DNA of 64,000 bases from a virus. How positions within the stretch are numbered: the first letter of the stretch is position 1; every line of letters starts with the position of its first letter. Positions 1-64,000 of the stretch are shown here, one piece after another. The stretch covers positions 43,395-107,394 of the IMG/VR virus record IMGVR_UViG_3300015263_000944. The stretch is one strand, 5' to 3'. The position numbers and the translations under genes were made by a program. The notes below the pieces were generated by a model, which saw nothing but the letters and a program-made list of their open reading frames with translations, searched no databases and had not been told where the DNA came from.

Positions 1-330
1 CCTGTTAGGATTGGGCGGGATCGGCTCCTCCTTACCAGTGAAGCGATTCCATGTGGTTTCGCATTTGGGGCACATCCAATAGCTCACGCCATCGTAGTGC
101 TGGGGATGATTGTACTCCAACTCGATGCCGATGATGTGACTAAAGCATTTGGGAGATTCCTCAGTCCAACCATACATCCCCGCCGTCTTGCGGATTTCTT
201 CGTCGGTCTTGTTCTTGTAATAGTCGTGGCCCTCTTCTCGCATCTTCAGGAAGTGCTGATAGATGTCTTCTCCTTCCCAGAAGAAGCCACACTTCGGACA
301 CTGCTTTTCATCTTTGGGATATGTGGACAT
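1..330 (-). CDS. Zn-ribbon protein, 3' part truncated by window edge
   Basis: Minus-strand ATG at 330 overlaps the stop of the upstream gene (TGATG). It translates as MSTYPKDEKQCPKCGFFWEG...CPKCETTW with two CPKC pairs. The ORF runs off coordinate 1. Confidence 0.45.
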   Translation of the reverse strand, partial: MSTYPKDEKQCPKCGFFWEGEDIYQHFLKMREEGHDYYKNKTDEEIRKTAGMYGWTEESPKCFSHIIGIELEYNHPQHYDGVSYWMCPKCETTWNRFTGKEEPIPPNPNR

Positions 331-1022
331 CAAGCACCTCCATGTCGTGATTGGTTAGCGAAATCCAAACCGCCTTGTGCCATCAATCGATCAACAGCAC
401 GTTCAGCCGCCAATTCGCTGATGCCTTTACTTCGTCGTTTCGTTGGTGGGTCGAAGAGGCCCAGTGCCTTCATCAAGCAGGAGCGGCAGAGAACTGTTTT
501 AGTGACACTTTCTGCCGGAATCGGTTCATCGGTCTCGGGGAAGTTGTTGCCGACCAATCCACCCAGACAACGAGGGTCGGCGACATAAATGTTGCCGTGA
601 ATGATGAACCCAGCGGTAGGGTCCGTGATGGGCACGTCGCAGTCGTCACACAGGAAATGCTCGACCGTTCGCATTCTCTCCTTGCGAGAACGCCTCAGAT
701 CGGCTCTGGCAGGCTCACAGGCCCCTTTCTTGAGCTTCAGGGACTTGGAGACCTCTTCTGCTTCTCGACGCTGCTGGTTGCCGCCTGTGGCTTCCTCGAA
801 GGCGGCATCTTGGGCCTCAGCTACTAGGCTTTCGTCGGCGGGGATGCTTCGGGCGGGGGAGCGACTCAGCATTTCCGCCAGAGACTCGATCTGGTTCGGA
901 CTTGGACCTCCCACTCGTACTGCTCGTGGGGCTGGCCGCATCCTTCTTATTCGTCCGTCTTCTGGTCTTGGCGGCTGGTTTTGTTGTGGCTGAGTCATCT
1001 TCGTCATCCTTGACAGGTTCAT
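330..1022 (-). CDS. Hypothetical protein with CDDCD...CRSC cysteine cluster; start uncertain (internal Met at about 872 or 674 possible)
   Basis: 230-aa ORF. Its N-terminal 200 nt overlaps ORF 817..1323. Its stop is coupled to the downstream ATG. Confidence 0.4.
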   Translation of the reverse strand: MNLSRMTKMTQPQQNQPPRPEDGRIRRMRPAPRAVRVGGPSPNQIESLAEMLSRSPARSIPADESLVAEAQDAAFEEATGGNQQRREAEEVSKSLKLKKGACEPARADLRRSRKERMRTVEHFLCDDCDVPITDPTAGFIIHGNIYVADPRCLGGLVGNNFPETDEPIPAESVTKTVLCRSCLMKALGLFDPPTKRRSKGISELAAERAVDRLMAQGGLDFANQSRHGGA

Positions 1023-1323
1023 CTGGAATGTAGCGAATGGGATCGTCGCTGAATCGCTCTCGATCCCAGATCACCACTTCCAAGTTTTCTTCCTTGAAAG
1101 TTGCCTCTGCCGTCTTCTTGGCGTCGGCTAATTGGTCGGTCTCATAAAAGTCCTTGTAACACTTGCACCCAATGTAGGATTTTGCGGGCTGAAAAATCGA
1201 AACGGTATATCGCTTCGTATAAGTCAGACCATCATCGTCATCAGAAGACGAATCCTCTTGGATCTCATCTTCGATCTCCGGTTCTGGCTCCGGGTCAATC
1301 CTCTTGGTTCGCTTCTTCGCCAT
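817..1323 (-). CDS. Hypothetical acidic/basic low-complexity protein
   Basis: 168-aa ORF starting MAKKRTKR. It has an acidic DE-rich block and a basic C-terminus. It lies on the same strand as its neighbours. Confidence 0.4.
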   Translation of the reverse strand: MAKKRTKRIDPEPEPEIEDEIQEDSSSDDDDGLTYTKRYTVSIFQPAKSYIGCKCYKDFYETDQLADAKKTAEATFKEENLEVVIWDRERFSDDPIRYIPDEPVKDDEDDSATTKPAAKTRRRTNKKDAASPTSSTSGRSKSEPDRVSGGNAESLPRPKHPRRRKPSS

Positions 1324-1675
1324 TTGGACCTTCGATCCAGTTGTTGTTCTTCACACGTTGTCGGCCACCAACAGGCATATTGAAGAAGTAGGAGATAGCC
1401 GTGGTGCCATCTTCTAATTCAACCTCTCCCCGTCTGAACAGCGTTGGGACACCTTCATACTGATCGAGGTGCGCCAGACATTCATCTGAGACCGAATAGA
1501 CTTCGCCCTCGACGCTGCCCTCTTCCTCCACCATGCCCGGATACCAACTGATGCGATATAGTTGGTAGCGAGGGGCCGTGCGAACTTTCTTGATGAAAGT
1601 GGCCTTGGATCGCTCCAAAAACATGTGCGACCGACAACCACTCTTGAGCGTTCCGTAGACAAAAAGCGTGTGCAT
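1295..1675 (-). CDS. Gamma-glutamyl cyclotransferase-like (GGCT/AIG2 family) protein
   Basis: N-terminus MHTLFVYGTLKSG carries the YGTL signature of the AIG2/GGCT fold. Length is 126 aa. Confidence 0.7.
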   Translation of the reverse strand: MHTLFVYGTLKSGCRSHMFLERSKATFIKKVRTAPRYQLYRISWYPGMVEEEGSVEGEVYSVSDECLAHLDQYEGVPTLFRRGEVELEDGTTAISYFFNMPVGGRQRVKNNNWIEGPNGEEANQED

Positions 1676-1726
1676 TCCGTGCTCTCCTTTTCAGGGAGTA
1701 TAGCACAACGCCTCTTAATGGTCCAT

Positions 1727-2041
1727 TCAGATTTTGTGCGTGAAAGCGTAAGCCATCTGCACAATCTGAGAGACACCGAGAACGATATGGGATTTGGGCA
1801 GGTGGTACATGACCACAGGACCATCCCAGCGGAGATACATGATCAAGAAAGCGGTAGTGGATTCAACCACCACCTTTGCTTCGATCTGGCCGTACATGCG
1901 GTGTACGGCTGAAGGTACAGAAAGAGTGAAAGGGTAGTATTCACCTCTGCCGTCGTGAAACAAGAGTTCGATATCCATTTCCTGCTCGCTGGGAGTATCG
2001 TCAATCCCTACTCCGAGCGGCGGCGACTCATTCGCTGTCAC
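1727..2041 (-). CDS. Hypothetical protein
   Basis: 104-aa ORF collinear with its neighbours. Confidence 0.35.
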   Translation of the reverse strand: MTANESPPLGVGIDDTPSEQEMDIELLFHDGRGEYYPFTLSVPSAVHRMYGQIEAKVVVESTTAFLIMYLRWDGPVVMYHLPKSHIVLGVSQIVQMAYAFTHKI

Positions 2042-2228
2042 AATCTTTCACCGGTACAAAAGTTGGAATCGACTCGTCTTCGTCAAATGTCAAGACTTCT
2101 GGGAGATTGTCAGGATTGACTGAATCCCAGAATCGTTTGAGTAAACGAGCCGAAATGATGAACGGATCAAAAATAATCGTGACGATGTGAAACACCGTCA
2201 CGATCAAGATTTCCAGTAACGCCTCCAT
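2028..2228 (-). CDS. Hypothetical small hydrophobic protein
   Basis: 66-aa ORF with an N-terminal hydrophobic helix. It sits between ClpX and the next gene with a short overlap. Confidence 0.3.
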   Translation of the reverse strand: MEALLEILIVTVFHIVTIIFDPFIISARLLKRFWDSVNPDNLPEVLTFDEDESIPTFVPVKDCDSE

Positions 2229-2248
2229 GCCAGCGTCCTCAACTTGGA

Positions 2249-3541
2249 TTATGCGGCTTCTCCCCGTGACTCGCAGACGATCTTCTTCTCGCCTTTGACC
2301 ACAGACTCATCGATCACAATCTTCGCCGCTTTCGGGTTGGATGGCAAGTCGAAGTGAATGTCAGTCATCAGATCTTCCACCACACTCCGAAGAGCACGAG
2401 CCCCAGTGCCGAACTTGTGAGCCTTCTCGGCGATCATTCGCAGAGCACCATCTGTGAACTCCAGATCGAGCCCACTGTAGGCCAGCTTCTTTTCCTCTTG
2501 CTTGATGAGAGCGTTCTTCGGCTCGCTGAGCACCTGCACCAGATCGTCCACACTAAGTTCTTCGAGTGTGGCGATCACCGGCAGACGACCACACAATTCG
2601 GGGATCAGCCCGAACTCCATCAGATCGTGGTGGGTACATTGGGCCAGCAACTCGTTCTTCTCTTCGTTCTTCTCTTTGGTGGGTTGCTGTCCGAAGCCCA
2701 TCGCCCGGCGATTCATTCGCTTGCCGATGATGTCTTCCAGACCGTTGAATGCCCCACCGACGATGAAGAGGATGTTGGTGGTATCGATCTGGATGTATTG
2801 CTGCTCGGGGTGCTTTCTCCCACCCTGCGGAGGAACATTGGAGACGGTGCCTTCGATCATCTTCAGCAAGCTCTGTTGCACGCCTTCGCCACTCACGTCA
2901 CGAGTGATGCTGACGTTGCCACCAGTACGACCAATCTTGTCGATTTCGTCGATGTAGATGATTCCAGACTGGGCGGCGTCGATGTCGAAATCGGCAGCGA
3001 CGAGAAGTTTGAGGAGCAAATTTTCCACATCTTCGCCAACGTACCCAGCTTCGGTGAGGACGGTGGCATCACCGATGGCGAACGGAACTTGGAGCTTCTC
3101 GGCGAGGGAGCGGGCCAGCAGAGTCTTGCCGCTCCCTGTCGGGCCGATCAACACGATGTTCGACTTTTCGATTTCCACATCCTGCAACTCCTTACGCTTG
3201 ATGAGCGGAGTTGTATGGCCGTACCGCAACTCGCCGTCGATGAGACGCCGATAATGGTTGATGACCTGAACTGAGAGCTTCCGCTTCGCTGCATTCTGAC
3301 GGATCACATACTCGTCGAGATGCTCGTAAACATCTCGGGGCGAGGGGAGAGATTCCATCTGAGAGATGAGCGTAGGCTGACGAGACTTGCGTTCCTCTTG
3401 CTCGATGGCTTCATCGCAATTGGCGATGCAGTTCTTGCAAATGTACACACGGGCCTCATCGCCGTAGGCTTTGCCTTCGACAAGGGGGCCGACCTTGTTC
3501 TTGTCGCCCCCACAAAATCCACACTTGGGTCGTGTCTTCGC
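2249..3541 (-). CDS. clpX: ATP-dependent Clp protease ATP-binding subunit ClpX
   Basis: N-terminal C4 zinc finger (CGFCGG...CKNC). Walker A GPTGSGKT, and the typical ClpX sequence through the C-terminus. GAGGAGG lies 5 nt before the ATG at 3541; the longer ORF start at 3571 is less likely. Confidence 0.9.
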
Positions 3542-3601
3542 CATAAGTTCCTCCTCTGCTGGGCTTTTCATTGCCGTCTTCCCGTCAACATCATTATAGA
3601 G

Positions 3602-3607
3602 AGTTTC
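3602..3607 (-). promoter_or_regulatory. Possible -10 element (TATAAT on minus strand) upstream of clpX
   Basis: Perfect TATAAT about 60 nt upstream of the clpX ATG. No convincing -35 was found. Confidence 0.2.
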
Positions 3608-3674
3608 TCATCTACATTTTACGGCTAATCTGAGGCAGTGTAAAGCAATTCTCCGGTAGATGTTAGGGTGAAGT

Positions 3675-4493
3675 TTACCGTGGGTGGCGGTTATCCGTTT
3701 CCTGATCCAGCCTCTCAGAAAGTTCGTCGAATTCCTCTCTACTTTGTATTGACACCAATCGTCGCTGAATGTCGGAAATCATTCGAGCCGACGCCTCAAC
3801 ATCGTGGGGCGAGACTGCTGGCGGCTCATCGCCGGTCACTGTTCGGTATAGATCCTGAAGCTGACGATGCCCCTTGGCCGCTCGAATCTCTTGTTCCGCA
3901 GCCATTGCAATGAATGCTCCGATCACAACCAACATGAAGCGACCAGACATGATTCCCACAATAGCGAATCCAATACAGCCCACTTGACCAATTCGACCAG
4001 CGACAACTGTTGCCCGCTCATGATTCTTCCATATCATCGACAGAAGAGACCTCAACACTCTACCACCATCCATTGGAAAAATTGGCAATAGGTTGAAAAG
4101 CAGAATCGCAATGTTGATATAACAAAGCGTGGCAAGGACTGTGTGGACACTTGCCGAGAACCACAATGGGGCAATCAAGAGAGCGTTGACCAGCGGTCCA
4201 GCAAGAGCAACAACAAACTCTTGTACCGGCTCAACAGGCAGTCGCATTCGGGCCGCACCACCGAACGGATAGAGGGTGATGCTATGGGGCTCGATCCCAT
4301 ATCTTTGTGCCGCAATGCAGTGTCCAAATTCATGCAGCAGGACAATGAAGAAAGCCCCGGCATAAACGGCGGCGAGATTCCCGCCACCAGCAATCAACAC
4401 AAAAAGAAAAAGAAGTACCCAACTCCAATGCAGAGTTACGGGGACACGAAACCACCTACCCAGTGGAATGTTGAGATAGTTCAGAAATTTCAT
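3675..4493 (-). CDS. Site-2 protease family (peptidase M50) zinc metalloprotease
   Basis: HEFGH motif inside a TM helix. Multiple TM segments and a C-terminal soluble domain. Confidence 0.75.
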   Translation of the reverse strand: MKFLNYLNIPLGRWFRVPVTLHWSWVLLFLFVLIAGGGNLAAVYAGAFFIVLLHEFGHCIAAQRYGIEPHSITLYPFGGAARMRLPVEPVQEFVVALAGPLVNALLIAPLWFSASVHTVLATLCYINIAILLFNLLPIFPMDGGRVLRSLLSMIWKNHERATVVAGRIGQVGCIGFAIVGIMSGRFMLVVIGAFIAMAAEQEIRAAKGHRQLQDLYRTVTGDEPPAVSPHDVEASARMISDIQRRLVSIQSREEFDELSERLDQETDNRHPR

Positions 4494-5514
4494 TGGAATC
4501 CGTTCCTTTATTCAGGAGAACCCTCTTGGTCTCCAAATACTCTTTCCATCGATTCATAATGTACCGATGGTTGTGCTCAAATGTCGCTTGCACGTCGATC
4601 TGTCCTTCCTTGTGGACTTCGTTGATCGTCTTGTTCTGATAGTGGTACACCAGTGGGATGTACAAAGCGTAAATCTTATGGCCTGCTTCCATCAGGCGCA
4701 AGGACAAATCAGCATCCTCACAATATGCGAACTTCAATTGTTTGTTGAACAAACCGAATTCGGCATATGTGGTTTTCCGCTCAATGCAGAAACACCAGCC
4801 CGGAATATAATCAATTTCGGCTCCGTTGTCACCACCAAATCCCCGACCATCTGAGCTTAAATGCCCACCCCAAAAGCCTACCTGACGGTAATCTGGGTTG
4901 TTTTGCAAGAAGCCAAGCATAGCAGTATCCCAATGCTCAAAGACTTTGGTATCAGAATTCAGCAGGATGATATAATCTCCGGTGCCAACCTCGGCCAGCC
5001 TGTTGTTGGGTTCGATGAACCCCATATTGGCATCCATCGTCCAAACTTCTAAGCTCCAATCAGGGTTTTCAATGCTGAGGAATTCTGCTTGCAGCCTCTC
5101 AATGTATTGTTTTGTCTCTGGCCCGGAATCATTATCCCAGATGTAAAGTGTGTAGTTGTGCGTGTGTGCTCGGACAGATTCAATGCACTGCTTGAAGTAT
5201 TCTAACTGGTCACGAACAACGATGATGATGTCCTTCCATTTGTTCTCAGCCATCACTGCTGCTTTAAGTTCAGCCTCCATCTCCTTCTTCATCTCATCAA
5301 GTTGACCAGCACGGGAATGCTCTCTGGCCTGCCGCCAGATCTTGTTGCCGCATTCTTCGCTGCACACATGCTTCTGCAACTTCACATCAATCCAACGTGT
5401 GAAAGAACCACACTCAAAGCATTGGCCGAGTTTGGGATCACGAGTCACAAACGAGTATTCGAACTCGATTCGTTCGGTGGGCGCAGTGTCAGGGTATTTA
5501 ATCTCGAATTTCAT
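4456..5514 (-). CDS. Family 2 glycosyltransferase with N-terminal zinc ribbon
   Basis: CFECGSF...CSEECGN zinc ribbon followed by a GT-A domain with IWDNDSG and CEDADLSLR motifs. Start placed at MKFEIK (5514) to limit overlap with the upstream gene. Confidence 0.75.
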   Translation of the reverse strand: MKFEIKYPDTAPTERIEFEYSFVTRDPKLGQCFECGSFTRWIDVKLQKHVCSEECGNKIWRQAREHSRAGQLDEMKKEMEAELKAAVMAENKWKDIIIVVRDQLEYFKQCIESVRAHTHNYTLYIWDNDSGPETKQYIERLQAEFLSIENPDWSLEVWTMDANMGFIEPNNRLAEVGTGDYIILLNSDTKVFEHWDTAMLGFLQNNPDYRQVGFWGGHLSSDGRGFGGDNGAEIDYIPGWCFCIERKTTYAEFGLFNKQLKFAYCEDADLSLRLMEAGHKIYALYIPLVYHYQNKTINEVHKEGQIDVQATFEHNHRYIMNRWKEYLETKRVLLNKGTDSNEISELSQHSTG

Positions 5515-5872
5515 CAGAGCCTTTCGGGAGCACCAGCCAACTCTTATACCCCATCGTGAGGTAGATGGCCTGCTCTTCAAGAAGGGAGCACATTTCAGAC
5601 AGGAATTGAACGAAGGGCTTTACGTCGCCATGAAAACTGACTTCATAGCGGGCGTTTTGATCCTTGAAGATCGGATCTTCTGGGTGCCGACGCCAATACC
5701 CTTCGATGGCACTGGTTTCCAGCGTGTAGGCATCGAAGCTCGTCATCAAAAACTGCTCGAACAGTTCTCGTGGCGTCTTTCCATCCTTGCCGTGATCAAC
5801 CGAATCCAACTTTTGGACCGGGATATAAAACACAGCCACATGCCCGAGGTAAATAGCGTCAATCTCATCCAT
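5498..5872 (-). CDS. Hypothetical protein
   Basis: 124-aa ORF collinear with its neighbours. Confidence 0.45.
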   Translation of the reverse strand: MDEIDAIYLGHVAVFYIPVQKLDSVDHGKDGKTPRELFEQFLMTSFDAYTLETSAIEGYWRRHPEDPIFKDQNARYEVSFHGDVKPFVQFLSEMCSLLEEQAIYLTMGYKSWLVLPKGSDEIRD

Positions 5873-5886
5873 GAACTATCAGAGTA

Positions 5887-6750
5887 TCACTCGGAGGGAT
5901 TCTCTTCCTCTGCCCTCTCTGCTTGTTCTTGTTCTTTGGCGGCGTCTTCAGCTTCCGTGGTGCCCGTCGCCTTATCCATTTCGGCGATCACAGCACGCTC
6001 CTCCTTCACCTTCTTGAATTCCTCAAAAGGATCGAGGTTCGGGTCGGCTTCTTCTGCAAAGACTTGATCAAACGCTCCTGTGATGGCAGAGAAGCACGCC
6101 ATCACAACCGCCAGACCAGCGATCATAAATCCCATGACGATTACCCGCCCGGCTGCTGTCTGCGGGGAGAGATCACCATAACCAACCGTCGTAGCAGTAA
6201 CTTCCAAGAACCACGAAAGCGTGAAGAGGTTGCGAAATTCGGGTTGAGTCGGTCCCTCTACCTCATACAGAGCAAAGAGGGTGAACAACAGAATGATTCC
6301 CGTCATGAAAAGCAATGGTCGCAAATTGAACCATGCTCGATAGAAACCAAGGGCAACCAGTTGCAATGACCGGTTGTATCTGAAGAACTTCAACATGCGA
6401 AGCACACGCAATGTGCGAACCAAGTGAAGATAGGGCCGCAGTATCGGCAGGAACCCAATCCAGAAAGGCAAGATGGAGATCAAATCGATCATTCCAAATG
6501 CTGTGCGGGGATAAAACCCACGCCCAGAGTTCCGCCACCAGCGGAAGGCATATTCGACAGTGAAGATCAGAGCAACAATTCGCTCTGACCATAGAAAGAA
6601 GGGATGACTTCCTCTACTGTCGGTCTCTGGATACATGTGGCATTCAACAGCCAACATCGCCACGCTGTAAATCACCAATGGCTTGACAATCAGGTCGATC
6701 TTATCGATGACCCATTTCGTGGCATCCATTCGGTCAGTGCTGATCTCCAT
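5887..6750 (-). CDS. Voltage-gated potassium channel (6TM, Kv/KvAP-like)
   Basis: Six predicted TM helices. S4 segment LVRTLRVLRMLKFFR has basic residues at every third position. Pore helix plus the TVGYGD selectivity filter. Acidic cytoplasmic tail. RBS GGAAGAAGG lies before the ATG. Confidence 0.85.
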   Translation of the reverse strand: MEISTDRMDATKWVIDKIDLIVKPLVIYSVAMLAVECHMYPETDSRGSHPFFLWSERIVALIFTVEYAFRWWRNSGRGFYPRTAFGMIDLISILPFWIGFLPILRPYLHLVRTLRVLRMLKFFRYNRSLQLVALGFYRAWFNLRPLLFMTGIILLFTLFALYEVEGPTQPEFRNLFTLSWFLEVTATTVGYGDLSPQTAAGRVIVMGFMIAGLAVVMACFSAITGAFDQVFAEEADPNLDPFEEFKKVKEERAVIAEMDKATGTTEAEDAAKEQEQAERAEEENPSE

Positions 6751-6760
6751 AACCTTCTTC

Positions 6761-7021
6761 CTATTGGTTAAGCAAAGCCGCCCGCTGTATCATCGCTGTC
6801 GCCATGATCAAAACCCACATTGCCGATAACACCCAATTGGGCAACATAGCAGCTTGTGCATGATGCCATTCCGCTAAAGCGTAGAGCACTGCTGGAAACA
6901 CTGACAAGATCGCAACGGCAGCACAGGTCTGCGGCGATGGAGTGGCGGCTTTGACGAGAATTGCTACAAAACCGATGATCGCAGACAGGGATGCGAGAAA
7001 GTGTAACATTCGGGGTTCCAT
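6761..7021 (-). CDS. Small membrane protein
   Basis: Two or three hydrophobic helices. Start taken at MEPRML. Confidence 0.4.
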   Translation of the reverse strand: MEPRMLHFLASLSAIIGFVAILVKAATPSPQTCAAVAILSVFPAVLYALAEWHHAQAAMLPNWVLSAMWVLIMATAMIQRAALLNQ

Positions 7022-7059
7022 GACATTTCCTTCCTTGGAGTTCCCCACACGGTAGCGGA

Positions 7060-7926
7060 TCAAGCCGGATAGGTAAAGACGACTTCCTCCCCAAGTTCAG
7101 AATTGGGATCGTGGATATTCATGAAATCCGGGGCAGTACACAAATCAAAACCAGATAGGCCCATCGCCGCAAATGCCCTGTCCAATACTGGTTTTCGCTC
7201 TCGCAATTCGTCGGCCTGTAGCAAATGTTTCAGATGCAAACACATTCGGTGGTGATGATGTTCATAGGTGTTTCCGCCGTGGAACACATAGACATAATGA
7301 TGCCCTTCGTTCACGCCCACAACTGATCCACTCTGCATCAACTTCTGAAGAACATTGAGATCTTCTTCTCGATCACTTTGGTATCCAAACTCTGGATAGA
7401 GAAAACTTCGAAATTGATGGAAGCAGCTTTTTCGGAACATGACCGATCCGGTCAAAAAGCGTTTGTACGGTGATTGTTGAAGGATGTCCATGTAGCTCTC
7501 TGGGCCACGGGTATAATCTATCCAATACATTCTCCCTGTATTCTTGAAGTATTTCAGGTGTTGAGTGTAAAGGCTCGCCACGGCACGTCCACGAAGATGC
7601 TTGAACTGCGTCATCAGTCTGTCGGGATGATAAAAATCATCGTCATCCCACTGGCAAATGATGTCACCGGTAGTCAACTCAATGGAAACATTACGCATGG
7701 CACCCAGAGAAATGTTCGAGGGAGCTTCTATGAAGATCGCTCCTTTAATGGCACTCACCATCTGACGAATGGTTGCATTCCGCTCGGCTGTTCCTTGCGA
7801 AACCACCACGAGTTCTTTGTTCGCATAAGTTTGAGCCTCAAAACATCGAAGTGCGCCGCCAATCAGGTCATCCCGACCTGTGGTCACAGTAACGCAACTG
7901 ATTTTGGGTGGTCGTTCAAAGATCAT
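7060..7926 (-). CDS. Family 2 glycosyltransferase
   Basis: PKISCVTVT N-terminus and a QWDDDD DxD motif. Paralogous to the next gene. Confidence 0.8.
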   Translation of the reverse strand: MIFERPPKISCVTVTTGRDDLIGGALRCFEAQTYANKELVVVSQGTAERNATIRQMVSAIKGAIFIEAPSNISLGAMRNVSIELTTGDIICQWDDDDFYHPDRLMTQFKHLRGRAVASLYTQHLKYFKNTGRMYWIDYTRGPESYMDILQQSPYKRFLTGSVMFRKSCFHQFRSFLYPEFGYQSDREEDLNVLQKLMQSGSVVGVNEGHHYVYVFHGGNTYEHHHHRMCLHLKHLLQADELRERKPVLDRAFAAMGLSGFDLCTAPDFMNIHDPNSELGEEVVFTYPA

Positions 7927-8741
7927 GATTCCCTCTCATATAAGAATGCCAATCCCTCTCTGCCCATGACGGTGATCTTGTCTGCCAATTGCAGATGATC
8001 GAGCGTTCGACAGATGCGGTTGCGATGTTTGATCATGAAAGGAATGGTCATGCTACGATGCGTCGAAATGACTTGATGATGCTGGATGTCCCAGACGTTT
8101 TTTCCATGGAAGCTGTAGACATGCAAGTATCCCTTGTCTCTCAAAAGAATCACCTCAGTCTTTTCGCACAACTGATGAGCGAGCACAGAATCTTCACCGG
8201 CTGAGGCAAACGTGCCCGCTGAAGGATATCGAGCGGGGAAGCCTTCTTTGTACGCCATAATGGTGCCGGGTATCAATGAGAACTCTTGCACCTGACCGCT
8301 CAGGAAATGTTCCCAGTTCTCCCAATACAACTGTTGCGTTGGGAAGTAGTAATGCAGTTGATCGGTGAGATAGCAGACACGGGCGTTGGTGTGTTTGGAG
8401 AGATATGCGTACTGGGTCGCCAATCGCTCTGGCATGTTAAAGTCGTCATCATCCCATTGCACAAAGAGATCGCCATGACAAAGGGCGATGGAGATGTTGC
8501 GTAAAGCCCCGAGCGTGTATTTGCCGTCCAAGAAGATGAATCGCACATCTTCACGTTGCCCAACACACTCTCTGATTTGCTGTTGATACTGAAGAGACCC
8601 CTCATTGACGATCACCAATTCACGATTGGGATATGTCTGATTGAGGTAGCACTGGAAACTTCTGCGAAAGTATTCAATGCGCCCGTTGGCTGTGACCAGC
8701 AAGCAACTGATCTTCGGATATGGCCTATCGATGTGGAACAT
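7923..8741 (-). CDS. Family 2 glycosyltransferase (tandem paralog)
   Basis: PKISCLLVT and QWDDDD motifs. ATGA overlap with the downstream paralog. Confidence 0.8.
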   Translation of the reverse strand: MFHIDRPYPKISCLLVTANGRIEYFRRSFQCYLNQTYPNRELVIVNEGSLQYQQQIRECVGQREDVRFIFLDGKYTLGALRNISIALCHGDLFVQWDDDDFNMPERLATQYAYLSKHTNARVCYLTDQLHYYFPTQQLYWENWEHFLSGQVQEFSLIPGTIMAYKEGFPARYPSAGTFASAGEDSVLAHQLCEKTEVILLRDKGYLHVYSFHGKNVWDIQHHQVISTHRSMTIPFMIKHRNRICRTLDHLQLADKITVMGREGLAFLYERES

Positions 8742-8762
8742 ACTCTATGAAAGTAAGTTCCA

Positions 8763-8800
8763 ACAAAAAAGGCCACGGTGATCTCTCACCGTGGCCTTTC
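8763..8800 (-). terminator. Rho-independent terminator
   Basis: Perfect hairpin GGCCACGGTGA/TCACCGTGGCC followed on the minus strand by TTTTTTG. Confidence 0.6.
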
Positions 8801-8824
8801 CGCAATGACCGTCCACACGACGGA

Positions 8825-9460
8825 TCAGTCTTCGAGTTCGGCTCCTTCGACGATGTAGTATCGCCGGTCGTCGCCACGGGCGACCTTCTTGGCCTTCTTG
8901 AAGTTGTAGAGGTGCTGCTGAATCTGGGGGCTGATGTTCTCGGAAGAGGATTCCCAGATCTTCTTGGCCTCGATGATCTCCTTGACTTCGGAGACCTTGA
9001 GACCCTCGGCGTCGGCGGGGAAGTCGGGCAGAATCTTCTCCCACGCTTCCGGCCCCATCTCCAGCACTTGCCAGATGGCAGCCTTCAGGGAGATTTCGTT
9101 GCCGTAGTTCCGGTCGGCGGGATCGACCTTGCCGCTGCGACGGACGTTCTTCCTGCCCTTGCCCTTGGCCGCTGGAGCATTCTTGCTCTTCGTCTTCTTC
9201 TTGGCCGGGGCGACGGCAGTGCTGGCAGCGGGGCGGGTGCGTGCCGTCTTCGGACGAGGTGCCGCAGGCGAAGCGACCGAGGAAGAGCCGTTCGAGCCAA
9301 CCTGATAATCGCCAGAATGCTGATTGGCGAGATCACGGATGGCGGCGAACTTCTCTTTGGCTGCGTTCAGCTTCTCCTGTCCCTCGTGTTCCAGTTGGTT
9401 TGCTTCGGCAAGGAGATCGCTGATCTGCTTGCCAACGTCGGTGGCTGTCGCCGTACTCAT
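8825..9460 (-). CDS. Lys/Ala-rich histone H1-like putative DNA-binding protein
   Basis: N-terminal coiled coil. Central KKKTKSKNAPAAKGKGRK low-complexity block. Structured C-terminal domain. The opposite-strand ORF 8720..9589 is its antisense. Confidence 0.55.
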   Translation of the reverse strand: MSTATATDVGKQISDLLAEANQLEHEGQEKLNAAKEKFAAIRDLANQHSGDYQVGSNGSSSVASPAAPRPKTARTRPAASTAVAPAKKKTKSKNAPAAKGKGRKNVRRSGKVDPADRNYGNEISLKAAIWQVLEMGPEAWEKILPDFPADAEGLKVSEVKEIIEAKKIWESSSENISPQIQQHLYNFKKAKKVARGDDRRYYIVEGAELED

Positions 9461-9660
9461 GGTTGGGGTTCTCCCTTGCAGCCGGTTTGTTCTGGGAAGC
9501 CTGTCTCATTGGCTGCGAAAGAGCAGGCACGCAACGTGTCCACAACACAAGTGTATCATCTGAGAAGGCGGGTTCAACCCCCTTTGTAAGAATTTTTCAG
9601 TTTGGATGGATACCTACTGTTATAAGTCGAACCCAAGGACGTAAACGAAGGGAGGCACAA

Positions 9661-9855
9661 ATGTTAGTCCTGTCTCGCAAACGTGATGAGAAGATCCTTC
9701 TCAAGACGCACGAAGGTCAAGAAATTGAATTGACAGTGGTACGAATCGACAACAACAAGGTACGTCTAGGCATCGAAGCCTCAGATCAGGTCACGATCCT
9801 CAGATCAGAACTGATCAACAAGGACATCCCAGAAGTTGCTGCCGTTTCGGCCTAA
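9661..9855 (+). CDS. csrA: Carbon storage regulator CsrA homolog
   Basis: MLVLSRKRDEKILL...VRLGIEASDQVTILRSEL aligns with CsrA (MLILTRRVGETLMI...VRIGVNAPKEVSVHREEI). GGAGG lies 6 nt before the ATG. Confidence 0.8.
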   Translation: MLVLSRKRDEKILLKTHEGQEIELTVVRIDNNKVRLGIEASDQVTILRSELINKDIPEVAAVSA

Positions 9856-10970
9856 CTCAACAATTCGCTGATGCTGCCGGTGCCATAATGGATTCTCATT
9901 ATGGCATCGGCAACCATCTGTGCCGTCGAGATTGTCACGACTTTCTTCTTATTCGCCTCACTCAGCCTCCAAGGGTCAACGGTGTCGCACATCACGATTC
10001 TCGTGTTGAGATCATCCATCTTCTGATTGGCGTCTCCGCAGAACAACCCATGTGTGGCGACCACAGCGAACAATTCCCCGCCAGCCGGTTCAACGGCCAT
10101 ACAGGCATTCCGCATGGTGCCACCAGTCGAGATCATGTCGTCCACGGCAATGACGTAGGCACCATCGACATCGCCGATGATGCGACCACCTTCATAGCCA
10201 GTCACGCCACTATTGGCCTCTTTTTTCTTTCGGGTTTTATCGTAGATGACGCATTCGATGGTATTCTTGGCAGGTTTGCCCAGTGCCTTCAGGCAATCGA
10301 CAAGGGCACCCCGGAAACGGCGAGCACGATGAAGACCTCCAGAATCGGGGGTGAGAACTGCAATTTTGTCTGCATCTTGCAGTTGCTTGGCACACCACTC
10401 CGCTTGGAGATTCTTGGCTTCGAGATTGTCAATGGGGCGGGAGAAAGCATTTTGCTCAGCAGCGAGATTGTGTACGTCAATGAACAGGGCTCTGTCCATG
10501 CCCACAGCTTCGAGCATCCGAGCGACGTATTTGGTGGTGATCGGCTCCCTTGAGGCTGTTTTGCGATCCTGTCTGGCCCATGCGAGATGGGGAATGACGA
10601 CCGTAACTTCGTGGGCACTGGCGTCTTTCAGCGATCCCACCATCCAGCACAACTTGACGAACTTGTCCGAAACTGATTCGTGGGCGTCCGAGTACAAACT
10701 TTGGATTACGAAGACATTGTGCCCTCGAACATTGCCAACCGCTCCATCGGCAGATTTGGCGAAGTTCTCGCCATCTGGGAAGTCTAGCTCCTCATGTGGG
10801 GTCAAGTCAATACCCACATGTTCGGCAACTTTCTGAGCGTACCCCTGAGAACTGTTCAGGCCGAAGATCTTGAATGGTCTGGGTGCCCGAGAAATCTTCA
10901 GCAAAGCAGCCGAAACTGCCTGTTGTACCATGGCTTCCGCTTCTTCTACGGTGACGAATCTGCTGGACAT
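9852..10970 (-). CDS. prs: Ribose-phosphate pyrophosphokinase (PRPP synthetase)
   Basis: Prs-type sequence throughout, including the PRPP-binding VDDMISTGGT motif. About 30-aa N-terminal extension. Confidence 0.85.
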   Translation of the reverse strand: MSSRFVTVEEAEAMVQQAVSAALLKISRAPRPFKIFGLNSSQGYAQKVAEHVGIDLTPHEELDFPDGENFAKSADGAVGNVRGHNVFVIQSLYSDAHESVSDKFVKLCWMVGSLKDASAHEVTVVIPHLAWARQDRKTASREPITTKYVARMLEAVGMDRALFIDVHNLAAEQNAFSRPIDNLEAKNLQAEWCAKQLQDADKIAVLTPDSGGLHRARRFRGALVDCLKALGKPAKNTIECVIYDKTRKKKEANSGVTGYEGGRIIGDVDGAYVIAVDDMISTGGTMRNACMAVEPAGGELFAVVATHGLFCGDANQKMDDLNTRIVMCDTVDPWRLSEANKKKVVTISTAQMVADAIMRIHYGTGSISELLS

Positions 10971-11003
10971 TCGAACTCCTTTCGGGATGATCGGGCATCA
11001 GAA

Positions 11004-11882
11004 TTATATGGCATTTTTCGACAACAGTTGAGCTTTTAGCGTGTTTCGCATCAGCATCGCCACCGTCATTGGGCCTACGCCACCGGGAACCGGGGTGATG
11101 GCGGACACCTTCTGTGAGACAGCATCGAAGTCTACATCGCCTACGATCTTTCGAGTGCCGGGAATGCGGTTGATCCCCACGTCAACCACCACGGCACCTT
11201 CCGGCACCATGTCAGCAGTGAGGAAATTGGGCTGGCCGACTGCGACCACGATGATGTCTGAAGAAAGACAGACTTCTTTGAGACGATCTGGGGGCGTGTG
11301 ATCGTGACACATGAAGACCGTGGCATTCGCTTGCCCATGGTCTTGAACGAGAAGTGCAGACAGAGGCTTCCCGACAATATCAGATCGATTGATGATCGCC
11401 ACTTTCTTCCCCGCAATTCCAATGCCGCTACGGGTCAGTAACTCCTGAATACCCTGTGGCGTGCAGGGAACAAATCGAGGACGACCTTGTAGGAGCAGTC
11501 CAACATTCGTAGGCGAAAAGACATCAACGTCTTTGTGAGGGTCGATTCTATCGAAAACCGCTTGTGCGTCAAGACACTTTGGCAACGGCAGTTGAACCAA
11601 GACCCCATGCACAGCCGGATCGTTGTTGAGATAATCGATGGTTGCCAGAAGATGGTCCATTGGCTGGGACCAATTCTCAATGCCTCCTTCGAACGGCTTC
11701 AACAGAAAACTGATGATGCCGCACTCCTCACATGCCTGTCTCTTCTTTGAGACATAAATCTCACTTGCTGGATCTTCAGAGCACAACACCACAGCGAGAC
11801 ATGGTGGCGTCATTCCAATTTTTGCTTTGATCTCTGCACGCACTTCGGCGGCGACAGCGTTCCCGTCAAGAAGTTGGGCCAT
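11004..11882 (-). CDS. folD: Bifunctional methylenetetrahydrofolate dehydrogenase/cyclohydrolase FolD
   Basis: MAQLLDGNAVAAEVRAEIK N-terminus, GKKVAIINRSDIVGKPLSALL and PGGVGPMT motifs. Confidence 0.85.
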   Translation of the reverse strand: MAQLLDGNAVAAEVRAEIKAKIGMTPPCLAVVLCSEDPASEIYVSKKRQACEECGIISFLLKPFEGGIENWSQPMDHLLATIDYLNNDPAVHGVLVQLPLPKCLDAQAVFDRIDPHKDVDVFSPTNVGLLLQGRPRFVPCTPQGIQELLTRSGIGIAGKKVAIINRSDIVGKPLSALLVQDHGQANATVFMCHDHTPPDRLKEVCLSSDIIVVAVGQPNFLTADMVPEGAVVVDVGINRIPGTRKIVGDVDFDAVSQKVSAITPVPGGVGPMTVAMLMRNTLKAQLLSKNAI

Positions 11883-12414
11883 CGATCTCCCTCTCAATCA
11901 GTTCCATCATGGAATCGAAGTGATCGACACAGACGTAATGCAGATCGCCATGCAGGTGTCTGCTAAGATGTCCCTTCAGGAAATTGTCGAAGCTCACAGC
12001 CTCGTCGTAATCCTGATAGCGACCCTTTTCGTTGTACTCGACCGTGCGTTCAATGAAGAGATTGAGAGGTGGAAAGTCTCGGTCGAACTGCTGACAGATG
12101 CGAATCAGATCGTCGGCACATTGAAAATCGTAGAGTGCCGAGTAAGCAGTATTCATCAGCAACGGAGAGTCCGTCACGATGGTTTGCACGTTTCTCAGAA
12201 TGACATCTTCTGACTTCAATTGCTTGGCGAAGACGTACAACTGGTCGTATGAGGTCGGTTTGCGGCCCTCATGTGCCCAAGTTTTTATGTATTCGGGAAT
12301 ATGTTCTACGTCGTATCCCCGAATCTTCAATTCGGCGAACGTGCGAGCGGCCAAGGTGCTCTTCCCGCTACCCGGCCCAGCATAGAAATTCACTCTTCTA
12401 ATTGGTGAGGACAT
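11866..12414 (-). CDS. P-loop NTPase / nucleotide kinase-like protein
   Basis: Walker A GPGSGKST near the N-terminus; 182 aa. Confidence 0.6.
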   Translation of the reverse strand: MSSPIRRVNFYAGPGSGKSTLAARTFAELKIRGYDVEHIPEYIKTWAHEGRKPTSYDQLYVFAKQLKSEDVILRNVQTIVTDSPLLMNTAYSALYDFQCADDLIRICQQFDRDFPPLNLFIERTVEYNEKGRYQDYDEAVSFDNFLKGHLSRHLHGDLHYVCVDHFDSMMELIEREIDGPTS

Positions 12415-12929
12415 TTTCCGTAGATTCCTTTCGCACAGTTACAATTGAAACAAAGAACTGTGTAGTCCCCTTGCGGCCATCCTAGCCTTTTAAGACGAGC
12501 CCATGCCTTGTAGCCCGTCAATCGTTTCGGCTCATCATCTCTCCCATTCACATGTTCGAGAGTGAGAAATTCAACGGTACTCTCTCCACAACACGAGCAC
12601 TTTCCACCATAGGCTTCAATGCCATCCAATCTCACAGAACGCTCGTACTCACGCTTCTGTTCTCTGAGTCTGTCTCGGTTGTTGCGACGATACTCCCGCT
12701 GGTATTCTTTGGCCTTCTCTTGTCTCGCCGTTCTCTCATTTTCTGTGAGACGTGGTTGGCGACATCGAGAGGTGTAACTACCAGATTTCTTTTCACGACG
12801 AACCCGACACTCAAGCTCGCTGCGACAATCCTTACAAACATTGCAAAGACCATCCTTCGCAGCGGAGTTTTGGTGGAACTTGCTGAGGGATCGGTTTTTG
12901 CGACACGAACTGCATTTCTTCCGTTTCAT
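12390..12929 (-). CDS. HNH endonuclease
   Basis: CSSC...CNVCKDC zinc-finger pairs and an EHVNG...N...CFNCN HNH core. Confidence 0.75.
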   Translation of the reverse strand: MKRKKCSSCRKNRSLSKFHQNSAAKDGLCNVCKDCRSELECRVRREKKSGSYTSRCRQPRLTENERTARQEKAKEYQREYRRNNRDRLREQKREYERSVRLDGIEAYGGKCSCCGESTVEFLTLEHVNGRDDEPKRLTGYKAWARLKRLGWPQGDYTVLCFNCNCAKGIYGKCPHQLEE

Positions 12930-12991
12930 AGAAGAATTATAGTACGCATCAACAAATTTCCGTCGTCTGACAGGTAAGAGTCTACCTTAAA

Positions 12992-13336
12992 TTACGACGC
13001 TAGGTCAATACAGTTTTGCCATGTATTGGATACCCCTTGTTCTTTAAGATAATCCCTGAACTCTTCGTGTGAATAACAGCCATCAGCCACTAGCTTAATT
13101 ACAAGCGTGGCTTCTTCGATGCTGTATCCGAATTGCACCAGATACTCTTCAGAATCGATGTTCCGCTTTCTTACAAGCCAAGCGGCACTGAGGAGCCTGT
13201 GAAATGGCGAGGAGTCCGAGACTCGGTGACAATTGTTACAACTTGTGATGCCGTGAACGATGGCCTGCGGCAAGTTGTGCCCGCAATGTGGACAATATGT
13301 AATCATCACTTCTATGTATCCATGAGACTTAAACAT
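12992..13336 (-). CDS. Zn-ribbon hypothetical protein
   Basis: CPHCGH...CNNC motifs; 114 aa. Confidence 0.45.
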   Translation of the reverse strand: MFKSHGYIEVMITYCPHCGHNLPQAIVHGITSCNNCHRVSDSSPFHRLLSAAWLVRKRNIDSEEYLVQFGYSIEEATLVIKLVADGCYSHEEFRDYLKEQGVSNTWQNCIDLAS

Positions 13337-13351
13337 TCGAGAGGAGATCCC

Positions 13352-13618
13352 ATGACCGGCAGCTATTCAGATCAGTTGTTGGAACAGCGTAATAACGAGC
13401 GTCGAGCCACCCGTCCGTGGCTGGAATGCTACATCTGCCAAACACCGCCCACATTTGAGGACGTGAAGGCCCACTTCGCTGAACAGGGGATGCTCGTCAC
13501 ACGGGCGGACTACCAAGCGGTGTGCGAGAAGATGTGCGTGAAGCCACGCTGGGCGCACGAAAAAACCCCGGAGCAACCGAAGTCACTCCGGGGTGAGTCC
13601 GAGGGGACCGACGTTTAG
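13352..13618 (+). CDS. Hypothetical small protein
   Basis: GAGAGGAG RBS 4 nt before the ATG at 13352; 89 aa. Its 3' end contains a hairpin that works as a minus-strand terminator, which lowers confidence. Confidence 0.35.
   Translation: MTGSYSDQLLEQRNNERRATRPWLECYICQTPPTFEDVKAHFAEQGMLVTRADYQAVCEKMCVKPRWAHEKTPEQPKSLRGESEGTDV
13558..13593 (-). terminator. Rho-independent terminator for the ParB-like gene
   Basis: Hairpin CCCCGGAG/CTCCGGGG followed on the minus strand by TTTTTTCG. Confidence 0.5.
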
Positions 13619-15132
13619 TCCTCGTCATCGTACCCCATCCGATCCAACTCAGCGACCGGATTGTAGTCCTCGTCGTCGTCGTCATCGAAGTCGTCCCCGA
13701 ACTCTTCATCGAGTTCGGCGTCGAGTTCGGCGTCGGTTTCGAATTCCTCTTCGTCTTCAACATCAACAGCATCCCATCGGCCCAGATCGATCTGGATCGA
13801 GCGGATGATGTCGAGTCCGGGGCTGTGACGCCCTTCGAGGATCGCCGTGCAGGTTCGCCGCACAGCCATCACCAGATCAGCAGGAATGTTTTCGCCGTAA
13901 TCTGGGTCTTCGGTCTCGCCATCCTCCAGAGCCGCCAGAGAATCGATGATCTCTTGAATCTGCTCCTTCGGCATCATCTTCGCCTTCTTCGGCGACAGAT
14001 TGGCAGCGGCAGCCCCACGAGCGACGTGGCTCTGCTTGATCGTGCCCTTCTCGTCTTCGACACGATCCTTCTTCTCCTTCGCCTTCTTCTGTCGAGTCTG
14101 GGCAGACCGGACAGTGCGACGAGCCTTCTTGGCAGTTGTCTCGTCATCGTTCTGCTCAGCCTTCTTGGCCTCGGCGAGAGCAAGCTCCTCCTCGTCTTCG
14201 GCCTGCTCCAGTTCGTCCTGCGCCTCTTCCAAGCGACGGGCAGTATCTTCCTCTTCGGCCTTCTTCGTCGCCTCGAAAAGTTTCTGACGATCTTCGGGCT
14301 TGAAGCCCATGATGTGGACGGCAACGTGACGGGTCATGGTGCCGTCGAGCAGTTTCTTGTAGGCTTCCTTCGGCAACGCCTCTTGGAAGTTGAGTGTCTG
14401 GGAAACCCACGTCTCATTGGTTCCCAACATGTCGGCGATCTCGCCCTGCTTCATTCCCATCCGCTGGAGACGCTCGACGAGGGCGATCTCTTCTCGGGTT
14501 TCCAACGACTGGCTCTTGTCGTTCTCCGTGAACGCCAAACGCAAGGCACGCTCATCGGTGCAGTCGTAGGCCACCCGGCACGGAATCTGATGGTAGAGCT
14601 TGCTGCCGGGAATGGTGGGAAAGACTTCCTCGGCGGCGACATCACGCTGTTCTTCGCCCAGCGTGAGTCCATCGGCGAGAAAGAACTGGATCGCAAGGCT
14701 GGCCGTCTTGTGAGATACGACCTTGGCGAAGCGACCTTTGTGCAGCACGACGGCCCCGGCACGATACTTCTTCGGGGCTTCAGCGTCTTCGTCGAAACAC
14801 GGGTAATCGTTCTCGACGATCTTCAGGAGGGTTCGCAGCCGCCGCTCACCAGCAATCAACTGGACAGCGACAACCTTCCCCTTCTCAGTCAGGGCACGGA
14901 CTTGCGGGGGTTGCTGCAAGCCGTCCGTCCGAATCGAGAGCAACAACTCTTGCATCTCCGCAGGCGTGAAGCTCTCGATGCTGCGGGGGTTGTAGAAAAG
15001 TTGCTCAGTCTCTCGGCCCTTGGCGGGCCGCTCCACAATCTCAATCTGATCAAGAGGGACGGAAGGATATTTCCCCTCGCCCGTGATCTTGATGGACTTG
15101 GACTTGGTGGTTGTTGTCATTGCGGTTTGCAT
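13615..15132 (-). CDS. ParB-like nuclease domain protein with acidic C-terminal tail
   Basis: ParB N-terminal box LIAGERRLRT. Long charged coiled-coil region. Poly-D/E C-terminus. Confidence 0.8.
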   Translation of the reverse strand: MQTAMTTTTKSKSIKITGEGKYPSVPLDQIEIVERPAKGRETEQLFYNPRSIESFTPAEMQELLLSIRTDGLQQPPQVRALTEKGKVVAVQLIAGERRLRTLLKIVENDYPCFDEDAEAPKKYRAGAVVLHKGRFAKVVSHKTASLAIQFFLADGLTLGEEQRDVAAEEVFPTIPGSKLYHQIPCRVAYDCTDERALRLAFTENDKSQSLETREEIALVERLQRMGMKQGEIADMLGTNETWVSQTLNFQEALPKEAYKKLLDGTMTRHVAVHIMGFKPEDRQKLFEATKKAEEEDTARRLEEAQDELEQAEDEEELALAEAKKAEQNDDETTAKKARRTVRSAQTRQKKAKEKKDRVEDEKGTIKQSHVARGAAAANLSPKKAKMMPKEQIQEIIDSLAALEDGETEDPDYGENIPADLVMAVRRTCTAILEGRHSPGLDIIRSIQIDLGRWDAVDVEDEEEFETDAELDAELDEEFGDDFDDDDDEDYNPVAELDRMGYDDED

Positions 15133-15266
15133 CCTTTCGGGAAACGATGTTGTGTAAATGCCCGACCTGAAGCAGACCGGACTGCGGCTCCCGCAATCCC
15201 AGTAGGGAGTCGCCCGAAGAAAAAAGAACCTCCTCTTGTTAAGGGTCGATGAAGACTCAGGCTGCC

Positions 15267-15295
15267 GTTTTACCCCAGTGTTCGCAAGTAGTCAA
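15267..15295 (-). promoter_or_regulatory. Putative sigma70-like promoter for the ParB-like gene
   Basis: On the minus strand: TTGACT, 17-nt spacer, TAAAAC. It sits in the 195-nt intergenic region upstream of the ParB start. Confidence 0.3.
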
Positions 15296-15326
15296 CCATG
15301 ATTTTCGAATCTGGCAAACCAAATTC

Positions 15327-15941
15327 TCAAAAACGGTAATTCTTGTGTGGGCGGCGACAGCGGACCTGCCAATCGACCTCGTATGGGGATGCTCCCCAGT
15401 TGTCGAGTGTGGAGTCCTTCTTACGAAGAAGCAGCCCCTCGATCAAGGGCAGTTTGACGAAACTGCGGAAGTGAGCACTGAACTCGCTATCACCATGCGT
15501 TGACAACCAAATGCTATCACTCACTTTGAGAGCAGCATCCGGGAAGTCTGGGTGAGGCTCACTGGGCTGGCCGCACACATTGAAGAGCATGGCGAGACGA
15601 GTCAACTGATCGACACCGATGAGGTAATCGGTGATTTGAAGAGCGTCGAAAAGGACCAGAGCGTCCTTTCCGTTATGGCGGACCAGTTCGCCATCGAGGT
15701 AGTGCGTCCCACTCGGAAGTTTGAGACGCAAAAGTTCATCCCTGATCTGGGAGAACTTTCCTGCGGGATGCCACTTGTGATGGCGGTTCCCGAGATCAGC
15801 CTTGTTTCCATCTACGACGGGGATACAACGGTCGCCGTCGAACTTCGGTTGCCAAATGAACACGCCCTGACTTTCCATGGAATCAAGCTGTTCGGGCTTG
15901 ATCTTGCTGGTCGGTCTGGGCGGAAAAATGTATCGGGGCAT
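15327..15941 (-). CDS. ATP-dependent DNA/RNA ligase nucleotidyltransferase domain protein (minimal, no OB domain)
   Basis: Ligase motif I KFDGDR, motif III YLDGELV, motif IIIa LVLFDAL and motif IV IEGLLLRK. Only 204 aa. Confidence 0.6.
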   Translation of the reverse strand: MPRYIFPPRPTSKIKPEQLDSMESQGVFIWQPKFDGDRCIPVVDGNKADLGNRHHKWHPAGKFSQIRDELLRLKLPSGTHYLDGELVRHNGKDALVLFDALQITDYLIGVDQLTRLAMLFNVCGQPSEPHPDFPDAALKVSDSIWLSTHGDSEFSAHFRSFVKLPLIEGLLLRKKDSTLDNWGASPYEVDWQVRCRRPHKNYRF

Positions 15942-15982
15942 GATGTTCCTCCATGCCCCACATCATATGGCAGTTTTGCGGG

Positions 15983-16675
15983 TCAGTTAAAGCTTTCCGC
16001 ATCAAGTACAAATTTTGTGTCACAATCGTTGCAAGTGACGTTGAGCGGCTTCTGTCCATCAGGACGCCGACCAGACCGGATGATCACCGGAGGTTCGCAC
16101 GACTGACAGACATACTTCAATTGGTACTCTTTGTGCGGCTTCGACTCGTAGGACCGTCGCAACGCCCGCTGGAAGTTCTGGAACTCCTGTTGCGACCACG
16201 AAATCTCTCGATAGATTTTTCGACGCAACTTCACCGCAGACGTTTCGGGGAACCTCACCTTGTCCGCCTGAACCACCTCGCTGTGATTGGCGTCGGAGAA
16301 AGTGATCCCCCAGCCTCGTGCCGAACTAGCAACAACAATGAGACCGAGACGGAGTGCCTTCTCACAGAAGTATCGGTTGTGATACTGATTCTGCGTAAAG
16401 TCCGGGACGCCCTGCTTGGCATGATAGACGTGAATCATCACATGCAGCAGATCATCCAGCACCTCTGTCTTCGATGCGTTGATGAAGCTTGCCCCGATCT
16501 CTATCGTGTCGTCTCCCGTATAATGGAAGATGCCTTTGCGGCTCAAGTTGGGCGTAAACTCGATCTCATCATTCAGTTCACCGTTAAAGAGGCCCTTGTT
16601 CAGAGTTTCAAATGCTCTGGTCAAATGACCTTTCATGCAGTCACCTTTTCTGTCATCCGTGGGTGTGGACTCCAT
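15983..16675 (-). CDS. Hypothetical protein with C-terminal zinc ribbon
   Basis: C-terminal CQSC...CNDC pair. No HExxH motif, so a SprT-like call is not supported. Confidence 0.45.
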   Translation of the reverse strand: MESTPTDDRKGDCMKGHLTRAFETLNKGLFNGELNDEIEFTPNLSRKGIFHYTGDDTIEIGASFINASKTEVLDDLLHVMIHVYHAKQGVPDFTQNQYHNRYFCEKALRLGLIVVASSARGWGITFSDANHSEVVQADKVRFPETSAVKLRRKIYREISWSQQEFQNFQRALRRSYESKPHKEYQLKYVCQSCEPPVIIRSGRRPDGQKPLNVTCNDCDTKFVLDAESFN

Positions 16676-17196
16676 GCCTTTTCAGGCAGTAGGACGCTCT
16701 CCAACGAAAGCTCCCTGAATTTGTTCGAGGCTCCTCGCAGACTGGGAGAGCACTGGTTGGGGTCGAAGACTACCTCAACCTCCACGCCCTTTCGACGAAT
16801 CTCTTGGGCCACCTGTGCCATCTCATATGCTCCGGTCAGAACCACGAAGGAATCGTAGTATCCCTGCTGGAGCAACTGGGACATGTCCCAAGTGATCTGG
16901 CAGGTTATCGCAGAATTGATTTCGTCATCCAGTTCCGGGTGGCCCGCTCGGCTCACTGGATTCCGCATGATCCTGACATCGAAACCAGCCAGTCGCATCG
17001 AATCATAAAGCCGATGTCTTGAGTCTAAATTGCGGTTGGTCTCTCCGCAATAGAAAATCGACACCACTGCCTCTCGATCACCAGCCAACCAATTCTTGAG
17101 CAGCTTGAAGTTGACCTTGCGGCCATTCAAGATTCGAGAGAGAGCGTTGTTGTCTACGAAGACGCAGATCTTTTCTGATCGCTGGCCTTCACCCAT
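16633..17196 (-). CDS. NYN/LabA-like ribonuclease domain protein
   Basis: ICVFVDNNAL start, then FVVLTGAYEMA and VEVVF, consistent with the NYN fold. RBS AAAGGGAGG. Confidence 0.7.
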   Translation of the reverse strand: MGEGQRSEKICVFVDNNALSRILNGRKVNFKLLKNWLAGDREAVVSIFYCGETNRNLDSRHRLYDSMRLAGFDVRIMRNPVSRAGHPELDDEINSAITCQITWDMSQLLQQGYYDSFVVLTGAYEMAQVAQEIRRKGVEVEVVFDPNQCSPSLRGASNKFRELSLESVLLPEKAWSPHPRMTEKVTA

Positions 17197-17255
17197 TTGT
17201 CCAGCCTCCCTTTCGGAAGCTCCATTGATCTGTGAAATCGTCCATCTGACCCGAT

Positions 17256-17284
17256 ATCGTACTCAATCTTTTTTGGTTTTACAA
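17256..17284 (-). promoter_or_regulatory. Putative sigma70-like promoter for the NYN gene
   Basis: On the minus strand: TTGTAA, 17-nt spacer, TACGAT. It overlaps an A/T palindrome TTTTGGTT-ttac-AACCAAAA. Confidence 0.3.
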
Positions 17285-17400
17285 CCAAAATTGACCGACG
17301 AGGGCGATTTCCCTGAACCAAACCGCCTAAAATTTCGTCTCGACAAGTTGGCTCCTATCCCGCAGAATACAATTTTTGGACAGAAAGTGCAGGGAAGCTC

Positions 17401-17892
17401 ATGATTTACACCGCCGCCGTGCTCAAGGAAAATTCCCGCCATCTGCTGCGATGGCTGGCTAAGGCTCTTACTACGCTGGAAGAGGACGGGTTTCGGTTCC
17501 AAACCTCTCAGGCGGAACTCCTGCCCCATCACATGACGCTAAATCTGGGAGCCTTCGACGACTCCCTGAACGACCCCAGCGTACTTGGCGGCTTCGCCGA
17601 AATCCATGTGGATCGACTCCGGTTCAACTATACACTGGGCGTGTGCGCCGCACCAGTCCTCAGAGCGAGAGTCGAGTCGATTGACGGTGATGGGAAATGG
17701 TTGGACCTGAAAACCATCAATGATTTCCCGCACATCACAACGTGCCTCAAGCCGGGCGTCTCGGCCAAAACCAGCAATGAAATGCTGAGCCTGCCACGGC
17801 AACAGAATGAAGAGGTCGTCTTCGATCAGACGTATGTGCTAGAGGCGTGGGTGCAAGAAGTGCGACCACAGAAGACCTACCTCGGCGCATAA
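17401..17892 (+). CDS. 2H phosphoesterase (LigT-like cyclic phosphodiesterase) family protein
   Basis: Two HxT motifs (HHMTL and PHITT) at the spacing typical of the 2H superfamily; 163 aa. Confidence 0.65.
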   Translation: MIYTAAVLKENSRHLLRWLAKALTTLEEDGFRFQTSQAELLPHHMTLNLGAFDDSLNDPSVLGGFAEIHVDRLRFNYTLGVCAAPVLRARVESIDGDGKWLDLKTINDFPHITTCLKPGVSAKTSNEMLSLPRQQNEEVVFDQTYVLEAWVQEVRPQKTYLGA

Positions 17893-17895
17893 AAA

Positions 17896-17962
17896 GAGCA
17901 CACGCCGCTCAGCCCTCATTTAGCTCGGAGGTTTCGCTTGTTCGGTGTGTGCTCGTGTTTTG
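17896..17962 (+). terminator. Possible terminator (long-loop hairpin plus T tract)
   Basis: GAGCACAC ... GTGTGCTC stem with a loop of about 42 nt, followed by GTGTTTTGG. Confidence 0.3.
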
Positions 17963-17965
17963 GTC

Positions 17966-18199
17966 TTAGTAGAGACGCTGGTTGCAAACCGTGATTGCTG
18001 CAACCCATGCTTCCGACCGTGTGCTACAAAGCTGGTTCAATTTCGGGCAACTCACCCGAAACTTCCGCCATGTTGCACATGTGTAAATCGGCTGGGCCAT
18101 CGCATCTTCACCCTTCAAACAGTAAAGCTGAATGTTAGGGGTATCGTCTGCAAATGTGCCCTTGCACTTATTCGCTGAAACAGGTGTAACTGCTGCCAT
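17966..18199 (-). CDS. Small Cys-rich protein
   Basis: GGGAGG RBS 4 nt before the ATG at 18199. 77 aa with six Cys residues. Confidence 0.4.
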   Translation of the reverse strand: MAAVTPVSANKCKGTFADDTPNIQLYCLKGEDAMAQPIYTCATWRKFRVSCPKLNQLCSTRSEAWVAAITVCNQRLY

Positions 18200-18256
18200 A
18201 ATTCCTCCCGGATCGAACAATGTAGATCACATCTATCTATTCGTCTGGGAGGTATT

Positions 18257-19072
18257 TTACGAGAGCTTCTTCAGGTCTTCGATGCACCGCTTGCGGTTCT
18301 CTTTCTCCATGATGTCTCTCGTCGATGGGTTTCTTCGCCACAACTCTTCTATCGTGACGGCCCCATCGTGATGAACCCAACTGTTGCGACACACCGCCTG
18401 CTTGAATCCATATGAGTTCAATCGGGCACCAAACTCTTGATCCTCGTAGAAACCATACGGGTAGTTCTTCAAGAAACCACCGCAACGACGAAATAACTCT
18501 CGGTGGCACATGAAGCAATACAAGCTGAGGTACTCGTCTTCTTGCAAGATGTAAGGCTCTGGGTTTCGATCAAACCGGTCGCCTTGCTGTTCTGGGTGTC
18601 CGCCCACGGCATTGTTGGTGATTGGACAAACCATACGGACGCCCTGATCCTTGTAAGCCAACAATGTCTCTCCCATGGTTCGCAGCCAACCTGAGTCTTC
18701 AATCTTACAGTCTGAATTGATGAAACAGACATAAGGACTCTCTGTACTCTCGTAACCCAACTGACACGCTCCAGCAAAGCCCAGTTGTTCTGGAGAGCGA
18801 ACCGTCTTAACGACATTGGCGATTTTGCGAATCTTTGCTGCCTTGTCGGAGTTCCTCTGCATAACCTTGATGAACTCTTCGTTGGGAGACGCATCGTCTA
18901 CTATGCACACTTGATAGTAGTTGCTGCGAGTGAGACGGAAAATCGTCTCAAGAAGGGTAGTGACTTTCTGATATTGTCCGTGGAAGGGGATGATGATGTC
19001 AACCTGTGAATGAAAATCACTCACACTGTTCACAGGTCTCGAAATCACTTCCGGTGTCGTATTCTGATCCAT
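18257..19072 (-). CDS. Family 2 glycosyltransferase
   Basis: QVCIVDDASP DxD motif and GT-A N-terminal region. Confidence 0.75.
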   Translation of the reverse strand: MDQNTTPEVISRPVNSVSDFHSQVDIIIPFHGQYQKVTTLLETIFRLTRSNYYQVCIVDDASPNEEFIKVMQRNSDKAAKIRKIANVVKTVRSPEQLGFAGACQLGYESTESPYVCFINSDCKIEDSGWLRTMGETLLAYKDQGVRMVCPITNNAVGGHPEQQGDRFDRNPEPYILQEDEYLSLYCFMCHRELFRRCGGFLKNYPYGFYEDQEFGARLNSYGFKQAVCRNSWVHHDGAVTIEELWRRNPSTRDIMEKENRKRCIEDLKKLS

Positions 19073-19544
19073 ACTTCAAACACTCCTTGATCTGGTCTGC
19101 GATGCTGGCAACATCCCTGATTTGGATCACATAAGCCTCAGATGGATCGATCTCGTGAATTGGGGCATCTCCAATCGACAATACCACCAGCTTACAATCG
19201 ATCATCTCTCTTTCTTGGATTTTCGCTAAGCGATGAATGGGGCCGGGATCAAATCTGTCTGTGATGAGCACAAGGTACTTTTGGAAGCCCTCATTCTCAG
19301 CATCTAAGACGTACAGAGTTTGCTGCAACGCATAATTGATGTTGAACTTCCACCCGTCTGTCTCGAAATTGGAGACAGCCCCTACTTGTTGGCCGATCCG
19401 AGTCATTGTCTCGACGATCTCAGGATGAAACAGGTAGAAGATGTCGTCATCGTCGAATGTGTCTCTCAGATATTCGATCAAGCCCTGCTTGGCATGATCG
19501 AGAACTCGACGGCCATCAGCCGCATGTCTCAAGGACACGTCCAT
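19017..19544 (-). CDS. Hypothetical protein (possible VWA-like fold)
   Basis: YLVLITDRFDPG segment. Start taken at MDVSLRH. Confidence 0.4.
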   Translation of the reverse strand: MDVSLRHAADGRRVLDHAKQGLIEYLRDTFDDDDIFYLFHPEIVETMTRIGQQVGAVSNFETDGWKFNINYALQQTLYVLDAENEGFQKYLVLITDRFDPGPIHRLAKIQEREMIDCKLVVLSIGDAPIHEIDPSEAYVIQIRDVASIADQIKECLKYGSEYDTGSDFETCEQCE

Positions 19545-20379
19545 TACTACGCCCAGCACCTTTGAGTCCCAAGTTGTGATTTCCATGGATCAACTCCTTT
19601 CTGATCTTTCTGTGTTCTTCCCGAAATGGATGGTCGTAGTTCTTCAACGGGTGCATGATGCTCGCATCTGGGAACTCCTCGGTTTCGGGATTTAGCTCGG
19701 GTCGCCATCGCACAGGATAGTATTGGTAGGCACCGTGCCACCGACCCATCTCATCATATGAGGCCAAGACACCGATGTTGCCGCCGAAGTGGCGACACAG
19801 AGAAGGATAGAGATGCTCGCTTACATCATAACCAGAGTAACACGGCATGTAACCTTCTGTGAATTCGTTGGTTAAGTTGAGGAATCGGTCGAAGAAATCG
19901 ATCTCATACAACTTCCTCAAATACTTGTTGCGGAAAAACTGACAGCACCCCAACAGGTAGTAACTTTGCTTCAAGGGCTCGCCCACAAGAGAAGATACCA
20001 GCGGTAAAGTGACTTCATCCACATGACCGTCATTGCCCAGCATCCACACATCCATCTCATCTGCCATCAATAACTGAGACCTAATTCTTGAAGATGTGAA
20101 GAGGACATCATATTCCGTGTAGCAGTACCAGTCCGCTTCAGGGTTCGATTCGTAGAGGCACTTGAGGCCCAATGCCACATTTCGATAAGGCGATTTTGGG
20201 CAACCGTGCTTAAAGCCAACCACGGAAGGAACCGGGAGATCGAAGTCCTTAAACTTCGATTCACTCGCCCCATCAATCAAAACGAGGACATCCCGAGTCA
20301 GATAACAAAAAATTGACTCAAGCGTATCTATAATAACCTTGTCTGGCGTGTGGACGTTCAAAAGTGCAGCGATCTTCAT
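19516..20379 (-). CDS. Hypothetical protein (possible glycosyltransferase-associated)
   Basis: 287-aa ORF in the GT-rich cluster. No firm motif. Confidence 0.45.
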   Translation of the reverse strand: MKIAALLNVHTPDKVIIDTLESIFCYLTRDVLVLIDGASESKFKDFDLPVPSVVGFKHGCPKSPYRNVALGLKCLYESNPEADWYCYTEYDVLFTSSRIRSQLLMADEMDVWMLGNDGHVDEVTLPLVSSLVGEPLKQSYYLLGCCQFFRNKYLRKLYEIDFFDRFLNLTNEFTEGYMPCYSGYDVSEHLYPSLCRHFGGNIGVLASYDEMGRWHGAYQYYPVRWRPELNPETEEFPDASIMHPLKNYDHPFREEHRKIRKELIHGNHNLGLKGAGRSNGRVLETCG

Positions 20380-20408
20380 GAACTGATAATAGCGAAACGA
20401 GAGACAAA

Positions 20409-21317
20409 ATGGCCGATATCGAAAAACTTAACCAATCCATCGAACGGGCTGTCCAGTCTCTTCTGGACCTCAAAAAGACCCTGAACACAGAGTTCCAAGA
20501 GACCCCGATCCAAGCCCAAGCAACCCCCGAACCAACCGATTCCCTCGACAGTTTTGACAGTCTGGAACGTGCCGTACACAGCAACAAATGGCCTGCGGCA
20601 GTCAATCCCAACCTCATCTGCGACCCAAAATCCGAATCAGATCAGGTGGAGCGTGCTCGTGGGATCATTGAACTGATGATCGAAGAAGATCTGAAGGACA
20701 AGAAGTTCCTCGACTATGGTTGCGGACCCGGATATGTCGCTCGACTCGCAAAAGACTATCAACCAAAATCAACTGTTGGTTTTGACCTGCAACACAACAA
20801 CTGGGACAACGTAGACGGAGTTGTATTTACGAACGACTTCAGCATCGTCCAACATCACGGACCCTATGATGTCATCCTGCTTTTCGATGTACTTGATCAT
20901 CTGAAAGCCGAACCTCCTGTGGCTGTCTTGAAGAAAGCCAGAGATCTACTATCAGACACCGGCAAGATCTACATGAGGTGTCATCCATTTACATCGAGAC
21001 ACGCAACTCACTTGTACAACACTTTGAACAAGGCATACTTGCATCTGGTGTTTACCGACGAAGAACTCAAGCGACTGGTGCCAGAACCGTTGAATCCAGA
21101 GCACAACATTGGCGTCGTTTATCCCATCAAGACATATGGCGAATTCATCGAGCAAGCCGGATTGAAGATACTGAGCCGACGAGATCTCACAGAAAAGGTG
21201 GAGAACTTTTTCAAGATACCGAAGATCGCAGAACGAATCATGGACAATACAAAGTTTGCAAGCTTCCCTGATTTCCAGATGAGCCTACAGTTCATTGACT
21301 TTGTTCTAGGAAAGTAA
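20409..21317 (+). CDS. Class I SAM-dependent methyltransferase (paralog 1 of 3)
   Basis: Motif I LDYGCGPGY. Shares WPAAVNP and HPFTSRHATHLYNTLNKAYLHLVF blocks with the genes at 24750 and 26573. Confidence 0.8.
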   Translation: MADIEKLNQSIERAVQSLLDLKKTLNTEFQETPIQAQATPEPTDSLDSFDSLERAVHSNKWPAAVNPNLICDPKSESDQVERARGIIELMIEEDLKDKKFLDYGCGPGYVARLAKDYQPKSTVGFDLQHNNWDNVDGVVFTNDFSIVQHHGPYDVILLFDVLDHLKAEPPVAVLKKARDLLSDTGKIYMRCHPFTSRHATHLYNTLNKAYLHLVFTDEELKRLVPEPLNPEHNIGVVYPIKTYGEFIEQAGLKILSRRDLTEKVENFFKIPKIAERIMDNTKFASFPDFQMSLQFIDFVLGK

Positions 21318-21759
21318 GAAACTCGCCTTCACTTGTCTCTACAAATGACCCGGCATTCTTAAAGTATCTCACGCTTTTGAATGCCGGGTATTTTATTTGA
21401 TACCACTTCTGGAACATCCCACGATGCTGCTCAAGATCAGCAACCGGCACCCTGTACTGAGCGATAATTTCCTCGTAATTGGCATAAAGAACATAGCAGG
21501 TGACGCCTCCCGGCAGAAATTCTCCCTGTTCGTCTCCTAGATGCCAGCCATCTAGTACAAATTTTGGATTCGCCTCACAGACAGATTTCACCTCCTGCAT
21601 CGCCGCCTCAAAAGACAACCCCAGAGTTTCCATCATGTGCCAAGGAAAGAGGGCATCAAAACAGATATAAGGTCGTGGGATCTGTTGGGCGAACGTGGTT
21701 TTACCCACACATGACATTCCCCAAATCACGATTCTGTCAGAGTGTTCTATCATAACCAT
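21292..21759 (-). CDS. P-loop kinase-like protein
   Basis: RIVIWGMSCVGKTT Walker A. Start set at M63/M65 because the upstream part overlaps the conserved N-terminus of the divergent GT2 gene. Confidence 0.5.
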   Translation of the reverse strand: MVMIEHSDRIVIWGMSCVGKTTFAQQIPRPYICFDALFPWHMMETLGLSFEAAMQEVKSVCEANPKFVLDGWHLGDEQGEFLPGGVTCYVLYANYEEIIAQYRVPVADLEQHRGMFQKWYQIKYPAFKSVRYFKNAGSFVETSEGEFLTFLEQSQ

Positions 21760-22446
21760 ATGATATCGATCATCACCGTAAATTGGAACAGCTACGACTT
21801 CCTCGAACTCCTCATTGAGTCCCTTGAGCGATTTTCCTACTTCCCCTACGAGTTGGTTGTCATTGACAACAGCATCCAGAAACGCACCGTCAGCCGACGA
21901 TGTGTTAAGTGGGTGCCACAGACCGACAACATTGGGCACGGGCAAGGACTTAACGAAGGAGTCAAAGAATCACATCCCCAATTCCCTTATGTGATGTTCT
22001 TGGATGTAGATGTCCACATGCTTCAATATCAATGGGAAGAGCCGTTCGTCACACATATGGCTCAGTATGATGTGATTGGAGCCAAGGGCGTGCCAGAGAA
22101 ACCAATCAGGCCCGCTTGTATGTTCATGAAGAGAGATGTCGCTGTGCGACACGATTGGCAGCCCACCCCCGGTTACAAAGGACACCGAGTCACCCCAGAC
22201 GGATATGATGTGGCAATTGCGGCCTATCACAACATGGTTAAGGAAGGAACTAAGATTGCCTTCATGGGCAGTTACCCCAACCGCTATGGCACGCTCACTG
22301 GAGAAGAGTGGGGAATCGAAGGAGAACCATTGGTCTACCACCATTGGCACGGCAGTCATCTGGCCGAAAGGCAAGTGGACTTTGACACAAACCTCGAAAC
22401 AGAAAAAGAAAAACTGTTCTCACAGATTCCTTGGAGATTGCCGTAG
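21760..22446 (+). CDS. Family 2 glycosyltransferase
   Basis: MISIITVNWNS, ELVVIDNS and GHGQGLN motifs. Alternative GTG start at 21742. Confidence 0.75.
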   Translation: MISIITVNWNSYDFLELLIESLERFSYFPYELVVIDNSIQKRTVSRRCVKWVPQTDNIGHGQGLNEGVKESHPQFPYVMFLDVDVHMLQYQWEEPFVTHMAQYDVIGAKGVPEKPIRPACMFMKRDVAVRHDWQPTPGYKGHRVTPDGYDVAIAAYHNMVKEGTKIAFMGSYPNRYGTLTGEEWGIEGEPLVYHHWHGSHLAERQVDFDTNLETEKEKLFSQIPWRLP

Positions 22447-23274
22447 TTCTTCCACCCTCTTCTTGATGTATGCTCGGGGATTTCTGATCGCTGATTCGTA
22501 TGCCAAATTCTCTGCGATGATTAAAGGCAGATCCCACTTCAAGCAATACAAAACGAAATTGTCTAGCGATTTTTGCCAAAGCTCAACATCAGAAAGAGCT
22601 TTGTTGCCATCTCGCTTCTTGTGCGGCCAGTGTAGTTCAGGAACTTGCAAATCCACAAACTGACATCCTCCCACAGCAGCCGCATAATGGAAGTCTGTGT
22701 CGGCGTAGGCACCATGTCCGCAGTATGAGTGATCGACTCCTCCCAATCTGAGATAGGTGCTTTTTGTGAAAGCAGTGCTACCAGACATGACATTCTTGCC
22801 GGGCCGATGAATTGGGTCGCCATATCGAGCCTCAAAGCGAAGGCTCCCCATGAATTTCTCGTCCAAGAACACACCTTCTTCGTTCATGCTTTTCAAAAAC
22901 AACTTGCAGTCTTCAATAGACATTTCCTTGAGCATCTGGAAGTGGCTTGATGTGAAAACGAATACATCATCCTCAACAGCCGCCAAGACACGCTTCAGGA
23001 AATCGGCAGGAAGCAATCTGTCGGAGTCCAAATAGAGAACCTTCTCGTACTGGGCCGTGCAAACCCCAGCATCCCACATTCTCCCCCAACAGAACTTGTC
23101 GGCCACTCTGGGAACTTGGACATACTCCCACCCTTCTCGGAGGCGGTCAATTCTACCGTCAACCACGATGGTTTTCTGGCATACATCGTAAAACTCCATC
23201 TCTCTGAGACAAGACAAAGTGGCGTCCAAAGCCACCTCTCTGTCCGTCGAATACATTATGAAGATGCTGAGCAT
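22420..23274 (-). CDS. GT-A fold glycosyltransferase (DxD family paralog 1 of 3)
   Basis: YLDSDRLLP DxD block. Paralogous to 28971..29789 and 39164..39928. Confidence 0.6.
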   Translation of the reverse strand: MLSIFIMYSTDREVALDATLSCLREMEFYDVCQKTIVVDGRIDRLREGWEYVQVPRVADKFCWGRMWDAGVCTAQYEKVLYLDSDRLLPADFLKRVLAAVEDDVFVFTSSHFQMLKEMSIEDCKLFLKSMNEEGVFLDEKFMGSLRFEARYGDPIHRPGKNVMSGSTAFTKSTYLRLGGVDHSYCGHGAYADTDFHYAAAVGGCQFVDLQVPELHWPHKKRDGNKALSDVELWQKSLDNFVLYCLKWDLPLIIAENLAYESAIRNPRAYIKKRVEELRQSPRNL

Positions 23275-23311
23275 GGCTGATTTTTCCTCTCGGTGATCGC
23301 TACATACTTAC

Positions 23312-23950
23312 ATGAGAAGCTTCAAGGAATTTTTCGAACAACAATTGCAAGAAGCATCCCCGCCAAATGCCAGAATGGGCTCTCCATTGAAAGCAGGTGG
23401 CATGGGGACAGGTCTGCAAACCGGATCGGGTATTAACTTCCCATCAATGGGCATTGGAGCCATGCCGCTTACCGGCCCTCAAAGTATGGGACAGTGGCTT
23501 CAACACTACAGCAAACCACACGAAGCCCCAGAATGGAAACTTCTCGATAGTGCAGCCAGAGCAGCACAGAACATCGGCAACGCTGTCAGTCAGGGATCAA
23601 AGGAATGGGGTTCGGGCGCATATGTGACAGGAACTCCTGATCGTGGCGGCAAGATCATGAATCTTCAGAAAGACACCTTGCTCCATAGCGGCGTAGCCCG
23701 AGGATACCAGTTCTCGCCAGCCGAACTTCAATGGCTGCAAGACAAAGCCATCATTATCCCAGATCAAGCGAACCCACAACTGGTTCATCTGGATATGGGC
23801 AAACTCTACACAATGATGTTGGAAAAGCAACGTGGGCAGGAACTCAAGTATGGTGCAGCACAGGCTTACGACATGATCGCTGGTCGCATGGCTAATGGTG
23901 GCCCGATGTCGAATGCCGGAACCAACCTTGATCCATTTGGCGTTCGCTAA
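23312..23950 (+). CDS. Hypothetical Gly-rich protein with SFKEFFEQQ N-terminal motif
   Basis: 212 aa. Its N-terminus resembles those of the proteins at 51206(-) and 41744(+). Confidence 0.5.
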   Translation: MRSFKEFFEQQLQEASPPNARMGSPLKAGGMGTGLQTGSGINFPSMGIGAMPLTGPQSMGQWLQHYSKPHEAPEWKLLDSAARAAQNIGNAVSQGSKEWGSGAYVTGTPDRGGKIMNLQKDTLLHSGVARGYQFSPAELQWLQDKAIIIPDQANPQLVHLDMGKLYTMMLEKQRGQELKYGAAQAYDMIAGRMANGGPMSNAGTNLDPFGVR

Positions 23951-24753
23951 AAGATCATCGTCGCACTCTGAAGTGGATTCTGCTTCATGTACCACTGCCA
24001 AAACTCATGCACAGCGTCTCTGGCTTCGATCTTGTAGTCTTTCTTCTCCAACGTCTTAGATTTGTTTTCGAGTGGTGAAGTGATACCATCGATCATCCCC
24101 GCAATACAATGCAGGTAGTCTTCGTTGTCTGTCTCAATGAACTTCTGCACAAAGAAATCGAAGTGTGCTTTGGCCTTCTGAACAATATCGTTTCCACCCA
24201 TAAACGCACCGCTGTCCCACTCGAAGTTGTGAGATCTGTACGTCTGGTAAACATCCCGATACTTGTAATAGCAGAAATGACGACCCTGAACCCGATGCTC
24301 GCCTATGGGACGGGTTCTGAGATAATCGTGGATGCAAGTGTATCCCGCATCTGTGAGTCTCTGATAGTGCTCAACATCAGGGGTGGCACTTTCCTTAAAC
24401 ATGTGCTCTTGGGCTATCTTGGTACGCAAAACCTTTAAGGCCAGAATGGGACGGTCGGTGAGCGTATCGTGCAACCGGAACAAAATCGAGTGCCAATGTG
24501 GGTTGCGAAAATGCTTGCGAATGGCATTGGTGATACGAGGCCACGCATCATGGTGAAGTACGATATCTGCATCCAATGGAACAAAATACTCAGTCTTGAC
24601 GCCGCTCACCATTTGATTGAGTGCTTCAATCTGAGGATACACATTCCTCACCTCAAAGAACTCAATCTCGCTCCTGAATGGTTCAATGGCAGCGAGACAG
24701 TCTGGCTCCGAGAGTTCGCCACAAGTCATCAATACAAAGGTTACTTCATTCAT
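23947..24753 (-). CDS. Hypothetical protein, possible GT-A-like
   Basis: VPLDADIVL DxD-like block. Confidence 0.4.
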   Translation of the reverse strand: MNEVTFVLMTCGELSEPDCLAAIEPFRSEIEFFEVRNVYPQIEALNQMVSGVKTEYFVPLDADIVLHHDAWPRITNAIRKHFRNPHWHSILFRLHDTLTDRPILALKVLRTKIAQEHMFKESATPDVEHYQRLTDAGYTCIHDYLRTRPIGEHRVQGRHFCYYKYRDVYQTYRSHNFEWDSGAFMGGNDIVQKAKAHFDFFVQKFIETDNEDYLHCIAGMIDGITSPLENKSKTLEKKDYKIEARDAVHEFWQWYMKQNPLQSATMIF

Positions 24754-25772
24754 TTGGGTGACAGAACGAAATCAACGAACTGCAACTTCATCGAGTCGAT
24801 GAAATTGTCGATGTCCTGTTTCGCAATTCCTTGCTCATTAGCCAATAAGTCCTTAAAGGCTGGCACATAGAAAAACTCGCTGACCGGCTCTTCCAACGGG
24901 CATTCCTTAATGATGTTGAAGTCTTTCTTGAACCAGTTGTGATATGCGGTGATTGGGTACTTTTCTGGTCGAGTAAATGTCGGTGGTTCGCCGAGAAGAG
25001 TTTTCATTTCCTCCCAAGTGAAAAACAGATGGAGATAGGCTTTATTGATGCCTTTCTTCCAAAGATGTGTGGCGTGTCTTGAGGTCCATGGGTGACACCG
25101 AACATAGACAACACCATCATCTTTCACACACTCCCGGACCTGCTGCATCACCTCTTCCGGCTCAAAAGCGTGATCTAAAACATCATACAAGAACACGATG
25201 TCGTATTGGTGTTTGGGAACCTCATTGTAGACGCTAGTGAATTGTGCTCCACCATCGAACTCTTCCCAGTTGTCATTGGGGGTATTGTCATAGCCGGTGG
25301 CAAGAGCACATCCTCGCTTCAACGCCTCATTGGCAATCCAACCTTCCCCGCATCCAAAATCTAAGAGACGTGCGCCGCTCAACCCTCTGTCCAACATCAT
25401 ATCGAGCACAGCTTTTGCTCGTTTGACCTGATCTTCCTTGGTGGGGCCACACATCAAATGCTGGGGCACGGCTTCCGGCCAACAGTCAATGTCCAACAGA
25501 TCTTGGAGGTGCTTCTTCCGAGCCGTCTGATGGGCCACAGAAGGGGCTGGTTTGGCGGGCGGTGCCGCTGGCTGTTGGTATTCGGCGGCAGGCAAAGCTC
25601 TTGGAACCTCTGGCTCCGAGATCATCTCTTCCAACAGTCCGCCGTCGTCATTGTCCAACATACCCTCAATCAAAGAGACGGCTCGCTTGATCACGGACAA
25701 ATATCTTCTGAGTTCTTTTTGGTTCACATCACCCTCTTCTGTGTTTTCATAACTTCGCAATACTGGCCCCAT
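24750..25772 (-). CDS. Class I SAM-dependent methyltransferase (paralog 2 of 3)
   Basis: LLDFGCGEGW motif I plus HPWTSRHATHLW...KAYLHLFFT. Confidence 0.8.
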   Translation of the reverse strand: MGPVLRSYENTEEGDVNQKELRRYLSVIKRAVSLIEGMLDNDDGGLLEEMISEPEVPRALPAAEYQQPAAPPAKPAPSVAHQTARKKHLQDLLDIDCWPEAVPQHLMCGPTKEDQVKRAKAVLDMMLDRGLSGARLLDFGCGEGWIANEALKRGCALATGYDNTPNDNWEEFDGGAQFTSVYNEVPKHQYDIVFLYDVLDHAFEPEEVMQQVRECVKDDGVVYVRCHPWTSRHATHLWKKGINKAYLHLFFTWEEMKTLLGEPPTFTRPEKYPITAYHNWFKKDFNIIKECPLEEPVSEFFYVPAFKDLLANEQGIAKQDIDNFIDSMKLQFVDFVLSPK

Positions 25773-26554
25773 TGATGATGGTTCGGAATTCGATTGGCCT
25801 GTGTGAAATGGATGCCCTGCTCATTCCCAGACAGCTTAGTACGGAAGTCCCGATGAAGAACTTCTATCATCTGGCTGGGCTTGATCCGAACGCTGGGTTC
25901 GAGACTCAGTGTGTAAGTCAGCAACCCCTGCTCATCGGCTTGTGAGAGATTCTCAAAAGAGCCGTGAGCCTCCCACTGCTCCTTGATCCGGGCACCAAAG
26001 TTGTATCCGGGAGGAAATCCCATAAATCCCGAGTTCAAGAAAGGCGGGTCTTGTGGAAACAAATGATCGTAGCGGCCATAGAAACGAATCGGTTCCTCTA
26101 AGATGAGCACTCGGTCACGTTGACCAAGCCACTCTTCTATTTGTGGGAACTTTTGAAGCAGAACAACATCGTTGTCTGCGACAATCTCGTGAGTTTCCAT
26201 CCGCAATCTAGGAGGACAGACCTTCCACATTGTCCCGCCACAGCGTTTCCCGTCATACTCGAAAGATCCATCTTGGCGGCGTGGAGTCTGGCAATTGTCT
26301 TTGACCGGACAAGTGGCCCAGTTCTGAGCCACCAGCTTGACGGGAAGTTCTCCAATCCGTTCTCTTAGAAAACCAACTTCATCCCCATTCAAGCCATTGT
26401 AGCAAACAGCCCAATCCCAATCATTTACCCCAAATGCCTGTGTGGTTCTGTGAATTGATTCAACGAGAATGTCCAGACCTTGCTGTAAACAATTACCTAC
26501 GGTCCATCGAAACAAAGGCTTTGCCATAACGAATCTTCCTCCTGTTACTATCAT
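25724..26554 (-). CDS. GT32-like (Gly_transf_sug type) glycosyltransferase paralog A
   Basis: LFRWTVGN start, ADNDVVLL DxD, GFMGFPPGYNF and GIHFTQAN blocks. Paralog of 28285..28974. Confidence 0.55.
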   Translation of the reverse strand: MIVTGGRFVMAKPLFRWTVGNCLQQGLDILVESIHRTTQAFGVNDWDWAVCYNGLNGDEVGFLRERIGELPVKLVAQNWATCPVKDNCQTPRRQDGSFEYDGKRCGGTMWKVCPPRLRMETHEIVADNDVVLLQKFPQIEEWLGQRDRVLILEEPIRFYGRYDHLFPQDPPFLNSGFMGFPPGYNFGARIKEQWEAHGSFENLSQADEQGLLTYTLSLEPSVRIKPSQMIEVLHRDFRTKLSGNEQGIHFTQANRIPNHHQWGQYCEVMKTQKRVM

Positions 26555-26572
26555 AGTTTCGGGGTACGCAGA

Positions 26573-27568
26573 ATGCTGACACTAGAAAAAATCAACGAGC
26601 TTACACAAGGAATCGAGTACCATCTCAGAAAGCTGGAGAGCTTTGAGAGTGGACTCCGAGAAGTTAAGGCCGCTCTTGAAGAACTCAGACACGCCAAAGA
26701 ATCAGAATATCTCTGGGAGCTTCAGAAATACCGTGCCGATATTGAAGACATACGGCACCAACTGCGAAAGCGTGGGCTCCCGGATGCTGAGAAATACGAA
26801 ATCCAGTTCCGTAAGATCAAAGATTCACTCAACGAACACCAATGGCCTGTCGCCGTCAATCCAGAAGCCATCTGTAACGACGATGAGCGAGCCACAATTC
26901 GGGCTGAGTCAATTCTGGACCTCGTTGTTGGCGAACATCTCCAAGGCAGAAAGTTCCTCGACTATGGATGCGGTCAAGGCCATGTTGTACAAGCGGCTAT
27001 AAGCCGAGGAGCAATGGCAATTGGCTATGACATCAACGCCCAAGGGGAAGCGACCAACAACTTCGAGGATGTCAAAAAGCACGCACCTTTTGACATCATT
27101 TTGATGCACGACGTGTTGGATCACATTCAGAGCCTCAACCCCATGGAAGCCTTAGCCCAAGCAAAATCGGTGCTTGCTCCAGAAGGACGCATCTATGTCC
27201 GTAATCATCCGTGGTCATCCAAGCATGGCGGACATCTGTACGAACACATCAACAAAGCATATCTCCATCTGATCCTCGACGAAGTAGAGTTGACCCGGCT
27301 AGGAGGATTTGCCTGCGAGTACAACATCCGTGTCGTCAGGCCGCTGGAGACTTACCGTCATTGGTTTGACAGCGTTGGCCTTTCTGTAAAATCCGAGATT
27401 CCCATCAACAGTAATGTTGACGAATACTTTAAGAAGCCATCCTTTGTTCACGAGCGTCTATTGCATAACTGGGAAGGGGATGAGGCCGCAATGTTGTTCA
27501 ATATGGGAATTGACTTTGTAGAATACATCGTCGAATCAGACGGCATCTCAAATCAACAGATATTTTGA
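26573..27568 (+). CDS. Class I SAM-dependent methyltransferase (paralog 3 of 3)
   Basis: LDYGCGQGHV motif I plus HPWSSKHGGHLYEHINKAYLHLIL. Confidence 0.8.
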   Translation: MLTLEKINELTQGIEYHLRKLESFESGLREVKAALEELRHAKESEYLWELQKYRADIEDIRHQLRKRGLPDAEKYEIQFRKIKDSLNEHQWPVAVNPEAICNDDERATIRAESILDLVVGEHLQGRKFLDYGCGQGHVVQAAISRGAMAIGYDINAQGEATNNFEDVKKHAPFDIILMHDVLDHIQSLNPMEALAQAKSVLAPEGRIYVRNHPWSSKHGGHLYEHINKAYLHLILDEVELTRLGGFACEYNIRVVRPLETYRHWFDSVGLSVKSEIPINSNVDEYFKKPSFVHERLLHNWEGDEAAMLFNMGIDFVEYIVESDGISNQQIF

Positions 27569-28270
27569 GGTCATGTTATAGCCATAGGTCTCGCCTTTGG
27601 CTACCAGTAGGTCACGAATGTCCTTATCTGTGACATCCATGATGTCGAAATGGCCTTGCACTGGTTTGCGGAATGTGTTGACTGTTTTATCTGGATAGTC
27701 TGCTCCTGTCACACCAAGGAATTGTTTAAGAGGTTCGAGAGAGTCCTCGATTCTTACAAAGATGTCCCTATGTGGTTCAACGAGTTCATTCCAGAGAATG
27801 TAAAACAAAGATGCTTTATCATATGCAGGCATCTCTTGAGCCAGCCGGGGCATGTTCCTGTAGATAAACTGCTCGTAAGTATTGGGGCTTTCTTGGTTCT
27901 TGAAGTAATCTATGTGGTTGACAAAGCTATGAATCACTTTGGCGGGGTGACGCACCACATGAATAACCTTTGTGTCTTTCAAGATCTCTGCATTCAAATC
28001 TATCGCCGCCATGTAACTTGAATCGGCTCTCAATGCCCGAACATCTACATAGTCCCCTAGCTGAGTGACATTCTCGGGCGTCCAGCACATCTTTGAGGCA
28101 TTGCTTAAGGCAAGCGGGATCTCTCCCTTCAGCCGCCGCAACGCCCCTCTCAGACCTTGATAGTCGAAAACAGTTTCGTGCCCGCATGGGATTCCCCAAT
28201 CGGTCAGACACCTCGCTAAATACACAGTGCCGCAACGTCCGGTCCCGGTAATCAAATACTCAAGTTGCAT
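27548..28270 (-). CDS. Sulfotransferase family protein
   Basis: 5'-PSB-like ITGTGRCGT and 3'-PB-like KVIHVVRHP motifs. Confidence 0.65.
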   Translation of the reverse strand: MQLEYLITGTGRCGTVYLARCLTDWGIPCGHETVFDYQGLRGALRRLKGEIPLALSNASKMCWTPENVTQLGDYVDVRALRADSSYMAAIDLNAEILKDTKVIHVVRHPAKVIHSFVNHIDYFKNQESPNTYEQFIYRNMPRLAQEMPAYDKASLFYILWNELVEPHRDIFVRIEDSLEPLKQFLGVTGADYPDKTVNTFRKPVQGHFDIMDVTDKDIRDLLVAKGETYGYNMTSKYLLI

Positions 28271-28284
28271 GGTATATTAAAGCG

Positions 28285-28974
28285 ATGCCACACACGTTTT
28301 CTAAGATCATCAAATGGACCATCGGACAACCTCACAATGCTGGCTATTCGTGTTTAAGGCACGCCATGCTGACAATGAGAAGGTTGATCCCCGATGCTCA
28401 TCTCGTCGTCTGTCACAACGGCGAACGTGATCCCATCCCATGGCCCGCCGACGAGATCATCGATCAAAGGACGATCAACTTCAACCTACCCTACGACCCC
28501 AGCGGGCCGGGCTGGAAGCTCTATCCTCCACGATTGAACATCGATGCGTGGGAATTATGGTTGGATAACGATCTGATTCTCTACGAGATGCCGCCAGCCA
28601 TTGAGGAATTCTTCCAGAGCGATAGATTGTTGATTTCAGAAGCGTTCAAGCGTTCTTATTCCGAACGCTTTGATTCGCTGGTGCCACAAGGGGTCAACTA
28701 CAATAGCGGCATCTTGGGCCTGCCTCCCGGCTTCGACTTCGAGGCTCACCTGACGCCACTGATGCAGGATCGAGTCGGCTGGACAGACCATTTCGATGAA
28801 CAGTCGCTCGTGGCCCACATCTTCCACAAGCATGACCCGCTCATTGTCCCCATGAAGGAAGTGCAGGTTCTACAAGAGCGATACATCAAGGGAAGTCACG
28901 GGATTCATTTCGTGGGTTTGAATGGCGGGGATGTGAAGCACTGGAACCGCTACAAAAGCGAGAGGTTGTTTTGA
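28285..28974 (+). CDS. GT32-like glycosyltransferase paralog B
   Basis: IIKWTIGQ, WLDNDLIL, GILGLPPGFDF and GIHFVGLN blocks. Confidence 0.55.
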   Translation: MPHTFSKIIKWTIGQPHNAGYSCLRHAMLTMRRLIPDAHLVVCHNGERDPIPWPADEIIDQRTINFNLPYDPSGPGWKLYPPRLNIDAWELWLDNDLILYEMPPAIEEFFQSDRLLISEAFKRSYSERFDSLVPQGVNYNSGILGLPPGFDFEAHLTPLMQDRVGWTDHFDEQSLVAHIFHKHDPLIVPMKEVQVLQERYIKGSHGIHFVGLNGGDVKHWNRYKSERLF

Positions 28975-29789
28975 TCTCATTCATCATCATCTTCCATCCG
29001 AGCAGGATGAGAAACCTACAACAGACATTGAGGTTTCTCGCAAAGAGAGAACCTGTCCTCCACGAATTGATCCTTGTCTGTCAGACCAGTTGTGAGAATG
29101 TGGAGTCGCCTTTTCTGAAGACTCGCCAGATCAATCTGGGACTAGAGACCTATCACAAATCCCGCATGACCAACATTGGTGTCGAGCAAGCGTCAGGGGA
29201 CATCTTGGCTTTGCTCGACAGCGATAGGATTCTGCCGAAAAGTTACTTCGCAAAAATTGGAATGGACATCCGACCCAACCAGATTGTGACCTCAGAGAAG
29301 CTCTTCTTGCTTCTGGACGATTACACGGATGAGCAAATTGAGAACGAGCAAATCGAAGTGATGGAGGATTTTCGCAGTATCTCCAATGAAGGCCGTCGAA
29401 AGAACCTCTTCGCCGGGAATACCGTGATGCTCAAGGAAGACTACTTGAAGATGGGTGGCTATGATGAATCATACATCGGTTACGGCTATGCCGACAGCGA
29501 CATGACCTTGAAAGCCATGAGCACCGGAGCCGAAATCATCTGGACCCAAGATCCAGAGTTACACCTTCAGCACCATTGCGATGTGTGCTGGAAAGACAAG
29601 ATGGTTCCGCAGAACATCTTCAAGATCATGACGGCCACCAATGGATTTCGATTTCACCGAAAGTGGAAGATGCCGCTTGACGATGCCATCAAAAACCTCA
29701 CCCAAGAAATCGAGGCCGACATCAAATCGTATCCAGAAGAACTGGTGAAAGAGTATTGGCAGATGAAGAAGCCATTCATCCTGCTATAG
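28971..29789 (+). CDS. GT-A fold glycosyltransferase (DxD family paralog 2 of 3)
   Basis: LALLDSDRILP and GGYDESYIGYGYADSDMT blocks. Confidence 0.6.
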   Translation: MISFIIIFHPSRMRNLQQTLRFLAKREPVLHELILVCQTSCENVESPFLKTRQINLGLETYHKSRMTNIGVEQASGDILALLDSDRILPKSYFAKIGMDIRPNQIVTSEKLFLLLDDYTDEQIENEQIEVMEDFRSISNEGRRKNLFAGNTVMLKEDYLKMGGYDESYIGYGYADSDMTLKAMSTGAEIIWTQDPELHLQHHCDVCWKDKMVPQNIFKIMTATNGFRFHRKWKMPLDDAIKNLTQEIEADIKSYPEELVKEYWQMKKPFILL

Positions 29790-30633
29790 CCTGATACCGG
29801 GCCAGCACGTCAGTCGAATCCAAATCAAGACCTTCGCCAAAATAGGTGTGCAGCGGCGCACGTTGATGAGCGAAAGCATAATGACTGACGACCATGCCGC
29901 CGAAGATGGCGTTCTGCTTGCCGATCCGCTGGGGCTTGGTGCGGATCAACCAATCCTCCTCCTTGACGTATTCATCGCCCTCTTTCGCCACTTCGCCGTT
30001 GAACTTGGCGAATTCCGAGCCAAACCAACTGATGCAGTTGATCGACGCCATGTGGCCGATGGCTGGCTCTGGCAGCTTCAGAGACGAGAGATCAGGGTAG
30101 GCGTCGAAAAAGACGTTGTGAAGATGGAGACCGATTTGGCCCCCATGCGGCCTCCACTCCTTCTCTTCGTCATAGCCGCTTTGACAAAAGGGATGAGAAC
30201 GAGGAAAGATGCGAAAGTCCATGCAGTTGTTGACGATGACAGGGAAGACCAAGAAGAACTCTGGGTGCTCTCTGCGAAACTGAATGTAACTCTCGAAGGC
30301 ATCCACCTCGATGAAACACACATCGTCATCGATGCGAACGTAGATGGCATCGTCGTCGATGCAGTTTTGAAAGAATGGGGCGATCATGTGCCCCACATGA
30401 TGCACAGACGGGGTGCCTGTGGTCTCGAAGACACCTTCGACTTCAGACTGATAGATCAATTTGAAGTGCGGACTCAGGGAATGAATATGGTGGATGAACT
30501 CCAAATCGTCCGGGTTCTTCGTGTTGACCCAGAGATGGTGTTCATCCACCACATCCTTCAGTTTGAGAATGTAAGGAAGCTGAACCTCTAAGAACCGCTT
30601 CCGTCCGCAGACAGTGACTAGAATCGTTCTCAT
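29776..30633 (-). CDS. Hypothetical protein (DDD motif, possible glycosyltransferase)
   Basis: Start set at MRTILVTVCG (30633), giving ATGA coupling with the radical-SAM gene stop. VRIDDDVCF block. Confidence 0.45.
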   Translation of the reverse strand: MRTILVTVCGRKRFLEVQLPYILKLKDVVDEHHLWVNTKNPDDLEFIHHIHSLSPHFKLIYQSEVEGVFETTGTPSVHHVGHMIAPFFQNCIDDDAIYVRIDDDVCFIEVDAFESYIQFRREHPEFFLVFPVIVNNCMDFRIFPRSHPFCQSGYDEEKEWRPHGGQIGLHLHNVFFDAYPDLSSLKLPEPAIGHMASINCISWFGSEFAKFNGEVAKEGDEYVKEEDWLIRTKPQRIGKQNAIFGGMVVSHYAFAHQRAPLHTYFGEGLDLDSTDVLARYQAIAG

Positions 30634-32144
30634 TGACGTGGGGCGGCAACCAGTTCGAGTTCGACCTCTTCCTTCTTGGCACGACTTTCTTTGGTGAGCT
30701 TGTAGAGTTGCCGAATCTCTTGCGGCAAGACATACCGAGTTGACATACAACCCATGTCGTGGTTGCCGTCATACCCCTTCTCTGCGAACTGGTTGTTGGC
30801 TTTACAGCCACCCATGCACATCGGCAGAACATGGCACTCGTAGCACTCGGCATCGTTCATGGGATTGAACTCGTACTTGTCCAGTCCCTTCGATCCCTTC
30901 GTGGCGAATTCCAGATTTGTGATATGGCCGATGGCATGACTGTCATCGGTCGAGTGGTGCCAGCATTTGATGATCGCACCACTCGGGTTGACGACGAACT
31001 GAAAGTTCTTGTTAGCTGTGCAGGTGTCCCCGGTGAACCGCAGATTGCGTCGATACGCTTCCGCACTTCGCTCCTGTGACCACCGGTTCAAGCTCAACTC
31101 AAAGCGAGCGTGTTCTTCTTTGGTCATCTGGGAGCTACATGCCCCACCACAGCCATCGAAAATGGCGTTGGTGTAGACTCGCACGATGCCCCCGTCCTCA
31201 GACTTCTCCATCCACCCTCGCTCGTGAGCCAGTTCATACAAGGCTTCGACACGATCCTTGTTGATTTTGCTGACGTTGATCCGCAGGGCGACCTGAAGGC
31301 CAGCATCGTAACAGTGGCCGACGTTGCGAATGATGTCCTCAAAAGACGACTTCGGAGATTCTGGGGCCTGCCCGATGATCGGAAGCGATCCAAAATTTGG
31401 ATCGATCTTTTGTCGCTGAGCAATCTGATGCTCGTGCATGTCCTCGATTTTCATCTGGGAAAGATAGGGCCGCAGGGCGTCGTGGTCTTCTTTGATGCCA
31501 TCGACGGTGATTTGCAAACCCTTGATCTTGCACGCTTTCAGACGGTTGATTACATGCGGCGTGAGGGTGGTGCCATTCGTGATGATGAACGGCTCCCACG
31601 GCACGCCGAGCTTCGAGCACAACATGTCGATGTAAGCCGACAGCCGTTCGATGCAACGCATGTTGAGGGTTGGCTCGCCGCCAAACCAAGTAACGCCGAA
31701 ACTCTTCGTGGGCGTAGCTGTAAGGTACTCGTCGAGAAACCTCTCAACCTGTTCTTGCACCTCTTCTGTCATCATCCGCCATTCGGTTTTCTTCTCATAG
31801 CAGTAGGTGCAGCCGAGGTTGCAACGATCTGTGGTCACGATGGTCAGAGCTTTGGCGATGGGAGAATTGACGTTTTCGTCCCAAAATCTGCCAATCGTCT
31901 CCCGCTCATCGAAACCAGCCGGTTTGAGGAATCCGCCGTTCTTCAGGGTCTCCACAAAAGTTGGAGTCGCCAACGAAAAATCGCCGTCCGACAGACGGCG
32001 ATACACCTCTGCCTTTTCGTCACTCAGAAGAAGGAGCGTGCCCTTCATCTGACTATGTAGCAACCAACCATCGTCACACTCAACCAAGGTGTTGTAGCGT
32101 GAGACTTCGTGTGTAGGTCGGCTGCGCCAGAACCAATTGAACAT
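30630..32144 (-). CDS. Radical SAM / SPASM domain enzyme with roughly 100-aa N-terminal extension (possible RRE)
   Basis: CNLGCTYC (CxxxCxxC) at about residue 108, GGEPTLN motif, and a C-terminal Cys-rich SPASM region CYECHVLPMCMGGC. GGAGGAG RBS. Confidence 0.85.
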   Translation of the reverse strand: MFNWFWRSRPTHEVSRYNTLVECDDGWLLHSQMKGTLLLLSDEKAEVYRRLSDGDFSLATPTFVETLKNGGFLKPAGFDERETIGRFWDENVNSPIAKALTIVTTDRCNLGCTYCYEKKTEWRMMTEEVQEQVERFLDEYLTATPTKSFGVTWFGGEPTLNMRCIERLSAYIDMLCSKLGVPWEPFIITNGTTLTPHVINRLKACKIKGLQITVDGIKEDHDALRPYLSQMKIEDMHEHQIAQRQKIDPNFGSLPIIGQAPESPKSSFEDIIRNVGHCYDAGLQVALRINVSKINKDRVEALYELAHERGWMEKSEDGGIVRVYTNAIFDGCGGACSSQMTKEEHARFELSLNRWSQERSAEAYRRNLRFTGDTCTANKNFQFVVNPSGAIIKCWHHSTDDSHAIGHITNLEFATKGSKGLDKYEFNPMNDAECYECHVLPMCMGGCKANNQFAEKGYDGNHDMGCMSTRYVLPQEIRQLYKLTKESRAKKEEVELELVAAPRQ

Positions 32145-32176
32145 ACTTCTCCTCCAGTGAGATCAGCGGCAGCGAT

Positions 32177-32374
32177 TTAGGTCAAGCCAGTACAGGGGGC
32201 CTGAAACGTGCAGTCAGCGAGCTTGAGACCCTTGAGATCTTTGGGGTCTCCCTGTTCCGCTGGCTCATGGACGATTTCGACGCCTTCGTCCTTCTTGGCA
32301 TCTTTGTCTTTGTCGGTGTTGCTCTCAGTGGTAGACTTAGAGAACAACGATGTGAGTCGTTCGAAGAAACTCAT
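32177..32374 (-). CDS. Candidate RiPP precursor peptide (65 aa; C-terminal ADCTFQAPCTGLT)
   Basis: AAGGAGGT RBS 6 nt before the ATG. Charged leader-like N-terminal part. Two Cys in the last 13 residues. It lies 33 nt upstream of the radical SAM/SPASM gene on the same strand. Confidence 0.5.
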   Translation of the reverse strand: MSFFERLTSLFSKSTTESNTDKDKDAKKDEGVEIVHEPAEQGDPKDLKGLKLADCTFQAPCTGLT

Positions 32375-32420
32375 CGAGTACCTCCTTGGTGGATGATGTT
32401 GTCAGAATTCGACGCTCGTT

Positions 32421-32448
32421 ATTCTAGCAAACAACCCGTATTTCGCAA
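32421..32448 (-). promoter_or_regulatory. Putative sigma70-like promoter for the peptide and radical-SAM operon
   Basis: On the minus strand: TTGCGA, 16-nt spacer, TAGAAT. It sits about 45 nt upstream of the peptide ATG. Confidence 0.4.
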
Positions 32449-32457
32449 GGTTGAATC

Positions 32458-33030
32458 GTGAACAATTACCTGAAACCATATCCGCTCTTTGTGATCGAAA
32501 ACTTCGCCAACGTCGCTGACTTACAAATTCCGAGCCTCAACAGGGTGAGCCGGGACGGCAACCTGAAGTATGAAGAGCGGCAAAATAGCTGGCCCGAGAT
32601 CGATGACCTGATCACCCACTTCTTACAACATGCCGTGCTTCCCTACATCCGTCCTCTGGAAAACGAGTTCCATTTCAAGCTCCCCGAAGACAGATCATAC
32701 GGCTGCGTGATCATGCAGGCAAGAGAGGGTTACGAATTACGGCCCCACACCGACAGCCGAAACCGCCTCGTCTCGGGGGTTTTGTACTTGGAGTCCGACG
32801 TGAAGGGCGGCGAACTGGTCTTCTGTGACCACCCAAACCTTCCCAATCTTCCCCATCTTATGGAACAGGATGTGCCGGATCTTGTGAGAATCGAGCCCAA
32901 ACCGGGAACCTTCGTCTGCTGGCTCAACTCTTTCAACTCCTATCACTACACAACCCCCATGAAAGGCACACGCAATTCTCTCTACATAAGTTGGGAATCA
33001 AAAACGCCGATCTGGGGTGAGAGTGCTTAA
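32458..33030 (+). CDS. 2OG-Fe(II) oxygenase (prolyl 4-hydroxylase-like)
   Basis: HTD ... GGELVF ... H pattern with LRPHTDSRNRLVSGVLYL. GTG start. Confidence 0.7.
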   Translation: MNNYLKPYPLFVIENFANVADLQIPSLNRVSRDGNLKYEERQNSWPEIDDLITHFLQHAVLPYIRPLENEFHFKLPEDRSYGCVIMQAREGYELRPHTDSRNRLVSGVLYLESDVKGGELVFCDHPNLPNLPHLMEQDVPDLVRIEPKPGTFVCWLNSFNSYHYTTPMKGTRNSLYISWESKTPIWGESA

Positions 33031-34387
33031 GTTTTCGAACACACAATCAAAATTTGGACACTGGTTCAACAGCTTCAAGGGCTGGCAAAAGCATCGACGG
33101 CAACTTGTCTTTGTAGAGCCAGACCAACTTAATCAATATCGAGAAGAAGGTCTGGCCCATATCCAGAAATACTATCGTCGGTCGATGCCATTGCCATCGA
33201 GCGTCTTGCCGACACCGCTCTACAGCTATCACAGCAAAGAACTTCGAACATCTGGCTCTCAATCGTCCATTCGGCGACGATACTTGTACTCAAGCCCTCA
33301 ATACGAGTGCATTGAAAATCACCATTGGTGGAGAATCGAGTCGGCTCATGGACTCGAAGAGCCCGGCATTGTATTCGATCTGGGATATTCGCCAACCTAC
33401 TTGCAGCACGAAGAATACCGAGAGAGCTACATCAGTGACTACGATGGCGTTCACGACCCCACAGGCCGACACAACACACATAAGCTAATTTGGTATCGGC
33501 GAAACACCGGCTCTTCGGCACTCGTTGAAACTCTGCAAGAAGCCCGAGATCAAAACCCAAAAATTGTAATGTGCTCGCCCAGCCAAATCGAATTCCTGTA
33601 TGCTCGCTCCGAGGGTAAAGTCCAATTCGATTGCCCGCTCATCTCGACTCGTGAGACACTCTATCCTCATGTCAGAAAAATGGCATTGAAAATGTTTCCC
33701 AAGGTCATAGACAAGATGAGATGTTGGGACGGAGGACTGACCTTCTATGAATGTGCCGAAGGTCGGTTACATGTTTGTGATGAACTTTGTCACGTTGAAC
33801 AACTTGATGATGGACTGCTGGCTTGCACAGATTACTTCAACTTCTCAACGCCATTTCTCAGATATCTAAACGGCGATGCGGGATCGTTGGCTTGTGGACA
33901 TTGTTCATGTGGGGTTTATGGAAACTATCTCACCAAATTCGATGGCGCATCACGATCCCTGATTTGGATCGGAGACTATGCTATCCCCGGATCGCTAGTC
34001 GTAGAAGACATCAATAGTTTGTTCGAGTTCGGCGGCTGTGCCTCGAACGTGTTCTCCCTTTCGATGATCGAGAAGTATCACGGGAACCCATTTGAGGGCT
34101 ATGACATTCTGTATCGAGTTATTCAACACAAAGATGAATCAATCGAATTTCTCTACCATTCCAAACCATCACTGGGAGATACGCAGTTAGCTGCTCTGCG
34201 AGACGGCTTGAACTTCATATTCTATCGACAGGTCAGCGAGGGTCTCACTATTCATCAACACGAATCTGCATTTATGGTTGCGCCCAAACCTCTTGCCATC
34301 TCAGCCGATCCAGATCTGATGTCACACACTCGGGGAGCCAGACACAAGAGCCGATGTGTGGAGTCTCACATAAGCAAAGGTGTGTAA
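33017..34387 (+). CDS. Hypothetical large protein (possible adenylate-forming-like)
   Basis: 456-aa ORF with several Cys clusters. No firm family assignment. Confidence 0.45.
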   Translation: MRVLKFSNTQSKFGHWFNSFKGWQKHRRQLVFVEPDQLNQYREEGLAHIQKYYRRSMPLPSSVLPTPLYSYHSKELRTSGSQSSIRRRYLYSSPQYECIENHHWWRIESAHGLEEPGIVFDLGYSPTYLQHEEYRESYISDYDGVHDPTGRHNTHKLIWYRRNTGSSALVETLQEARDQNPKIVMCSPSQIEFLYARSEGKVQFDCPLISTRETLYPHVRKMALKMFPKVIDKMRCWDGGLTFYECAEGRLHVCDELCHVEQLDDGLLACTDYFNFSTPFLRYLNGDAGSLACGHCSCGVYGNYLTKFDGASRSLIWIGDYAIPGSLVVEDINSLFEFGGCASNVFSLSMIEKYHGNPFEGYDILYRVIQHKDESIEFLYHSKPSLGDTQLAALRDGLNFIFYRQVSEGLTIHQHESAFMVAPKPLAISADPDLMSHTRGARHKSRCVESHISKGV

Positions 34388-34950
34388 CTCGCTTTATTGC
34401 GATGTGGAAATTCAACATCAGGAATGTCTTTACCCAAGAAACCACATAACTTTTCCCAACCATCGCCGTCGCAGATGTTCATCACCAACAGATCATCTGG
34501 GCGATCCTTGAAGTATTCCATCACCGATTTAGTGTGCTTCTCGTAAATGTGTGCAAACCGCTCACGTTGAAAATAGAAGGTGCCAAATGTAACAGCGGTG
34601 ATGAATAAAGCAAACTTGGATCTCGTCTCCATGCCATCCCGCCAATCTCTGTGGTTTCCTAACCAGTGGTAATTCACAGATCGCAACCAAGAATTCACAT
34701 CACGTTCTGTGAGGATGAACTTGCTGCCGGGGAAAGCCTCGTCCAACTCGACGTAGAACGGAGCGACACTAAGATCGCAAGCCCCATCACATTGCTTGAC
34801 CACATCCAACTCATAGTCGCCATGAATCAATTGTTCATATGTTCGATCATCGTGCGGATAATGAACGATGTGAACTCCCAGATGGTGCAGAGCCACATAT
34901 AAGCTGGTTGTGCCAGTCCTCTGAAGACCTATGCCGAAAACTTTGTTCAT
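34366..34950 (-). CDS. Sulfotransferase family protein
   Basis: MNKVFGIGLQRTGTTSL (5'-PSB) and FILTERDVNSWLRS (3'-PB-like) motifs. Start taken at M31. Confidence 0.65.
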   Translation of the reverse strand: MNKVFGIGLQRTGTTSLYVALHHLGVHIVHYPHDDRTYEQLIHGDYELDVVKQCDGACDLSVAPFYVELDEAFPGSKFILTERDVNSWLRSVNYHWLGNHRDWRDGMETRSKFALFITAVTFGTFYFQRERFAHIYEKHTKSVMEYFKDRPDDLLVMNICDGDGWEKLCGFLGKDIPDVEFPHRNKASYTPLLM

Positions 34951-35489
34951 TTCAAATATCCAAACGATGCTGAGATTCTGGGAATGAGTCCTACCACTTC
35001 TTGGCACTCGTGATAGTGTTTGTTGGCGAGGAAATACCACGCATCTCCAGCATTCAGATCCAGCACATCATCTTCTATCACTGGCAGACCTCCTGAATCC
35101 GGCTTGGAGATCAAAAGGTTGAATCTCATATGGTCGTAGTTATCATAGCCATAGTTGTCATCAATGTGACGTGGCACGCTGCAACCTTCGCAAACAAACT
35201 CGATGTTCGCCACACAATACGGATGATACATCTTCTGAGATTTTGTCAGTTGGAGTCCAAAATCTCTCAATTCATAGAACGGTTCGGGGATTCTGTCAGA
35301 AACGAAACACGTCTCTTTTTTGTCAAAATCTGGCCGCTTGTCGAACACCGACAATCTTAAAGTACCACCTTTGGTTCCATTCCCCTGCCAAATTCCCGGA
35401 ATTGCCAATTCCTTGTGATCCAAACACCACTTGTGTATTTGGCTCAATTTCGTATAATTCAGGACATTGCGACATACTGTGTAGCTCAT
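34947..35489 (-). CDS. Hypothetical protein, possible cupin-fold oxygenase
   Basis: PRHIDD ... KHYHE pattern (HxD ... H). Confidence 0.4.
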   Translation of the reverse strand: MSYTVCRNVLNYTKLSQIHKWCLDHKELAIPGIWQGNGTKGGTLRLSVFDKRPDFDKKETCFVSDRIPEPFYELRDFGLQLTKSQKMYHPYCVANIEFVCEGCSVPRHIDDNYGYDNYDHMRFNLLISKPDSGGLPVIEDDVLDLNAGDAWYFLANKHYHECQEVVGLIPRISASFGYLK

Positions 35490-35523
35490 GCTTTATTTAG
35501 AGTGAGCCCAGAAAGGAAACAAA

Positions 35524-36288
35524 ATGAGCAGCGACCGAATCTATGCCCGAGTAATGAGTGAAGGAACCCCGACCAACCGCCAACCATGGATGTTGGCGAC
35601 GGCTCGACACATGGCTCGGCTTAGCGTAGACCGATTCCAAAAATTGCATTCAGACGCACCAAGAACCAATCTTGATCTGGGCTGCGGCGTCGGCGAATTC
35701 ACAAAAATGTTGACAGCCGCCGAATTCCAGTGTGTCGGGATCGACCAGAATGAGATCTTCGTTGAAGTTGCCCGAGAGCGAAACCCCAAGGGGAACTATG
35801 GGGTTGGCGACTTCTTGAAGGCTGATCTGGGTGGCGAGTTTGGCATCGTCAGTGCCACACATGAAGTGTTCAACATGACAGAGAACTACGGGACATTTCT
35901 GAGTCGAGCATCTCGGCGAGTGGCCCCCGGTGGATTCTTTGTCTTTGATATCATTACTCCCCGAGGCTTCCAAACATGGCAGGACATACAAATCCAAGAG
36001 CGTTCGGATTTCGTGATGATCCAAAAGTGCATCTACGACGAGGAACTTCGACGAGCCACCATCAAGTTGACGGGCCTTGTCCAAAATGGCGAGCATTATG
36101 ATCGCTTCGATGTGGTCGGCGATGTCTTCAATCACGACATCAACATGGTGGCCGAAACGGTTGCAGAGCTTGGGATGAAGATCGAGTTCTTCCCTGAATG
36201 GGGCAACTTGGTGGATGACGGCTTCGAGAATCCAGACAATCCAACGGTAGATAAGACAACGAGCTTGCTTGCTGTGTTGACCAAATGA
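35524..36288 (+). CDS. Class I SAM-dependent methyltransferase
   Basis: Motif I LDLGCGVGEF; 254 aa. Confidence 0.75.
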   Translation: MSSDRIYARVMSEGTPTNRQPWMLATARHMARLSVDRFQKLHSDAPRTNLDLGCGVGEFTKMLTAAEFQCVGIDQNEIFVEVARERNPKGNYGVGDFLKADLGGEFGIVSATHEVFNMTENYGTFLSRASRRVAPGGFFVFDIITPRGFQTWQDIQIQERSDFVMIQKCIYDEELRRATIKLTGLVQNGEHYDRFDVVGDVFNHDINMVAETVAELGMKIEFFPEWGNLVDDGFENPDNPTVDKTTSLLAVLTK

Positions 36289-36848
36289 TTGTATGCCACG
36301 AACCCAAATTTGCTTTCATCCGTAATCCGAAAACGGCGTCCCGATCCGTAACAAAAATCCTCCAAGACAATTTCACGGTTTGGGATTGTTCCGATTACCA
36401 CGGCTGGATCTTGCCCGAGGCGTGTCAGGATTACTTCACATTCATGTTTGTGAGGAATCCATTCAGTCGCACTGTCTCGGCATGGTTGCACGTCTGCGAA
36501 GATCGCATCAGAGTGGGAAGAGCCTCCTCCCCATCGCTGGCTCAGTTTGTTGATTACGGCGGATTTGGGCTCCACAACGCAAGGAACTATTTCAAGCAAT
36601 CGGATTTGCTGAAATGGATCGAAGCCGATACCAAAAGTAAGGTGACAATCTTAAAGTACGAGAATTTGGCAGAAGAGATTCGGAATCTCCCATTCATGCC
36701 AGAAGGAATCGAGTTGCCGCACATTGGCAACTCTGGAAAAGACTGGATGTCTTTTTACACGCCCGAGATCGAGGAAAGAGTTCGCCAAGCTCTGGCAGAG
36801 GATTTTGAAACCTTCGGATATCACGACAGGATTTCAATTTCCATGTGA
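36285..36848 (+). CDS. Carbohydrate sulfotransferase-like (Sulfotransfer_2 type)
   Basis: FAFIRNPKTASRS (5'-PSB) and FMFVRNPFSRTVSAW (3'-PB RDPxxRxxSA-like) motifs. Confidence 0.65.
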   Translation: MIVCHEPKFAFIRNPKTASRSVTKILQDNFTVWDCSDYHGWILPEACQDYFTFMFVRNPFSRTVSAWLHVCEDRIRVGRASSPSLAQFVDYGGFGLHNARNYFKQSDLLKWIEADTKSKVTILKYENLAEEIRNLPFMPEGIELPHIGNSGKDWMSFYTPEIEERVRQALAEDFETFGYHDRISISM

Positions 36849-36892
36849 ACCAAATCGTCGATCCGAGGCTCTGTTATCTCAAGGAGGAGATT

Positions 36893-37822
36893 ATGTCGAG
36901 CACAACGCAACAACTCATGGAAAAAGGGCTCATCAAGGATGCCCCGCCTTTCCTCAAAACCAACGTCCATTACGAGACGATCATGGGCTCACACGCCTAT
37001 GGTGTCGCCGATACGAGTGTGCGTGACAAGATCCCGGACTATGACGTGTACGGGTTCGCTATTCCTCCCAAGGAATACATCTTCAAGCACCTGACAGGAT
37101 GGATTCCGGGTTTTGGCCCCGAGCCTCCGGGCTTCGAGCAGTGGCAGCGTCATCACATCATGGATCAGGACGCCATTGCTGGGAAGGGCAAGGAATGGGA
37201 CTTGAGCATCTTCAGCATCGTGAAGTTCTTCGAATTGTGTCGGGACAACAACCCCAACATGATCGACAGCCTCTTCACGCCCGAGAACTGTGTGATTCAC
37301 TGCACGATGATCGGGCGGATGGTGCGTGACAACCGCAAACTCTTCTTGTCCAAGAGGGCATGGAAGAAGTTTCGTGGATATGCTCACAGCCAGTTGAAGA
37401 AGATGAACGACAAGAACCCCATCGGAAAGCGTAAGGAGATCATCGAGAAGCACGGCTTCGACGTGAAGTTTGCTTACCACATCATCCGTCTCTTGGACGA
37501 AGTGGAGCAAGTCATGTTGGAAGGCGACATCGACCTCCAGCGTGCCCGAGAACCGATGAAGGCCATCCGTCGAGGCGACTGGACGGCAGATGAGGTTCGC
37601 AACTGGGCGATGGAAAAAGAGCGAGTTCTGGAAGCGGTTTACTCTGAATGTAAGCTTCCTACAGAGCCTCCCGTCGAGCCTCTGCGGCAACTTCTGATGA
37701 ACTGTCTGGAGGAGCACTACGGATCGCTTCAGGACTGCGTGGCCCAAACCGGATGGGCGGAAAATTCGCTCATGCAGATTGACGAAATCCTCAACAGAAT
37801 TCGTGCCAGTCTGTACAAGTAA
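36893..37822 (+). CDS. Pol-beta superfamily nucleotidyltransferase domain protein
   Basis: AAGGAGGAG RBS before the ATG at 36893. GS...(13)...DYD pattern (MGSHAYGVADTSVRDKIPDYDV). Confidence 0.5.
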   Translation: MSSTTQQLMEKGLIKDAPPFLKTNVHYETIMGSHAYGVADTSVRDKIPDYDVYGFAIPPKEYIFKHLTGWIPGFGPEPPGFEQWQRHHIMDQDAIAGKGKEWDLSIFSIVKFFELCRDNNPNMIDSLFTPENCVIHCTMIGRMVRDNRKLFLSKRAWKKFRGYAHSQLKKMNDKNPIGKRKEIIEKHGFDVKFAYHIIRLLDEVEQVMLEGDIDLQRAREPMKAIRRGDWTADEVRNWAMEKERVLEAVYSECKLPTEPPVEPLRQLLMNCLEEHYGSLQDCVAQTGWAENSLMQIDEILNRIRASLYK

Positions 37823-37827
37823 TCTTT

Positions 37828-37857
37828 GGGGCGAGCCTTGTGCTCGCCCCTTTTTGT
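37828..37857 (+). terminator. Rho-independent terminator
   Basis: GGGGCGAGC-cttgt-GCTCGCCCC hairpin followed by TTTTTG. Confidence 0.6.
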
Positions 37858-37879
37858 TGCTGCGCCACTCTATTCTTGT

Positions 37880-38401
37880 ATGCTGAAGCCGGTTTTCGTC
37901 AATCACAGACATTCCATGTTGACGTTCCTTAAAATCAAAGGAACCGCCGTTGAAGTTGGCGTAGAAACCGGGAGGTTCTCCGAATCAATCCTAATCAGAA
38001 CATCCGTGGATGTATTGTATTCTGTTGACCAATGGCAAAATCTGGATCAGCTAGAAATCACCAGAGACAGATTGCGGCCTTATGGAGACAGAAGTGTCAT
38101 CGTACAGGAAACCTCAGTCAAAGCCGCACAGAGATTTGATGACGGCTTCTTTGATTTTGTCTACATCGATGCCGACCACCGATATGAGTTCGTCAAAAAA
38201 GATCTAAGAGCGTGGTGGCCGAAACTCAAAGTCGGAGGCATCTTCGCTGGACATGATTACTTCCAATACAAGGATTTCGGCGTCGTCGAAGCTGTCAATG
38301 AATTCGCCGCACAACAACACTTCTCTATCCATATCACCAACGAGCATTTTGCCCCTTCTTGGTTCGGATTCAAACCCAGTAACTTCGTTGCGGCTCCTTG
38401 A
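37880..38401 (+). CDS. TylF/MycF-like class I SAM-dependent O-methyltransferase
   Basis: AVEVGVETGRFS motif I and FDFVYIDADH. Start placed after the terminator hairpin. Confidence 0.7.
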   Translation: MLKPVFVNHRHSMLTFLKIKGTAVEVGVETGRFSESILIRTSVDVLYSVDQWQNLDQLEITRDRLRPYGDRSVIVQETSVKAAQRFDDGFFDFVYIDADHRYEFVKKDLRAWWPKLKVGGIFAGHDYFQYKDFGVVEAVNEFAAQQHFSIHITNEHFAPSWFGFKPSNFVAAP

Positions 38402-39146
38402 ATAGCCTCTCGCACATCTCCTCGATGCACTTCAGCGGAGGATGGCATCGCCGCTCGTGTGGGATCTCAAACACGTCTTTCTTGATGTGTCCGTATTCCT
38501 TGATTTCCCATTGAAGCTGATTCTCGCTCACAATCTTGCCGATGTCTTTCCACGGCTCTTCAATCTTGTTGTTGCGATAGTTGTCGCCATTGAAACAAGG
38601 GCGAGTATGGACAGCAATCACATCATCAACAATTGCGATCTTATCCTGCGGGTGCCCCAACTCTTTATCCCACAACTTCTCGATCCCCCAACAACTTCTA
38701 TTGTGGGCAAAGGTGTGCTTGCACTTCTGAAAGGCGTTCTGGCTGAAGCAGGGGCAGATAATCTCGACATAATCCGTGTACCTTAAGATGTACCCCGGAT
38801 GATGAAGGTTCTGAGGTACAGAATAGTATCCCGCCAAGGACGGTTGGCAAATTTCAAGATGATACTGCTCTGCATACTCGAACAACCGATTGATGTCATG
38901 TGCGTCTATATGAAGGTCATCATCGGGAACGAAAATGAAATCGTACTGATCTGATATCTCCAAATCACCAACGATGTTGAACTTGGTGCCTCTGGCTTTC
39001 TTGTACAGATCTGCATCGACCTTGTAGGTATCTCCTTCGTTGGTGCCATAATACACCAAGAACAAGTCAAAATTCCGGTCTCCTTCGATCCACTTCTTGT
39101 GGAGTGATGTGGGACCAACACATCCAATCACCAAATTCTTTCTCAT
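38370..39146 (-). CDS. Hypothetical protein, possible glycosyltransferase (DDD motif)
   Basis: FIFVPDDDL block; 258 aa. Confidence 0.4.
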   Translation of the reverse strand: MRKNLVIGCVGPTSLHKKWIEGDRNFDLFLVYYGTNEGDTYKVDADLYKKARGTKFNIVGDLEISDQYDFIFVPDDDLHIDAHDINRLFEYAEQYHLEICQPSLAGYYSVPQNLHHPGYILRYTDYVEIICPCFSQNAFQKCKHTFAHNRSCWGIEKLWDKELGHPQDKIAIVDDVIAVHTRPCFNGDNYRNNKIEEPWKDIGKIVSENQLQWEIKEYGHIKKDVFEIPHERRCHPPLKCIEEMCERLFKEPQRSYWV

Positions 39147-39163
39147 GAAACTAAGCTAGTAAC

Positions 39164-39928
39164 ATGCAAGCATCCTTTGTCGTTCGATTCCATAGCCGCC
39201 GTCTGGACAACCTTCACCAATTGCTCAGATTCTTGGAGAGATGGCATCACAACGTAATTTCAGAGTCCCAATTGGTCCTAGTTTGTCAGGACTCCTGCGA
39301 CCGAATCCCAAATGGCTTCGAGAGATACGACCACTTCAACATGGAACTCGACTGCATGAAGTTGCCAGTCGTTACAAATTTTGGAGTGGAAAAGTCACTG
39401 GCCGACAAGATTGTGTTGCTTGATGGTGATCGGGTGGCCCCCGCTGGATACTACCAGCGAGTTCTCAAACAAGTCGAGTTGGGCATTCAGATCACTTGCA
39501 AAAACATACAAAACTTGCCAAGGCCAACTGAGGATTGGGAGATCGAACGAGGCAAATACGATTATATCGAGGAGCATCGTAGTGAGGAAAAGATGCCGGG
39601 CCGGAAGTGCATGTGGTCTGGGAATACCACCTTCATGAAGCAGGATTTCTACCGAGCCGGTCGAATGGATGAAGCGTATCGTGGCTACGGGTTCGAGGAC
39701 CATGACATGACCTACACAATGGAGGCCGCTGGTGTCAAATCTATCTATCTGCCCGAAGAGATTGAACTTCATCTGTGGCACGAAAGACAAACGTATGGCG
39801 TAGGCGACGAGGCAACAAAAAAGGGAATGTTCATAGACAACGGATTGTTCTTCTGTAAGAAGTGGAAACAGCCGCTTCCAGAATTTCTAAGGGAAGACAT
39901 CGCCAATCACAGGAAGGCATGGATATGA
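39164..39928 (+). CDS. GT-A fold glycosyltransferase (DxD family paralog 3 of 3)
   Basis: IVLLDGDRVAP and GRMDEAYRGYGFEDHDMTYT blocks. Confidence 0.6.
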   Translation: MQASFVVRFHSRRLDNLHQLLRFLERWHHNVISESQLVLVCQDSCDRIPNGFERYDHFNMELDCMKLPVVTNFGVEKSLADKIVLLDGDRVAPAGYYQRVLKQVELGIQITCKNIQNLPRPTEDWEIERGKYDYIEEHRSEEKMPGRKCMWSGNTTFMKQDFYRAGRMDEAYRGYGFEDHDMTYTMEAAGVKSIYLPEEIELHLWHERQTYGVGDEATKKGMFIDNGLFFCKKWKQPLPEFLREDIANHRKAWI

Positions 39929-40860
39929 GAGATCACATCTATTATCACCAATGGTCCGAACTAGGCGATGGTCCACCATATTGTAATATGAGGTGCCCCA
40001 CCATCGTATCCATCGCAACACTTCGTGGCGTCAACCCAAATGTGCCCATCACCGTCTTGGACAAAAGCGAGACGCCTCAAGATTGGGGAGAATTTCCAGA
40101 GAAGCTAAACTTCGATGTAGCTCACGATCCGACGTTCTCGTGTGAACGATACAAAAATGTAGTCGCAGGATACAAACATCTGTCTCGTTTCCCAGACTTG
40201 GTGTCCTACACCAAAGACAAAGACGAACGAGTTGTGTATGTGGACGCCGATGTCTTCTGGTTTAGAGATCCCTTCCCACTGGCAGTTACATCGAGCAAAT
40301 TGTGTATCGATGGTTGGAACACGGGGTTCTTCTACTACGAGGCACGCTATGCCAACAAATGGTTTGATCCATTTGAGGCATACATGAAATCCGCCATCTA
40401 TTCAGAAGAGTTGCGGGATGTGCTTAAACAACACGTCAATTACGATGATTGGTATGTGGTGTTTGACGAACAGATCATCACATATCTCAAGAAGACAAAC
40501 CCACAACTCATTGAAATCATTCCAGATTGTGAGCACATCACCGGCAGTCGATTGGAAGAGCTTGATCCAGACACAGCGAAAATGCTTCACTTCAATGGCA
40601 TTATGGTGCATGACAACTATCATCGCACACGACATGCCAGAGGTCTAGCAGGCATCATCATCCAAGAGTTCTATGACAACATCTGTAAATCCCTCGACGC
40701 ATCCGACATCGAGAAGATTTTCACGCCACATGCTATGAGACTCTATGGGAGCAAACGATTCTCGCTCTTTAGGAATCTGGCTCGATTGTTAGAAACGAAA
40801 ACGGACAGGCTTTATCGTCTCGATAAATGCCTGTCCGTTCCACGACTCGATCTTATTTGA
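39925..40860 (+). CDS. Nucleotide-diphospho-sugar transferase family protein
   Basis: VVYVDADVFWFRDP DxD block. ATGA coupling with the upstream gene. Confidence 0.55.
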   Translation: MRDHIYYHQWSELGDGPPYCNMRCPTIVSIATLRGVNPNVPITVLDKSETPQDWGEFPEKLNFDVAHDPTFSCERYKNVVAGYKHLSRFPDLVSYTKDKDERVVYVDADVFWFRDPFPLAVTSSKLCIDGWNTGFFYYEARYANKWFDPFEAYMKSAIYSEELRDVLKQHVNYDDWYVVFDEQIITYLKKTNPQLIEIIPDCEHITGSRLEELDPDTAKMLHFNGIMVHDNYHRTRHARGLAGIIIQEFYDNICKSLDASDIEKIFTPHAMRLYGSKRFSLFRNLARLLETKTDRLYRLDKCLSVPRLDLI

Positions 40861-41622
40861 ACAGCAAGTCGAACTCACCCTTCATGATGCCCTTGACGTT
40901 TCCCGTCTTGGTGTCCAGCCGATGATCGACAACTCGGCTTTCCATGAAGTTGTAGGTGCGGATTTTCCCGCTCCGGTGGCCTCCCTGCAACTGTTCTTTC
41001 CTGTAGGCTGCGTACTCCGAATCAGCGGCCTCTTTGGCTTGTTCGTAGACACGGCCTTGAATGATCCGACGTGCTTCTCGCACATTGCTGTGGAAATCTC
41101 TGCCGTTAATAACAACCTTGATCCCTGTGGGGATGTGGGTCATTCGGCAGCCCGACATCGTTTTGTTCTGATGCTGTCCACCTTTACCGCCCAGATTGAC
41201 GGCCTCGATTTCCAGATCATTGTCGGCGATCTTCACATCCACTTCTGGCGGCAGTGGTAAAACTGCAACCGAGACGAAAGATGTCTGCTTACGGCCCTTG
41301 CTTTCCGTAGGTGGAATACGCTGGACACAGTGTTTGCCCGGCTCATGCCGGAACGCACGACCTGCGCCTTTGCCCCAGATACGGGCCATCATATGGCCGA
41401 AATCAGAGTGAATCAGTTCGGATTTCAGGTTCAGTGAGCGAGAATACCGTGCATAGGCTGCGAATAATTCGTCAACAAAGATCTTGCTGTCGTCGCCGCC
41501 CTCGCCGTGTCGGACCTCTAAGATGATCTCGTCGGCGTCAAAGAAACCTCCGCTCCTTCAGATCGGTAGCGGTTGGGGAGTTAAAGACACCTCCCGGCGT
41601 TTTTCTTGTGCTTCTTACCCAT
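40853..41622 (-). CDS. Peptide chain release factor 2-like protein lacking domain 1 (PrfH-like), expressed via programmed +1 frameshifting
   Basis: GGQ motif (GGKGGQHQNKT). RF2-like blocks LEVRHGEGG, HCVQRIPPTESKGRKQTSF and KIRTYNF. This frame is closed 6 codons upstream of the CTTTGAC site. The ATG at 41622 has an AAGGAGA RBS in another frame. Confidence 0.7.
41537..41556 (-). other. prfB-type +1 frameshift site 2 (GGAGG-TTT-CTT TGA C)
   Basis: SD-like GGAGG, a 3-nt spacer, then CUU UGA C. Homology to RF2 starts exactly at the codon after the shift. Confidence 0.6.
41580..41599 (-). other. Putative +1 frameshift site 1 (GGGAGG-TGT-CTT TAA C) at codon 13-14 of the ATG-initiated frame
   Basis: Same architecture as the E. 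coli prfB site, but with UAA. Confidence 0.4.
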
Positions 41623-41669
41623 GGTATTCTCCTTGTTGGAATTAGTGGGATCGTTCCCACCGGACATGT

Positions 41670-41697
41670 ATTATAGCCAACAAAAAACCAATTTCAA
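41670..41697 (-). promoter_or_regulatory. Strong sigma70-like promoter for the RF-like gene
   Basis: On the minus strand: TTGAAA, 16-nt spacer, TATAAT. It sits about 45 nt upstream of the ATG. Confidence 0.55.
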
Positions 41698-41743
41698 GTC
41701 CTAAATACGGAAAGGAACCAATCCGACAGCGAGGAATTGAGAG

Positions 41744-43048
41744 ATGTTGAACTTCTATGAGTTTCTAGGTCTGATCACAGAACAACGACGGCAATACCAA
41801 GAGATGGGCAAACCCATCTTCAACTTGGATGATGATGAAGAACGAGATGACGCTTTCATCCCCAGTCAGGTGCCAACTGACCGAAACACAAATGCGATGG
41901 CTAAGAAGCGAGAAATGGATGATCTCGTTCAAGGGGCCTTCGGAAGCAGCAAGGCAACTGCACAGCCTGTCAGACCTACCAGACCGGCCAAGGTCAACAC
42001 AACTCCCGACCCCAATGCTGAATTAAGCGGCACCGGTGGTCGTGGTATGCAGCAGATTTCAAAGAGAATTCGCAGCACGGCCAATCGAGAAGGACACATG
42101 GCAGACAAGGTTGGGGAACTCAACCATTGGCTCCAAGTCAGTCCTAACCAACGTGAGTTCGTCAAATGGTTCCTGACGGACAAGATGGGATTGGGTGGCG
42201 TTCCAGACAACTTCATTATCTCAAGCCAGAAAACAGGTCGTGAAGGCGAAGTTGTTCTGCCAATGGACACCATCAACGAACTTATGAGAAAACTTCGTGA
42301 TGTGAGCAAAACCGACCAAGGGCCACGAGCACCACATGAAGACATGGGTTTCCGTCTTCGTCGAGGCGGACGAGTCCAAGGCGACGTTTACACAGACTCA
42401 GAAGGCAAACCCCTTCGTTTTGGCCGAACCAAGAACTACCAAGATGAGTTGATGAACGATGTTTCTCCAGAAGGGGACATGGCTCGCAAGATCGACAACA
42501 TCATCGCCACTCATCCAGAAGAGTTCCAAGAGCCAATGACATACGGTCAGCTTGCACAGAAGATTCTGGGCATGATCCCGAAGGGCGGACTGGAAGGCGA
42601 CAAGGCTCACTTGCAATCAGTGGCCCGAGGCATCAACAAGCTCCACAAGGTGGCAGGCGACAAACTGCTGAAGAAGAACCCGGACAACACATATACAGTG
42701 AATGTTGCTTTGGTTGGCGGCGGTGGTGGAGACAAGGGCGTGGATGTCGAAAGTGATTACGTCAACCGAGACGATCAAGCCAAGATCTACCCGGAACGCC
42801 TGATGAGCCTTGGCAAGAGACTTGAGGATACCATCGAAGAGATTGAGGCATTGGGCAAAGACCCTCTCTCGAATCCAAAAATTGTACGACTGGCGAAGGT
42901 CGTCAATCAGTTGGGTGATGCGGTTGCCAGAGGTTTGCATGGCATTCCCTCATCGGCCTACAACGACAACGCCAAGCAGGCGCATGAACTCGCCAAGTGG
43001 ATCATCGAAAAGAGTGGTGGTGGAGAACACACCAAGACTGGCTTGTAA
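41744..43048 (+). CDS. Hypothetical protein (434 aa)
   Basis: GAGGAA RBS. Its N-terminus FYEFLGLITEQRRQ resembles the SFKxFxEQQ family. Followed by a terminator. Confidence 0.55.
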   Translation: MLNFYEFLGLITEQRRQYQEMGKPIFNLDDDEERDDAFIPSQVPTDRNTNAMAKKREMDDLVQGAFGSSKATAQPVRPTRPAKVNTTPDPNAELSGTGGRGMQQISKRIRSTANREGHMADKVGELNHWLQVSPNQREFVKWFLTDKMGLGGVPDNFIISSQKTGREGEVVLPMDTINELMRKLRDVSKTDQGPRAPHEDMGFRLRRGGRVQGDVYTDSEGKPLRFGRTKNYQDELMNDVSPEGDMARKIDNIIATHPEEFQEPMTYGQLAQKILGMIPKGGLEGDKAHLQSVARGINKLHKVAGDKLLKKNPDNTYTVNVALVGGGGGDKGVDVESDYVNRDDQAKIYPERLMSLGKRLEDTIEEIEALGKDPLSNPKIVRLAKVVNQLGDAVARGLHGIPSSAYNDNAKQAHELAKWIIEKSGGGEHTKTGL

Positions 43049-43065
43049 GAACCAAACCAAAAAGA

Positions 43066-43101
43066 GAAGCCGGTGAGCCTTTCGACTCACCGGCTTTTTT
43101 C
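43066..43101. terminator. Bidirectional rho-independent terminator
   Basis: GCCGGTGAG-cctttcga-CTCACCGGC hairpin. TTTTTT on the plus side and a T-rich tract on the minus side. It lies between convergent genes. Confidence 0.65.
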
Positions 43102-43102
43102 G

Positions 43103-43723
43103 TCAATCATCGTCCCCGATGCCGACATTCCAATATGCCTCGCCCAAGAACGCTTCCCAGCTTTTCACTGGCTTCAGCGACTCAAACTTGAACAGGCTCA
43201 TCCGAGGCTTCTTCGGCTGCGAGAGCAGCTTCATACCGGCCTGCTTGGGCGTGCGGTCAGCCTTGCGACTGTTGCATTCCACACAAGCAAGGACACAGTT
43301 CTCCCAAGACGTTGCCCCACCCTGTGACCGAGGGATAACGTGCTCAATGGTCAATTCCGCAGAGCCGGGTCGGCAACCGCAGTATTGACACGTCATGTTG
43401 TCTCGCTTGTACAGAGTGCGTCGGCTGAAGTGGAGCTTCGGCTGAGGCATCTTGTCGTAACGAGTCAACAGGATGACTTCTGGGATTCTGAAAGCAACAT
43501 GCGCCGCTCGAAGAGCCTCATCAGTACACAGAGGCTTCAACTTGCTCCAGTCCTCCCATGTGAAGGTCTGGTAGCTTTCGTGATCGATGATGCGGGCTTT
43601 GGGCTCTCCATTCTTGTAGGTACTGAAGAGCATGATGATCGCTCGCTGAAGCGGCACAGTGCCGACTGGCGACCATCCTTTGTTGAGAACTAAGCATTTG
43701 CGTGAGTTGAGAGTGGTACTCAT
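43103..43723 (-). CDS. HNH endonuclease
   Basis: CQYCGC ... EHVIPRSQGG ... CVLACVECNSRK. GGAAGGAG RBS. Confidence 0.75.
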   Translation of the reverse strand: MSTTLNSRKCLVLNKGWSPVGTVPLQRAIIMLFSTYKNGEPKARIIDHESYQTFTWEDWSKLKPLCTDEALRAAHVAFRIPEVILLTRYDKMPQPKLHFSRRTLYKRDNMTCQYCGCRPGSAELTIEHVIPRSQGGATSWENCVLACVECNSRKADRTPKQAGMKLLSQPKKPRMSLFKFESLKPVKSWEAFLGEAYWNVGIGDDD

Positions 43724-43835
43724 CGATCACTCCTTCCTGTGTGTCTATGTGAATGTCATGTTGTGACCTCCTCTGTGACAGAAGGTTTGCGTTCCATGCG
43801 ACAAACGGCTGCCGCACTTCTCTCAAGAGTATATA

Positions 43836-44078
43836 TCAAAAGCCTTCCTCTTTCCAGTTCACCTTTTCTTGGGGCACTCTGGTTGGACGAAGCTGCCGAG
43901 CGAGTTCAACCGCCCCTCGTCGTAAGGATTCCCATTGTGCGTCGATGTTATGATGATGACGCACAAACGGGCCTTGGGGTTCGCTTCTTCTACGAATTTC
44001 TTTGAAAAGATGCGAAAGTCCCAAAGCCGTCTGGCAACCCCACAGGGTAAACACTGTAAAGAAGATGGCCCATTCCAT
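43836..44078 (-). CDS. Small TM protein, NWK(K/E)EGF C-terminal family member
   Basis: N-terminal hydrophobic helix and Arg-rich middle. Ends VNWKEEGF. Its start is coupled to the YqeY stop. Confidence 0.5.
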   Translation of the reverse strand: MEWAIFFTVFTLWGCQTALGLSHLFKEIRRRSEPQGPFVRHHHNIDAQWESLRRGAVELARQLRPTRVPQEKVNWKEEGF

Positions 44079-44079
44079 G

Positions 44080-44505
44080 TCAGGACGCCCTGATTGCCGC
44101 TACAACGCTCTTGACCGTTCCACCCTCTACCGGGGCTCCCAGCCCCTTGAGGTGCTTCATAGCGGCTCCTGTGGCCTGTCCTTCGTTGCTAAAGCTCGTC
44201 ACGTCAACGCCGTCAGCTTCCAGCCGGGCACGGATCTGATCTTCTGACCAATACTGGGGAAGCAACGACTGGAGCATCTCATTCTCGGCCACCAGCCCGG
44301 CATAGCGTGGGTCTGTCTGGTCGAGATGTCCAAGACACTCTTCGTTGGACGTAATCAGCTTCTTGACGATGCTGTGGCCTCGTTCGTCGGTGACGTTGCC
44401 CATCTCCTGTTGCAACTCCCCCAGAACGAGCTTGAGCACGTTCTTTTCTGAGGAGCCGAATGGAGCGGCCTTGATCTTTTCCCTGAGTTGTTCTTCAAAA
44501 GTCAT
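44080..44505 (-). CDS. GatB/YqeY domain protein
   Basis: YqeY-like helical repeat (KNVLKLVLGELQQE ...). The ATG overlaps the upstream stop (TTCTGATGAC). Confidence 0.6.
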   Translation of the reverse strand: MTFEEQLREKIKAAPFGSSEKNVLKLVLGELQQEMGNVTDERGHSIVKKLITSNEECLGHLDQTDPRYAGLVAENEMLQSLLPQYWSEDQIRARLEADGVDVTSFSNEGQATGAAMKHLKGLGAPVEGGTVKSVVAAIRAS

Positions 44506-44930
44506 CAGAATCCTTCTTTCTTCCAATTCACCCGTTCCAAATTTTGGACTGGTTCGGGCGGATCGAGCACAATGCCCATTTCCGCCAACTGCTGCTCATG
44601 TTCGAGAACATCACCCATCACCTCCCGGATGTAGGCTTCGACGTTCCCACTAATCCGGTGAAGATTCTGCTGCAAACGCTCTCGGGACTGTTGTTGTTGG
44701 TCCTGAATACGTCTGCGATGAGCGTTCAGCCGTTGTCGGCTTTCTTCTCGAAGCTCAGACAGCAGGCTACGATACGAGGATCTTACACTTTCTTCGTTTT
44801 CAATGATAGATCCAATCAGACCTCTCGGGAACAGGCTGTTCGAGTTGTCTGACCATTCCGAATCGTGTTGCCGCCTATACTGATCGTTTTCGTCAGAAAA
44901 AAGTTCGGCAATATCTTCGAAAATTCCCAC
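44505..44930 (-). CDS. NWK(K/E)EGF C-terminal family protein
   Basis: Arg/Gln-rich coiled segment. Ends VNWKKEGF. Stop/start overlap with the YqeY gene. Confidence 0.5.
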   Translation of the reverse strand: MGIFEDIAELFSDENDQYRRQHDSEWSDNSNSLFPRGLIGSIIENEESVRSSYRSLLSELREESRQRLNAHRRRIQDQQQQSRERLQQNLHRISGNVEAYIREVMGDVLEHEQQLAEMGIVLDPPEPVQNLERVNWKKEGF

Positions 44931-44931
44931 G

Positions 44932-45222
44932 TTACGTCACATCCACATCGTTGAGAGGAACCACAGTCTCGCCGATGGTGCATCGACGGAATCGCAATAC
45001 TAAAGTATCGTTCGGGCCAAATTTTGCAAAAACTGTTTCGGCACCGTTTAGTCTGCGGCTCACAATCTCCAACTCTTGTGTGGAGGAAACATTCCCGTCG
45101 TCCAGAAGGACATCGGGATCATTCATCATGTCAATGATGTCAGCGTGGGTAAGTTGAAGCTCAAAAACTTCCAGTGTTTTGTCTTGTGTGCGTTTTGCGA
45201 CCATAAATGTTGCCTCCAACAT
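44932..45222 (-). CDS. Hypothetical protein
   Basis: 96-aa ORF collinear with its neighbours. Confidence 0.4.
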   Translation of the reverse strand: MLEATFMVAKRTQDKTLEVFELQLTHADIIDMMNDPDVLLDDGNVSSTQELEIVSRRLNGAETVFAKFGPNDTLVLRFRRCTIGETVVPLNDVDVT

Positions 45223-45242
45223 CTATGTATCGATTTCGCCAA

Positions 45243-45274
45243 CAAAAAAGGACACCGGGTTGCCCCGGTGTCCC
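45243..45274 (-). terminator. Rho-independent terminator downstream of the protease gene
   Basis: GGACACCGGG-ttgc-CCCGGTGTCC hairpin followed on the minus strand by TTTTTTG. Confidence 0.55.
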
Positions 45275-45301
45275 TAACTCACTCACAATCAACAAGGATT
45301 G

Positions 45302-46396
45302 TTACTTCAGAGTTCCCTCTGATTTCTGGGGCACGGTCGGGGCTTCTCGCCAAACCGAACGAGTCGGGAACTTCAGTTCCGTTGCTCGGTCGCCGAGGTA
45401 GTATGGTCCCTTACCGGTGATGATGATGTGAGGCGAGGTTGGCCCTTCGCCTGCATCAGCCGCACTTCGAGAGTAGCTGAAAGTCACACCGTTGTCCTCG
45501 ACGGGCAACTTTTCAAGCTCTTCTTCAGTTGGCATCTTGACGTTGGCGTCCAACGCCCATTCAATACTGGCCTGCTTCGACCATTCTTGCATCCGGCGAA
45601 CCGGAACAATCAAATTGAAAGTCTCACCAGCACCACGCACAAGCATACCCACCATGCGTCCGTCTGTGAGGTAGACGCCGCCACCAGACGAACCGGGGAA
45701 TGCAGCAACAGTTGTCTGATCAAACACCTTCTTGTCGATCAAACGTCCGTGCTGTGACATGATACCTGTGGTCATCGAGTTGGAACCAAGCTGGCCCAAC
45801 AGAGATCCGACGTGCAACAGATTCGTTCCGAGACTCGGAATTTCTTTGTCTAAGTAGAAGGTAACTGTCGCATCAACGAAGTTCTTCTTGCGTAGACGAA
45901 GAAGAGCCAAGTCTTCCTCTGCACTGTATCGCACGACCTGAGCATAGAACTCGACCTTGCCGACCGAACGTCCATCTTCTGTGAGAGACTTCACGACCAT
46001 TGCATCGTCGAATTCGACGACAGTACGCTTTGTGCCGCTCTTCGGATCAATGACATCCTTGGTCTTTCGCAGGTTGTCCACCACATGGGCAGCCGTCCAG
46101 ACGAAGTTGACCTTTTCGCCGTTGGGGAAAGTGCGTGTCACGATAACGCCACTGCCTTCACCACCGCCGCCGTATTGGCCCTTGCTGACGATGGTAACAC
46201 TGATGTCTTGAAGGTGCTGGGCCATATTCTTCGCTTCTGTGTGATTCACAGCGTCGTCTTTGGAATTGGCATCCAGCTTCTTCTGCAATTCTGCGATCTG
46301 AGCCTTCAGATCATCAGCGTTGTCCTGTGCAAACGATGCAACAGGTGCGGCCATCATCAAGGCGACGGCCAACATTGTTGAAATAACTTTTCGCAT
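45302..46396 (-). CDS. Secreted trypsin-like (S1) serine protease
   Basis: Signal peptide MRKVISTMLAVALMMAAPVASFAQ. Catalytic His (TAAHVV), Asp (DLALLRL) and Ser (GSSGGG) blocks. AGGAGG RBS. Confidence 0.75.
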   Translation of the reverse strand: MRKVISTMLAVALMMAAPVASFAQDNADDLKAQIAELQKKLDANSKDDAVNHTEAKNMAQHLQDISVTIVSKGQYGGGGEGSGVIVTRTFPNGEKVNFVWTAAHVVDNLRKTKDVIDPKSGTKRTVVEFDDAMVVKSLTEDGRSVGKVEFYAQVVRYSAEEDLALLRLRKKNFVDATVTFYLDKEIPSLGTNLLHVGSLLGQLGSNSMTTGIMSQHGRLIDKKVFDQTTVAAFPGSSGGGVYLTDGRMVGMLVRGAGETFNLIVPVRRMQEWSKQASIEWALDANVKMPTEEELEKLPVEDNGVTFSYSRSAADAGEGPTSPHIIITGKGPYYLGDRATELKFPTRSVWREAPTVPQKSEGTLK

Positions 46397-46520
46397 AACC
46401 GGTCCTCCTAACCTTTCGTTTGTGTAGAAGAATCACACCCTACAAGGGCATTTCCCTATATAGGAGTTTGTGAGGCTTCGTTTTCCACACTTGTCATACG
46501 ACATTTGTAAAACCTACGCC

Positions 46521-46546
46521 CCAAAAAAGGGCCATCCGTGGCCCAG
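46521..46546 (-). terminator. Possible rho-independent terminator
   Basis: GGGCCA-tccg-TGGCCC hairpin followed on the minus strand by TTTTTTGGGG. Confidence 0.4.
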
Positions 46547-46662
46547 ACGACATCCTGTCGTCACTCATCCGTGAGGCCATCCTTGGCTTCCCCCCGTCAT
46601 GAAGGGTGATCGTCCTGATCAGGCTCCCCGCCCACCATGGCGGGGAGCCATCCATGGCGTGC

Positions 46663-47301
46663 CTATTCGCTGTCTTCAGGCGTGGTCGGGACATCGAGAT
46701 CGTCCTGAACGCCACTGAAGATGTTGTCCGAGACCCGTTGCAGGAACTTGGACAGTTTCGTGTAGATCGTCTTGCAGACCCGCTTGACGAAATCGTTGAT
46801 CAAACCCCAGATCATGCTGATGGGCCAGAAGCTCATCCAGCGAAGAACTTGGGCTTTATGCTGTCGCACCAATGGTGCTTCGTTGAGCAACCGGTTATCT
46901 CGATAACCTCGGTGTCGCTCCAGCTTCTCTTTCCATTCAGCACGGAACTGAACGGGCACAACCTTCGTGCTCTCTGGGAGACCCTTGCCCCGTAGGAACT
47001 CTGACTTCAGTTCTTCGTACTCTTCCAGTCGATCACGACAGAACAAGTACCATTTAACGATGCCCCACACCGCCCCGAGCACAAAATATGCTCCGACGAT
47101 GGCAAGCAGTTGGAGTGGGTTCGCTACGACGTAGCCAATGATGTCGGTGTCACCGAACCATTGGAGCAACGCACCGAACACCACAAGAGAGATCGTGGCC
47201 CCCACGCCGTTCTCCCATTCAACGAACAGGAAGAGACAGACGATTTCGGCAACCACTAAAGCCCAGAACCAGAATGTTCCAGCTACAAAGAGTTCCAACA
47301 T
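46663..47301 (-). CDS. Membrane protein (multi-TM), hypothetical
   Basis: Four or five hydrophobic helices; 212 aa. Confidence 0.5.
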   Translation of the reverse strand: MLELFVAGTFWFWALVVAEIVCLFLFVEWENGVGATISLVVFGALLQWFGDTDIIGYVVANPLQLLAIVGAYFVLGAVWGIVKWYLFCRDRLEEYEELKSEFLRGKGLPESTKVVPVQFRAEWKEKLERHRGYRDNRLLNEAPLVRQHKAQVLRWMSFWPISMIWGLINDFVKRVCKTIYTKLSKFLQRVSDNIFSGVQDDLDVPTTPEDSE

Positions 47302-47464
47302 GGTAGGAGATCCTTTCCTTATGTGACCGAATCTTAACTCAAGATGAAATTTCGGTCAAGGTGCGTTTCTTAAGCCTTCCGTCAGGCTTTTCTTTTACAA
47401 CCGCACCATGATCCCTATTCTGTAAGATCTGGTCAAGGCGAGAATAATCCTTTAAGACCAAAAT

Positions 47465-48442
47465 TTATGGATGATGTCCGCCACATTGGCAGGGTGGTGG
47501 CGGAATTTTATGATCGTCGGAGGCTGGAATGATCTGATAATCAGCATCCAACCAAACACCATTGAGATGTTCACGCATAAATGCCCGCATTTTCTCGGCC
47601 TCTGCACTCACCAACAGTTCATTGAGAAGCTCATCTTGTTTGGCCCATTTGAACTGCTCCATCTGATGACCCTTCATGTAGGTTTCATAAGATTGCTGAA
47701 GCATCCAAATAGTGAAGTCCCGGTATTGTTGGTTGTTTTCCCAGTAAGCGGGATCATGCTCGTGAACAGCCATCGCTGTCGCCACGGCATAAATGGAGAA
47801 ACCCAGACATCCAGATACACCATCTGTCCAACCACCTTTGTAGCGGCCATTTTCAACATCATCCACATTGCACTTTCCGCCCAAAACGTAGGCCGTCCAC
47901 TCATCATAAATATACAGAGGAGTGTCGTCCCATGCCTGCTGACCAACCAGATACGTTTGGTAGCGATATGATCTTAAGTTTTCTGGCACAAACTTGTTGA
48001 TCTGGCTTTTGCGGATGTTCGGCTCTTCTATGATTACAGCACGACCCTCAAGAACATAGAAGCCATTGACTCTCTTGCCTCTTTCGAAGGTGTACTTGTT
48101 TCTCAGATAGCTGTGAATGCCATGTGCTGTTTCATGGACATTGGTAGAACGCCCAGACCCATCACCAAATGGTGCTGTTGGGCTGTGACTGAGCACGTCA
48201 TTGTAGACTGAGCCAGTCTCATTGGTGGTACGATACGTTTCGACCGTTACAAAAGTTGGAACCGCTGGCGGCTTTTGTGGCGGCGGCGGTTGATCAACAA
48301 TAGGCGTAACGGGAACGGGGAGAACTGGACGAACCGCAATGGGTTCGTTCACTGCTCCTTCGTTGCTCTTCACTTTGTGAATGAACAGACCGATGTTCAT
48401 GCAGAACATCAGCACTATGGCTGCGGCTAATACGATCCTCAT
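47465..48442 (-). CDS. Secreted/membrane-anchored HExxH zinc metallopeptidase-like protein
   Basis: N-terminal TM/signal segment, Pro-rich linker (PPPPQKPP), HETAHGIH motif and C-terminal PPPPCQCGGHHP. Confidence 0.55.
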   Translation of the reverse strand: MRIVLAAAIVLMFCMNIGLFIHKVKSNEGAVNEPIAVRPVLPVPVTPIVDQPPPPQKPPAVPTFVTVETYRTTNETGSVYNDVLSHSPTAPFGDGSGRSTNVHETAHGIHSYLRNKYTFERGKRVNGFYVLEGRAVIIEEPNIRKSQINKFVPENLRSYRYQTYLVGQQAWDDTPLYIYDEWTAYVLGGKCNVDDVENGRYKGGWTDGVSGCLGFSIYAVATAMAVHEHDPAYWENNQQYRDFTIWMLQQSYETYMKGHQMEQFKWAKQDELLNELLVSAEAEKMRAFMREHLNGVWLDADYQIIPASDDHKIPPPPCQCGGHHP

Positions 48443-48450
48443 AGAAATAT

Positions 48451-48663
48451 CTAGGGATCAATAACCACAATCGCCCCGAGGTTGAAATGGCTCTCATAGT
48501 CCCAACGGAAACCATACTTTTGCAGTACAGAAACCACCAACTGGCGCATGATGACGCTGTTGCCTGTGATGATTTTCACAGGCATCTCATTGAGGAGAAT
48601 GAAGTCCTCAACCGTCGCTTCCACTTTGTCGTGGAGCACTCCGTGCAAATCCAGTGTTTCCAT
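48451..48663 (-). CDS. Smr domain protein
   Basis: LDLHGVLHDKVEA and IITGNS motifs typical of Smr nicking-endonuclease domains; 70 aa. Confidence 0.65.
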   Translation of the reverse strand: METLDLHGVLHDKVEATVEDFILLNEMPVKIITGNSVIMRQLVVSVLQKYGFRWDYESHFNLGAIVVIDP

Positions 48664-48880
48664 CGAACTTTCGATCAGTCACAACAATCTGATCTCCTAT
48701 TGCTGTCGTCTCAATGTAGACGCCATATCCCATGCCTTGGATATCTATGATGGCCTGCTCGACACCTTCTGGTGGATGGCCTACCGGCACGGGGATCGCA
48801 AGATGAATGTTGCTGAACCGATCATTGAGTTGGGCCAGCAATTGTTCCGCTTCGCTTTTCGTCATTCCACTCCTCCGCAT
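48608..48880 (-). CDS. Hypothetical protein
   Basis: 90-aa ORF overlapping the Smr gene by 55 nt. Uncertain. Confidence 0.3.
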   Translation of the reverse strand: MRRSGMTKSEAEQLLAQLNDRFSNIHLAIPVPVGHPPEGVEQAIIDIQGMGYGVYIETTAIGDQIVVTDRKFDGNTGFARSAPRQSGSDG

Positions 48881-49175
48881 TGCACGGAAGATTCATCATC
48901 ATTGTTGCTTCAATGATGGCTTTCCGCACTTTGTAAAAGAGTTCCTCTGATCCAGTATAGATCTGGAAAATGATGAAGCGGCCTTGGATGGGATGAGTGA
49001 TGCCGACCTCAGACCAATTGTCGGTCTGGTAAGCGAATTGAAAGAGGCGACCGTCTCGACCAATGCTCTGCTGGGAGAAATCGCCGGGCTTCAGACGACG
49101 GAGATAATAGCACTGTCCGCTCATTGGGGCATACTGGGCCAAACGGTGCATTATCTCGTTGAATTCAAAGTACAT
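48822..49175 (-). CDS. Hypothetical protein
   Basis: 117-aa ORF whose ATG overlaps the stop of the upstream NWKREGF gene. Confidence 0.35.
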   Translation of the reverse strand: MYFEFNEIMHRLAQYAPMSGQCYYLRRLKPGDFSQQSIGRDGRLFQFAYQTDNWSEVGITHPIQGRFIIFQIYTGSEELFYKVRKAIIEATMMMNLPCNAEEWNDEKRSGTIAGPTQ

Positions 49176-49372
49176 CAGAAACCCTCACGTTTCCAATCCA
49201 TTCTGGGCTCTCGATGTTGTGATTCTAGCCACGCCAAGAAAGCCAATACCTCTGTTTCGTTAACGGGTCGCCTGACTCTTCGGATCATTCGGATTCTGCG
49301 ATCCTCAGCGATTGCTGTGATCAGCAGTAGTGTGGTCAGGGCTATCATCATTATAAGCCCAAAAGCCGCCAT
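49175..49372 (-). CDS. Small TM protein, NWK(K/E)EGF family (ends DWKREGF)
   Basis: N-terminal TM helix, Arg-rich segment and conserved C-terminus. TGATG junctions on both sides. Confidence 0.5.
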   Translation of the reverse strand: MAAFGLIMMIALTTLLLITAIAEDRRIRMIRRVRRPVNETEVLAFLAWLESQHREPRMDWKREGF

Positions 49373-49683
49373 CAGAAACCCTCTTTCTTCCAGTCCACGA
49401 TCTCCTTCTCTTCAGTACCGGATTTGTGTCCAAAATTGTAATGTCGCAGCAGAGCAGCAATCATCAGGGCTTCACGTCGATCCTCACGAACCATCCGAAT
49501 AGCGGCTCGAATGGTTGGGCTCAAGACGTTGAACTGTTCTATCCACTCTCGTTGTTGTTGACGACGACGCTCCTCTCGTTCGGCTTGTCGTATCTGGTCC
49601 TGACAATACTCCCTGTACCAGCAGATCAGGACGAGGATTCCATAGATGATTGCGCCAATGACTGTGAAACTCGTGGCGAACAT
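49372..49683 (-). CDS. Small TM protein, NWK(K/E)EGF family (ends DWKKEGF)
   Basis: Start at MFATSF (49683) abuts the upstream stop. TM helix, then an RQAEREERRRQQQ stretch. Confidence 0.5.
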   Translation of the reverse strand: MFATSFTVIGAIIYGILVLICWYREYCQDQIRQAEREERRRQQQREWIEQFNVLSPTIRAAIRMVREDRREALMIAALLRHYNFGHKSGTEEKEIVDWKKEGF

Positions 49684-50048
49684 CAAAACCCCTCGGCCAT
49701 CCAATTGACCTTCTCGAATTGTCGTTTCTGTTTCTTTGGTCGCTGAGTACGTCGTTGACGAGTAGCGATGTCGGCCAAACGTCTCCGTTGGCGTTCGGCC
49801 TGTTCCTGTACCCATCTCTCAGAACGCTCGAAACGACGTACATCGAGGGATGCCGCCTCTTCGATAACTTGCACCGGATCATAGTTATACACAACGATAT
49901 CAGCGTAAGTGTCTCGAACTCTCCAAGCGTTCTGAGAGAATCTTTCAGTTCCATAACGACGTGCCGAAACAACGTCTTCAAAAGCGTGCTCTGCCTCAAA
50001 GCGAATCCATCCTTTGACTTCGAGAGTAAATCTCATTAACTCACCCAT
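49683..50048 (-). CDS. NWK(K/E)EGF family protein (ends NWMAEGF)
   Basis: Arg-rich coiled segment. GAGGGG codons for the final EG act as the SD for the next gene. Confidence 0.5.
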   Translation of the reverse strand: MGELMRFTLEVKGWIRFEAEHAFEDVVSARRYGTERFSQNAWRVRDTYADIVVYNYDPVQVIEEAASLDVRRFERSERWVQEQAERQRRRLADIATRQRRTQRPKKQKRQFEKVNWMAEGF

Positions 50049-50752
50049 GGCTCCGCAATCTGTAGAATCCGCTCACAGATAGTGAGATCGAATTCATCCT
50101 TGTCATTGCGAAGCTTGGTTTCCATGTCGATCCAAATCTCGGCATCGCCGACCACTTCTGAGATCCGCTCAAGCTCTGCTTCCAGATTATCTGGACCCAG
50201 ACCTCCAGCGTAACCACAGAAGAGTGGTTTGCCGTATTCGTCGAGAGGGATGGTAGGCCATGTCTTGGCAGAAATGCCTCGACCACCAGATGCGTCAAAC
50301 AGCGGAGACACGCCGAGTTGACGGAACTTGTCTGTAGGAATTGCGAGGTTGTACTTTGAGTACGGACCACCGAAGATCACAGGGATCAACGAGAAGTCGC
50401 ATTCCCAAACTTTGTTCTCGAAATTCAGACACTTCTCCAGCCGACTCCCGGCCATGTTGAGTTGGATGCGACCAAAGAAGTCGCTCACCTCATCATCGTC
50501 GAGAAACGTGAGACGCCCCCTCTGAGCATCATCAACCCACTTGCCGCACAAGTGCGCAGCAAAGTTGCCGGTTCCCTCTGAAGCAAGCAATTGGTTCACC
50601 CAATCCAAACTTGGATACCGTGGCACCCCAGCTTTGGATTGAGAAAACAGAATTGCCCATTCAGCGAAATGGAACTTCTGTGATAACTGCAACATCCCTT
50701 CGATAGATGTCTTGTCATCGGCCCCAGTTAGCGTGACGAATTTGATCTTCAT
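50036..50752 (-). CDS. Phosphoribosylanthranilate isomerase (TrpF)-like TIM-barrel protein
   Basis: MKIKFVTLTGADD N-terminus and a C-terminal FCGYAGGLGPDN block resembling the TrpF LAGGLxxxN motif. Confidence 0.45.
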   Translation of the reverse strand: MKIKFVTLTGADDKTSIEGMLQLSQKFHFAEWAILFSQSKAGVPRYPSLDWVNQLLASEGTGNFAAHLCGKWVDDAQRGRLTFLDDDEVSDFFGRIQLNMAGSRLEKCLNFENKVWECDFSLIPVIFGGPYSKYNLAIPTDKFRQLGVSPLFDASGGRGISAKTWPTIPLDEYGKPLFCGYAGGLGPDNLEAELERISEVVGDAEIWIDMETKLRNDKDEFDLTICERILQIAEPWVS

Positions 50753-50777
50753 CCTTGAGTCTCCTTAAACATTCAGT

Positions 50778-51194
50778 TTACTCGTCGTCGCACAAATCGC
50801 CAATAGTATCTTCGATGTCTTCTGTTGCGACCTTGGGCAACGCATTCTTGATCGGAGCACCCAGTGCAGCGGGTGTTCGCTTAGTGGGTTTGAAGTCCTC
50901 AATGCCCGCAGATCGAGGTTGAAGCAAATGCTCTTTGACCGTGATCTGCTTGCCGAAATTGAGGGTTGGTTTGGGCAACGTCAAATAGCACACGTCTCCC
51001 TGTTGTGCTTCGCAATCACAAAACAGGAAGCCATCGACGTATCGCTTGCTGGGCTTAAATGCCCCGCCGAGTTGTACGTCGAATTGTGTGACGTTGAGGC
51101 TGAAAGCCTGACCATCATATACCGTGCTCTCAAATCGAAGGGAGTTGTCCTGTTGTAGATGGATGCGTCCCTTTAGTTTCATTGCTCTCTTCAT
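50778..51194 (-). CDS. Hypothetical protein
   Basis: 138-aa ORF. Confidence 0.4.
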   Translation of the reverse strand: MKRAMKLKGRIHLQQDNSLRFESTVYDGQAFSLNVTQFDVQLGGAFKPSKRYVDGFLFCDCEAQQGDVCYLTLPKPTLNFGKQITVKEHLLQPRSAGIEDFKPTKRTPAALGAPIKNALPKVATEDIEDTIGDLCDDE

Positions 51195-51205
51195 GATTTA
51201 CCTTT

Positions 51206-51658
51206 CTATGTTATTGTCGGAGCCTCGCCGGGTCGGCCCGGCTTGCCTTTGCCTCGCTCTTCGGCATTCACATAGAAAACGAAAGATCGCTTGTCAGGAC
51301 GTGGGCTTCCCGCATCCGCTGTGACGCCTCGAAAAACGAGTCGTAGTTTTGTGTGAGGATTCTCATATGCCATCAACTCTTTGAGTCGAGAAAGCACACT
51401 CATGATGAAGGGGAAGCTGCCGCTGATGCGAATTCCGTCTTCACCATAGCTAGAGCCGTCACCGCCCTTCGAAATCGGTGTCATGTAGATCGGCGTATTC
51501 GGACGAGACTGCTGCCACATCTGAAGAATTTCAGGTTTTTTGGCAGACCATGGCTTCGCCATGCCCAGTTGTTCCTGATTTTGAACTGGGTTGTTGAACT
51601 CGTTGAGGACTGACTCCACGAATTCCTGCTGTTCTACAAATGACTTGAAGGACTCCAT
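51206..51658 (-). CDS. Hypothetical protein with MESFKSFVEQQ N-terminal motif
   Basis: 150 aa. Its N-terminus resembles the gene at 23312. Confidence 0.45.
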   Translation of the reverse strand: MESFKSFVEQQEFVESVLNEFNNPVQNQEQLGMAKPWSAKKPEILQMWQQSRPNTPIYMTPISKGGDGSSYGEDGIRISGSFPFIMSVLSRLKELMAYENPHTKLRLVFRGVTADAGSPRPDKRSFVFYVNAEERGKGKPGRPGEAPTIT

Positions 51659-51702
51659 AACATAGTATTTACAGAGCCAGACACGAAAATTGATAGCAAG
51701 GT

Positions 51703-52152
51703 TCAGGAGTTTGGGAGCCGCAGCCCATGATCGGCGTAGGGCAGCTTATACGGCTTGTCCTTCACATTGTCGAGATGCGTGATCGAAACGAATACAAATT
51801 TTGCATCAGCGACCAATTCCCGGCTGCCATCCCTCGATTCTCGGAATGCCTGTATATCAACCACAATGGCCTTGTGACGCAATTCTACAATCTCGCCAGT
51901 GACGAAGACCAAATCTCCCAGATAGCAGGGTCGATGATAGGTGCCGTCAAATTTGTGGGTCACACAGGCCGAACAAGTGTCTGAATCGTAAAGAAGCCGC
52001 CGAACAGCCTTGGCGGCACAGAGATCCATCTTCGAGAAAAACGCCCCGCCAAAGATCATAGGGCTGTTGGCATTTGTATCCTCGGGCATCACGAGGAAAT
52101 TGTCTTCGAATTTCAGGTGCATGGCATCCCTCCCACGACCATCATAGACCAA
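51703..52152 (-). CDS. Acyl-CoA thioesterase (hotdog fold, YciA-like)
   Basis: LVMPEDTNANSPMIFGGAFFSKMDLCAAKA matches the YciA block MPxDTNANGxIFGGWL. Confidence 0.7.
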   Translation of the reverse strand: MVYDGRGRDAMHLKFEDNFLVMPEDTNANSPMIFGGAFFSKMDLCAAKAVRRLLYDSDTCSACVTHKFDGTYHRPCYLGDLVFVTGEIVELRHKAIVVDIQAFRESRDGSRELVADAKFVFVSITHLDNVKDKPYKLPYADHGLRLPNS

Positions 52153-52158
52153 AGTGCA

Positions 52159-52196
52159 TGAAAAAAGCCAGACGGGTTTGAGGCCCGTCTGGCTTG
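52159..52196 (-). terminator. Rho-independent terminator
   Basis: AGCCAGACGGG-tttgagg-CCCGTCTGGCT hairpin followed on the minus strand by TTTTTTC. Confidence 0.6.
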
Positions 52197-52211
52197 TCGC
52201 ACGTTGGCGAA

Positions 52212-52883
52212 TCAGATCTCGTAGGTGGCGTCGAAGAAGCTCTTTGCCACACGATAACAGTCAGCGGAGTCTTTGCGGTTCTGCAATACCCAATCGCCGT
52301 CCTTTCCATAGTGGAGATAGAGCTTCACCTGCTCTCCACCTTCAGGATCAATCGGTTTCAGTCCGCAGCTTTGTGGATCAATCCCCAAGCTTTCCAGCGT
52401 AGTCACAGACATTACTCGCTCATCGCCCCACCACGGATTGATGATTGAGAAGCCGCCAGCCTCGCCGAGCGAATGATTCGCCGCCGAGACCTGATAGGCG
52501 TTCATGACGGCATCATCGCCCTCCTTTGGAACGAAGGTGATCCACCCATCTTCGTCCACTTCTGTCGGCGTGTACTTGCTGTGGAGCTTGTCCTTGGCCT
52601 GTTGCCAAACATCGTCGTTGACGCCCCAGCAAACGAAAGCGTCCCGCTTGATGGCCTGTGCCCCTTCGAGGGTGGAGAGGAGAACCTTCTCCAGAATCGA
52701 GGGCTGGCCTTTATCCAGAATGGCATTGACGGGCTTGGCCCGAATGGGCTTCACCTTGCGTGCCGAACCAAACCCGAAAGCCTGTGCGTTCAACAAGGGA
52801 TGGATTTCCAACACCTCATCGAGCGGCAGATCCTTCAGCAACACAGTATTCATCGTGGCGATACGAGCAGTATCGAGTGGCAT
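52212..52883 (-). CDS. Hypothetical protein
   Basis: 223-aa ORF followed by a terminator. Confidence 0.5.
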   Translation of the reverse strand: MPLDTARIATMNTVLLKDLPLDEVLEIHPLLNAQAFGFGSARKVKPIRAKPVNAILDKGQPSILEKVLLSTLEGAQAIKRDAFVCWGVNDDVWQQAKDKLHSKYTPTEVDEDGWITFVPKEGDDAVMNAYQVSAANHSLGEAGGFSIINPWWGDERVMSVTTLESLGIDPQSCGLKPIDPEGGEQVKLYLHYGKDGDWVLQNRKDSADCYRVAKSFFDATYEI

Positions 52884-52934
52884 GATTCGTCTCCTGTTTG
52901 CACACTCTCAATTGCCCGAGGTCGATTGTGTCTT

Positions 52935-52989
52935 TCCTTATCTCAGACACCAGCAACTTTGAGGGGCGGCTTGCCGCCTCCTTATCTCA
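52935..52989. repeat. Direct repeat CCTTATCTCAG x2 flanking a GC-rich hairpin
   Basis: Identical 11-mers at 52935 and 52979 bracket GAGGGGCGGC-TTGC-CGCCTCC. Confidence 0.3.
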
Positions 52990-53071
52990 GCGACGAACCA
53001 CATTCGGATTACCTCAACGGGGGACATTCTACACCAAGTAGATTTGGCTGTAAAGCCAAATTTTGTGCCCC

Positions 53072-53108
53072 AAAGAAAAAGGGTGCCGGAATCGAAATCC
53101 CGGCACCC
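53072..53108 (-). terminator. Strong rho-independent terminator (9-bp GC stem)
   Basis: GGGTGCCGG-gatttcgatt-CCGGCACCC followed on the minus strand by TTTTTCTTTG. Confidence 0.6.
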
Positions 53109-53592
53109 CCTCGACGATGAACCTCACACAGAGACCCCGGCAGGTCTCGATCCCCACTCAAGAAACCGATTTCAACGTCGCCGGGCCACGCTGAACGATT
53201 TCCCAGTTCGGGAGTCTCAGAAAGCTGTCTGGTTTTCGAGGGCCGAGAAGTTCCGTTCCATACTGGGGGACAGAACTCTACCCAAGTGCCGAAGCCCCAC
53301 AAGTTCCTACTCACTTCTGAGAGTTCGCTGGGAAGGTGCTGCCTTCCTCCGCTACCTTCGGATCGAGCAAGCTTCACGTCAAGGGTAACAATCCTATCAA
53401 TTCAGGATTTGGATGGCAAGTCCCGGTCGTCGATTTCCACTTTCCACGGCTTGCGAAGTTTGACCTTCAAGCGAGACAGGATGAAGTCACACACCTGCCA
53501 ACATGCCCAGAAGCAGAAGACTTCCCAGAAGTACGAGAAGAAACGGGTTGTCAGATCGAAGACATCCATTTGGGCACGAAAGATCCATTGCA

Positions 53593-53663
53593 GTACCCCC
53601 TAGAGGAGTCGAACCTCTTCTAAAACTTTAGGAAAGTCTTGTGCTTCCGTCACACTCAGGGGG
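53593..53663 (-). tRNA. tRNA-Arg (anticodon CCU)
   Basis: Manual cloverleaf fold. Acceptor GCCCCCT/AGGGGGT. D arm GTGT-GACGGAA-GCAC. Anticodon stem AGACT/AGTTT with loop TTCCTAA. T arm AGAGG-TTCGACT-CCTCT. Discriminator A. 71 nt without CCA. Confidence 0.65.
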
Positions 53664-53712
53664 CTCGGAATGTTGCATTGTAACATATCTAGCCGAAACA
53701 CTAAATATCTCT

Positions 53713-56700
53713 ATGAGCCGCAAACCCACATGGCCGTTTGGACCCAAAATCGTCAGCAATCAACACAACGGATTGGTTGGTTGGTGGCCGCTTGCGCCCA
53801 CAGGGGGATCTCTCGTCTATGATTTGGAACGAGGAAACACAGGCACAATCACGAATGGCGATCCTGCAATACTCTGGGTCGCCGATGGAGAACGTGGCGG
53901 CAACGTCTTACAACTCGATGGAACAGGTTATGTAAGTGCTGGCGATGTTAATCTCGTTGATGATCTTGGAGCCAGCGGCGAACTCACATGGTCCATCTGG
54001 GTAAGACTGGATAGTGTTGGCGCAAGCGAGGCAATCATCGACAAAGCCGAAAGCAGCCCCGGAGAACCCGGCCTCACCTTCTGGTGGGATGTATCAAACG
54101 GTTGGAGGGTTGACATTGATGGATCGCAATCAGCATACACTTCAACCACAGGATATACAGCGAACACTTGGTATCATCTCGTTGTTGTCTTCAATGGCAA
54201 CCTGACTGGAGATGCCAATCGTCTAAAGATCTATGTCGATGGAGTAAACCAATCACTGACTTTTTTCGGCACAATCCCTGCGACAATTTCTTCAAGCAGT
54301 GCTCCTCTTCTGTTTGGTCAATTCAACGGAGTAGTTGGACAAACCTTGAATGGTGCGTTAGACGATATTCGGCTTTATTCCCGTGCTCTCACAAGTCCAG
54401 AAGTTGTTCAACTTTGGAACCCCCAAACACGTTGGGAACTCTACGATACAACTGATGTATCTCCTGCCATTCTGCTTGGTGCTCAGGCCACCGCCACCTA
54501 TAACGAAACAGCGACAGGCGGTGCTGTTTGTGGCGGCACAGCAGATGTCTTCGTGCAGAGAGATGAGACGGCCACAGGCGGCGTCGTGGTCGCTGGCAAA
54601 GCACTCTTGGTCAGCATCTTCTCAGATGCCGATAAGAGCCCCGGAATCACATGGAACACAAACATCCGCTTCTCTGTGAAAGACGGACAATTGCTCGTTG
54701 CCGTGTTTGCCACCGATAACGATTCATCTGCTGATGGAAACACAAATCTCCATGAGACAATTGTGGTCGGCGGTCAGGCAATGACCAAAGCCAGAGAATA
54801 CACCAACAGTGAAGGGGCTGTTGATGCAGGGGCAACTGTCTCCATCTGGTACTTGCTACCTATCGGCGATATTGAAAGTGGTGCCACAGTTGCCACATCG
54901 TTGAACTCTGGCCGAACTGCAAAAGCCATCACTGGTTTCGTCATCGATATTGGTCGAGGTCTAAGAATCTCCCTCGATGGCACAGCGGATGCCGAAGGCA
55001 CGGGTGCTGATCCCGGAGCCATCAGTGCTACAGGTATCGAGACCGGAGACCACCTCTGGATTCGAGGCACGGCTCTTGAGGATGCGAATGAAACAATTGG
55101 ATGGATGACGCCAACGAGCTTCTGGGAGAAGTTCGAGGACAATGGTAGTACAGGCAATCCGGCGTCCAGCAACATCTCTGTCCGTGGCGAATGGAAATTC
55201 TCAACAGGCACATCATCAGGAACGAGTGATCCGACTGTTGAAAGTGGGGCCGACAACGCAACCTCTTTGATTGGTCTCTATATCGACCCCCTAAAGACAT
55301 GGAATCAATTTGTCAGTGGTGGCACACTTGCTGGTGGCTCGGCACTCGTCAGTTATACCGCCAATCAAGACACCACGGGTGGTGCTGTCGCTGGCGGATC
55401 AGCAACAACCAACTTCGCCGATGTCATCGATGCCAGCGGAGGTGTGCTGGTCGCAGGCTCGGCAACCACAACCTTCATCGATCAGATTGACATGACGGGC
55501 GGTGTAGTCGTCGGTGGCGGCGCACTCATTCTCGGTGGCAACGACATTATCGCTGCTGGCGGTGTCGTCGCTGGTGGTTCTGCAACACAGAACTTCATCG
55601 ATTACATCGACGCCACGGGTGGTGTGGTCGTCGGCGGAAACGCCCTGCTTGGGGAAACTATTGACGCCACTGGCGGGGTTGTGGTCGGCGGCAGTGCCAC
55701 AGTGGCCTTCATCGATCAGATTGACACCACGGGCGGCGTAGTCGTCGCTGGCACGATCACCGATAACATCATCGCAAATGTAGTTTCCACGGGCGGCGTG
55801 GTTGTGGCCGGTGTGACCACAGAGAACATTGTCATCAATACCGATGCCACAGGTGGTGTGGTCGTTGCGGGCAATGCAACTTTTGGAACGAGCGGCGACA
55901 TCAATGGCACGGGCGGGGCTGTCGCTGGTGGTGCAGCCGATGTCGCATACACAGCCAACGTCACAGCAACAGGCGGCGTAGTCATCGCCGGAATGACGAT
56001 CATCCTCGGAGACATCTATGCTGAAGGCGGTGTTCTTGTTGGGGGTGCAGCCGATGTCACCTTCGCCGATCAGATCGATGCAACTGGTGGGGCCGTCGCT
56101 GGCGGCACAGCCGATGTGAACGTCCAAAGAGATGAAGTTGCCGCAGGCGGTGTGGTCGTTGCTGGCAACTCTATCGAATCATTCTCGATGAACATCTCGC
56201 CTCAAGGCGGCGTGGTTGTTGGTGGAGTTCACGTCCAAGACGCCACTTTCTCGGTCATCGCCACAGGCGGTGTGGTCTGCAATGGTCACGCCCCTCTTAA
56301 CTTCGAATTGGATGCCACAGGTGGTGTCGTTGTTGGCGGTAGTGCAGTCGGTCAGACAGTGTTTGTGGATGGAGCAGGCGGTGTCTCTGTCGGCGGATCG
56401 GCCATCGTAGAAGATGACAAGATCTTTCTCATCGTTGAGTGCCCAGATGGCTTGTATGTTTGCGAGCCGAAAGGAGAAGACGCCTACTGCCTGCGATACA
56501 TCGATTACATCAGCTATGGTTCTCCTGTCTTCAAGGACATCAGCAAGACGCTGGCAAAAATGCCGCCAATCATTCTGTGCCGACAAGGCATCAAGAACGA
56601 TCTCGTTGTCGAAGAAGGCGTCCCGGTTGGCGGACGCTCGCAAACAGAAGAACTTGCCGAGATCGGTATGGGCCTCACAGAATTCGTGATGCTCTCAACG

Positions 56701-57099
56701 GTTGAGGCCAATGTGGGAGCATTCAAAGTCAAAGCGGCCAGCCGACTTGATCTCGGCAATTACTCTCCTGTCAAATCCACAAAGAAGATCGAGGGAACTG
56801 CGACAACACCCCAAGTTCAAGATCCCGTGCTGAGTAATCTGGCACTGAAGGCAGAGTTCAGACGTGAATACAAAGACTTCAAGAAACCAGTCGTAACTCG
56901 GGCCGCTAAACAGCCAACCGGGAACATCGCCAAGAATACGCCCCAGATGGCTCGTCTGAAGAGAGCCAACGAAGCAATCCGTCAAAAGCGACATGCTCAT
57001 GTGCCAGAAGAAGTGAGAAGTCTGGGATATTCAAGAGGCGAATTGAGGAAAGCCCCAAGTAAACCAGACAAACCAAAGATCAAACAAACAGCCTTGTGA
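53713..57099 (+). CDS. Large LamG-domain protein with Gly/Val-rich tandem repeats (putative fibre/adhesin)
   Basis: N-terminal laminin-G/ConA-like region (WSIWVRLDS, NTWYHLVVVFNG, LKIYVDGV). About 370 aa of repeats of the form IDxIDATGGVVVGGxA. Basic C-terminus. Start at 53713 avoids the tRNA. Confidence 0.7.
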   Translation: MSRKPTWPFGPKIVSNQHNGLVGWWPLAPTGGSLVYDLERGNTGTITNGDPAILWVADGERGGNVLQLDGTGYVSAGDVNLVDDLGASGELTWSIWVRLDSVGASEAIIDKAESSPGEPGLTFWWDVSNGWRVDIDGSQSAYTSTTGYTANTWYHLVVVFNGNLTGDANRLKIYVDGVNQSLTFFGTIPATISSSSAPLLFGQFNGVVGQTLNGALDDIRLYSRALTSPEVVQLWNPQTRWELYDTTDVSPAILLGAQATATYNETATGGAVCGGTADVFVQRDETATGGVVVAGKALLVSIFSDADKSPGITWNTNIRFSVKDGQLLVAVFATDNDSSADGNTNLHETIVVGGQAMTKAREYTNSEGAVDAGATVSIWYLLPIGDIESGATVATSLNSGRTAKAITGFVIDIGRGLRISLDGTADAEGTGADPGAISATGIETGDHLWIRGTALEDANETIGWMTPTSFWEKFEDNGSTGNPASSNISVRGEWKFSTGTSSGTSDPTVESGADNATSLIGLYIDPLKTWNQFVSGGTLAGGSALVSYTANQDTTGGAVAGGSATTNFADVIDASGGVLVAGSATTTFIDQIDMTGGVVVGGGALILGGNDIIAAGGVVAGGSATQNFIDYIDATGGVVVGGNALLGETIDATGGVVVGGSATVAFIDQIDTTGGVVVAGTITDNIIANVVSTGGVVVAGVTTENIVINTDATGGVVVAGNATFGTSGDINGTGGAVAGGAADVAYTANVTATGGVVIAGMTIILGDIYAEGGVLVGGAADVTFADQIDATGGAVAGGTADVNVQRDEVAAGGVVVAGNSIESFSMNISPQGGVVVGGVHVQDATFSVIATGGVVCNGHAPLNFELDATGGVVVGGSAVGQTVFVDGAGGVSVGGSAIVEDDKIFLIVECPDGLYVCEPKGEDAYCLRYIDYISYGSPVFKDISKTLAKMPPIILCRQGIKNDLVVEEGVPVGGRSQTEELAEIGMGLTEFVMLSTVEANVGAFKVKAASRLDLGNYSPVKSTKKIEGTATTPQVQDPVLSNLALKAEFRREYKDFKKPVVTRAAKQPTGNIAKNTPQMARLKRANEAIRQKRHAHVPEEVRSLGYSRGELRKAPSKPDKPKIKQTAL
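55300..56420 (+). repeat. In-frame tandem repeats of roughly 57-63 bp inside the LamG protein gene
   Basis: Repeated gatgccacnggnggngtngtngtnggcgg units encoding (D/T)ATGGVVV(A/G)G. Confidence 0.5.
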
Positions 57100-57928
57100 C
57101 CTCTGCTCGGACTTCTTCGAGCAGTGCTTGCCATGTGGTACTGCGACGAAAGATTCGCATTGAGTTGTACCAGTTCGCACCACCAACCCATCTCCAGTCG
57201 GTCGCTCTATCTGGAAGCAACATCCAAACAGGCTTGCCCATCGCCCCGGCTAAATGTGCCACGGCGGTATCTACAGAAATCACCAAATCCATGTGGTTGA
57301 TGAGGTGGGCTGTGTTGTTCCAGTTCGACATCAAACCACGAGCATCTAACATAAAGCTTGGTGGAGGCTCGTGTTTTACAAGGGAAAACGGCTTCATGTC
57401 TCCCCAAAAATTAAAGAACTCAACCGGGATGGATCGTTCCTTGTCTCTCGGATTGAATGGGTTTCCGGCCCAACAGATACCAATCTTGGTGAACTTGGTT
57501 GTCCCCAAACCAGCCACAGGGTCTTCCCATTGTGGTTTAAGATAAGGCTCTCCCGTGACTTGCGTGATTCCGAGGATTTGTGGGACAGCCATCATGTGAA
57601 TGACGCAATCACCGGGCAAGGGAGATTCTTTGCTCACGACAGGGATGGGGAATAGTGGTTCGAAGTCGATGTCGCAGCGAAGAATCACTTCTTTAGCTTT
57701 GATCTGCGGGAGCCATCGATAGAAGCAGATGGTATCACCCATGCCGCAATCAGCATTGACGAGGACGGTCGTATCTTCTCGACCATCCCAAATGGGTAAT
57801 CCAAAAGTTGGAGTGGACTCAAAGTGATCGTGAGTGTCAAAGCGGCCAGTACGGATATGCTCGTGTCGAGGCCAAGCAGAATAATCTCCCTGCCTCAATC
57901 GCTTCAGTGCTTCTGTCCACTCTTTCAC
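57080..57928 (-). CDS. Family 9 glycosyltransferase (heptosyltransferase-like, GT-B)
   Basis: ADCGMGDTICFYRWLPQ and VISVDTAVAHLAGAMGKPVWMLL motifs. GTG start right after the NADAR stop. Confidence 0.7.
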   Translation of the reverse strand: MKEWTEALKRLRQGDYSAWPRHEHIRTGRFDTHDHFESTPTFGLPIWDGREDTTVLVNADCGMGDTICFYRWLPQIKAKEVILRCDIDFEPLFPIPVVSKESPLPGDCVIHMMAVPQILGITQVTGEPYLKPQWEDPVAGLGTTKFTKIGICWAGNPFNPRDKERSIPVEFFNFWGDMKPFSLVKHEPPPSFMLDARGLMSNWNNTAHLINHMDLVISVDTAVAHLAGAMGKPVWMLLPDRATDWRWVGGANWYNSMRIFRRSTTWQALLEEVRAEVTRLFV

Positions 57929-57929
57929 A

Positions 57930-58496
57930 CTACTGACTCCAACCGAAGTCTTCTGTGGTTTCGACCCCAGCACGAATGTCTTCTCGAACCTTCGTGCAAA
58001 CTTCTCCAAGCCAGTTGGTCCCATCCCACAAAGCTCGATTGTGGACTCCGGGGTGATGTTCCTTCAGACCGATTCCCCAGATTCGGTCCCACGGGCTGGC
58101 TTCGACCAATGTGCCTTCCAATGAAAGCAGGGCGTCCTTGAGGCCGGGGTTCTGAGTGAACTTCGCATAGTTCCCCCGGTAAACGATGTCCCGTGCAACG
58201 GCATTCCATGTGTCTGCATCAAAATTGCGAACCATGCGACCCAAAGCTTTTTGGTCTCTGGGGTTGTCCGCCTTCATGATCTGCTGAGCAGCATCTTCGT
58301 CTCCGAAGAGACGTGCCTTTTCGGCCATCATGTATTGTTCAGTGCAATTGTAGGTCACGCCGTCTACTTCAAAACGGCATGGCAACCACTGAGAACAAAT
58401 ACCAGCGATGTTGTCGCCTGTAACAGCAACAATCACATCGTCTTGATTGTGAACCAACTCAACATGTCCACCAAAAAATGGCGTAAACTTTTCCAT
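57930..58496 (-). CDS. NADAR (YbiA-like) domain protein
   Basis: MEKFTPFFGGH, SQW, EQYMMAEKARLF, GNYAKFTQN and EASPWDRIWGIG blocks. AGGAGG RBS 4 nt before the ATG at 58496. Confidence 0.7.
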   Translation of the reverse strand: MEKFTPFFGGHVELVHNQDDVIVAVTGDNIAGICSQWLPCRFEVDGVTYNCTEQYMMAEKARLFGDEDAAQQIMKADNPRDQKALGRMVRNFDADTWNAVARDIVYRGNYAKFTQNPGLKDALLSLEGTLVEASPWDRIWGIGLKEHHPGVHNRALWDGTNWLGEVCTKVREDIRAGVETTEDFGWSQ

Positions 58497-58630
58497 CGTT
58501 CCTCCTAAAGTATGTGGCCCAGCGGGGAGTGGGACGGAACTCAACCCGCTGGGTGCGCCTGCCACTTCGACCGGCGTTGAAGTGGTGGATGGTTTGCCGG
58601 AAACCAAACCCGGCGCAGTCTCCATGTATT

Positions 58631-59290
58631 TCACTTGCTCTCGGTATGCCGAGTCACACCATCATGATAGTCTCGCCGGTAGAACTTTGAATCATATTCA
58701 AGTTCGTGGTAGAGGTTGCGGCCATGCCAGACCACCCGGCCTCGTTTGATCCAAGTGATCGAGCAATTATCAATCGAGTGATCCCAAATGGGCACAGAAT
58801 CGACGTTGCCTCTGGCAACATGCAAGAGCACGAAAGCAGGCAATCCATGTGTCACCACAACGCTCCTCTCGGGCAACTTGTGGAAACAGTCATGGATGCG
58901 ATGCAAGAAGACTTCGTTGAACTCGTCGTAATAGGTGGTCCCTTCATCAGCATATAGCGACCAATCCAACTCGGTGAACTCGTTCTTGCGGCTGCGAACG
59001 AAGCACTCACGGCCAGTGTGATTCAAATACTCACGCAATTCGTGCATCACTTGGAATTGACCGAATGGCCGGGTCCAATTCTGAATGATGCTGGCAGTTT
59101 GCAGACAACGCAAGAAAGGGCTCGTGAAGAACTTGAAGCCGGTCAGATCGATTTCTTCGTACAGATAGCGACCGACATTTCTGGCTTGGGCTTTGCCGTG
59201 TTCTGTGATGGCATCATCCATGTCCTCAGATTCACGGATGTTATGCTTGCTGCGTGCATGACGGATGATTACGAGTTCTTCCTTAAACAT
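58631..59290 (-). CDS. Histidine phosphatase superfamily (phosphoglycerate mutase-like) protein
   Basis: LVIIRHARSKHN (RHG-type motif) and VVVTHGLP second His. Confidence 0.7.
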   Translation of the reverse strand: MFKEELVIIRHARSKHNIRESEDMDDAITEHGKAQARNVGRYLYEEIDLTGFKFFTSPFLRCLQTASIIQNWTRPFGQFQVMHELREYLNHTGRECFVRSRKNEFTELDWSLYADEGTTYYDEFNEVFLHRIHDCFHKLPERSVVVTHGLPAFVLLHVARGNVDSVPIWDHSIDNCSITWIKRGRVVWHGRNLYHELEYDSKFYRRDYHDGVTRHTESK

Positions 59291-60137
59291 CTGACGCCTC
59301 CCTGAGCAGTAAATACAAATTTGTGTGAGCCGGGTGCAATTCTATCGCTTTTTCACAAATGCGCCTAGCTTCATCTCCATTGCCAAGATCGATGTACTTT
59401 TTGACTAACCCCTCCAGCACCACAACCGGCGTCAACAACTCGCCATCACGAGTATCAATGGTCCTGACAGTCCACACATCTTTGGTTTCCCAGTATCCAA
59501 GCTGGGTGATATGCACACCTTTGTACTGGCCGACAAACCCCGAGAACATCAGCAGTGGTAGCTGCTGATAAAACCGAGCATCCAAACACTTCGTGCGATT
59601 CTCATCAAATTTGGCTCGGACTGTGGGACGCCACGCTACTTGAGAGGCGTCCAACTTCATGTGAGGATCAATGAGCCCCTTGTGATTCAAAGCACATCCA
59701 ATGAGCGGAGCGTGTTCCGACTTCTCGAAAACAGGGTTGTATAAGATCACATGTGAATAGCACGCCTCCTCATCTTCGTGTGTCTCAAAATACTCACTTA
59801 GATTCCGTAGGTATTCGGGGTGCAATTCGTCGTCATCACAAAGCATGATCACGATGTCAGCATCCGATTCACGAATCGCTTGGTTCATGGTCTTGCCGAC
59901 CATGCCACCCGTTCTCATCTTTTCCTCAAGAGTCATCCCCGTGTGATAGAACCTCACTTTGTCGAGGTGGTCACACAAGATTTCCTCGCACACCGGTCGT
60001 CCCGGTGTGGGGCTTGAGTCGTCGATGAAGGCTAATTCCCAGTCTTGATGATGCTCGTTTGCACGCAGAATGCTGGTGAGAGCATTCCGCACCATCGATG
60101 GTCGTTCCCAGTAGAGAAGAAGGATCAGTGTTCGCAT
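59283..60137 (-). CDS. Family 2 glycosyltransferase
   Basis: LAFIDDSSP and MLCDDDE motifs. Confidence 0.7.
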   Translation of the reverse strand: MRTLILLLYWERPSMVRNALTSILRANEHHQDWELAFIDDSSPTPGRPVCEEILCDHLDKVRFYHTGMTLEEKMRTGGMVGKTMNQAIRESDADIVIMLCDDDELHPEYLRNLSEYFETHEDEEACYSHVILYNPVFEKSEHAPLIGCALNHKGLIDPHMKLDASQVAWRPTVRAKFDENRTKCLDARFYQQLPLLMFSGFVGQYKGVHITQLGYWETKDVWTVRTIDTRDGELLTPVVVLEGLVKKYIDLGNGDEARRICEKAIELHPAHTNLYLLLREASDV

Positions 60138-60151
60138 CCCCTAAGAGAGCG

Positions 60152-60391
60152 TTACTGACTCTGAAGTTCTCTGATGTGATCAACCAACTGGCCCAACGTG
60201 CCTTTGGCAAGACGTTCAGCATCATCGTCATCAATGGTCACGTCAAACTCGTCTTCGCAGGACTGAATCAGTTCTACGAGATCGAGTGAGTCCAGATTGA
60301 GAGTGCTGATTTCTGTGCTCATGGTGGCATCATCGGGCAGTGGTGCAACCGACTCAAACACCTTACGGACTTGTTCTTCGAGTGTAGCCAT
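60152..60391 (-). CDS. Acyl carrier protein
   Basis: LNLDSLDLVELIQSCEDEFDV carries the DSL phosphopantetheine-attachment motif; 79 aa. Confidence 0.75.
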   Translation of the reverse strand: MATLEEQVRKVFESVAPLPDDATMSTEISTLNLDSLDLVELIQSCEDEFDVTIDDDDAERLAKGTLGQLVDHIRELQSQ

Positions 60392-60402
60392 CGTAGCTCT
60401 CC

Positions 60403-60603
60403 TTAGTTGATGGGGCGAATTTTGCGTAGTACCACGGCGTATTCCACCTCACCCGGCAAGGGGACCGAAACCCCCATTACAATTTTTGTGTTGGTGAAGC
60501 TGAGTGTGGGCAGAACTTGGAAAACCTCATAACCTTGAACACCGTTGAGTGTTTCTTCGAGATTTTCGCCTGTGGCCTTGATTACCTTCCAGTCATAAGT
60601 CAT
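60403..60603 (-). CDS. Hypothetical small protein
   Basis: 66-aa ORF. Confidence 0.35.
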   Translation of the reverse strand: MTYDWKVIKATGENLEETLNGVQGYEVFQVLPTLSFTNTKIVMGVSVPLPGEVEYAVVLRKIRPIN

Positions 60604-60675
60604 CCCTGACCCTCCATTGACCAGACTTTGTAACCAAAATTTGCGGTTTTGGCAAGATCAGTTATAATTTAAGGC

Positions 60676-61464
60676 ATGTATCATGCTTACAAGAACGGCT
60701 ATAGCGTACTTCCCCAGTTGGGGAAACTTGGACAGGGGAAGCCCTTTCAGGTCACACTCTACGACGTAGATCGTTTTCTGAGCGAAAAGCGAGAGGCCAT
60801 TCAGCATCAAACGTGCTTTGTAGAGGACGGCATGACCGACGAGCTTTACAAGGTCGTCTGCGACTACATCATCGACACATACCCCATCCCGCTCTTCGCC
60901 CATCAAGTTCGGCCCCGTGACATATTCGGGGAACTGGCGATGCAGATCCAAGAAGATTTGGTCATCCATCGGCTCAGCGATGACAGGGATTGGATGGCTG
61001 CCGGGTATGTTTGCTTCCCCAGCGGTTGGAACCCAGTGGATAAGATCGGGCGACCCCTCTCGGAGATCCACGCACCGATCCCCGGCATGGACCTGAGCAA
61101 GAGCCGGAAGCTTGTCGAAACCATGGTGCATCATGGACCCTTTGAACGGTATGTCTGGGGTCCGGTCTTCGAGGACAGAATCAACTTCCACCCACGTTTC
61201 GAGAAGCGAAAATTCGATCCGCAGAATCCTGTTGTGTACGTCAAGGTGGAGAGACAGATTACGGTAGGTTTTCCTGAGCATGGTGCCGCCCTTTTCATTC
61301 TGAGACAACATTTGATCAAGAACGAGATAGACTATCCCGCTCTATCGACGAGTCTCAAAACTATGACGGAAGCTCAGCGAGAGTACAAGGGTATCAACGA
61401 CGTTTTCGACGACCTGATTGCTTTCTTAGACGAGCAGCCTCCGCTTCCTCAAACTCAGGATTGA
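60676..61464 (+). CDS. Hypothetical protein
   Basis: 262-aa ORF with no confident motif. Confidence 0.45.
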   Translation: MYHAYKNGYSVLPQLGKLGQGKPFQVTLYDVDRFLSEKREAIQHQTCFVEDGMTDELYKVVCDYIIDTYPIPLFAHQVRPRDIFGELAMQIQEDLVIHRLSDDRDWMAAGYVCFPSGWNPVDKIGRPLSEIHAPIPGMDLSKSRKLVETMVHHGPFERYVWGPVFEDRINFHPRFEKRKFDPQNPVVYVKVERQITVGFPEHGAALFILRQHLIKNEIDYPALSTSLKTMTEAQREYKGINDVFDDLIAFLDEQPPLPQTQD

Positions 61465-61819
61465 ACTCATATTCGGCCTTTGGTCGTTTGAGCTTGAGCT
61501 TGTTCAGCGTGCGGACACCAGCTTCTTTGATTTTCCGCTGGACACCTCTCACGCACCGCTTCGCCTGTTCAAGAGTTGGAACAGTTCCCAGATTAACCAA
61601 TTCCTCGGGCGACTTGAGATGCTTGTGATCATAGAACGGCCCTTCAATGCTTTCGATGTTGCCATTGGCATCGTAATGTTGAACTTCGTCTTGGGGTGTG
61701 TGGAAACAAGCGAAACACATCTTTGAGTATGTCTTGCCATCTATGAACGGTGTATTGCGACAGCCGATTGCAATGAAGTCCATGTATTGGCCGCAGATGG
61801 GACAATCATATTTGCTCAT
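61394..61819 (-). CDS. Zinc-finger protein with basic C-terminus
   Basis: CPICG ... CFAC Cys pairs. C-terminal RKQSGRRKRR. Confidence 0.45.
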   Translation of the reverse strand: MSKYDCPICGQYMDFIAIGCRNTPFIDGKTYSKMCFACFHTPQDEVQHYDANGNIESIEGPFYDHKHLKSPEELVNLGTVPTLEQAKRCVRGVQRKIKEAGVRTLNKLKLKRPKAEYEFNPEFEEAEAARLRKQSGRRKRR

Positions 61820-62072
61820 CGTTTCCACTCCTGATTCGATGCTCGAAACGTCTCCACAGGAAATAGGCTCGGACGTTGAGAAAGCAAAAGAAGATGTTCA
61901 TCAGGATCGTGGCAGTGCTGCCAGACAGGAGCCCGAATGAAAACCCACAAAAGTTTGCCATTACAGCAAAGAGGAAAGCCGACCGTTTTTGATGTCCGAG
62001 CAACCAAAGGTGGATCGTGACAAAAAAGAACAACGCCCAATCAGTGCCGTAGAACTTAAAGAACGCATCCAT
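61806..62072 (-). CDS. Small membrane protein
   Basis: Two or three hydrophobic helices; 88 aa. Confidence 0.35.
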   Translation of the reverse strand: MDAFFKFYGTDWALFFFVTIHLWLLGHQKRSAFLFAVMANFCGFSFGLLSGSTATILMNIFFCFLNVRAYFLWRRFEHRIRSGNDEQI

Positions 62073-62079
62073 CGAGTTC

Positions 62080-62589
62080 TCACAACATCGCAGCCCGTTT
62101 GTCCTTGTCAGACAGGAAATACTGTTCGGACGGAGGCCAGCGAATCCCTAACTTCGGATCACGCCAATTGATTTCCTTCTCAACTGAAGGCTCATATGTA
62201 CCATCTTGCAGATAAAGAAGCAAGGTGTCGTTTTCCGACGCAAAGAAACCATGAGCACATCCCGCAGGAACATACACCTGATTTCTATCACTTCCATCGA
62301 GCCAGACGCCTGCCCACTTAAGGTAGGTGGGGGAGTTGGGCCTTACGTCGGCGACGACATCAAAGAGTCGTCCCTTAAGACACATCGCAAGTTTCGCAAA
62401 GGGAGCGAGGTGCATTCCACGAACAACGCCTTTGCGTGAATTGGATAGATTAAGTTGGCGTTTCTGGCCCACCAGATGCGGGAAGCTTCTGGCTGTCGAA
62501 TAGAGTTCCTCGAAATAGCCTCGCTCATCTTCGTGGCGGTCAACGGTGACGAGGAACGCACCGTCAACATCAAGTGGTCGCTTTTCCAT
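62080..62589 (-). CDS. rmlC: dTDP-4-dehydrorhamnose 3,5-epimerase-like (RmlC cupin) sugar epimerase
   Basis: DERGYFEE, KGVVRGMH, FDVVADVR and VPAGCAHGF blocks typical of RmlC. Confidence 0.75.
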   Translation of the reverse strand: MEKRPLDVDGAFLVTVDRHEDERGYFEELYSTARSFPHLVGQKRQLNLSNSRKGVVRGMHLAPFAKLAMCLKGRLFDVVADVRPNSPTYLKWAGVWLDGSDRNQVYVPAGCAHGFFASENDTLLLYLQDGTYEPSVEKEINWRDPKLGIRWPPSEQYFLSDKDKRAAML

Positions 62590-62601
62590 ATCCTAAAAGA
62601 G

Positions 62602-64000
62602 TTAGAACAATCTCATAAAGTCGATGCCGCCCAGAGCGTTTTCATCATCGTTGCTCTTTGAACCCGGCTCATCATCAGCCGACACCATCAAGATGTTGCG
62701 GCCACGAGTGGCAGCCACATACCAAGCGTTTCGCTCTTGTTGAGCCTGCTCTTCATTCTTAATCTTGTCGCTTTCGGGATCATATTCCTTTGGCTTCATC
62801 AAGAAGGTGCGATCCCATTCCAAACCCTTCGCTTTGTGGGCTGTGGTCAAGGTGACGTAGGAGTTTGGATCTTTCTCTTTGAGCTTCTTGGCGTCATTCA
62901 TGCTGTTCTCTGGATCGAGACCACCCAACTTACGCATCAAGAAGTCGATCAAATCTTGAGGAGACTTCATTGGCTGGCTCTTCTCGTCTTCCCGGAATCC
63001 ATTTTCTTCCAAATGTCCAAGCACAGCCATCAACACGCCCATGTAAGAACGAATGTCCTTTAGTTCATCCTTTTTGCTCACCAAATTGTTCCATTTACGT
63101 TCCAACTCTTCTTGGTATTCGCTGAGTGTCAGGGCAAAGTCTTGAATTGGGTACTTGCGATAGTCCTCTGGCTTCTGCCATGTGACCTTCTTGATCAAAT
63201 CAGTTAAGTCCTTCGAGAGATCGACACCGATGATTTCGAAATCGATACCGCTCTTCAAGAACGACAATGCAGCGTGGGCCAGAGGAGCATTGCTGCGACA
63301 GATCATAGCTGTTGGATGAGAAGATCCGCCATTGGTTGCGAACTCTTCTCCCACCATCGACATGAAGTCCTGATATCCAACAGGTGGATGCGTGCCGCCT
63401 TCAGCCCAAACTTCACCTTGTCCTTGCAGATGCGGTGCAGCTTGGAGATTGGTGACGTGTGTGTTCTTTGTCACCCAGTCGATGATGTTTCCACCAGAGC
63501 GGAAGTTGATCGGAAGGCTTTCTGATTCGCCGCCACCGATAATCTCTTTGAGCTTCTCGAAAGCTGCGGAGTCGGCACCACGGAACAGATACATGGCCTG
63601 ATTCGGGTCGCCCACGCCAACAACTCGTGCGCCTGCCTCTCGAAGCTTGTTTGCCATGACAAGCTGGCACATATTGAAGTCTTGCACTTCGTCCATCAAC
63701 ACCACATCGTAACCGAGGTTCCAGTTGATCTGGTCGGCATAGATGGCCGCATACCACAACGTGTCGTCTTGGTCACGGTAATTCGCAAACCGCTGATCGA
63801 GATCATCTGTACCTCCCGGCAGTGTCAGATGAAGCAGTTCGATGGTTTTGGCAATGATGTCGGGCGTGTAATCTCGATCTTGAATCTTGTTTTCCGTAGA
63901 GAGGTCCATGTCCATACCAGAACTCTCGACGATCTTCATCAACTCTTGCTCAATCGTCGGGCTGTCTGGCATGATTGCATAGGCTTTCGCCAAGCTCGCC
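62602..64000 (-). CDS. UvrD/PcrA-like SF1 helicase (5' part beyond window)
   Basis: Helicase motif II VVLMDEVQDFN, III GDPNQAMYLFRGAD, V TAHKAKGLEWD and VI YVAATRGRNIL. Motif I/Walker A is not present, so the gene probably continues past 64000. Confidence 0.7.
   Translation of the reverse strand, partial: ASLAKAYAIMPDSPTIEQELMKIVESSGMDMDLSTENKIQDRDYTPDIIAKTIELLHLTLPGGTDDLDQRFANYRDQDDTLWYAAIYADQINWNLGYDVVLMDEVQDFNMCQLVMANKLREAGARVVGVGDPNQAMYLFRGADSAAFEKLKEIIGGGESESLPINFRSGGNIIDWVTKNTHVTNLQAAPHLQGQGEVWAEGGTHPPVGYQDFMSMVGEEFATNGGSSHPTAMICRSNAPLAHAALSFLKSGIDFEIIGVDLSKDLTDLIKKVTWQKPEDYRKYPIQDFALTLSEYQEELERKWNNLVSKKDELKDIRSYMGVLMAVLGHLEENGFREDEKSQPMKSPQDLIDFLMRKLGGLDPENSMNDAKKLKEKDPNSYVTLTTAHKAKGLEWDRTFLMKPKEYDPESDKIKNEEQAQQERNAWYVAATRGRNILMVSADDEPGSKSNDDENALGGIDFMRLF

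Follow-up and report, generated by a model that had tools for sequence, protein, structure and literature searches.

The searchable literature on viral potassium channels covers the miniature two-transmembrane (2TM) Kcv pores of algal viruses, and a 2025 review of viral K+ channels names no phage channel and no six-transmembrane (6TM) viral channel. For Kcv of chlorovirus PBCV-1, depolarisation at entry is experimentally supported by references within PMC9405923. A preliminary description of the present locus set its voltage-sensing channel against this background as a novelty. This holds for the characterised viral channels and the BFVD set, which are 2TM only, but not for phage genomes at large, where at least 95 IMG/VR contigs, two classified phages (Lactobacillus phage PLE2 and Dulem virus 33) and PHROG 7872 already include S4-bearing TVGYG channels. 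Our search of the literature on viral K+ channels returned no paper on any of these S4 channels or on any voltage-sensor-bearing bacteriophage channel. Because similar channel genes, unstudied but already present, occur in other phage genomes, the gene described here is an interesting further example and not a new type.

Like the channel encoded in the window (the whole stretch of 64,000 nucleotides that was analysed), those of PHROG 7872, PLE2 (gp27) and Dulem virus 33 are phage-encoded 6TM proteins with an arginine-repeat S4 and a TT(V/M)GYGD sequence. The window channel matches the phrog_7872 profile over nearly its full length (E 1.2e-28, residues 19-251 on profile positions 16-238 of 254). 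However, the PLE2 and Dulem 'ion transporter' genes have only 24-31% identity to it and belong to the lysogeny modules of 35-40 kb temperate phages with Firmicutes-type hosts, whereas the window channel is of Planctomycete type and is located in a glycosyltransferase/protease block. The channel gene is encoded on the minus strand, a detail missing from the preliminary description, from an ATG at 6750 to a stop codon at 5887-5889, and the gene and its functional parts are as follows.

5887..6750, minus strand: channel CDS, 287 aa, stop codon included (ORF list, Pfam, PDB Kv matches, AF2, Foldseek)
6753..6762, minus strand: Shine-Dalgarno-like AGGAAGAAGG, 2 nt 5' of the channel ATG, read from the sequence
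6376..6711, minus strand: voltage-sensor domain S1-S4, about residues 14-125, with E56, F63 and E66 in S2 and D89 in S3 (AF2 helices)
6376..6447, minus strand: S4 helix, residues 102-125, with R112, R115, R118, K121 and R124, and R127 just beyond
6049..6372, minus strand: pore module, residues 127-234, in which S5 runs on from a short S4-S5 link and is followed by the pore helix, filter and S6 (AF2, Ion_trans_2)
6172..6192, minus strand: selectivity filter TTVGYGD, residues 187-193, reverse complement ACGACGGTTGGTTATGGTGAT
5890..6054, minus strand: cytoplasmic C-terminus, made up of the post-S6 motif EEADPNLDPFEEF at residues 233-245 and then an acidic tail

Homology of the product to known channels is far above chance. 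Pfam Ion_trans (PF00520) matches residues 25-229 with an E-value of 2.7e-23 (82.9 bits against a cut-off of 25), and Ion_trans_2 matches residues 155-226 with an E-value of 1.3e-12. Sequence matches in the PDB include Kv4.2 (E 2.8e-21) and the entries 6uwm, 2a0l and 1orq (E 1e-15 to 1e-17), which we take to be KvAP chains, the search output naming only potassium channels. Listeria Lmo2059 (4h33), presumably the KvLm pore although the output names only Lmo2059, matches at 2e-8, and a BLASTP comparison against a KvAP sequence gave ~34% identity across the pore. The AF2 model of the channel (pLDDT 91.9) displays S1-S6 and a pore helix, with helices at residues 5-39, 50-73, 84-100, 102-125, 127-165, 175-188 and 199-234. 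Foldseek comparison of this model placed Kv4.2, Kv1.2, Kv2.1 and Shaker on top, with Kv structures filling all of the top 50 positions, an E-value of 1.7e-9, a TM-score of up to 0.77 and an rmsd of 3.3 A across 241 columns. AF2, Foldseek and Pfam agree on six transmembrane helices, S5 and S6 being separated by a re-entrant pore helix. The protein has no T1, RCK or cyclic-nucleotide domain.

Analysis of individual residues confirmed the voltage sensor and the filter. The stretch LVRTLRVLRMLKFFR, quoted in the initial description, corresponds to residues 110-124 and carries R or K at each third position; R112, R115, R118, K121, R124 and R127 follow this spacing, and the first five align with the Kv4.2 pattern R-R-R-K-R. 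The charge-transfer centre is present as F63 and E66 in IFTVEY, identical to Kv4.2, and D89 in IDLISILP, and the S2/S3 stretch IFTVEY...IDxxxILP aligns position by position to that of Kv4.2. The K+ selectivity signature T-x-G-Y/F-G is present as TTVGYGD, the previously quoted TVGYGD occupying residues 188-193. Across 123 relatives, including all five copies from the elements described below, the gating residues E66, D89, K121, R124 and R127 are invariant, the S4 basic positions are kept in 120-123, and R112, R115, R118 and TVGYGD are each present in at least 120. Filter residues T188, V189, G190, G192 and D193 are likewise invariant and Y191 is found in 122 of the 123, while position 63 is more variable (F in 101, L in 20 and M in 2). 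In the post-S6 motif P241 never varies, and 121 of the relatives retain P237. The subfamily is marked by FRY(S/N)RSLQ after S4 and a conserved EExDPxxDPxxEF after S6, and the last 40 residues form the acidic tail that had been noted. A pseudogene or degenerate voltage sensor was ruled out because every key residue is conserved.

Ahead of the gene, the ribosome binding site proposed earlier was found as the Shine-Dalgarno-like AGGAAGAAGG; such cores precede 24 of the 79 window ORFs, compared with 8.5% of background positions. A promoter and terminator scan gave no signal above shuffled controls. Its homology and fold, and the conservation of its gating and filter residues, identify the ORF as an intact minimal six-helix Kv-type K+ channel gene. 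The preliminary description of a complete Kv/KvAP-like 6TM channel is therefore borne out by the Pfam and PDB matches, by the sensor and filter residues, and by the structural modelling and topology check that it had called for.

The surroundings of the channel were compared with related contigs (L numbers below). The neighbouring genes are as follows.

7060..8741, minus strand: two GT2 glycosyltransferases (7060-7926 and 7923-8741), upstream backbone, conserved in all relatives (Pfam)
6761..7021, minus strand: 86-aa hydrophobic ORF (about 3 TM), adjoining the channel upstream (JGI gene call, hydropathy)
5498..5872, minus strand: 124-aa soluble ORF, 14 nt downstream of the channel, the backbone slot beside which the channel inserted
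4456-5514, minus strand: GT2, downstream backbone gene, in a tightly packed minus-strand run (2249..5514) (Pfam)
3675-4493, minus strand: M50 intramembrane protease, downstream backbone, same run (Pfam)
2249-3544, minus strand: ClpX-like ATPase, downstream backbone, same run (Pfam)

Comparison of these genes across related contigs shows an accessory channel gene that was inserted on its own between two glycosyltransferase genes. The downstream run (GT2, M50 and ClpX-like) is syntenic with L004, L005, L009, L091, L172 and L173. Five elements carry the channel in the identical slot, with the gene order GT2-GT2-channel-(124 aa)-GT2-M50-ClpX: the window, L004 (693 kb, 80% identity), L005 (139 kb, 74%), L091 (55 kb, 71%) and the IMG/VR contig L009 (235 kb, 65%). 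The channel is absent from the shared backbone in L007, L008, L172 and L173, and from the 595-kb phage LR756511.1. The 124-aa ORF, which found no match in Pfam, PHROG or PADLOC, has 71% identity in L004, 61% in L091 and 62% in L173, the last of which keeps this neighbour without having the channel. The 86-aa ORF is present only in the window's copy of the block, tblastn of the related loci having given no match. An obligate partnership with the M50 protease was ruled out, since L172, L173 and LR756511.1 all encode M50 but lack the channel.

A phylogeny against prokaryotic Kv channels had been suggested, and a neighbour-joining tree was built with custom distance code. Among named homologues the nearest, at 63-69% identity, are encoded on chromosomes of Bremerella, Rubinisphaera and Planctomycetales, and the homologue P0029 (70%) has surroundings typical of a Planctomycete chromosome. 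Copies from elements and from Planctomycetes group in a single clade (bootstrap 84-100), but the tree, with internal bootstraps of 5-50, supports neither monophyly of the element copies nor a direction of transfer. The ClpX and GT2 backbone trees each fit a single split between channel-plus and channel-minus elements, with 41-65% bootstrap at the defining nodes. Since dS is saturated, dN/dS could not be computed and only the ranking of dN values was used. With a dN of 0.17-0.27 the channel is the slowest-evolving gene of its block, compared with 0.34-0.43 for ClpX, 0.25-0.47 for Prs, 0.31-0.57 for the GT2 genes and 0.51-0.55 for M50. Its clustering with chromosomal Planctomycete channels at 63-70% identity, together with the slowest rate in the block, indicates that the channel is host-derived, of Planctomycete type and under purifying selection.

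Channels of the same subfamily (FRYSRSLQ plus DPxxDP, 39-45% identity) are also encoded on four other IMG/VR contigs, L010 (340 kb), L014 (408 kb), L013 (99 kb) and L015 (120 kb), and L013 has a tail sheath gene (phrog_23, E 5.5e-82) 5 kb from its channel. In the tree these four fall outside the Planctomycete-type clade of the window copy, beside other, mostly unnamed metagenomic sequences, and within 10 kb on each side they have no other gene in common with the window. Their position and the lack of shared neighbours suggest independent captures.

The channel had been placed in a phage-like genome, and this claim stands in so far as the IMG/VR syntenic relatives and LR756511.1 set the contig apart from a bacterial chromosome, but it did not gain a capsid, terminase or portal gene. 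Syntenic relatives are found on contigs of 459-693 kb, the largest being 693 kb. At least 10 relatives are in IMG/VR, with none among GTDB genomes: L007, L008 and L009 show synteny to the window, and seven more contigs carry a 73-97% homologue of a 169-aa protein from the 459-kb relative. The contig of the window itself was not among the IMG/VR contigs searched. A ClpX match led to a distant relative, the 595-kb GenBank 'uncultured phage' LR756511.1, with which 20 of the 79 window proteins are common, including about a dozen collinear genes. Phage-type genes on the window contig include two for endonuclease VII, HNH, dTMP kinase, an RF-1 domain protein and a tRNA; cell-like genes include Prs, FolD, ClpX, NDK, PTH2, CsrA and, again, the RF-1 domain protein. 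The search for hallmark genes read about 120 kb in total of genomes of 0.5-0.7 Mb. Pfam and PHROGs, applied to almost all ORFs, detected no capsid, terminase, portal or tail genes in about 82 kb of the window contig (the window and both flanks), and none was seen in 38 kb walked along the 459-kb IMG/VR relative, where the genes identified were only ATPases, a carbamoyltransferase, an RNA ligase, a transposase, a SNF2 helicase and a UvdE-like endonuclease. GenBank phages yielded no match to 25 kb by megablast, nor to the ParB-like, 268-aa and 434-aa proteins by tblastn. The large ORFs of LR756511.1 had no PDB match and one weak match to an annotated phage gene, a baseplate-hub, and phmmer with two sheath proteins found nothing in that record. 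Tail sheath and terminase-like matches on L177 were dropped as evidence for the lineage; this contig is like Bacillus phage G and has just one protein in common with the lineage. Results largely support the contig being a giant phage-like element and not a bacterial chromosome, and the carrier is likely a phage. This lineage merits attention in itself, as its contigs of 613, 664 and 693 kb come close to the phage genome record of 735 kb.

Considered as a whole, the evidence makes it moderately probable that this is an intact Planctomycete-type Kv channel, captured once by a sub-lineage of giant phage-like elements and retained, giving a K+ conductance during infection. A sub-lineage of ~0.46-0.69 Mb elements would have acquired the channel once, as a single-gene insertion, and kept it under strong purifying selection. 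The protein is expected to tetramerise in the cytoplasmic membrane of the infected cell, where S4 would move with voltage and open the K+-selective pore. The element may use this added conductance to stabilise or restore membrane potential and K+ balance over a long infection. By clamping toward E_K it would protect proton-motive force once entry has depolarised the cell or the host has been shut off, the channel thereby acting like other host-derived auxiliary genes. The manipulation of host membrane potential suggested earlier is plausible, and regulating the potential and K+ flux of the infected cell would be the channel's most probable role.

Two other accounts of the carrier must be weighed. 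Were the contig a bacterial chromosome and the channel an ordinary chromosomal Planctomycete Kv gene, the chromosomal Planctomycete 'ion transporters' among its closest named homologues and the several housekeeping-like genes nearby would be expected. A genuine chromosomal context (L006) is, however, wholly unlike the window, with long genes, AspRS, TsaD and DUF1559-type proteins, whereas the window contig has 1.27 genes per kb, mostly orphan ORFs, and carries HNH and endonuclease VII genes. The ParB-like backbone marker occurs in 0 of 185,579 GTDB genomes and in 107 metagenome clusters, the longest contigs listed being no longer than 0.67 Mb and none exceeding 0.7 Mb, while chromosomal channel copies are on 6-8 Mb contigs. 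With syntenic relatives in IMG/VR as well, this account is largely refuted, and we give it a very low probability. A non-viral giant extrachromosomal element (a megaplasmid or Borg-like), or a very reduced cell of ~0.65 Mb, with the channel as cargo, is a less remote proposal that fits the ParB-like gene, the many cell-like genes, the three independent contigs of 613-693 kb and the lack of capsid, terminase and portal in the about 82 kb and 38 kb searched. We still consider it unlikely, as the at least 10 IMG/VR relatives are classed viral, synteny over eleven collinear genes and the 20 common proteins connect the window to a GenBank phage record with a baseplate-hub match, if a weak one, genes for homing endonucleases, endonuclease VII and an Rnl1-like RNA ligase occur, and no ribosomal proteins or rRNA were found in the about 120 kb examined.

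The role of the channel admits alternatives as well. It could be a weapon, whether for superinfection exclusion, as an abortive-infection-type depolarising switch or as a lysis-timing device; lambda RexB and many defence effectors work by membrane depolarisation, and in PLE2 and Dulem virus 33 the S4/TVGYG genes are flanked by the repressor region on one side and the integrase on the other, a classic moron position. The window channel instead lies in its glycosyltransferase/protease block, beside neither repressor nor integrase, and PADLOC-DB 2.0 (5,027 models, E 0.01) returned nothing for it, for its two small neighbours or for the PLE2, Dulem and L013 channels. Moreover, the window copy fits a preserved native function, because it keeps 63-70% identity to the host channel together with every gating residue. 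We consider a weapon improbable. Still less credible, and the least probable of the readings considered, is a channel in the virion membrane that would depolarise the host on entry. Such entry depolarisation by Kcv of PBCV-1 is the sole viral K+ channel mechanism known to have experimental support (references in PMC9405923). The window protein, however, carries a full voltage sensor and Kcv has none. Same-subfamily copies are also carried by phages that encode a tail sheath and a tail tube (L013), and tailed virions of this type have no internal membrane.

Beyond the favoured reading of a captured and retained Kv channel, it is a tentative proposition, to which we give somewhat less than even weight, that a lineage of ~0.6-0.7 Mb phages, which would rank with the largest known and include some that infect Planctomycetes, took a Kv channel from a host and controls the infected cell electrically. 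If true, a viral ion channel with a voltage sensor would for the first time have a defined role, and, taken with the S4 channels of temperate phages, voltage-gated K+ conductance would be a recurrent phage tool for takeover or exclusion. The roles of prokaryotic Kv channels are still poorly understood. The compact 287-aa candidate is clearly under selection, and its presence or absence among syntenic giant elements provides a natural comparison set that could probe both phage use of voltage-gated K+ flux and those roles.

With KvAP (Aeropyrum pernix), KvLm (Listeria) and MVP (Methanocaldococcus) the window protein shares a 6TM subunit of ~260-300 aa without T1, RCK or CNBD, and with KvAP-type minimal channels an S4 basic at every third residue, TVGYGD, a glycine hinge in S6 and the lack of PVP. 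In MVP, a channel of this architecture, hyperpolarisation can cause opening. The window channel differs from KvAP in having only ~34% pore identity, in belonging to a distinct subfamily and in being carried on a giant phage-like element. Its best sequence and structure matches are the Shal/Shaker-type Kv4.2, Kv1.2 and Kv2.1, with IFTVEY and the S4 pattern the same in Kv4.2; in contrast to these eukaryotic channels it is about half the size and lacks the T1 tetramerisation domain, the PVP gate motif and auxiliary-subunit sites. In BFVD no match to the window channel reaches E 1e-3, and those returned align to the pore only, none extending over S1-S4. The Kcv-type channels of chloroviruses, phycodnaviruses, Tetraselmis virus and some 'uncultured Caudovirales' pore-only proteins share with it virus origin, the K+ filter, the pore helix and two pore helices. 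Kcv-type proteins are nevertheless 2TM pores of 82-149 aa without a voltage sensor, whereas the window channel has 287 aa with S1-S4 and so lies outside the Kcv class.

The window's channel gene had been described in a preliminary way as a complete voltage-gated K+ channel gene with a strong ribosome-binding site, and the individual parts of that description were recovered. The quoted S4 string, LVRTLRVLRMLKFFR, occupies residues 110-124 of the ORF, the TVGYGD filter occupies residues 188-193, and AGGAAGAAGG precedes the ATG by 2 nt. The neighbouring 86-aa ORF overlaps this ribosome-binding site and is found only in the window's copy of the gene block.

Channel gene and upstream neighbour (window positions)
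ATG 6750 to stop 5887-5889, minus strand: channel ORF, 287 aa
6016-6054: post-S6 motif EExDPxxDPxxEF, residues 233-245
6761-7021, minus strand: 86-aa membrane ORF with about three helices, upstream neighbour of the channel

The protein has all the sequence and fold features of a voltage-gated K+ channel. Pfam assigns residues 25-229 to Ion_trans (E 2.7e-23) and also detects Ion_trans_2 (E 1.3e-12). Kv4.2 and Kv4.3 are the best PDB-sequence matches (2.8e-21), with further matches to Kv2.1, to chains 6uwm, 2a0l and 1orq, which we take to be KvAP (1e-15 to 1e-17), to Kv1.x and Shaker, and to the Listeria protein Lmo2059 (4h33) and MlotiK1. The structural modelling that had been proposed gave an AlphaFold2 model (63 homologues as input, mean pLDDT 91.9) containing S1-S4, S5, the pore helix and S6. 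Its top Foldseek matches are all Kv structures, with TM-scores up to 0.77 and an rmsd of 3.3 A across 241 columns against Kv4.2 (7uk5_A). The original observation is confirmed, and the claimed acidic tail corresponds to an acidic stretch that follows the post-S6 motif.

HMMER alignment with Kv4.2 places an identical IFTVEY stretch in S2, supplying F63 and E66, and matches the R-R-R-K-R pattern of the Kv4.2 S4 to R112, R115, R118, K121 and R124; R127 is an additional charge beyond this pattern. Together with D89 in S3, F63 and E66 and the basic S4 residues correspond to the gating charge-transfer centre and gating charges. Across 123 relatives E66, D89, K121, R124 and R127 are invariant, R112, R115 and R118 are retained by 120-122, and the filter is mostly invariant (Y191 in 122). 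G212 in S6 sits at the Kv hinge position, and S6 lacks a PVP motif, as is likewise the case in prokaryotic Kv channels. No T1, RCK or cyclic-nucleotide domain is present in the protein. The EExDPxxDPxxEF motif, with P241 invariant and P237 in 121 of the 123, marks the channel subfamily across bacteria, archaea and phage-like contigs.

To characterize the carrier, genes were surveyed over ~82 kb comprising the window and its flanks, the window being positions 26,175-90,174 of JGI contig Ga0247387_10000286 (100,747 bp); greedy ORF calling on the 64-kb window gave 81 ORFs and 91% coding. The surveyed region encodes many GT2 glycosyltransferases, sulfotransferases, methyltransferases, radical-SAM enzymes, a ParB-like protein, UvrD, two endonuclease VII homologues, one HNH endonuclease, one tRNA-Arg and many orphan ORFs, while no capsid, terminase, portal or tail gene was found in it. 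It also holds a cell-like gene load that is unusual for a virus: Prs, FolD, ClpX, an M50 site-2 protease, CsrA, NDK, PTH2, an RF-1/PCRF-domain protein, dTMP kinase, an acyl-carrier protein and a dTDP-sugar isomerase. GT2 glycosyltransferases and sulfotransferase-domain proteins are densely packed in a glycan-modification island, which the 459-kb and 177-kb IMG/VR relatives share at 50-65% identity.

Other features of the window
~18000-30000: glycan-modification island
20409-21317, 24750-25772 and 26573-27568: three methyltransferase-like paralogues within the island
53593-53664, minus strand: tRNA-Arg, anticodon CCT, directly upstream of the Laminin_G_3 protein gene
53641-57099: Laminin_G_3 protein, 1152 aa

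Syntenic relatives of the window
ENA ctg84252, 693,098 bp: channel 80% identical, conserved gene order
Logan contig, 139 kb: channel 74% identical, conserved gene order
ENA contig, 55 kb: channel 71% identical, conserved gene order
IMGVR_UViG_3300029258_003221, 234,631 bp: channel 65% identical, conserved gene order
IMGVR_UViG_3300023179_000009, 458,813 bp: backbone without channel
IMGVR_UViG_3300042197_004429, 177 kb: backbone without channel
JGI contig, 613,260 bp: backbone without channel
ENA scaffold, 664,448 bp: backbone without channel

The lineage is a giant one, with syntenic contigs of 693,098, 664,448, 613,260 and 458,813 bp from four separate assemblies, which come near the phage genome size record of 735 kb; its members span 29% to 61% GC. 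Mobile insertions break the conserved block: Prs lies in two pieces ~1 kb apart in one channel-less IMG/VR relative (L007:11883-14101), and a Y1 transposase and two HNH genes flank the FolD and Prs region of the 55-kb contig (L091:3604-5876).

According to the preliminary description, evidence that the contig is bacterial chromosome would count against it. Gene context, the ParB-like backbone marker and contig sizes all point away from this reading, which we regard as very improbable. A Planctomycete chromosomal homologue (P0029, 70% identity) is surrounded by AspRS, TsaD, VWA and DUF1559-type genes, unlike the window. The ParB-like marker is missing from 185,579 species (one genome each) and occurs in 107 metagenomic clusters, whose longest contigs listed are at most 0.67 Mb; the largest syntenic relative found is 693 kb, whereas chromosomal channel homologues lie on 6-8 Mb contigs. 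In favour of a virus, at least 10 relatives of the carrier are in IMG/VR, and LR756511.1 (GenBank 'uncultured phage', 595,163 bp) has 20 of 79 window proteins in common. About a dozen of these genes are collinear (for example at 193,145-213,889 of this unannotated record), including HNH, nucleotidyltransferase, methyltransferase-like, two unknowns, FolD, Prs, M50 and ClpX; the record has no channel. Also in favour, one large LR756511.1 protein weakly matches a baseplate hub; its other large ORFs (516-575 kb) are orphans against PDB and GenBank phages. Against certainty, 38 kb walked along the 459-kb relative revealed no hallmark gene of the lineage, and IMG/VR does not include contig Ga0247387_10000286 itself. 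We consider the carrier probably a phage, and another giant element or a reduced cell unlikely. A separate contig, IMGVR_UViG_3300042923_001771, is Bacillus phage G-like (gp156 homologue at 70% identity, tail sheath); it has one protein of ~45% identity in common with the giant lineage, perhaps reflecting an exchange of genes between huge phages that are not related.

'Ion transporters' encoded on the chromosomes of Bremerella, Rubinisphaera and other Planctomycetes are the closest named relatives of the channel (63-69% identity). The suggested phylogeny, run as an NJ tree, joins element and Planctomycete copies in one clade (bootstrap 84-100), with no resolved order inside it. Backbone trees of ClpX and GT2 are each compatible with one split between five channel-bearing and four channel-less members, although bootstrap at the defining nodes is only 41-65%, and a channel-less relative (L173) retains the 124-aa neighbour at the equivalent position; taken together, this points to one event beside that neighbour in which a single gene was gained (or lost). 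Capture from host to element is the economical account, since the family is widespread on bacterial and archaeal chromosomes and is missing from half of the lineage and from LR756511.1. The elements maintain the channel as an accessory gene under purifying selection. Its dN is 0.17-0.27 versus 0.25-0.57 for ClpX, Prs, GT2 genes and M50 (dS saturated), which ranks it as the slowest-evolving protein in its block; in two element pairs it is 80% and 74% identical, compared with 62% and 57% for ClpX and 44% and 43% for the ParB-like protein.

Control of membrane potential and K+ balance is the most likely use of the channel, which would make it an auxiliary gene. Subunits would tetramerise in the membrane of the infected cell and gate a K+-selective pore with voltage, and the extra conductance, under the element's control, could clamp or restore membrane potential and K+ balance through a long infection. 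The moron position of Kv-like genes in temperate phages points instead to superinfection exclusion, or to a switch of the abortive-infection or lysis-timing type, against which stands the lack of any PADLOC match. In tailed particles, a Kcv-like virion channel is improbable.

With regard to novelty, the original contrast with 2TM Kcv-type proteins holds for characterised viral K+ channels, but S4-bearing channels are already in phage catalogues. A phrog of 'unknown function' (phrog_7872) matches the window protein over its full length (E 1.2e-28), 11 GenBank phage records contain relatives by tblastn, two of them the complete temperate phages listed below, and at least 95 IMG/VR stretches encode relatives, several of them of the same subfamily on 99-408 kb contigs, one with a tail sheath gene (E 5.5e-82) 5 kb from the channel. 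Phage K+ channels that bear an S4 are therefore already on record. Overall, the preliminary interpretation is supported in part.

Kv-like genes in complete temperate phages
L089:3842-4621: Lactobacillus phage PLE2 gp27 'ion transporter', S4 with seven R/K repeats, TTVGYGD filter
L090:3854-4561: Dulem virus 33, arginine-repeat S4, TTMGYGD filter

Both genes are in lysogeny modules, with the repressor region on one side and the integrase on the other. Literature searches returned no paper on either gene or on phage Kv-type channels, and phage or 6TM viral channels go unmentioned in a 2025 review of viral K+ channels; S4-bearing phage K+ channels thus exist in catalogues but are unstudied. The value of the find lies in this lack of a studied phage Kv channel and in the giant carrier lineage, and is limited by the database precedents and the missing hallmark genes. 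Viral proteins in BFVD gave pore-only matches of 82-149 aa, none at E <=1e-3, whereas the window gene encodes a 6TM protein and adds a new, well-conserved case to the S4-bearing channels of the phage catalogues, on an unusual carrier.

Follow-up and report, generated by a model that had tools for sequence, protein, structure and literature searches.

The plus-strand open reading frame (ORF) at positions 9661 to 9855 of the window, the 64-kb stretch of DNA analyzed here, is probably a functional gene for an RNA-binding protein of the CsrA family. Its carrier appears to be a bacteriophage of huge size (>200 kb) from an environmental clade that is widespread. The gene is most similar to the csrA genes of Planctomycetota, and would exert GGA-directed repression, including that of its own expression. 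The evidence comes from family membership and purifying selection, from a fixed position next to the prs gene, from a shared signature of the encoded proteins, and from conserved elements on both sides of the gene.

The csrA gene and its product

The gene starts with the ATG codon at position 9661, ends with the TAA codon at 9853 to 9855, and encodes a 64-aa protein (MLVLSRKRDEKILLKTHEGQEIELTVVRIDNNKVRLGIEASDQVTILRSELINKDIPEVAAVSA) that is assigned to the CsrA family on the basis of Pfam, PHROG, PDB, and Foldseek matches. In the preliminary description, the CsrA homolog was placed in the interval 9461 to 9855. The plus-strand ORF is real, but the gene proper is limited to positions 9661 to 9855, whereas positions 9461 to 9660 form a 200-nt intergenic region common to csrA and a divergently transcribed gene for a 211-aa protein. 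A mechanically derived 130-aa ORF that starts from the TTG codon at 9463 was rejected, as the starts of the related proteins all correspond to MLVLSRK.

The homology to CsrA that had been claimed for the 64-aa ORF is borne out by matches in Pfam, PHROG, and the PDB. A comparison with the Pfam CsrA model, proposed at that time as a check, gave a clear result: PF02599 was matched over positions 1 to 50 of 53 with an E value of 1.4e-17 and a score of 63.8 bits, well above its gathering cutoff of 27. Among the PHROGs, the protein matched phrog_9500, “CsrA-like regulator” (E value, 4.4e-9), and the CsrA chains from the PDB that were found by sequence (1Y00, 2BTI, 1T3O, and 5DMB, with E values down to 4e-4) could be aligned with it residue by residue. 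Proteins of the CsrA/RsmA type are small and consist of a single domain of ∼55 to 80 residues; the window protein, with its 64 residues, and its relatives, with 56 to 77, fall within this range. The scores against the NCBIfam models of canonical CsrA, TIGR00202 and NF002469, stayed below the equivalog cutoffs (47.7 versus 70.1 bits and 45.1 versus 73 bits, respectively), which is consistent with the replacements of Pro37 and His43 and the insertion described below. Judged by these scores, the protein belongs to the CsrA family but does not qualify as a canonical equivalog.

CsrA proteins fold into five β-strands and a C-terminal helix and form a strand-swapped homodimer. The AF2 model of the monomer has a pLDDT value of 73.7 and includes only three strands (residues 10 to 15, 21 to 30, and 33 to 39) and a short helix; such mediocre confidence is expected for a monomer of a strand-swapped dimer. 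In a Foldseek comparison of this model with the PDB, the top 11 matches were all chains of CsrA, RsmA, or RsmE, with TM scores from 0.5 to 0.66 but E values of at least 0.06.

In the related loci, the gene is under purifying selection, with dN values of ∼0.1 to 0.2, saturated dS, and a median dN/dS ratio of ∼0.1. An identical protein is encoded in JGI 3300022562 and, independently, in the SRA assembly SRR14699976; contigs that carry it measure 100.7 kb (Ga0247387_10000286 of the JGI data set) and 238.9 kb. No second copy of csrA was found in the 64-kb window.

Gene neighborhood and probable phage origin

The prs gene, coding for ribose-phosphate pyrophosphokinase (positions 9852 to 10970, minus strand), was recognized by its Pfam domains Pribosyltran_N, Pribosyl_synth, and Pribosyltran. 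On the other side of csrA, across the 200-nt intergenic region, the minus strand carries the gene for the 211-aa protein (8825 to 9460), which is rich in Lys, Ala, and Pro and has no match in Pfam, PHROG, or NCBIfam. This protein is a syntenic partner of csrA, and its homologs are encoded upstream of csrA in most of the related loci. With both flanking genes on the minus strand, csrA is, as previously described, a plus-strand gene within a minus-strand block; its convergence with prs, also noted earlier, extends to a 4-nt overlap of the two ORFs (9852 to 9855), in which their stop codons overlap. Beyond prs, the minus strand encodes FolD, an AAA kinase-like protein, and a ParB-like protein.

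The site of csrA, as a lone opposite-strand gene between the 211-aa gene and prs, is fixed and is kept in loci with CsrA identity as low as 48%. Of the 186 fetched loci, 45 have the csrA/prs pair, with Prs identities in these 45 down to 41%; all 80 loci taken from cellular (GTDB) genomes lack it.

The original statement that the gene is phage-encoded draws support from the synteny that the window shares with viral contigs from IMG/VR and a phage record of 595 kb. The window very likely represents a huge phage, although this assignment is based on synteny and database labels rather than on hallmark genes. A megablast search of window positions 1 to 25000 against 50,697 phage records revealed no near-identical DNA. 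A protein search, however, identified LR756511.1 (“uncultured phage,” 595 kb), whose CsrA is 67% identical to the window protein. In that record, the genes for an M50 protease and a small basic protein are followed by csrA on the plus strand and then by prs, folD, and the genes for a kinase, a Zn-ribbon protein, and a ParB-like protein, all on the minus strand; the clpX gene is located just upstream of this module. The window and LR756511.1 have in common the order ClpX, M50 protease, glycosyltransferases, csrA/prs, FolD, and ParB. The convergent csrA/prs arrangement is also present in IMG/VR viral contigs of 177, 245, 390, and 459 kb, and metagenome contigs of 219, 282, and 686 kb encode close CsrA homologs within the same module. 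The PHROG matches of the window include ClpX-like phrog_4339 (E value, 5.7e-92), a helicase (phrog_1967; 4e-58), and a nucleotidyltransferase (7.5e-43). The window also carries one tRNA gene, and many of its ORFs have no match in any of the libraries.

It is highly unlikely that the contig comes instead from a bacterial chromosome, a megaplasmid, or some other large element and that its csrA is an ordinary cellular paralog. Many window genes are indeed cell-like (those for ClpX, Prs, FolD, ParB, a UvrD-type helicase, glycosyltransferases, and the tRNA), none of the 30 window ORFs scanned against Pfam and PHROGs matched a virion protein (capsid, portal, or terminase), and the viral labels of LR756511.1 and the IMG/VR contigs are themselves computational. 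However, several IMG/VR contigs and the phage genome of 595 kb have this gene order, and the csrA/prs arrangement is missing from all the GTDB loci. Further, the abundance of ORFs without library matches is typical of phages, and huge phages, phage G and the Lak phages among them, commonly carry genes for ClpX, Prs-type enzymes, and tRNAs.

A distinct subfamily of CsrA proteins

An alignment of 40 homologs with 66 to 88% identity contains 29 invariant columns, and in a neighbor-joining tree, all 36 distinct prs-linked proteins fall inside a single clade of 42 tips. Arg44 is essential for RNA binding by E. coli CsrA (PMC7366521), and its contacts with RNA have been described (PMC4005645); its equivalent in the window protein is R48, and the β1 residues L2, L4, R6, and K7 are present as well. 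The equivalents of R44, L4, R6, and K/R7 are kept in all 36 prs-linked proteins, while L2 is invariant in the 40-homolog alignment.

Other positions set these proteins apart, two of them within the region that binds RNA. The equivalent of Pro37, which is Pro in 78 of the 79 GTDB homologs, has been replaced by Ser, Asp, Gly, Asn, or Glu in each of the 36 prs-linked proteins. Similarly, the equivalent of His43, which is His in 68 of the 79 GTDB homologs, is Leu or Val in every one of them. In the window protein, the canonical Ala-Pro turn (residues 36 and 37) and the Val-His-Arg segment of β5 (residues 42 to 44) are not matched and read Ala-Ser and Ile-Leu-Arg. Nearly all prs-linked proteins also have an insertion of 3 to 5 residues after β1, making this segment 8 to 10 residues long, compared with 5. 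The C terminus extends for just ∼12 residues past the helix, and its sequence varies. On the strength of these sequence features, the prs-linked CsrAs form a distinct, strongly constrained subfamily, whose specificity may differ from the GGA paradigm, given the replacements of Pro37 and His43 and the insertion.

Cellular relatives and the possibility of host targets

Among the 80 loci from cellular genomes, the nearest CsrAs have no more than 59% identity to the window protein. Most of them come from Planctomycetota (Pirellulaceae, Planctomycetaceae, and Isosphaeraceae), and a few come from candidate-phyla bacteria. A chromosomal copy from Anatilimnocola and a copy from Peribacteria have the same first 11 to 13 residues as the phage protein. 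The Peribacteria csrA copy adjoins gyrB and greA. CsrA is reported to be common in Planctomycetota and to occur there in multiple copies, and some bacterial genomes have as many as 15 (PMC13443453). Since most of the nearest cellular CsrAs are planctomycetal, a planctomycete host can reasonably be inferred from the taxonomy of these relatives. The chromosomal CsrAs of Planctomycetota, such as that of Anatilimnocola sp. NA78, are the closest cellular relatives of the window protein (45 to 59% identity) and begin with the same 11 to 13 residues. Unlike the window protein, they have Pro37, in most cases His43 as well, and no insertion, and none of them is encoded next to prs.

The preliminary description suggested that a viral CsrA could titrate or mimic the post-transcriptional control of the host. 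The phage protein would then act mainly on host mRNAs or on host CsrA antagonists (sponge small RNAs [sRNAs] or FliW-like proteins) and reprogram host carbon metabolism, motility, biofilm formation, or defense during infection. Such a role is speculative and on the unlikely side; no feature of the sequence favors host targets over phage targets. It would fit with the N-terminal RNA-binding strand, MLVLSRKRDE, which is identical in the closest cellular homologs, those of Planctomycetota, where CsrA is so common. There is also a precedent in the plasmid-encoded RsmQ, which takes over host translational control (PMC9928087), and the expression of CRISPR-Cas is reportedly under the control of the Rsm pathway (PMC8450108). 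However, the low identity to any cellular CsrA speaks against this role, and the fixed changes at Pro37 and His43, together with the insertion, argue against simple mimicry; the short, variable tail differs from those of FliW-binding CsrAs. Nor did the window reveal a sponge-like partner: the search for a CsrB/RsmZ-type RNA with Rfam at the gathering threshold returned only a tRNA in this 64-kb part of a much larger genome. The GGA-densest 150-nt stretch that was checked as a sponge RNA (58000 to 58149, minus strand) was rejected, as it is protein coding. No FliW-type or flagellar context was found in the window, where the neighbors of csrA are prs, folD, and glycosyltransferase genes.

Conserved elements upstream of csrA

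As synonymous sites are saturated among the related loci, conservation of noncoding sequence is informative. An alignment of 26 loci revealed a nearly invariant 18-nt box upstream of csrA, at positions 9608 to 9625 on the plus strand (GGATACCTACTGTTATAA; GGATACCTACTCTTATAT in the relatives), that ends in a −10-like TATAAG/TATAT motif. The box is unique in the 64-kb window and occurs exactly once per related locus, always 28 to 52 nt before csrA and on the csrA strand. It is therefore unsuited as a general phage promoter, a role that was considered and rejected, and represents instead a candidate promoter or operator specific to csrA. An exact scan of IMG/VR yielded 116 scattered single matches to the box, none of them adjoining csrA; these are judged to be due to chance, by the author's estimate rather than by a computed expected count. 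The box has no canonical −35 element, and a scan of both strands from 9300 to 10300 for sigma-70 promoters and intrinsic terminators found nothing, so promoters and terminators are assigned here by conservation only.

The divergent 211-aa gene might be transcribed from a sigma-70-like promoter on the minus strand (9578 to 9550), comprising a −35 element GTTGAA (9578 to 9573), a 17-nt spacer, and a −10 element TACACT (9555 to 9550). It scores 8 of 12, one below the threshold of the scan, and its two blocks are conserved in the relatives as TAnACT and CTTGTm.

The ribosome-binding site of csrA, noted in the preliminary description, is well supported: GGGAGG (9650 to 9655) is located 5 nt before the ATG. 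The complete Shine-Dalgarno sequence, AGGGAGG (9649 to 9655, plus strand), contains the core AGGGA (9649 to 9653), an instance of the A(N)GGA motif that is recognized by CsrA proteins (PMC4005645). The block around it, GAAGGGAGGCA, is nearly invariant across the relatives despite the saturation of synonymous sites.

This Shine-Dalgarno sequence and the AUG codon would both lie in the loop (9645 to 9663) of a hairpin formed on the plus strand by the leader and the 5′ end of the coding region (9636 to 9671), which is a candidate translational operator identified by covariation. In its stem, AGGAC (9636 to 9640) and UAA (9642 to 9644) pair with UUA (9664 to 9666) and GUCCU (9667 to 9671), a segment that includes codons 2 to 4. 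The upstream GGAC is combined with the Val3 codon GUC in 15 loci, and GCAC with GUG in 5, with no mixed combinations. In loci L091 and L092, an upstream UAG pairs with the Leu2 codon CUA. As the sequences are related, the covariation amounts to approximately two independent compensatory events. The native duplexes have an energy of −6.14 kcal/mol, compared with −4.42 kcal/mol for permuted partners, a difference reached in none of the 5,000 permutations. Taken singly, the window sequence folds with an energy that does not stand out from that of shuffled sequences (z = −0.3), so that the support for the hairpin comes from covariation only. Since CsrA classically binds a GGA in a hairpin loop at a Shine-Dalgarno sequence, this arrangement most naturally suggests autoregulation, and the hairpin is a candidate autoregulatory site for CsrA.

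A covarying hairpin in the 3′ end of prs

A second, longer hairpin is located on the plus strand at 9870 to 9918, 15 nt past the csrA stop codon and within the last codons of prs, with the core GCCGGTGCCATAATG / CATTATGGCATCGGC at 9877 to 9913. RNAalifold recovered only 5 pairs in this region; the full hairpin was specified by hand and then tested. Pairing was found in 75.8% of the alignment cells, compared with 28 to 44% in slid registers. In 8 of the pairs, both partners vary. The score for covariation was 0.198, versus 0.118 in shuffles, and was not reached in any of 500 shuffles. At one position, the commonest pair is G-U on the csrA strand, which corresponds to C-A on the prs strand, and the fold is more stable on the plus strand in 21 of the 29 loci. 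In several relatives, the stem is followed by the T-run CCATTTTTG. The window itself has no such run, and the terminator scan was negative there. The hairpin is a candidate for the 3′-end or terminator structure of the csrA transcript.

Given its location, the hairpin could belong to prs, as an mRNA-stability, ribosome-pausing, or RNase site, or could be a mere by-product of the conserved C-terminal peptide of Prs, A-D-A-I-x-R-I-H-x-G-T-G-S. The stem lies wholly within prs codons, with the outer part corresponding to the conserved Ala-Asp-Ala and Gly-Thr-Gly codons, and the window lacks a U-tract, all of which would agree with a prs element. Nevertheless, this explanation appears unlikely. The amino acids of Prs co-change in such a way that pairing is kept (Ile-Met/His-Tyr versus Val/His), pairing is specific to the register, with at most 44% after sliding, and both the G-U pair, which becomes C-A in the prs sense, and the greater stability of the csrA-sense fold in most loci point to a structure of the csrA transcript.

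Proposed mode of action

The window protein is predicted to dimerize like other CsrAs and, as a dimer, would bind GGA motifs displayed in hairpin loops at ribosome-binding sites, thereby blocking translation. Its own mRNA would be among the targets: binding to the AGGGA of the Shine-Dalgarno sequence, which shares the leader loop with the AUG codon, would result in negative autoregulation, as in the case of E. coli csrA. The csrA transcript is expected to begin at the conserved upstream box and to stop at the covarying hairpin within the 3′ end of prs. As the two genes converge with no terminator in between, transcription of csrA and of the prs-folD operon probably interfere with one another, or their RNAs pair as antisense partners. 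GGA-containing Shine-Dalgarno sequences are common in the window, so a specific regulon cannot be read from the sequence.

One target that deserves separate mention is prs. Its ribosome-binding site in the window, CGAA-AGGAG-UUCG, could fold into a hairpin whose stem has 4 bp and whose loop contains GGA; the nearest relatives have forms resembling GAAA-AGGA-UUUC. Loci farther away do not share this hairpin, which is therefore no more than a lead; the prs starts of the relatives were assigned crudely. If CsrA served as an internal timer that controls chiefly phage genes, notably prs-folD, through such hairpins and the antisense overlap, this would explain the strict conservation of the convergent csrA/prs overlap over deep divergence, with no terminator between the two genes, as well as the GGA loop at prs in the window and its closest relatives. 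However, a stem of just 4 bp that is absent from more distant loci and the frequency of GGA-containing Shine-Dalgarno sequences throughout the window both weaken this scenario, and synteny alone is no proof of regulation, which makes the scenario distinctly unlikely.

A still more specific proposal would combine several of these features: the prs-linked CsrAs would be a phage-specific subfamily with an altered RNA-binding face and a specificity apart from that of the host paralogs, and csrA would be a self-contained switch, autoregulated, terminated inside prs, and coupled to the prs-folD nucleotide supply by antisense overlap and GGA-loop ribosome-binding sites, rather than a host mimic. As a whole, this combination is a long shot. 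The preferred reading is the simpler one given at the outset, a CsrA-family repressor that acts on GGA motifs, including the one in its own leader.

Comparison with known systems

CsrA is among the main bacterial post-transcriptional regulators, and its copies on mobile elements can take over host translation, as exemplified by RsmQ. Here, a strongly constrained csrA is retained at one fixed position throughout a clade of huge phages from the environment, whose contigs reach 686 kb; such constraint and placement, together with cis elements of its own, indicate that the gene matters to these phages. The likely hosts belong to Planctomycetota, a phylum that is rich in csrA paralogs and has next to no phage genetics. 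Two concrete RNAs for binding tests also emerge, the hairpin of the csrA leader and the ribosome-binding site of prs.

The canonical CsrA/RsmA/RsmE proteins (such as E. coli CsrA, 1Y00, and Pseudomonas fluorescens RsmE in complex with RNA, 2JPP) belong to the same Pfam family as the window protein and resemble it in size, single-domain organization, and the equivalents of L2, L4, R6, R/K7, G33, A36, V40, and R44. Their targets carry the A(N)GGA motif, as does the Shine-Dalgarno sequence of the window csrA. With an identity of ∼30 to 35%, they differ from the window protein in its 4-residue insertion after β1, the Pro37-to-Ser and His43-to-Leu replacements, and the short, variable C terminus. 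No CsrB/RsmZ-type RNA was detected near the window csrA.

The best structural match, 5dmb_D (41% identity), comes from the group of CsrAs that are antagonized by FliW, represented in B. subtilis and Geobacillus (5DMB), which have the N-terminal MLVLSRK in common with the window protein. Those proteins have a long FliW-binding C-terminal extension, whereas the window protein has none.

RsmQ of the plasmid pQBR103 (PMC9928087) is similar in being a global translational regulator that a mobile element brings along, and it rewires host translation. CsrT of the Legionella integrative and conjugative elements (ICEs), as cited in PMC7366521, is likewise a CsrA homolog on a mobile element. Both are found on conjugative elements of Gammaproteobacteria that have cognate Gac/Rsm sRNAs, in contrast to the window, which represents a huge phage of the lytic type with no sRNA partner seen.

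The novelty of a viral CsrA implied by the preliminary description was overstated. A survey of phages had already found csrA in 30 of 2,517 genomes, mostly of the RsmM type of P. aeruginosa phages (Sobrero and Valverde 2020, PMC7366521), and phage PTXU04 formed smaller plaques when its csrA homolog (gp28) was knocked down (2025, PMC11879866). With phage csrA genes and a fitness phenotype already published, the window gene does not open a new category. Literature searches for CsrA in huge or jumbo phages and for LR756511 found nothing relevant. The known phage CsrAs, RsmM-type proteins and PTXU04 gp28, are likewise phage-borne members of the CsrA family and belong to the same phrog_9500, and the PTXU04 homolog contributes to phage fitness. 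However, the nearest homolog from a cultured phage, a 123-aa protein of Pseudomonas phage vB_PaeS-D14H, is only 45% identical to the window protein. The known csrA-carrying phages have genomes of ∼40 to 60 kb, and many of them are temperate, whereas the window comes from a huge phage that likely infects a different host phylum; for none of them has a constant convergent arrangement of csrA and prs, or the accompanying set of cis elements, been described. What is new here is the clade of huge phages, the probable link to planctomycetes, the signature that marks the subfamily, and the conserved layout of the genes and their cis elements.

Gene neighborhood of csrA

The module that lies upstream of the csrA gene is conserved between the window (2249-8741, minus strand) and three of the fetched loci that carry csrA relatives (L004, L006, and L008). 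The module encodes a ClpX-like ATPase with a zinc finger (phrog_4339, 5.7e-92), an M50-family site-2 protease, and three or four family-2 glycosyltransferases. An ion-channel gene (Ion_trans; 5887-6750, minus strand) is found, among these module loci, solely in the window.

The divergently transcribed neighbor of csrA (8825-9460, minus strand) codes for a 211-aa protein that had no match in Pfam, PHROGs, or NCBIfam. It combines a coiled-coil-like N terminus with a Lys/Ala/Pro-rich, histone H1-like middle part, and its C terminus resembles a winged-helix/HARE-HTH domain. Most of the related loci have a homolog of this protein upstream of csrA. In LR756511.1, a 595-kb record deposited as “uncultured phage,” its position is occupied by two small basic ORFs, for which a homology search detected no relationship to the 211-aa protein.

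On the other side of csrA, the ribosome-binding site of prs (CGAA-AGGAG-UUCG; 10972-10984, minus strand) can be folded into a hairpin with a 4-bp stem and the GGA in the loop, immediately 5' of the AUG. By its sequence, this hairpin resembles a CsrA site; its conservation is limited to the nearest relatives. Next comes folD (minus strand), represented by a mechanical ORF with a TTG start (11004-11897) and, in the JGI gene call, by a 292-aa product (MAQLL...) that starts from an ATG five codons downstream. The stop region of folD and the start of the gene that follows it (11866-12414) also overlap, a sign that the operon may be tightly packed.

Other genes in the window

Other recognizable minus-strand genes encode a 505-aa ParB-like protein (13615-15132), an NYN-domain nuclease (16633-17196), a 504-aa radical-SAM enzyme (30630-32144), and a UvrD-type helicase (62602-63993; phrog_1967, 4e-58). 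None of the 30 scanned window ORFs matched a virion protein. The stretch richest in GGA triplets (57930-58634, minus strand) is coding, and its product (MEKFTPFFGG...WDRIWGIGL), read by eye, looks like an NADAR/YbiA-type (DUF1768) protein. The sole Rfam/ARAGORN match in the window, tRNA-Arg(CCT) (53593-53664, minus strand), overlaps the annotated GTG start of a plus-strand gene for a 1152-aa Laminin_G_3 (concanavalin-like) protein (53641-57099), so this start codon is probably wrong.

CsrA relatives and the loop insertion

More distant prs-linked CsrAs (77 aa, 48% identity) are encoded on IMG/VR and JGI contigs of 104 to 246 kb (L093 and L141-L143). They carry a 14-residue insertion (ELENDDSCDIE...) in the same loop as the β1-adjacent insertion, and their csrA stop codons are separated from prs by ∼150 nt, in place of the overlap seen in the window. 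A truly cellular CsrA, encoded next to gyrB, greA, and holA in a “Candidatus Peribacteria” metagenome-assembled genome (JAHFJM010000004.1, 6001-6207), retains Pro37 and His43 and has the same insertion after β1 as the phage subfamily, so this insertion is not exclusive to phages.

Follow-up and report, generated by a model that had tools for sequence, protein, structure and literature searches.

A single-domain ligase-like protein of DNA-ligase type in what is most likely a variable gene slot of a huge phage

A nucleotidyltransferase (NTase) domain joined to an OB domain is regarded as the universal core of DNA ligases, and in the minimal ATP-dependent enzymes, too, the NTase domain is followed by an OB domain that carries motif VI (PMC8455567). 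Jumbo phages are known to encode stand-alone ligase DNA-binding domains, and RlaP, an RNA-ligase-associated nucleotidyltransferase, reportedly follows RNA ligases in its distribution (PMC7824862). 2H phosphoesterase domains are likewise common in jumbo phages, where they have been proposed to be partners of tRNA ligases (PMC9503650). Two described systems combine healing and sealing of RNA ends: the Pnkp–Rnl1 tRNA repair of phage T4 and the Trl1 pathway, in which a cyclic phosphodiesterase (CPD), a kinase and a ligase are followed by Tpt1. The isolated NTase domain of Rnl2 can self-adenylylate and seal a pre-adenylylated nick, which shows that ligase chemistry is possible with an NTase domain and nothing else. 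To our knowledge, no DNA ligase works without an OB domain.

Here, we describe four small nucleic-acid-related genes at positions 15327–17892 of a 64 kb stretch of phage DNA, referred to as a whole as the window. The source phage is a huge phage, kin of the 595–735 kb "Mahaphage" genomes; no similarity to deposited phages was found at the DNA level. An earlier note on this DNA had read the locus as a possible RNA repair or processing trio of a minimal ligase, an NYN RNase and a LigT-like 2H phosphoesterase, with a Zn-ribbon protein of unknown role between them, and all four open reading frames are indeed found within about 2.5 kb. Three of them lie on the minus strand. The gene of an NYN/LabA-like protein of 187 aa (16633–17196) overlaps by 4 bp that of an SprT-like protein with a C-terminal C4 zinc ribbon (15983–16636; 217 aa as called, with an open reading frame that reaches 16675; phrog_6361, 3e-10), which ends 41 bp before the gene of a 204-aa ligase-like protein (15327–15941). 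The 163-aa 2H phosphoesterase is encoded on the plus strand (17401–17892), divergent from the NYN gene across a 204-bp intergenic spacer (17197–17400) with weak promoter-like matches on the plus strand.

After 194 bp of non-coding DNA, the ligase gene is followed by that of a ParB-like protein (13615–15132, minus strand) with a ParB_N domain, an HTH and an acidic tail. It is the next gene downstream of the ligase locus in every syntenic relative whose contig is long enough. A strong intrinsic-terminator-like hairpin with a 13 bp stem and a T run (13565–13594, minus strand) directly follows the ParB-like gene, and no comparable terminator was found between the NYN and ParB-like genes. The ParB-like gene is probably co-transcribed with the ligase locus. 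As a functional partner of the ligase, the ParB-like protein was rejected, since the adjacency is limited to the syntenic clade and absent in 126 other loci. The ParB-like gene bounds the slot on one side; a glycosyltransferase gene and the gene of a conserved, Cys-rich 77-aa protein (17966–18199, minus strand), core genes as well, mark its other edge.

The notable part of this locus is the 204-residue, OB-less ligase-like protein, a member of an uncharacterised, phage-only family. It carries motifs I (KFDGDR), III (LDGELV), IIIa (LFDAL), IV (EGLLLRK) and V (WQVRCRR) and ends about 10 residues past motif V. Motif I follows the KxDGxR pattern, with K33, G36 and R38 invariant in 22 sequences, and motif IV (EGLxxK/R) is ligase-type. 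Motif V reads WQxRxR, that is R-x-R, and K-x-R in the wider family. Across 35 close homologues of 199–217 aa, Lys33, LDGE, FD, EG and WQxRxR are invariant. The score against PF01068 is below the cut-off (19.9 bits against 26.2), as is that against TIGR02779 (25.8 against a threshold of 227.75). Despite the sub-threshold PF01068 score, the ligase identity is secure because of the homologues with invariant motifs, the AlphaFold2 model (pLDDT 94.6, a single domain) and its Foldseek matches. An OB-fold domain with motif VI is absent from the end of the sequence, from the model, from the family as judged by protein lengths and from the downstream DNA, which upholds the earlier description of an NTase domain standing alone.

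The best Foldseek matches are adenylation domains of ATP-dependent DNA ligases. Every one of the top 50 in each of PDB and BFVD is either a DNA ligase or a capping enzyme and none an RNA ligase, and a profile search of the PDB likewise returned DNA ligase 1, LigD and capping enzymes and no RNA ligase. No solved ligase shares more than 20% identity with the phage protein. The extra flanking domains of RNA-ligase families (Rnl1–Rnl5 / PF09414) are not present. In sequence and in fold, the protein resembles the adenylation domains of DNA ligases and not RNA ligases. Its domain-poor architecture is more typical of RNA ligases.

A family profile search against 1.84 billion representatives gave 1470 matches, 500 of them at E ≤ 1e-10, and the best 150 of the 1470 are nearly all 190–240 aa long and align end to end. 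One family-specific peptide pattern, scanned for exact matches in 185,579 cellular genomes, was found zero times. Judged by these searches, the OB-less family is large, with at least 500 clusters, and restricted to phages. It occurs in huge phages of 595, 635, 642 and 735 kb. The alignment of its distant members is very diverse and was split into two subsets for the collection scan; one wider family member scores equally against the PHROG DNA-ligase and RNA-ligase profiles. Elsewhere, genes for a sliding clamp, an SNF2 helicase, a gp32-type SSB and endonuclease VII adjoin some members. In other jumbo phages the ligase-family gene directly follows that of a small Pol-beta-type NTase and precedes a Nudix gene. 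A PF09414-like RNA ligase lies 1–3 kb away in three loci, and a protein with a CCA-adding-enzyme-type motif (recognised by eye, with no PHROG match) is nearby in five. The small Pol-beta NTase was considered as a candidate RlaP and rejected, with a weak DUF6036 match only and none to PF10127.

To determine how firmly the four genes belong together, we compared 23 syntenic loci, of which 21 have the ligase, 19 the 2H, 18 the SprT-like and 13 the NYN gene. All four are present in 11, the commonest state. No pairwise association was found (Fisher p ≥ 0.13), and each combination of presence and absence was seen, including ligase without 2H (L006, L008, L040 and Mfi45_UG) and 2H without ligase (L014 and L015, where 2H and SprT are kept and no ligase lies between SprT and ParB). 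The ligase, SprT-like, NYN and 2H genes have thus been lost independently among these relatives. Deep-branching relatives keep parts of the set: 2H, NYN and ligase in L016, and NYN, SprT and ligase in L040. In L012, L023, L032 and L034 the slot holds an extra gene for a signal-peptide/coiled-coil protein, and in L003 extra HTH and HNH-like genes. Outside the syntenic clade, homologues of 2H, NYN and SprT were found within 6 kb of the ligase-family gene in 0 of 126 other phage loci. LR756511, a relative whose complete genome measures 595 kb, has its 2H gene near those for Sir2 and a PrfH-like factor, at a distance of 209 kb from the ligase gene. Absence of co-occurrence in relatives had been chosen beforehand as the result that would tell against an RNA-repair trio, and it is largely what these genomes show.

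The four genes do not form a fixed RNA-repair unit. Among the explanations considered, we find it most likely, if tentatively so, that the locus is a variable slot in a Mahaphage-type huge phage, holding a DNA-ligase-type single-domain enzyme and an independent 2H RNA healing enzyme with no obligate machine between them. The prevalence of the four-gene state and the parts retained in L016 and L040 count against this slot reading.

We infer activities and substrates from the domain identities, motif states and phyletic patterns observed. The ligase-like protein would be the phage's own DNA-ligase-type enzyme, transcribed together with the ParB-like gene. It would self-adenylylate on Lys33, pass the AMP to a 5'-phosphate end and then join that end to a 3'-OH, most likely in nicked or broken DNA. 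It may act without an OB domain, or may borrow nucleic-acid binding from a partner. The OB-less form, the presence of RlaP in a 64 kb window where no second ligase can be seen, the RNA-flavoured neighbours elsewhere (Pol-beta NTase, Nudix, PF09414-like and CCA-type motif proteins) and the wider family member with equal PHROG DNA-ligase and RNA-ligase scores count against a DNA role. The LR756511 search for LigA, Rnl1/2 and RtcB used our own regular expressions and one profile only; within it, the ligase-family protein is the sole match of the ligase profile, a LigA signature was not found by the hand-written expressions or the profile, and no other DNA-ligase-type gene was detected by our patterns and the one profile. 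A separate PF09414-like RNA-ligase candidate lies at 144 kb in that genome, and it is the only addition that appeared when LR756511 and the window were scanned with hand-written patterns for canonical RtcB, Pnkp, Rnl2 and LigA. The 2H protein, for its part, would be a CNPase/Trl1-CPD-type 2',3'-cyclic phosphodiesterase that opens cyclic-phosphate RNA ends. It would belong to a dispersed toolkit for RNA and translation maintenance, together with RlaP, encoded 19 kb from the locus, and a PrfH-like release factor and a tRNA, both also encoded in the window, and its role would not depend on the OB-less ligase.

The assignment of the 2H protein also speaks for a joint role in RNA repair. Its HHMT and HIT motifs are invariant in 17 homologues (H44-M-T46 and H111-I/V-T113, here H111-I-T113), as is S125-N126. 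The match to PF08302 (tRNA_lig_CPD) is above the cut-off (24.1 bits against 23), and that of the LR756511 homologue reaches 35.8 bits. The model (pLDDT 90) finds the CNPase catalytic domain at PDB Foldseek ranks 1–47, with TM scores of 0.51–0.61. The two HxT motifs reported earlier are therefore confirmed, while the type is not LigT-like: by sequence match and predicted fold, the protein is CNPase/Trl1-CPD-like. A predicted cyclic phosphodiesterase of this type would be suited to healing RNA ends.

It is conceivable, although in our view unlikely, that the locus carries out non-T4-type RNA repair. Host ribotoxins would leave 2',3'-cyclic phosphate and 5'-OH ends, the 2H protein would open the former to 2'-phosphate and 3'-OH, a kinase encoded elsewhere would phosphorylate the latter, and the OB-less ligase would seal the RNA, a Trl1-like logic on a DNA-ligase-type NTase with the NYN and SprT-like proteins as RNA-binding helpers. 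Besides the CPD match and CNPase fold, this agrees with the adjacency of all four genes in 11 of the 23 relatives, with L007 and L035, in which 2H and ligase alone are kept, and with RlaP, the PrfH-like factor and the tRNA in the window. The commonness of 2H domains in jumbo phages as proposed tRNA-ligase partners, the RNA-ligase-like OB-less architecture and the ligase family's setting elsewhere beside Pol-beta NTase, Nudix, RNA-ligase-like and putative CCA-adding-type (motif only) genes point the same way. However, the genes are unassociated in the 23 loci and never combined in the 126 others, LR756511 keeps 2H and ligase far apart and has its separate RNA-ligase candidate, and the 50 best structural matches in each of the two libraries include no RNA ligase. 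In addition, the NYN protein lacks its catalytic motif. Moreover, a Pfam scan of about 60 window proteins turned up neither a polynucleotide 5'-kinase nor Tpt1/KptA. An AAA_28 P-loop protein 3 kb away (11866–12414) found no support as the missing polynucleotide kinase: it has no match to such kinases, and its best PDB matches are shikimate kinases at E of about 0.1. The RNA-repair module first proposed is partly supported. Its domains were called correctly, and a 2H protein of CPD/CNPase type and an RlaP in the window agree with it; the missing fixed linkage, the lost NYN and SprT residues, the likeness of the ligase to DNA ligases and the absence of a kinase and Tpt1 among the window proteins scanned speak against it.

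The NYN and SprT-like proteins lead to another explanation. The NYN domain is clear (PF01936, 53 bits against a cut-off of 24.2), and the first catalytic Asp of NYN/LabA nucleases is kept (FVDN). In contrast, GDxD is replaced by GAYE; among the relatives, only the distant L037 and L040–L042 keep the motif intact. The Zn-ribbon protein proves to be more than a C4 zinc ribbon, as an SprT-like domain is also present. It shares with SprT/Spartan/Wss1 metalloproteases the His-x-x-x-His and a downstream His, and with bacterial SprT the C-terminal zinc ribbon. However, its PF10263 score is under the cut-off (19.6 bits against 25.6), and the catalytic Glu of HExxH is replaced (HVMIH) here and in most relatives, being present only in L034, L037 and L040. 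It is thus probably not a protease in the source phage. Key catalytic residues of NYN and SprT are thus lost in the source lineage, where both proteins probably serve in binding and not as a nuclease and a protease.

A ligase without an OB domain would need a trans-acting nucleic-acid clamp, and the ligase could accordingly be one subunit of a split or partnered enzyme, the cluster encoding a complex and not a pathway. We regard this as improbable. The clamp would be formed here by the SprT-like/zinc-ribbon and NYN pseudo-enzymes or by the ParB-like protein, and in other phages by 'c1', a protein of about 229 aa whose gene precedes that of the ligase, in the same orientation, in 57 of 131 other ligase-family loci, where the other neighbours are unrelated. 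The tight spacing of the NYN, SprT-like and ligase genes is consistent with such a complex, as are the stand-alone ligase DNA-binding domains of jumbo phages (PMC7824862) and the position of the SprT-like gene, which is present in 18 loci and in 16 of them immediately precedes the ligase gene. In line with this, motif decay is reciprocal: the source phage has an intact ligase with degenerate NYN and SprT, whereas L037–L040 keep NYN and SprT intact and have a ligase that is degenerate in motifs I and III. Against it, several relatives and every one of the 126 other loci carry the ligase without NYN or SprT, and 'c1', which has no match in PDB, Pfam or PHROG, was rejected as a remote SprT-like homologue (hhalign probability 0.2%).

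Very improbable is an anti-defence island of unrelated genes, in which an Acb1-like 2H protein would degrade cyclic-oligonucleotide or 2'-5' immune signals, NYN would attack host RNA and the ligase would be incidental: the slot with its unrelated inserts is typical of a phage accessory hotspot, and Acb1 and a phage phosphodiesterase are among the 2H fold matches, but Acb1 comes only 48th (TM 0.34, probability 0.77) behind the CNPases, so an Acb1-like anti-CBASS nuclease was rejected, the sequence match is to the Trl1 CPD, NYN lacks the catalytic GDxD, and tblastn of deposited phage records found no 2H homologue.

If the single-domain proteins are active, the textbook rule that every DNA ligase needs NTase and OB domains would be overturned, the ligase used by the largest known phages would be identified, and the minimal ligase would be one of about 200 aa, against the 298 aa of the Chlorella virus enzyme, which would have practical value for enzyme engineering. 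Should they be RNA ligases, phage counter-defence against ribotoxins would gain a new sealing enzyme. A fixed ligase–NYN–2H module would matter less, since 2H enzymes and genes for RNA repair are a known and common feature of jumbo phages. The boldest form of these ideas takes the 204-aa protein as one of a very large class, restricted to phages, of polynucleotide ligases that would be the smallest in nature: single-domain NTase enzymes that adenylylate and seal with no OB or other accessory domain, or with a partner in trans. In this megaphage lineage the enzyme would have been recruited, with a CNPase-type 2H protein, into Trl1-like RNA repair on the basis of a DNA-ligase-type catalytic domain; we think this a long shot.

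Compared with T4 Pnkp–Rnl1 repair, the locus shares the idea that a phage encodes both a healing and a sealing enzyme, set in a window with RlaP, a tRNA and a PrfH-like factor. However, no Pnkp (kinase or DxDxT phosphatase) and no Rnl1 was found here, healing would fall to the 2H protein, and the linkage of the healing and sealing genes is not conserved. The likeness to the Trl1 CPD and CNPase is closer: the 2H protein has the HxT...HxT...SN pattern of the Candida Trl1 CPD, a CNPase-like fold and the above-cut-off PF08302 match. It differs in being free-standing and shorter (163 aa against about 210–250). Unlike in the Trl1 pathway, the adjacent ligase is DNA-ligase-type, and no Trl1-type kinase, Rnl1-type ligase domain or Tpt1 was found near the 2H gene.

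With T4 Rnl2 and the PF09414 RNA ligases, as well as Rnl1 and Rnl3–5, the phage ligase family has in common that the OB domain of DNA-ligase type is missing. A separate PF09414-like protein coexists with it in LR756511, L093, L116 and L135. The closest neighbours in both sequence and structure are the minimal ATP-dependent DNA ligases, of the Chlorella virus (298 aa), bacterial Lig E and T7 types. Whereas these continue into an OB domain, the phage protein does not, and specific features of its family are a YxYPPRP segment conserved at the N terminus and a KNYxF tail. Common to all of them are the covalent nucleotidyltransferase fold, KxDGxR and motifs III, IIIa, IV and V.

All four open reading frames listed in the earlier note are present between positions 15327 and 17892. 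On the minus strand, in transcription order, lie genes for an NYN protein of 187 aa (16633-17196), an SprT-like/zinc-ribbon protein (15983-16636; 217 aa in the annotation of the 100.7 kb JGI metagenome contig that contains the window) and a ligase-like protein of 204 aa (15327-15941). The NYN stop and the SprT-like gene share 4 bp, and 41 bp separate the latter from the ligase-like gene. A 163-aa 2H protein is encoded on the plus strand (17401-17892), across a 204-bp spacer. The ParB-like gene (13615-15132, minus strand) follows 194 bp downstream of the ligase-like gene, and the sole strong terminator-like hairpin is located directly past it (13565-13594). Another minus-strand hairpin (15934-15960), with a 10-bp stem and a T-rich run after it, overlaps the ATG at 15941 from which the ligase starts; it may attenuate translation or transcription, or be there by chance.

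Our best-supported reading, which we hold tentatively, is that these genes are independent occupants of a variable slot: a DNA-ligase-type joining enzyme, an RNA-healing 2H enzyme and degenerate NYN and SprT-like proteins. The whole interval from the 77-aa gene to the ParB-like gene is visible in 23 syntenic loci, of which 21 carry the ligase, 19 the 2H gene, 18 the SprT-like gene, 13 the NYN gene and 11 all four. Every partial combination was met, including 2H and SprT-like without ligase (L014, L015) and ligase without 2H (L006, L008, L040, Mfi45_UG). The co-occurrence in relatives that the earlier note proposed to check did not emerge, as no gene pair is associated across the 23 loci (Fisher p 0.13 to 1.0, phylogeny-uncorrected). 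Since unrelated flanking genes are equally or better conserved, adjacency within the clade says little about function. Family-specific profiles, which could miss very distant members, placed no 2H, NYN or SprT-like homologue within 6 kb of the ligase in any of 126 IMG/VR loci outside the clade. Four relatives carry an extra signal-peptide/coiled-coil gene between 2H and NYN (L012:3666-4154, L023:4003-4707, L032:3880-4590, L034:3881-4681), indicating that the slot accepts insertions. Where 2H is missing, L040 (2791-3888, minus strand) has a gene for a 365-aa protein whose nucleotidyltransferase motif reads GSFNPxHxGH; the protein looks like a PncC/NMN-adenylyltransferase NAD-salvage enzyme.

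The ligase-like protein scores 19.9 bits against PF01068, below the Pfam cut-off of 26.2. Its AlphaFold model (pLDDT 94.6, pTM 0.91) forms one domain, whose best fold neighbours in the PDB and BFVD are ATP-dependent DNA ligase adenylation domains (TM 0.65-0.74), followed by mRNA capping enzymes; RNA ligases are absent from the top 50 in both databases. A PDB-sequence profile search agrees, matching DNA ligase 1, LigD and capping enzymes. The lack of an OB domain is borne out: the protein stops about 10 residues past motif V, and so has neither that domain nor motif VI. The 35 close homologues measure 199-217 aa in all but one fragment; K33, G36, R38, LDGE, D99, EGL and WQxRxR are invariant in this close family, as is an N-terminal PPRP segment. 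Searching 1.84 billion representative proteins with the family profile yielded 1470 matches, 500 of them at E <= 1e-10, and the best 150 are nearly all 190-240 aa long and aligned end to end. The single-domain form is not an artefact. The family also appears to be phage-restricted; an exact-match scan with one family-specific peptide pattern returned nothing from 185,579 cellular species, each represented by one genome. Contigs bearing homologues reach 693 kb with gene order kept over more than 20 kb, and tblastn detected the family in five 'uncultured phage' records representing four distinct genomes (595, 635, 642 and 735 kb). For the largest Mahaphage genomes, the predicted hosts are Bacteroidetes (Al-Shayeb et al. 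2020, PMC7162821). We propose that the protein would be a core, widely distributed, OB-less joining enzyme of the DNA ligase type.

The 2H protein barely exceeds the threshold for PF08302, the fungal tRNA-ligase cyclic phosphodiesterase (24.1 bits, cut-off 23), and its family invariantly carries PHHMT, H(I/V)T and SN. Among PDB sequences it matches only the kinase-CPD of Candida Trl1 (E 0.11), and the CNPase catalytic domain occupies fold ranks 1-47 for its model (pLDDT 90), with Acb1 appearing only at rank 48 (TM 0.34). The Trl1 match and the CNPase ranks together identify a CNPase/Trl1-CPD-type enzyme, whose expected activity is the opening of 2',3'-cyclic phosphates. As 2H enzymes and RNA repair genes have already been described in jumbo phages (PMC7824862, PMC9503650), this gene is an ordinary part of the locus.

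The NYN assignment is confirmed by Pfam (53 bits, cut-off 24.2), whereas the SprT-like score of 19.6 bits falls under its cut-off of 25.6. In the window, NYN keeps the first catalytic Asp and has GAYE in place of GDxD, while the SprT-like protein keeps His-x-x-x-His, a downstream His and the C4 ribbon, with Val replacing the HExxH glutamate. GDEDY is kept only in distant relatives (L037, L040-L042), and HEMVH only in L034, L037 and L040. Both proteins would be catalytically degenerate in the window phage. In L037-L040 the ligase lacks the Gly of motif I and the Glu of motif III. Motif decay is reciprocal: distant soil relatives among L037-L042 have intact NYN/SprT and a degenerate ligase (KFND[ST]R, DGGVM), and the window lineage shows the reverse.

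The earlier note suggested a heal-and-seal RNA repair module, which we consider unlikely. In favour of such a module, the OB-less architecture has an RNA flavour, as do some ligase neighbours in other phages, and no second ligase is visible within the 64 kb. The window also encodes an RlaP-family nucleotidyltransferase ('RNA ligase-associating Pol-beta'; 36845-37822, plus strand; PF10127, 61 bits), 19 kb from the ligase amid methyl-, sulfo- and glycosyltransferases. However, neither a 5'-kinase nor Tpt1 turned up among the roughly 60 window proteins compared with Pfam, and both the fold affinities of the ligase-like protein and the phyletic data argue against the model. In LR756511, a complete 595 kb relative assembled from 13 pieces, the single-domain protein is the sole match to a ligase profile that does detect canonical ligases in other loci, and hand-written motif patterns gave no LigA signature. 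In this genome 6 kb separate the RlaP homologue from the ligase, whereas the 2H homologue is 209 kb away, with a PrfH-like release factor at 1.5 kb and a Sir2 gene at 3 kb; the release factor itself is about 5 kb from a Sir2 gene. In our preferred reading of independent genes, 2H would be an RNA cyclic-phosphate healing enzyme, one of a dispersed set of tools that maintain RNA and translation. A 179-aa release-factor fragment in the window (40853-41392, minus strand; PCRF end and RF-1/GGQ domain) looks PrfH-like. LR756511 further encodes a short, separate RNA ligase candidate (144045-144788, minus strand; PF09414 23.7 bits, under the cut-off of 27) with the motifs KKYDGTQIR, EGVICK and CKIK; a gene nearby has an N-terminal sequence that is Macro-like by eye. 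Three further phage loci (L093:4157-4762, L116/L135:3151-3816) each hold a homologue of this candidate at 1-3 kb from the single-domain protein, so the two ligase types coexist and are probably not redundant.

The window also encodes ClpX, FolD, PRPP synthetase, numerous glycosyl- and methyltransferases and tRNA-Arg. A very long series of glycosyltransferases, SAM methyltransferases and sulfotransferases, with a radical SAM enzyme and a 2OG-Fe oxygenase (18257-40860), is kept in relatives and looks like a big glycan/surface-modification island. At 57930-59290 (minus strand), NADAR (166 bits) adjoins a histidine-phosphatase gene (His_Phos_1), both components of NAD/ADP-ribose metabolism. The tRNA-Arg(CCU) gene (53593-53664, minus strand) overlaps the annotated GTG start of an opposite-strand Laminin_G_3 ORF (53641-57099, plus strand, 1152 aa), whose true start is probably farther downstream.

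More doubtful still is a partnered or split enzyme. A protein of about 229 aa, from a family of about 200-240 aa whose N-terminal part carries an LFxKAK motif, is encoded upstream of the ligase on the same strand in 57/131 phage loci (e.g. L165:5061-5750, L009:5067-5792; alignment A8), the remaining neighbours being unrelated. It has zero Pfam, PHROG or PDB matches and is a candidate functional partner. Other recurrent ligase neighbours in these loci are a small Pol-beta-type nucleotidyltransferase in 19, directly upstream in 16, and a Nudix hydrolase downstream in 39. The order small Pol-beta NTase (GS...DxD), single-domain ligase, Nudix recurs in jumbo phages (L059-L076, L010 (LR745206)). 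In several smaller phages, the ligase neighbours are DNA replication genes (clamp, SNF2 helicase, gp32-type SSB, endonuclease VII). That the locus forms an anti-defence island seems very improbable.

DNA ligases are all said to carry NT and OB domains, and 'NT-only' entries have been taken as partial sequences (PMC8455567). We found no description of the present single-domain ligase family in the literature and, as far as our analysis and the literature examined show, it is uncharacterised. With its single domain, the family departs from the NT plus OB arrangement that defines DNA ligases.
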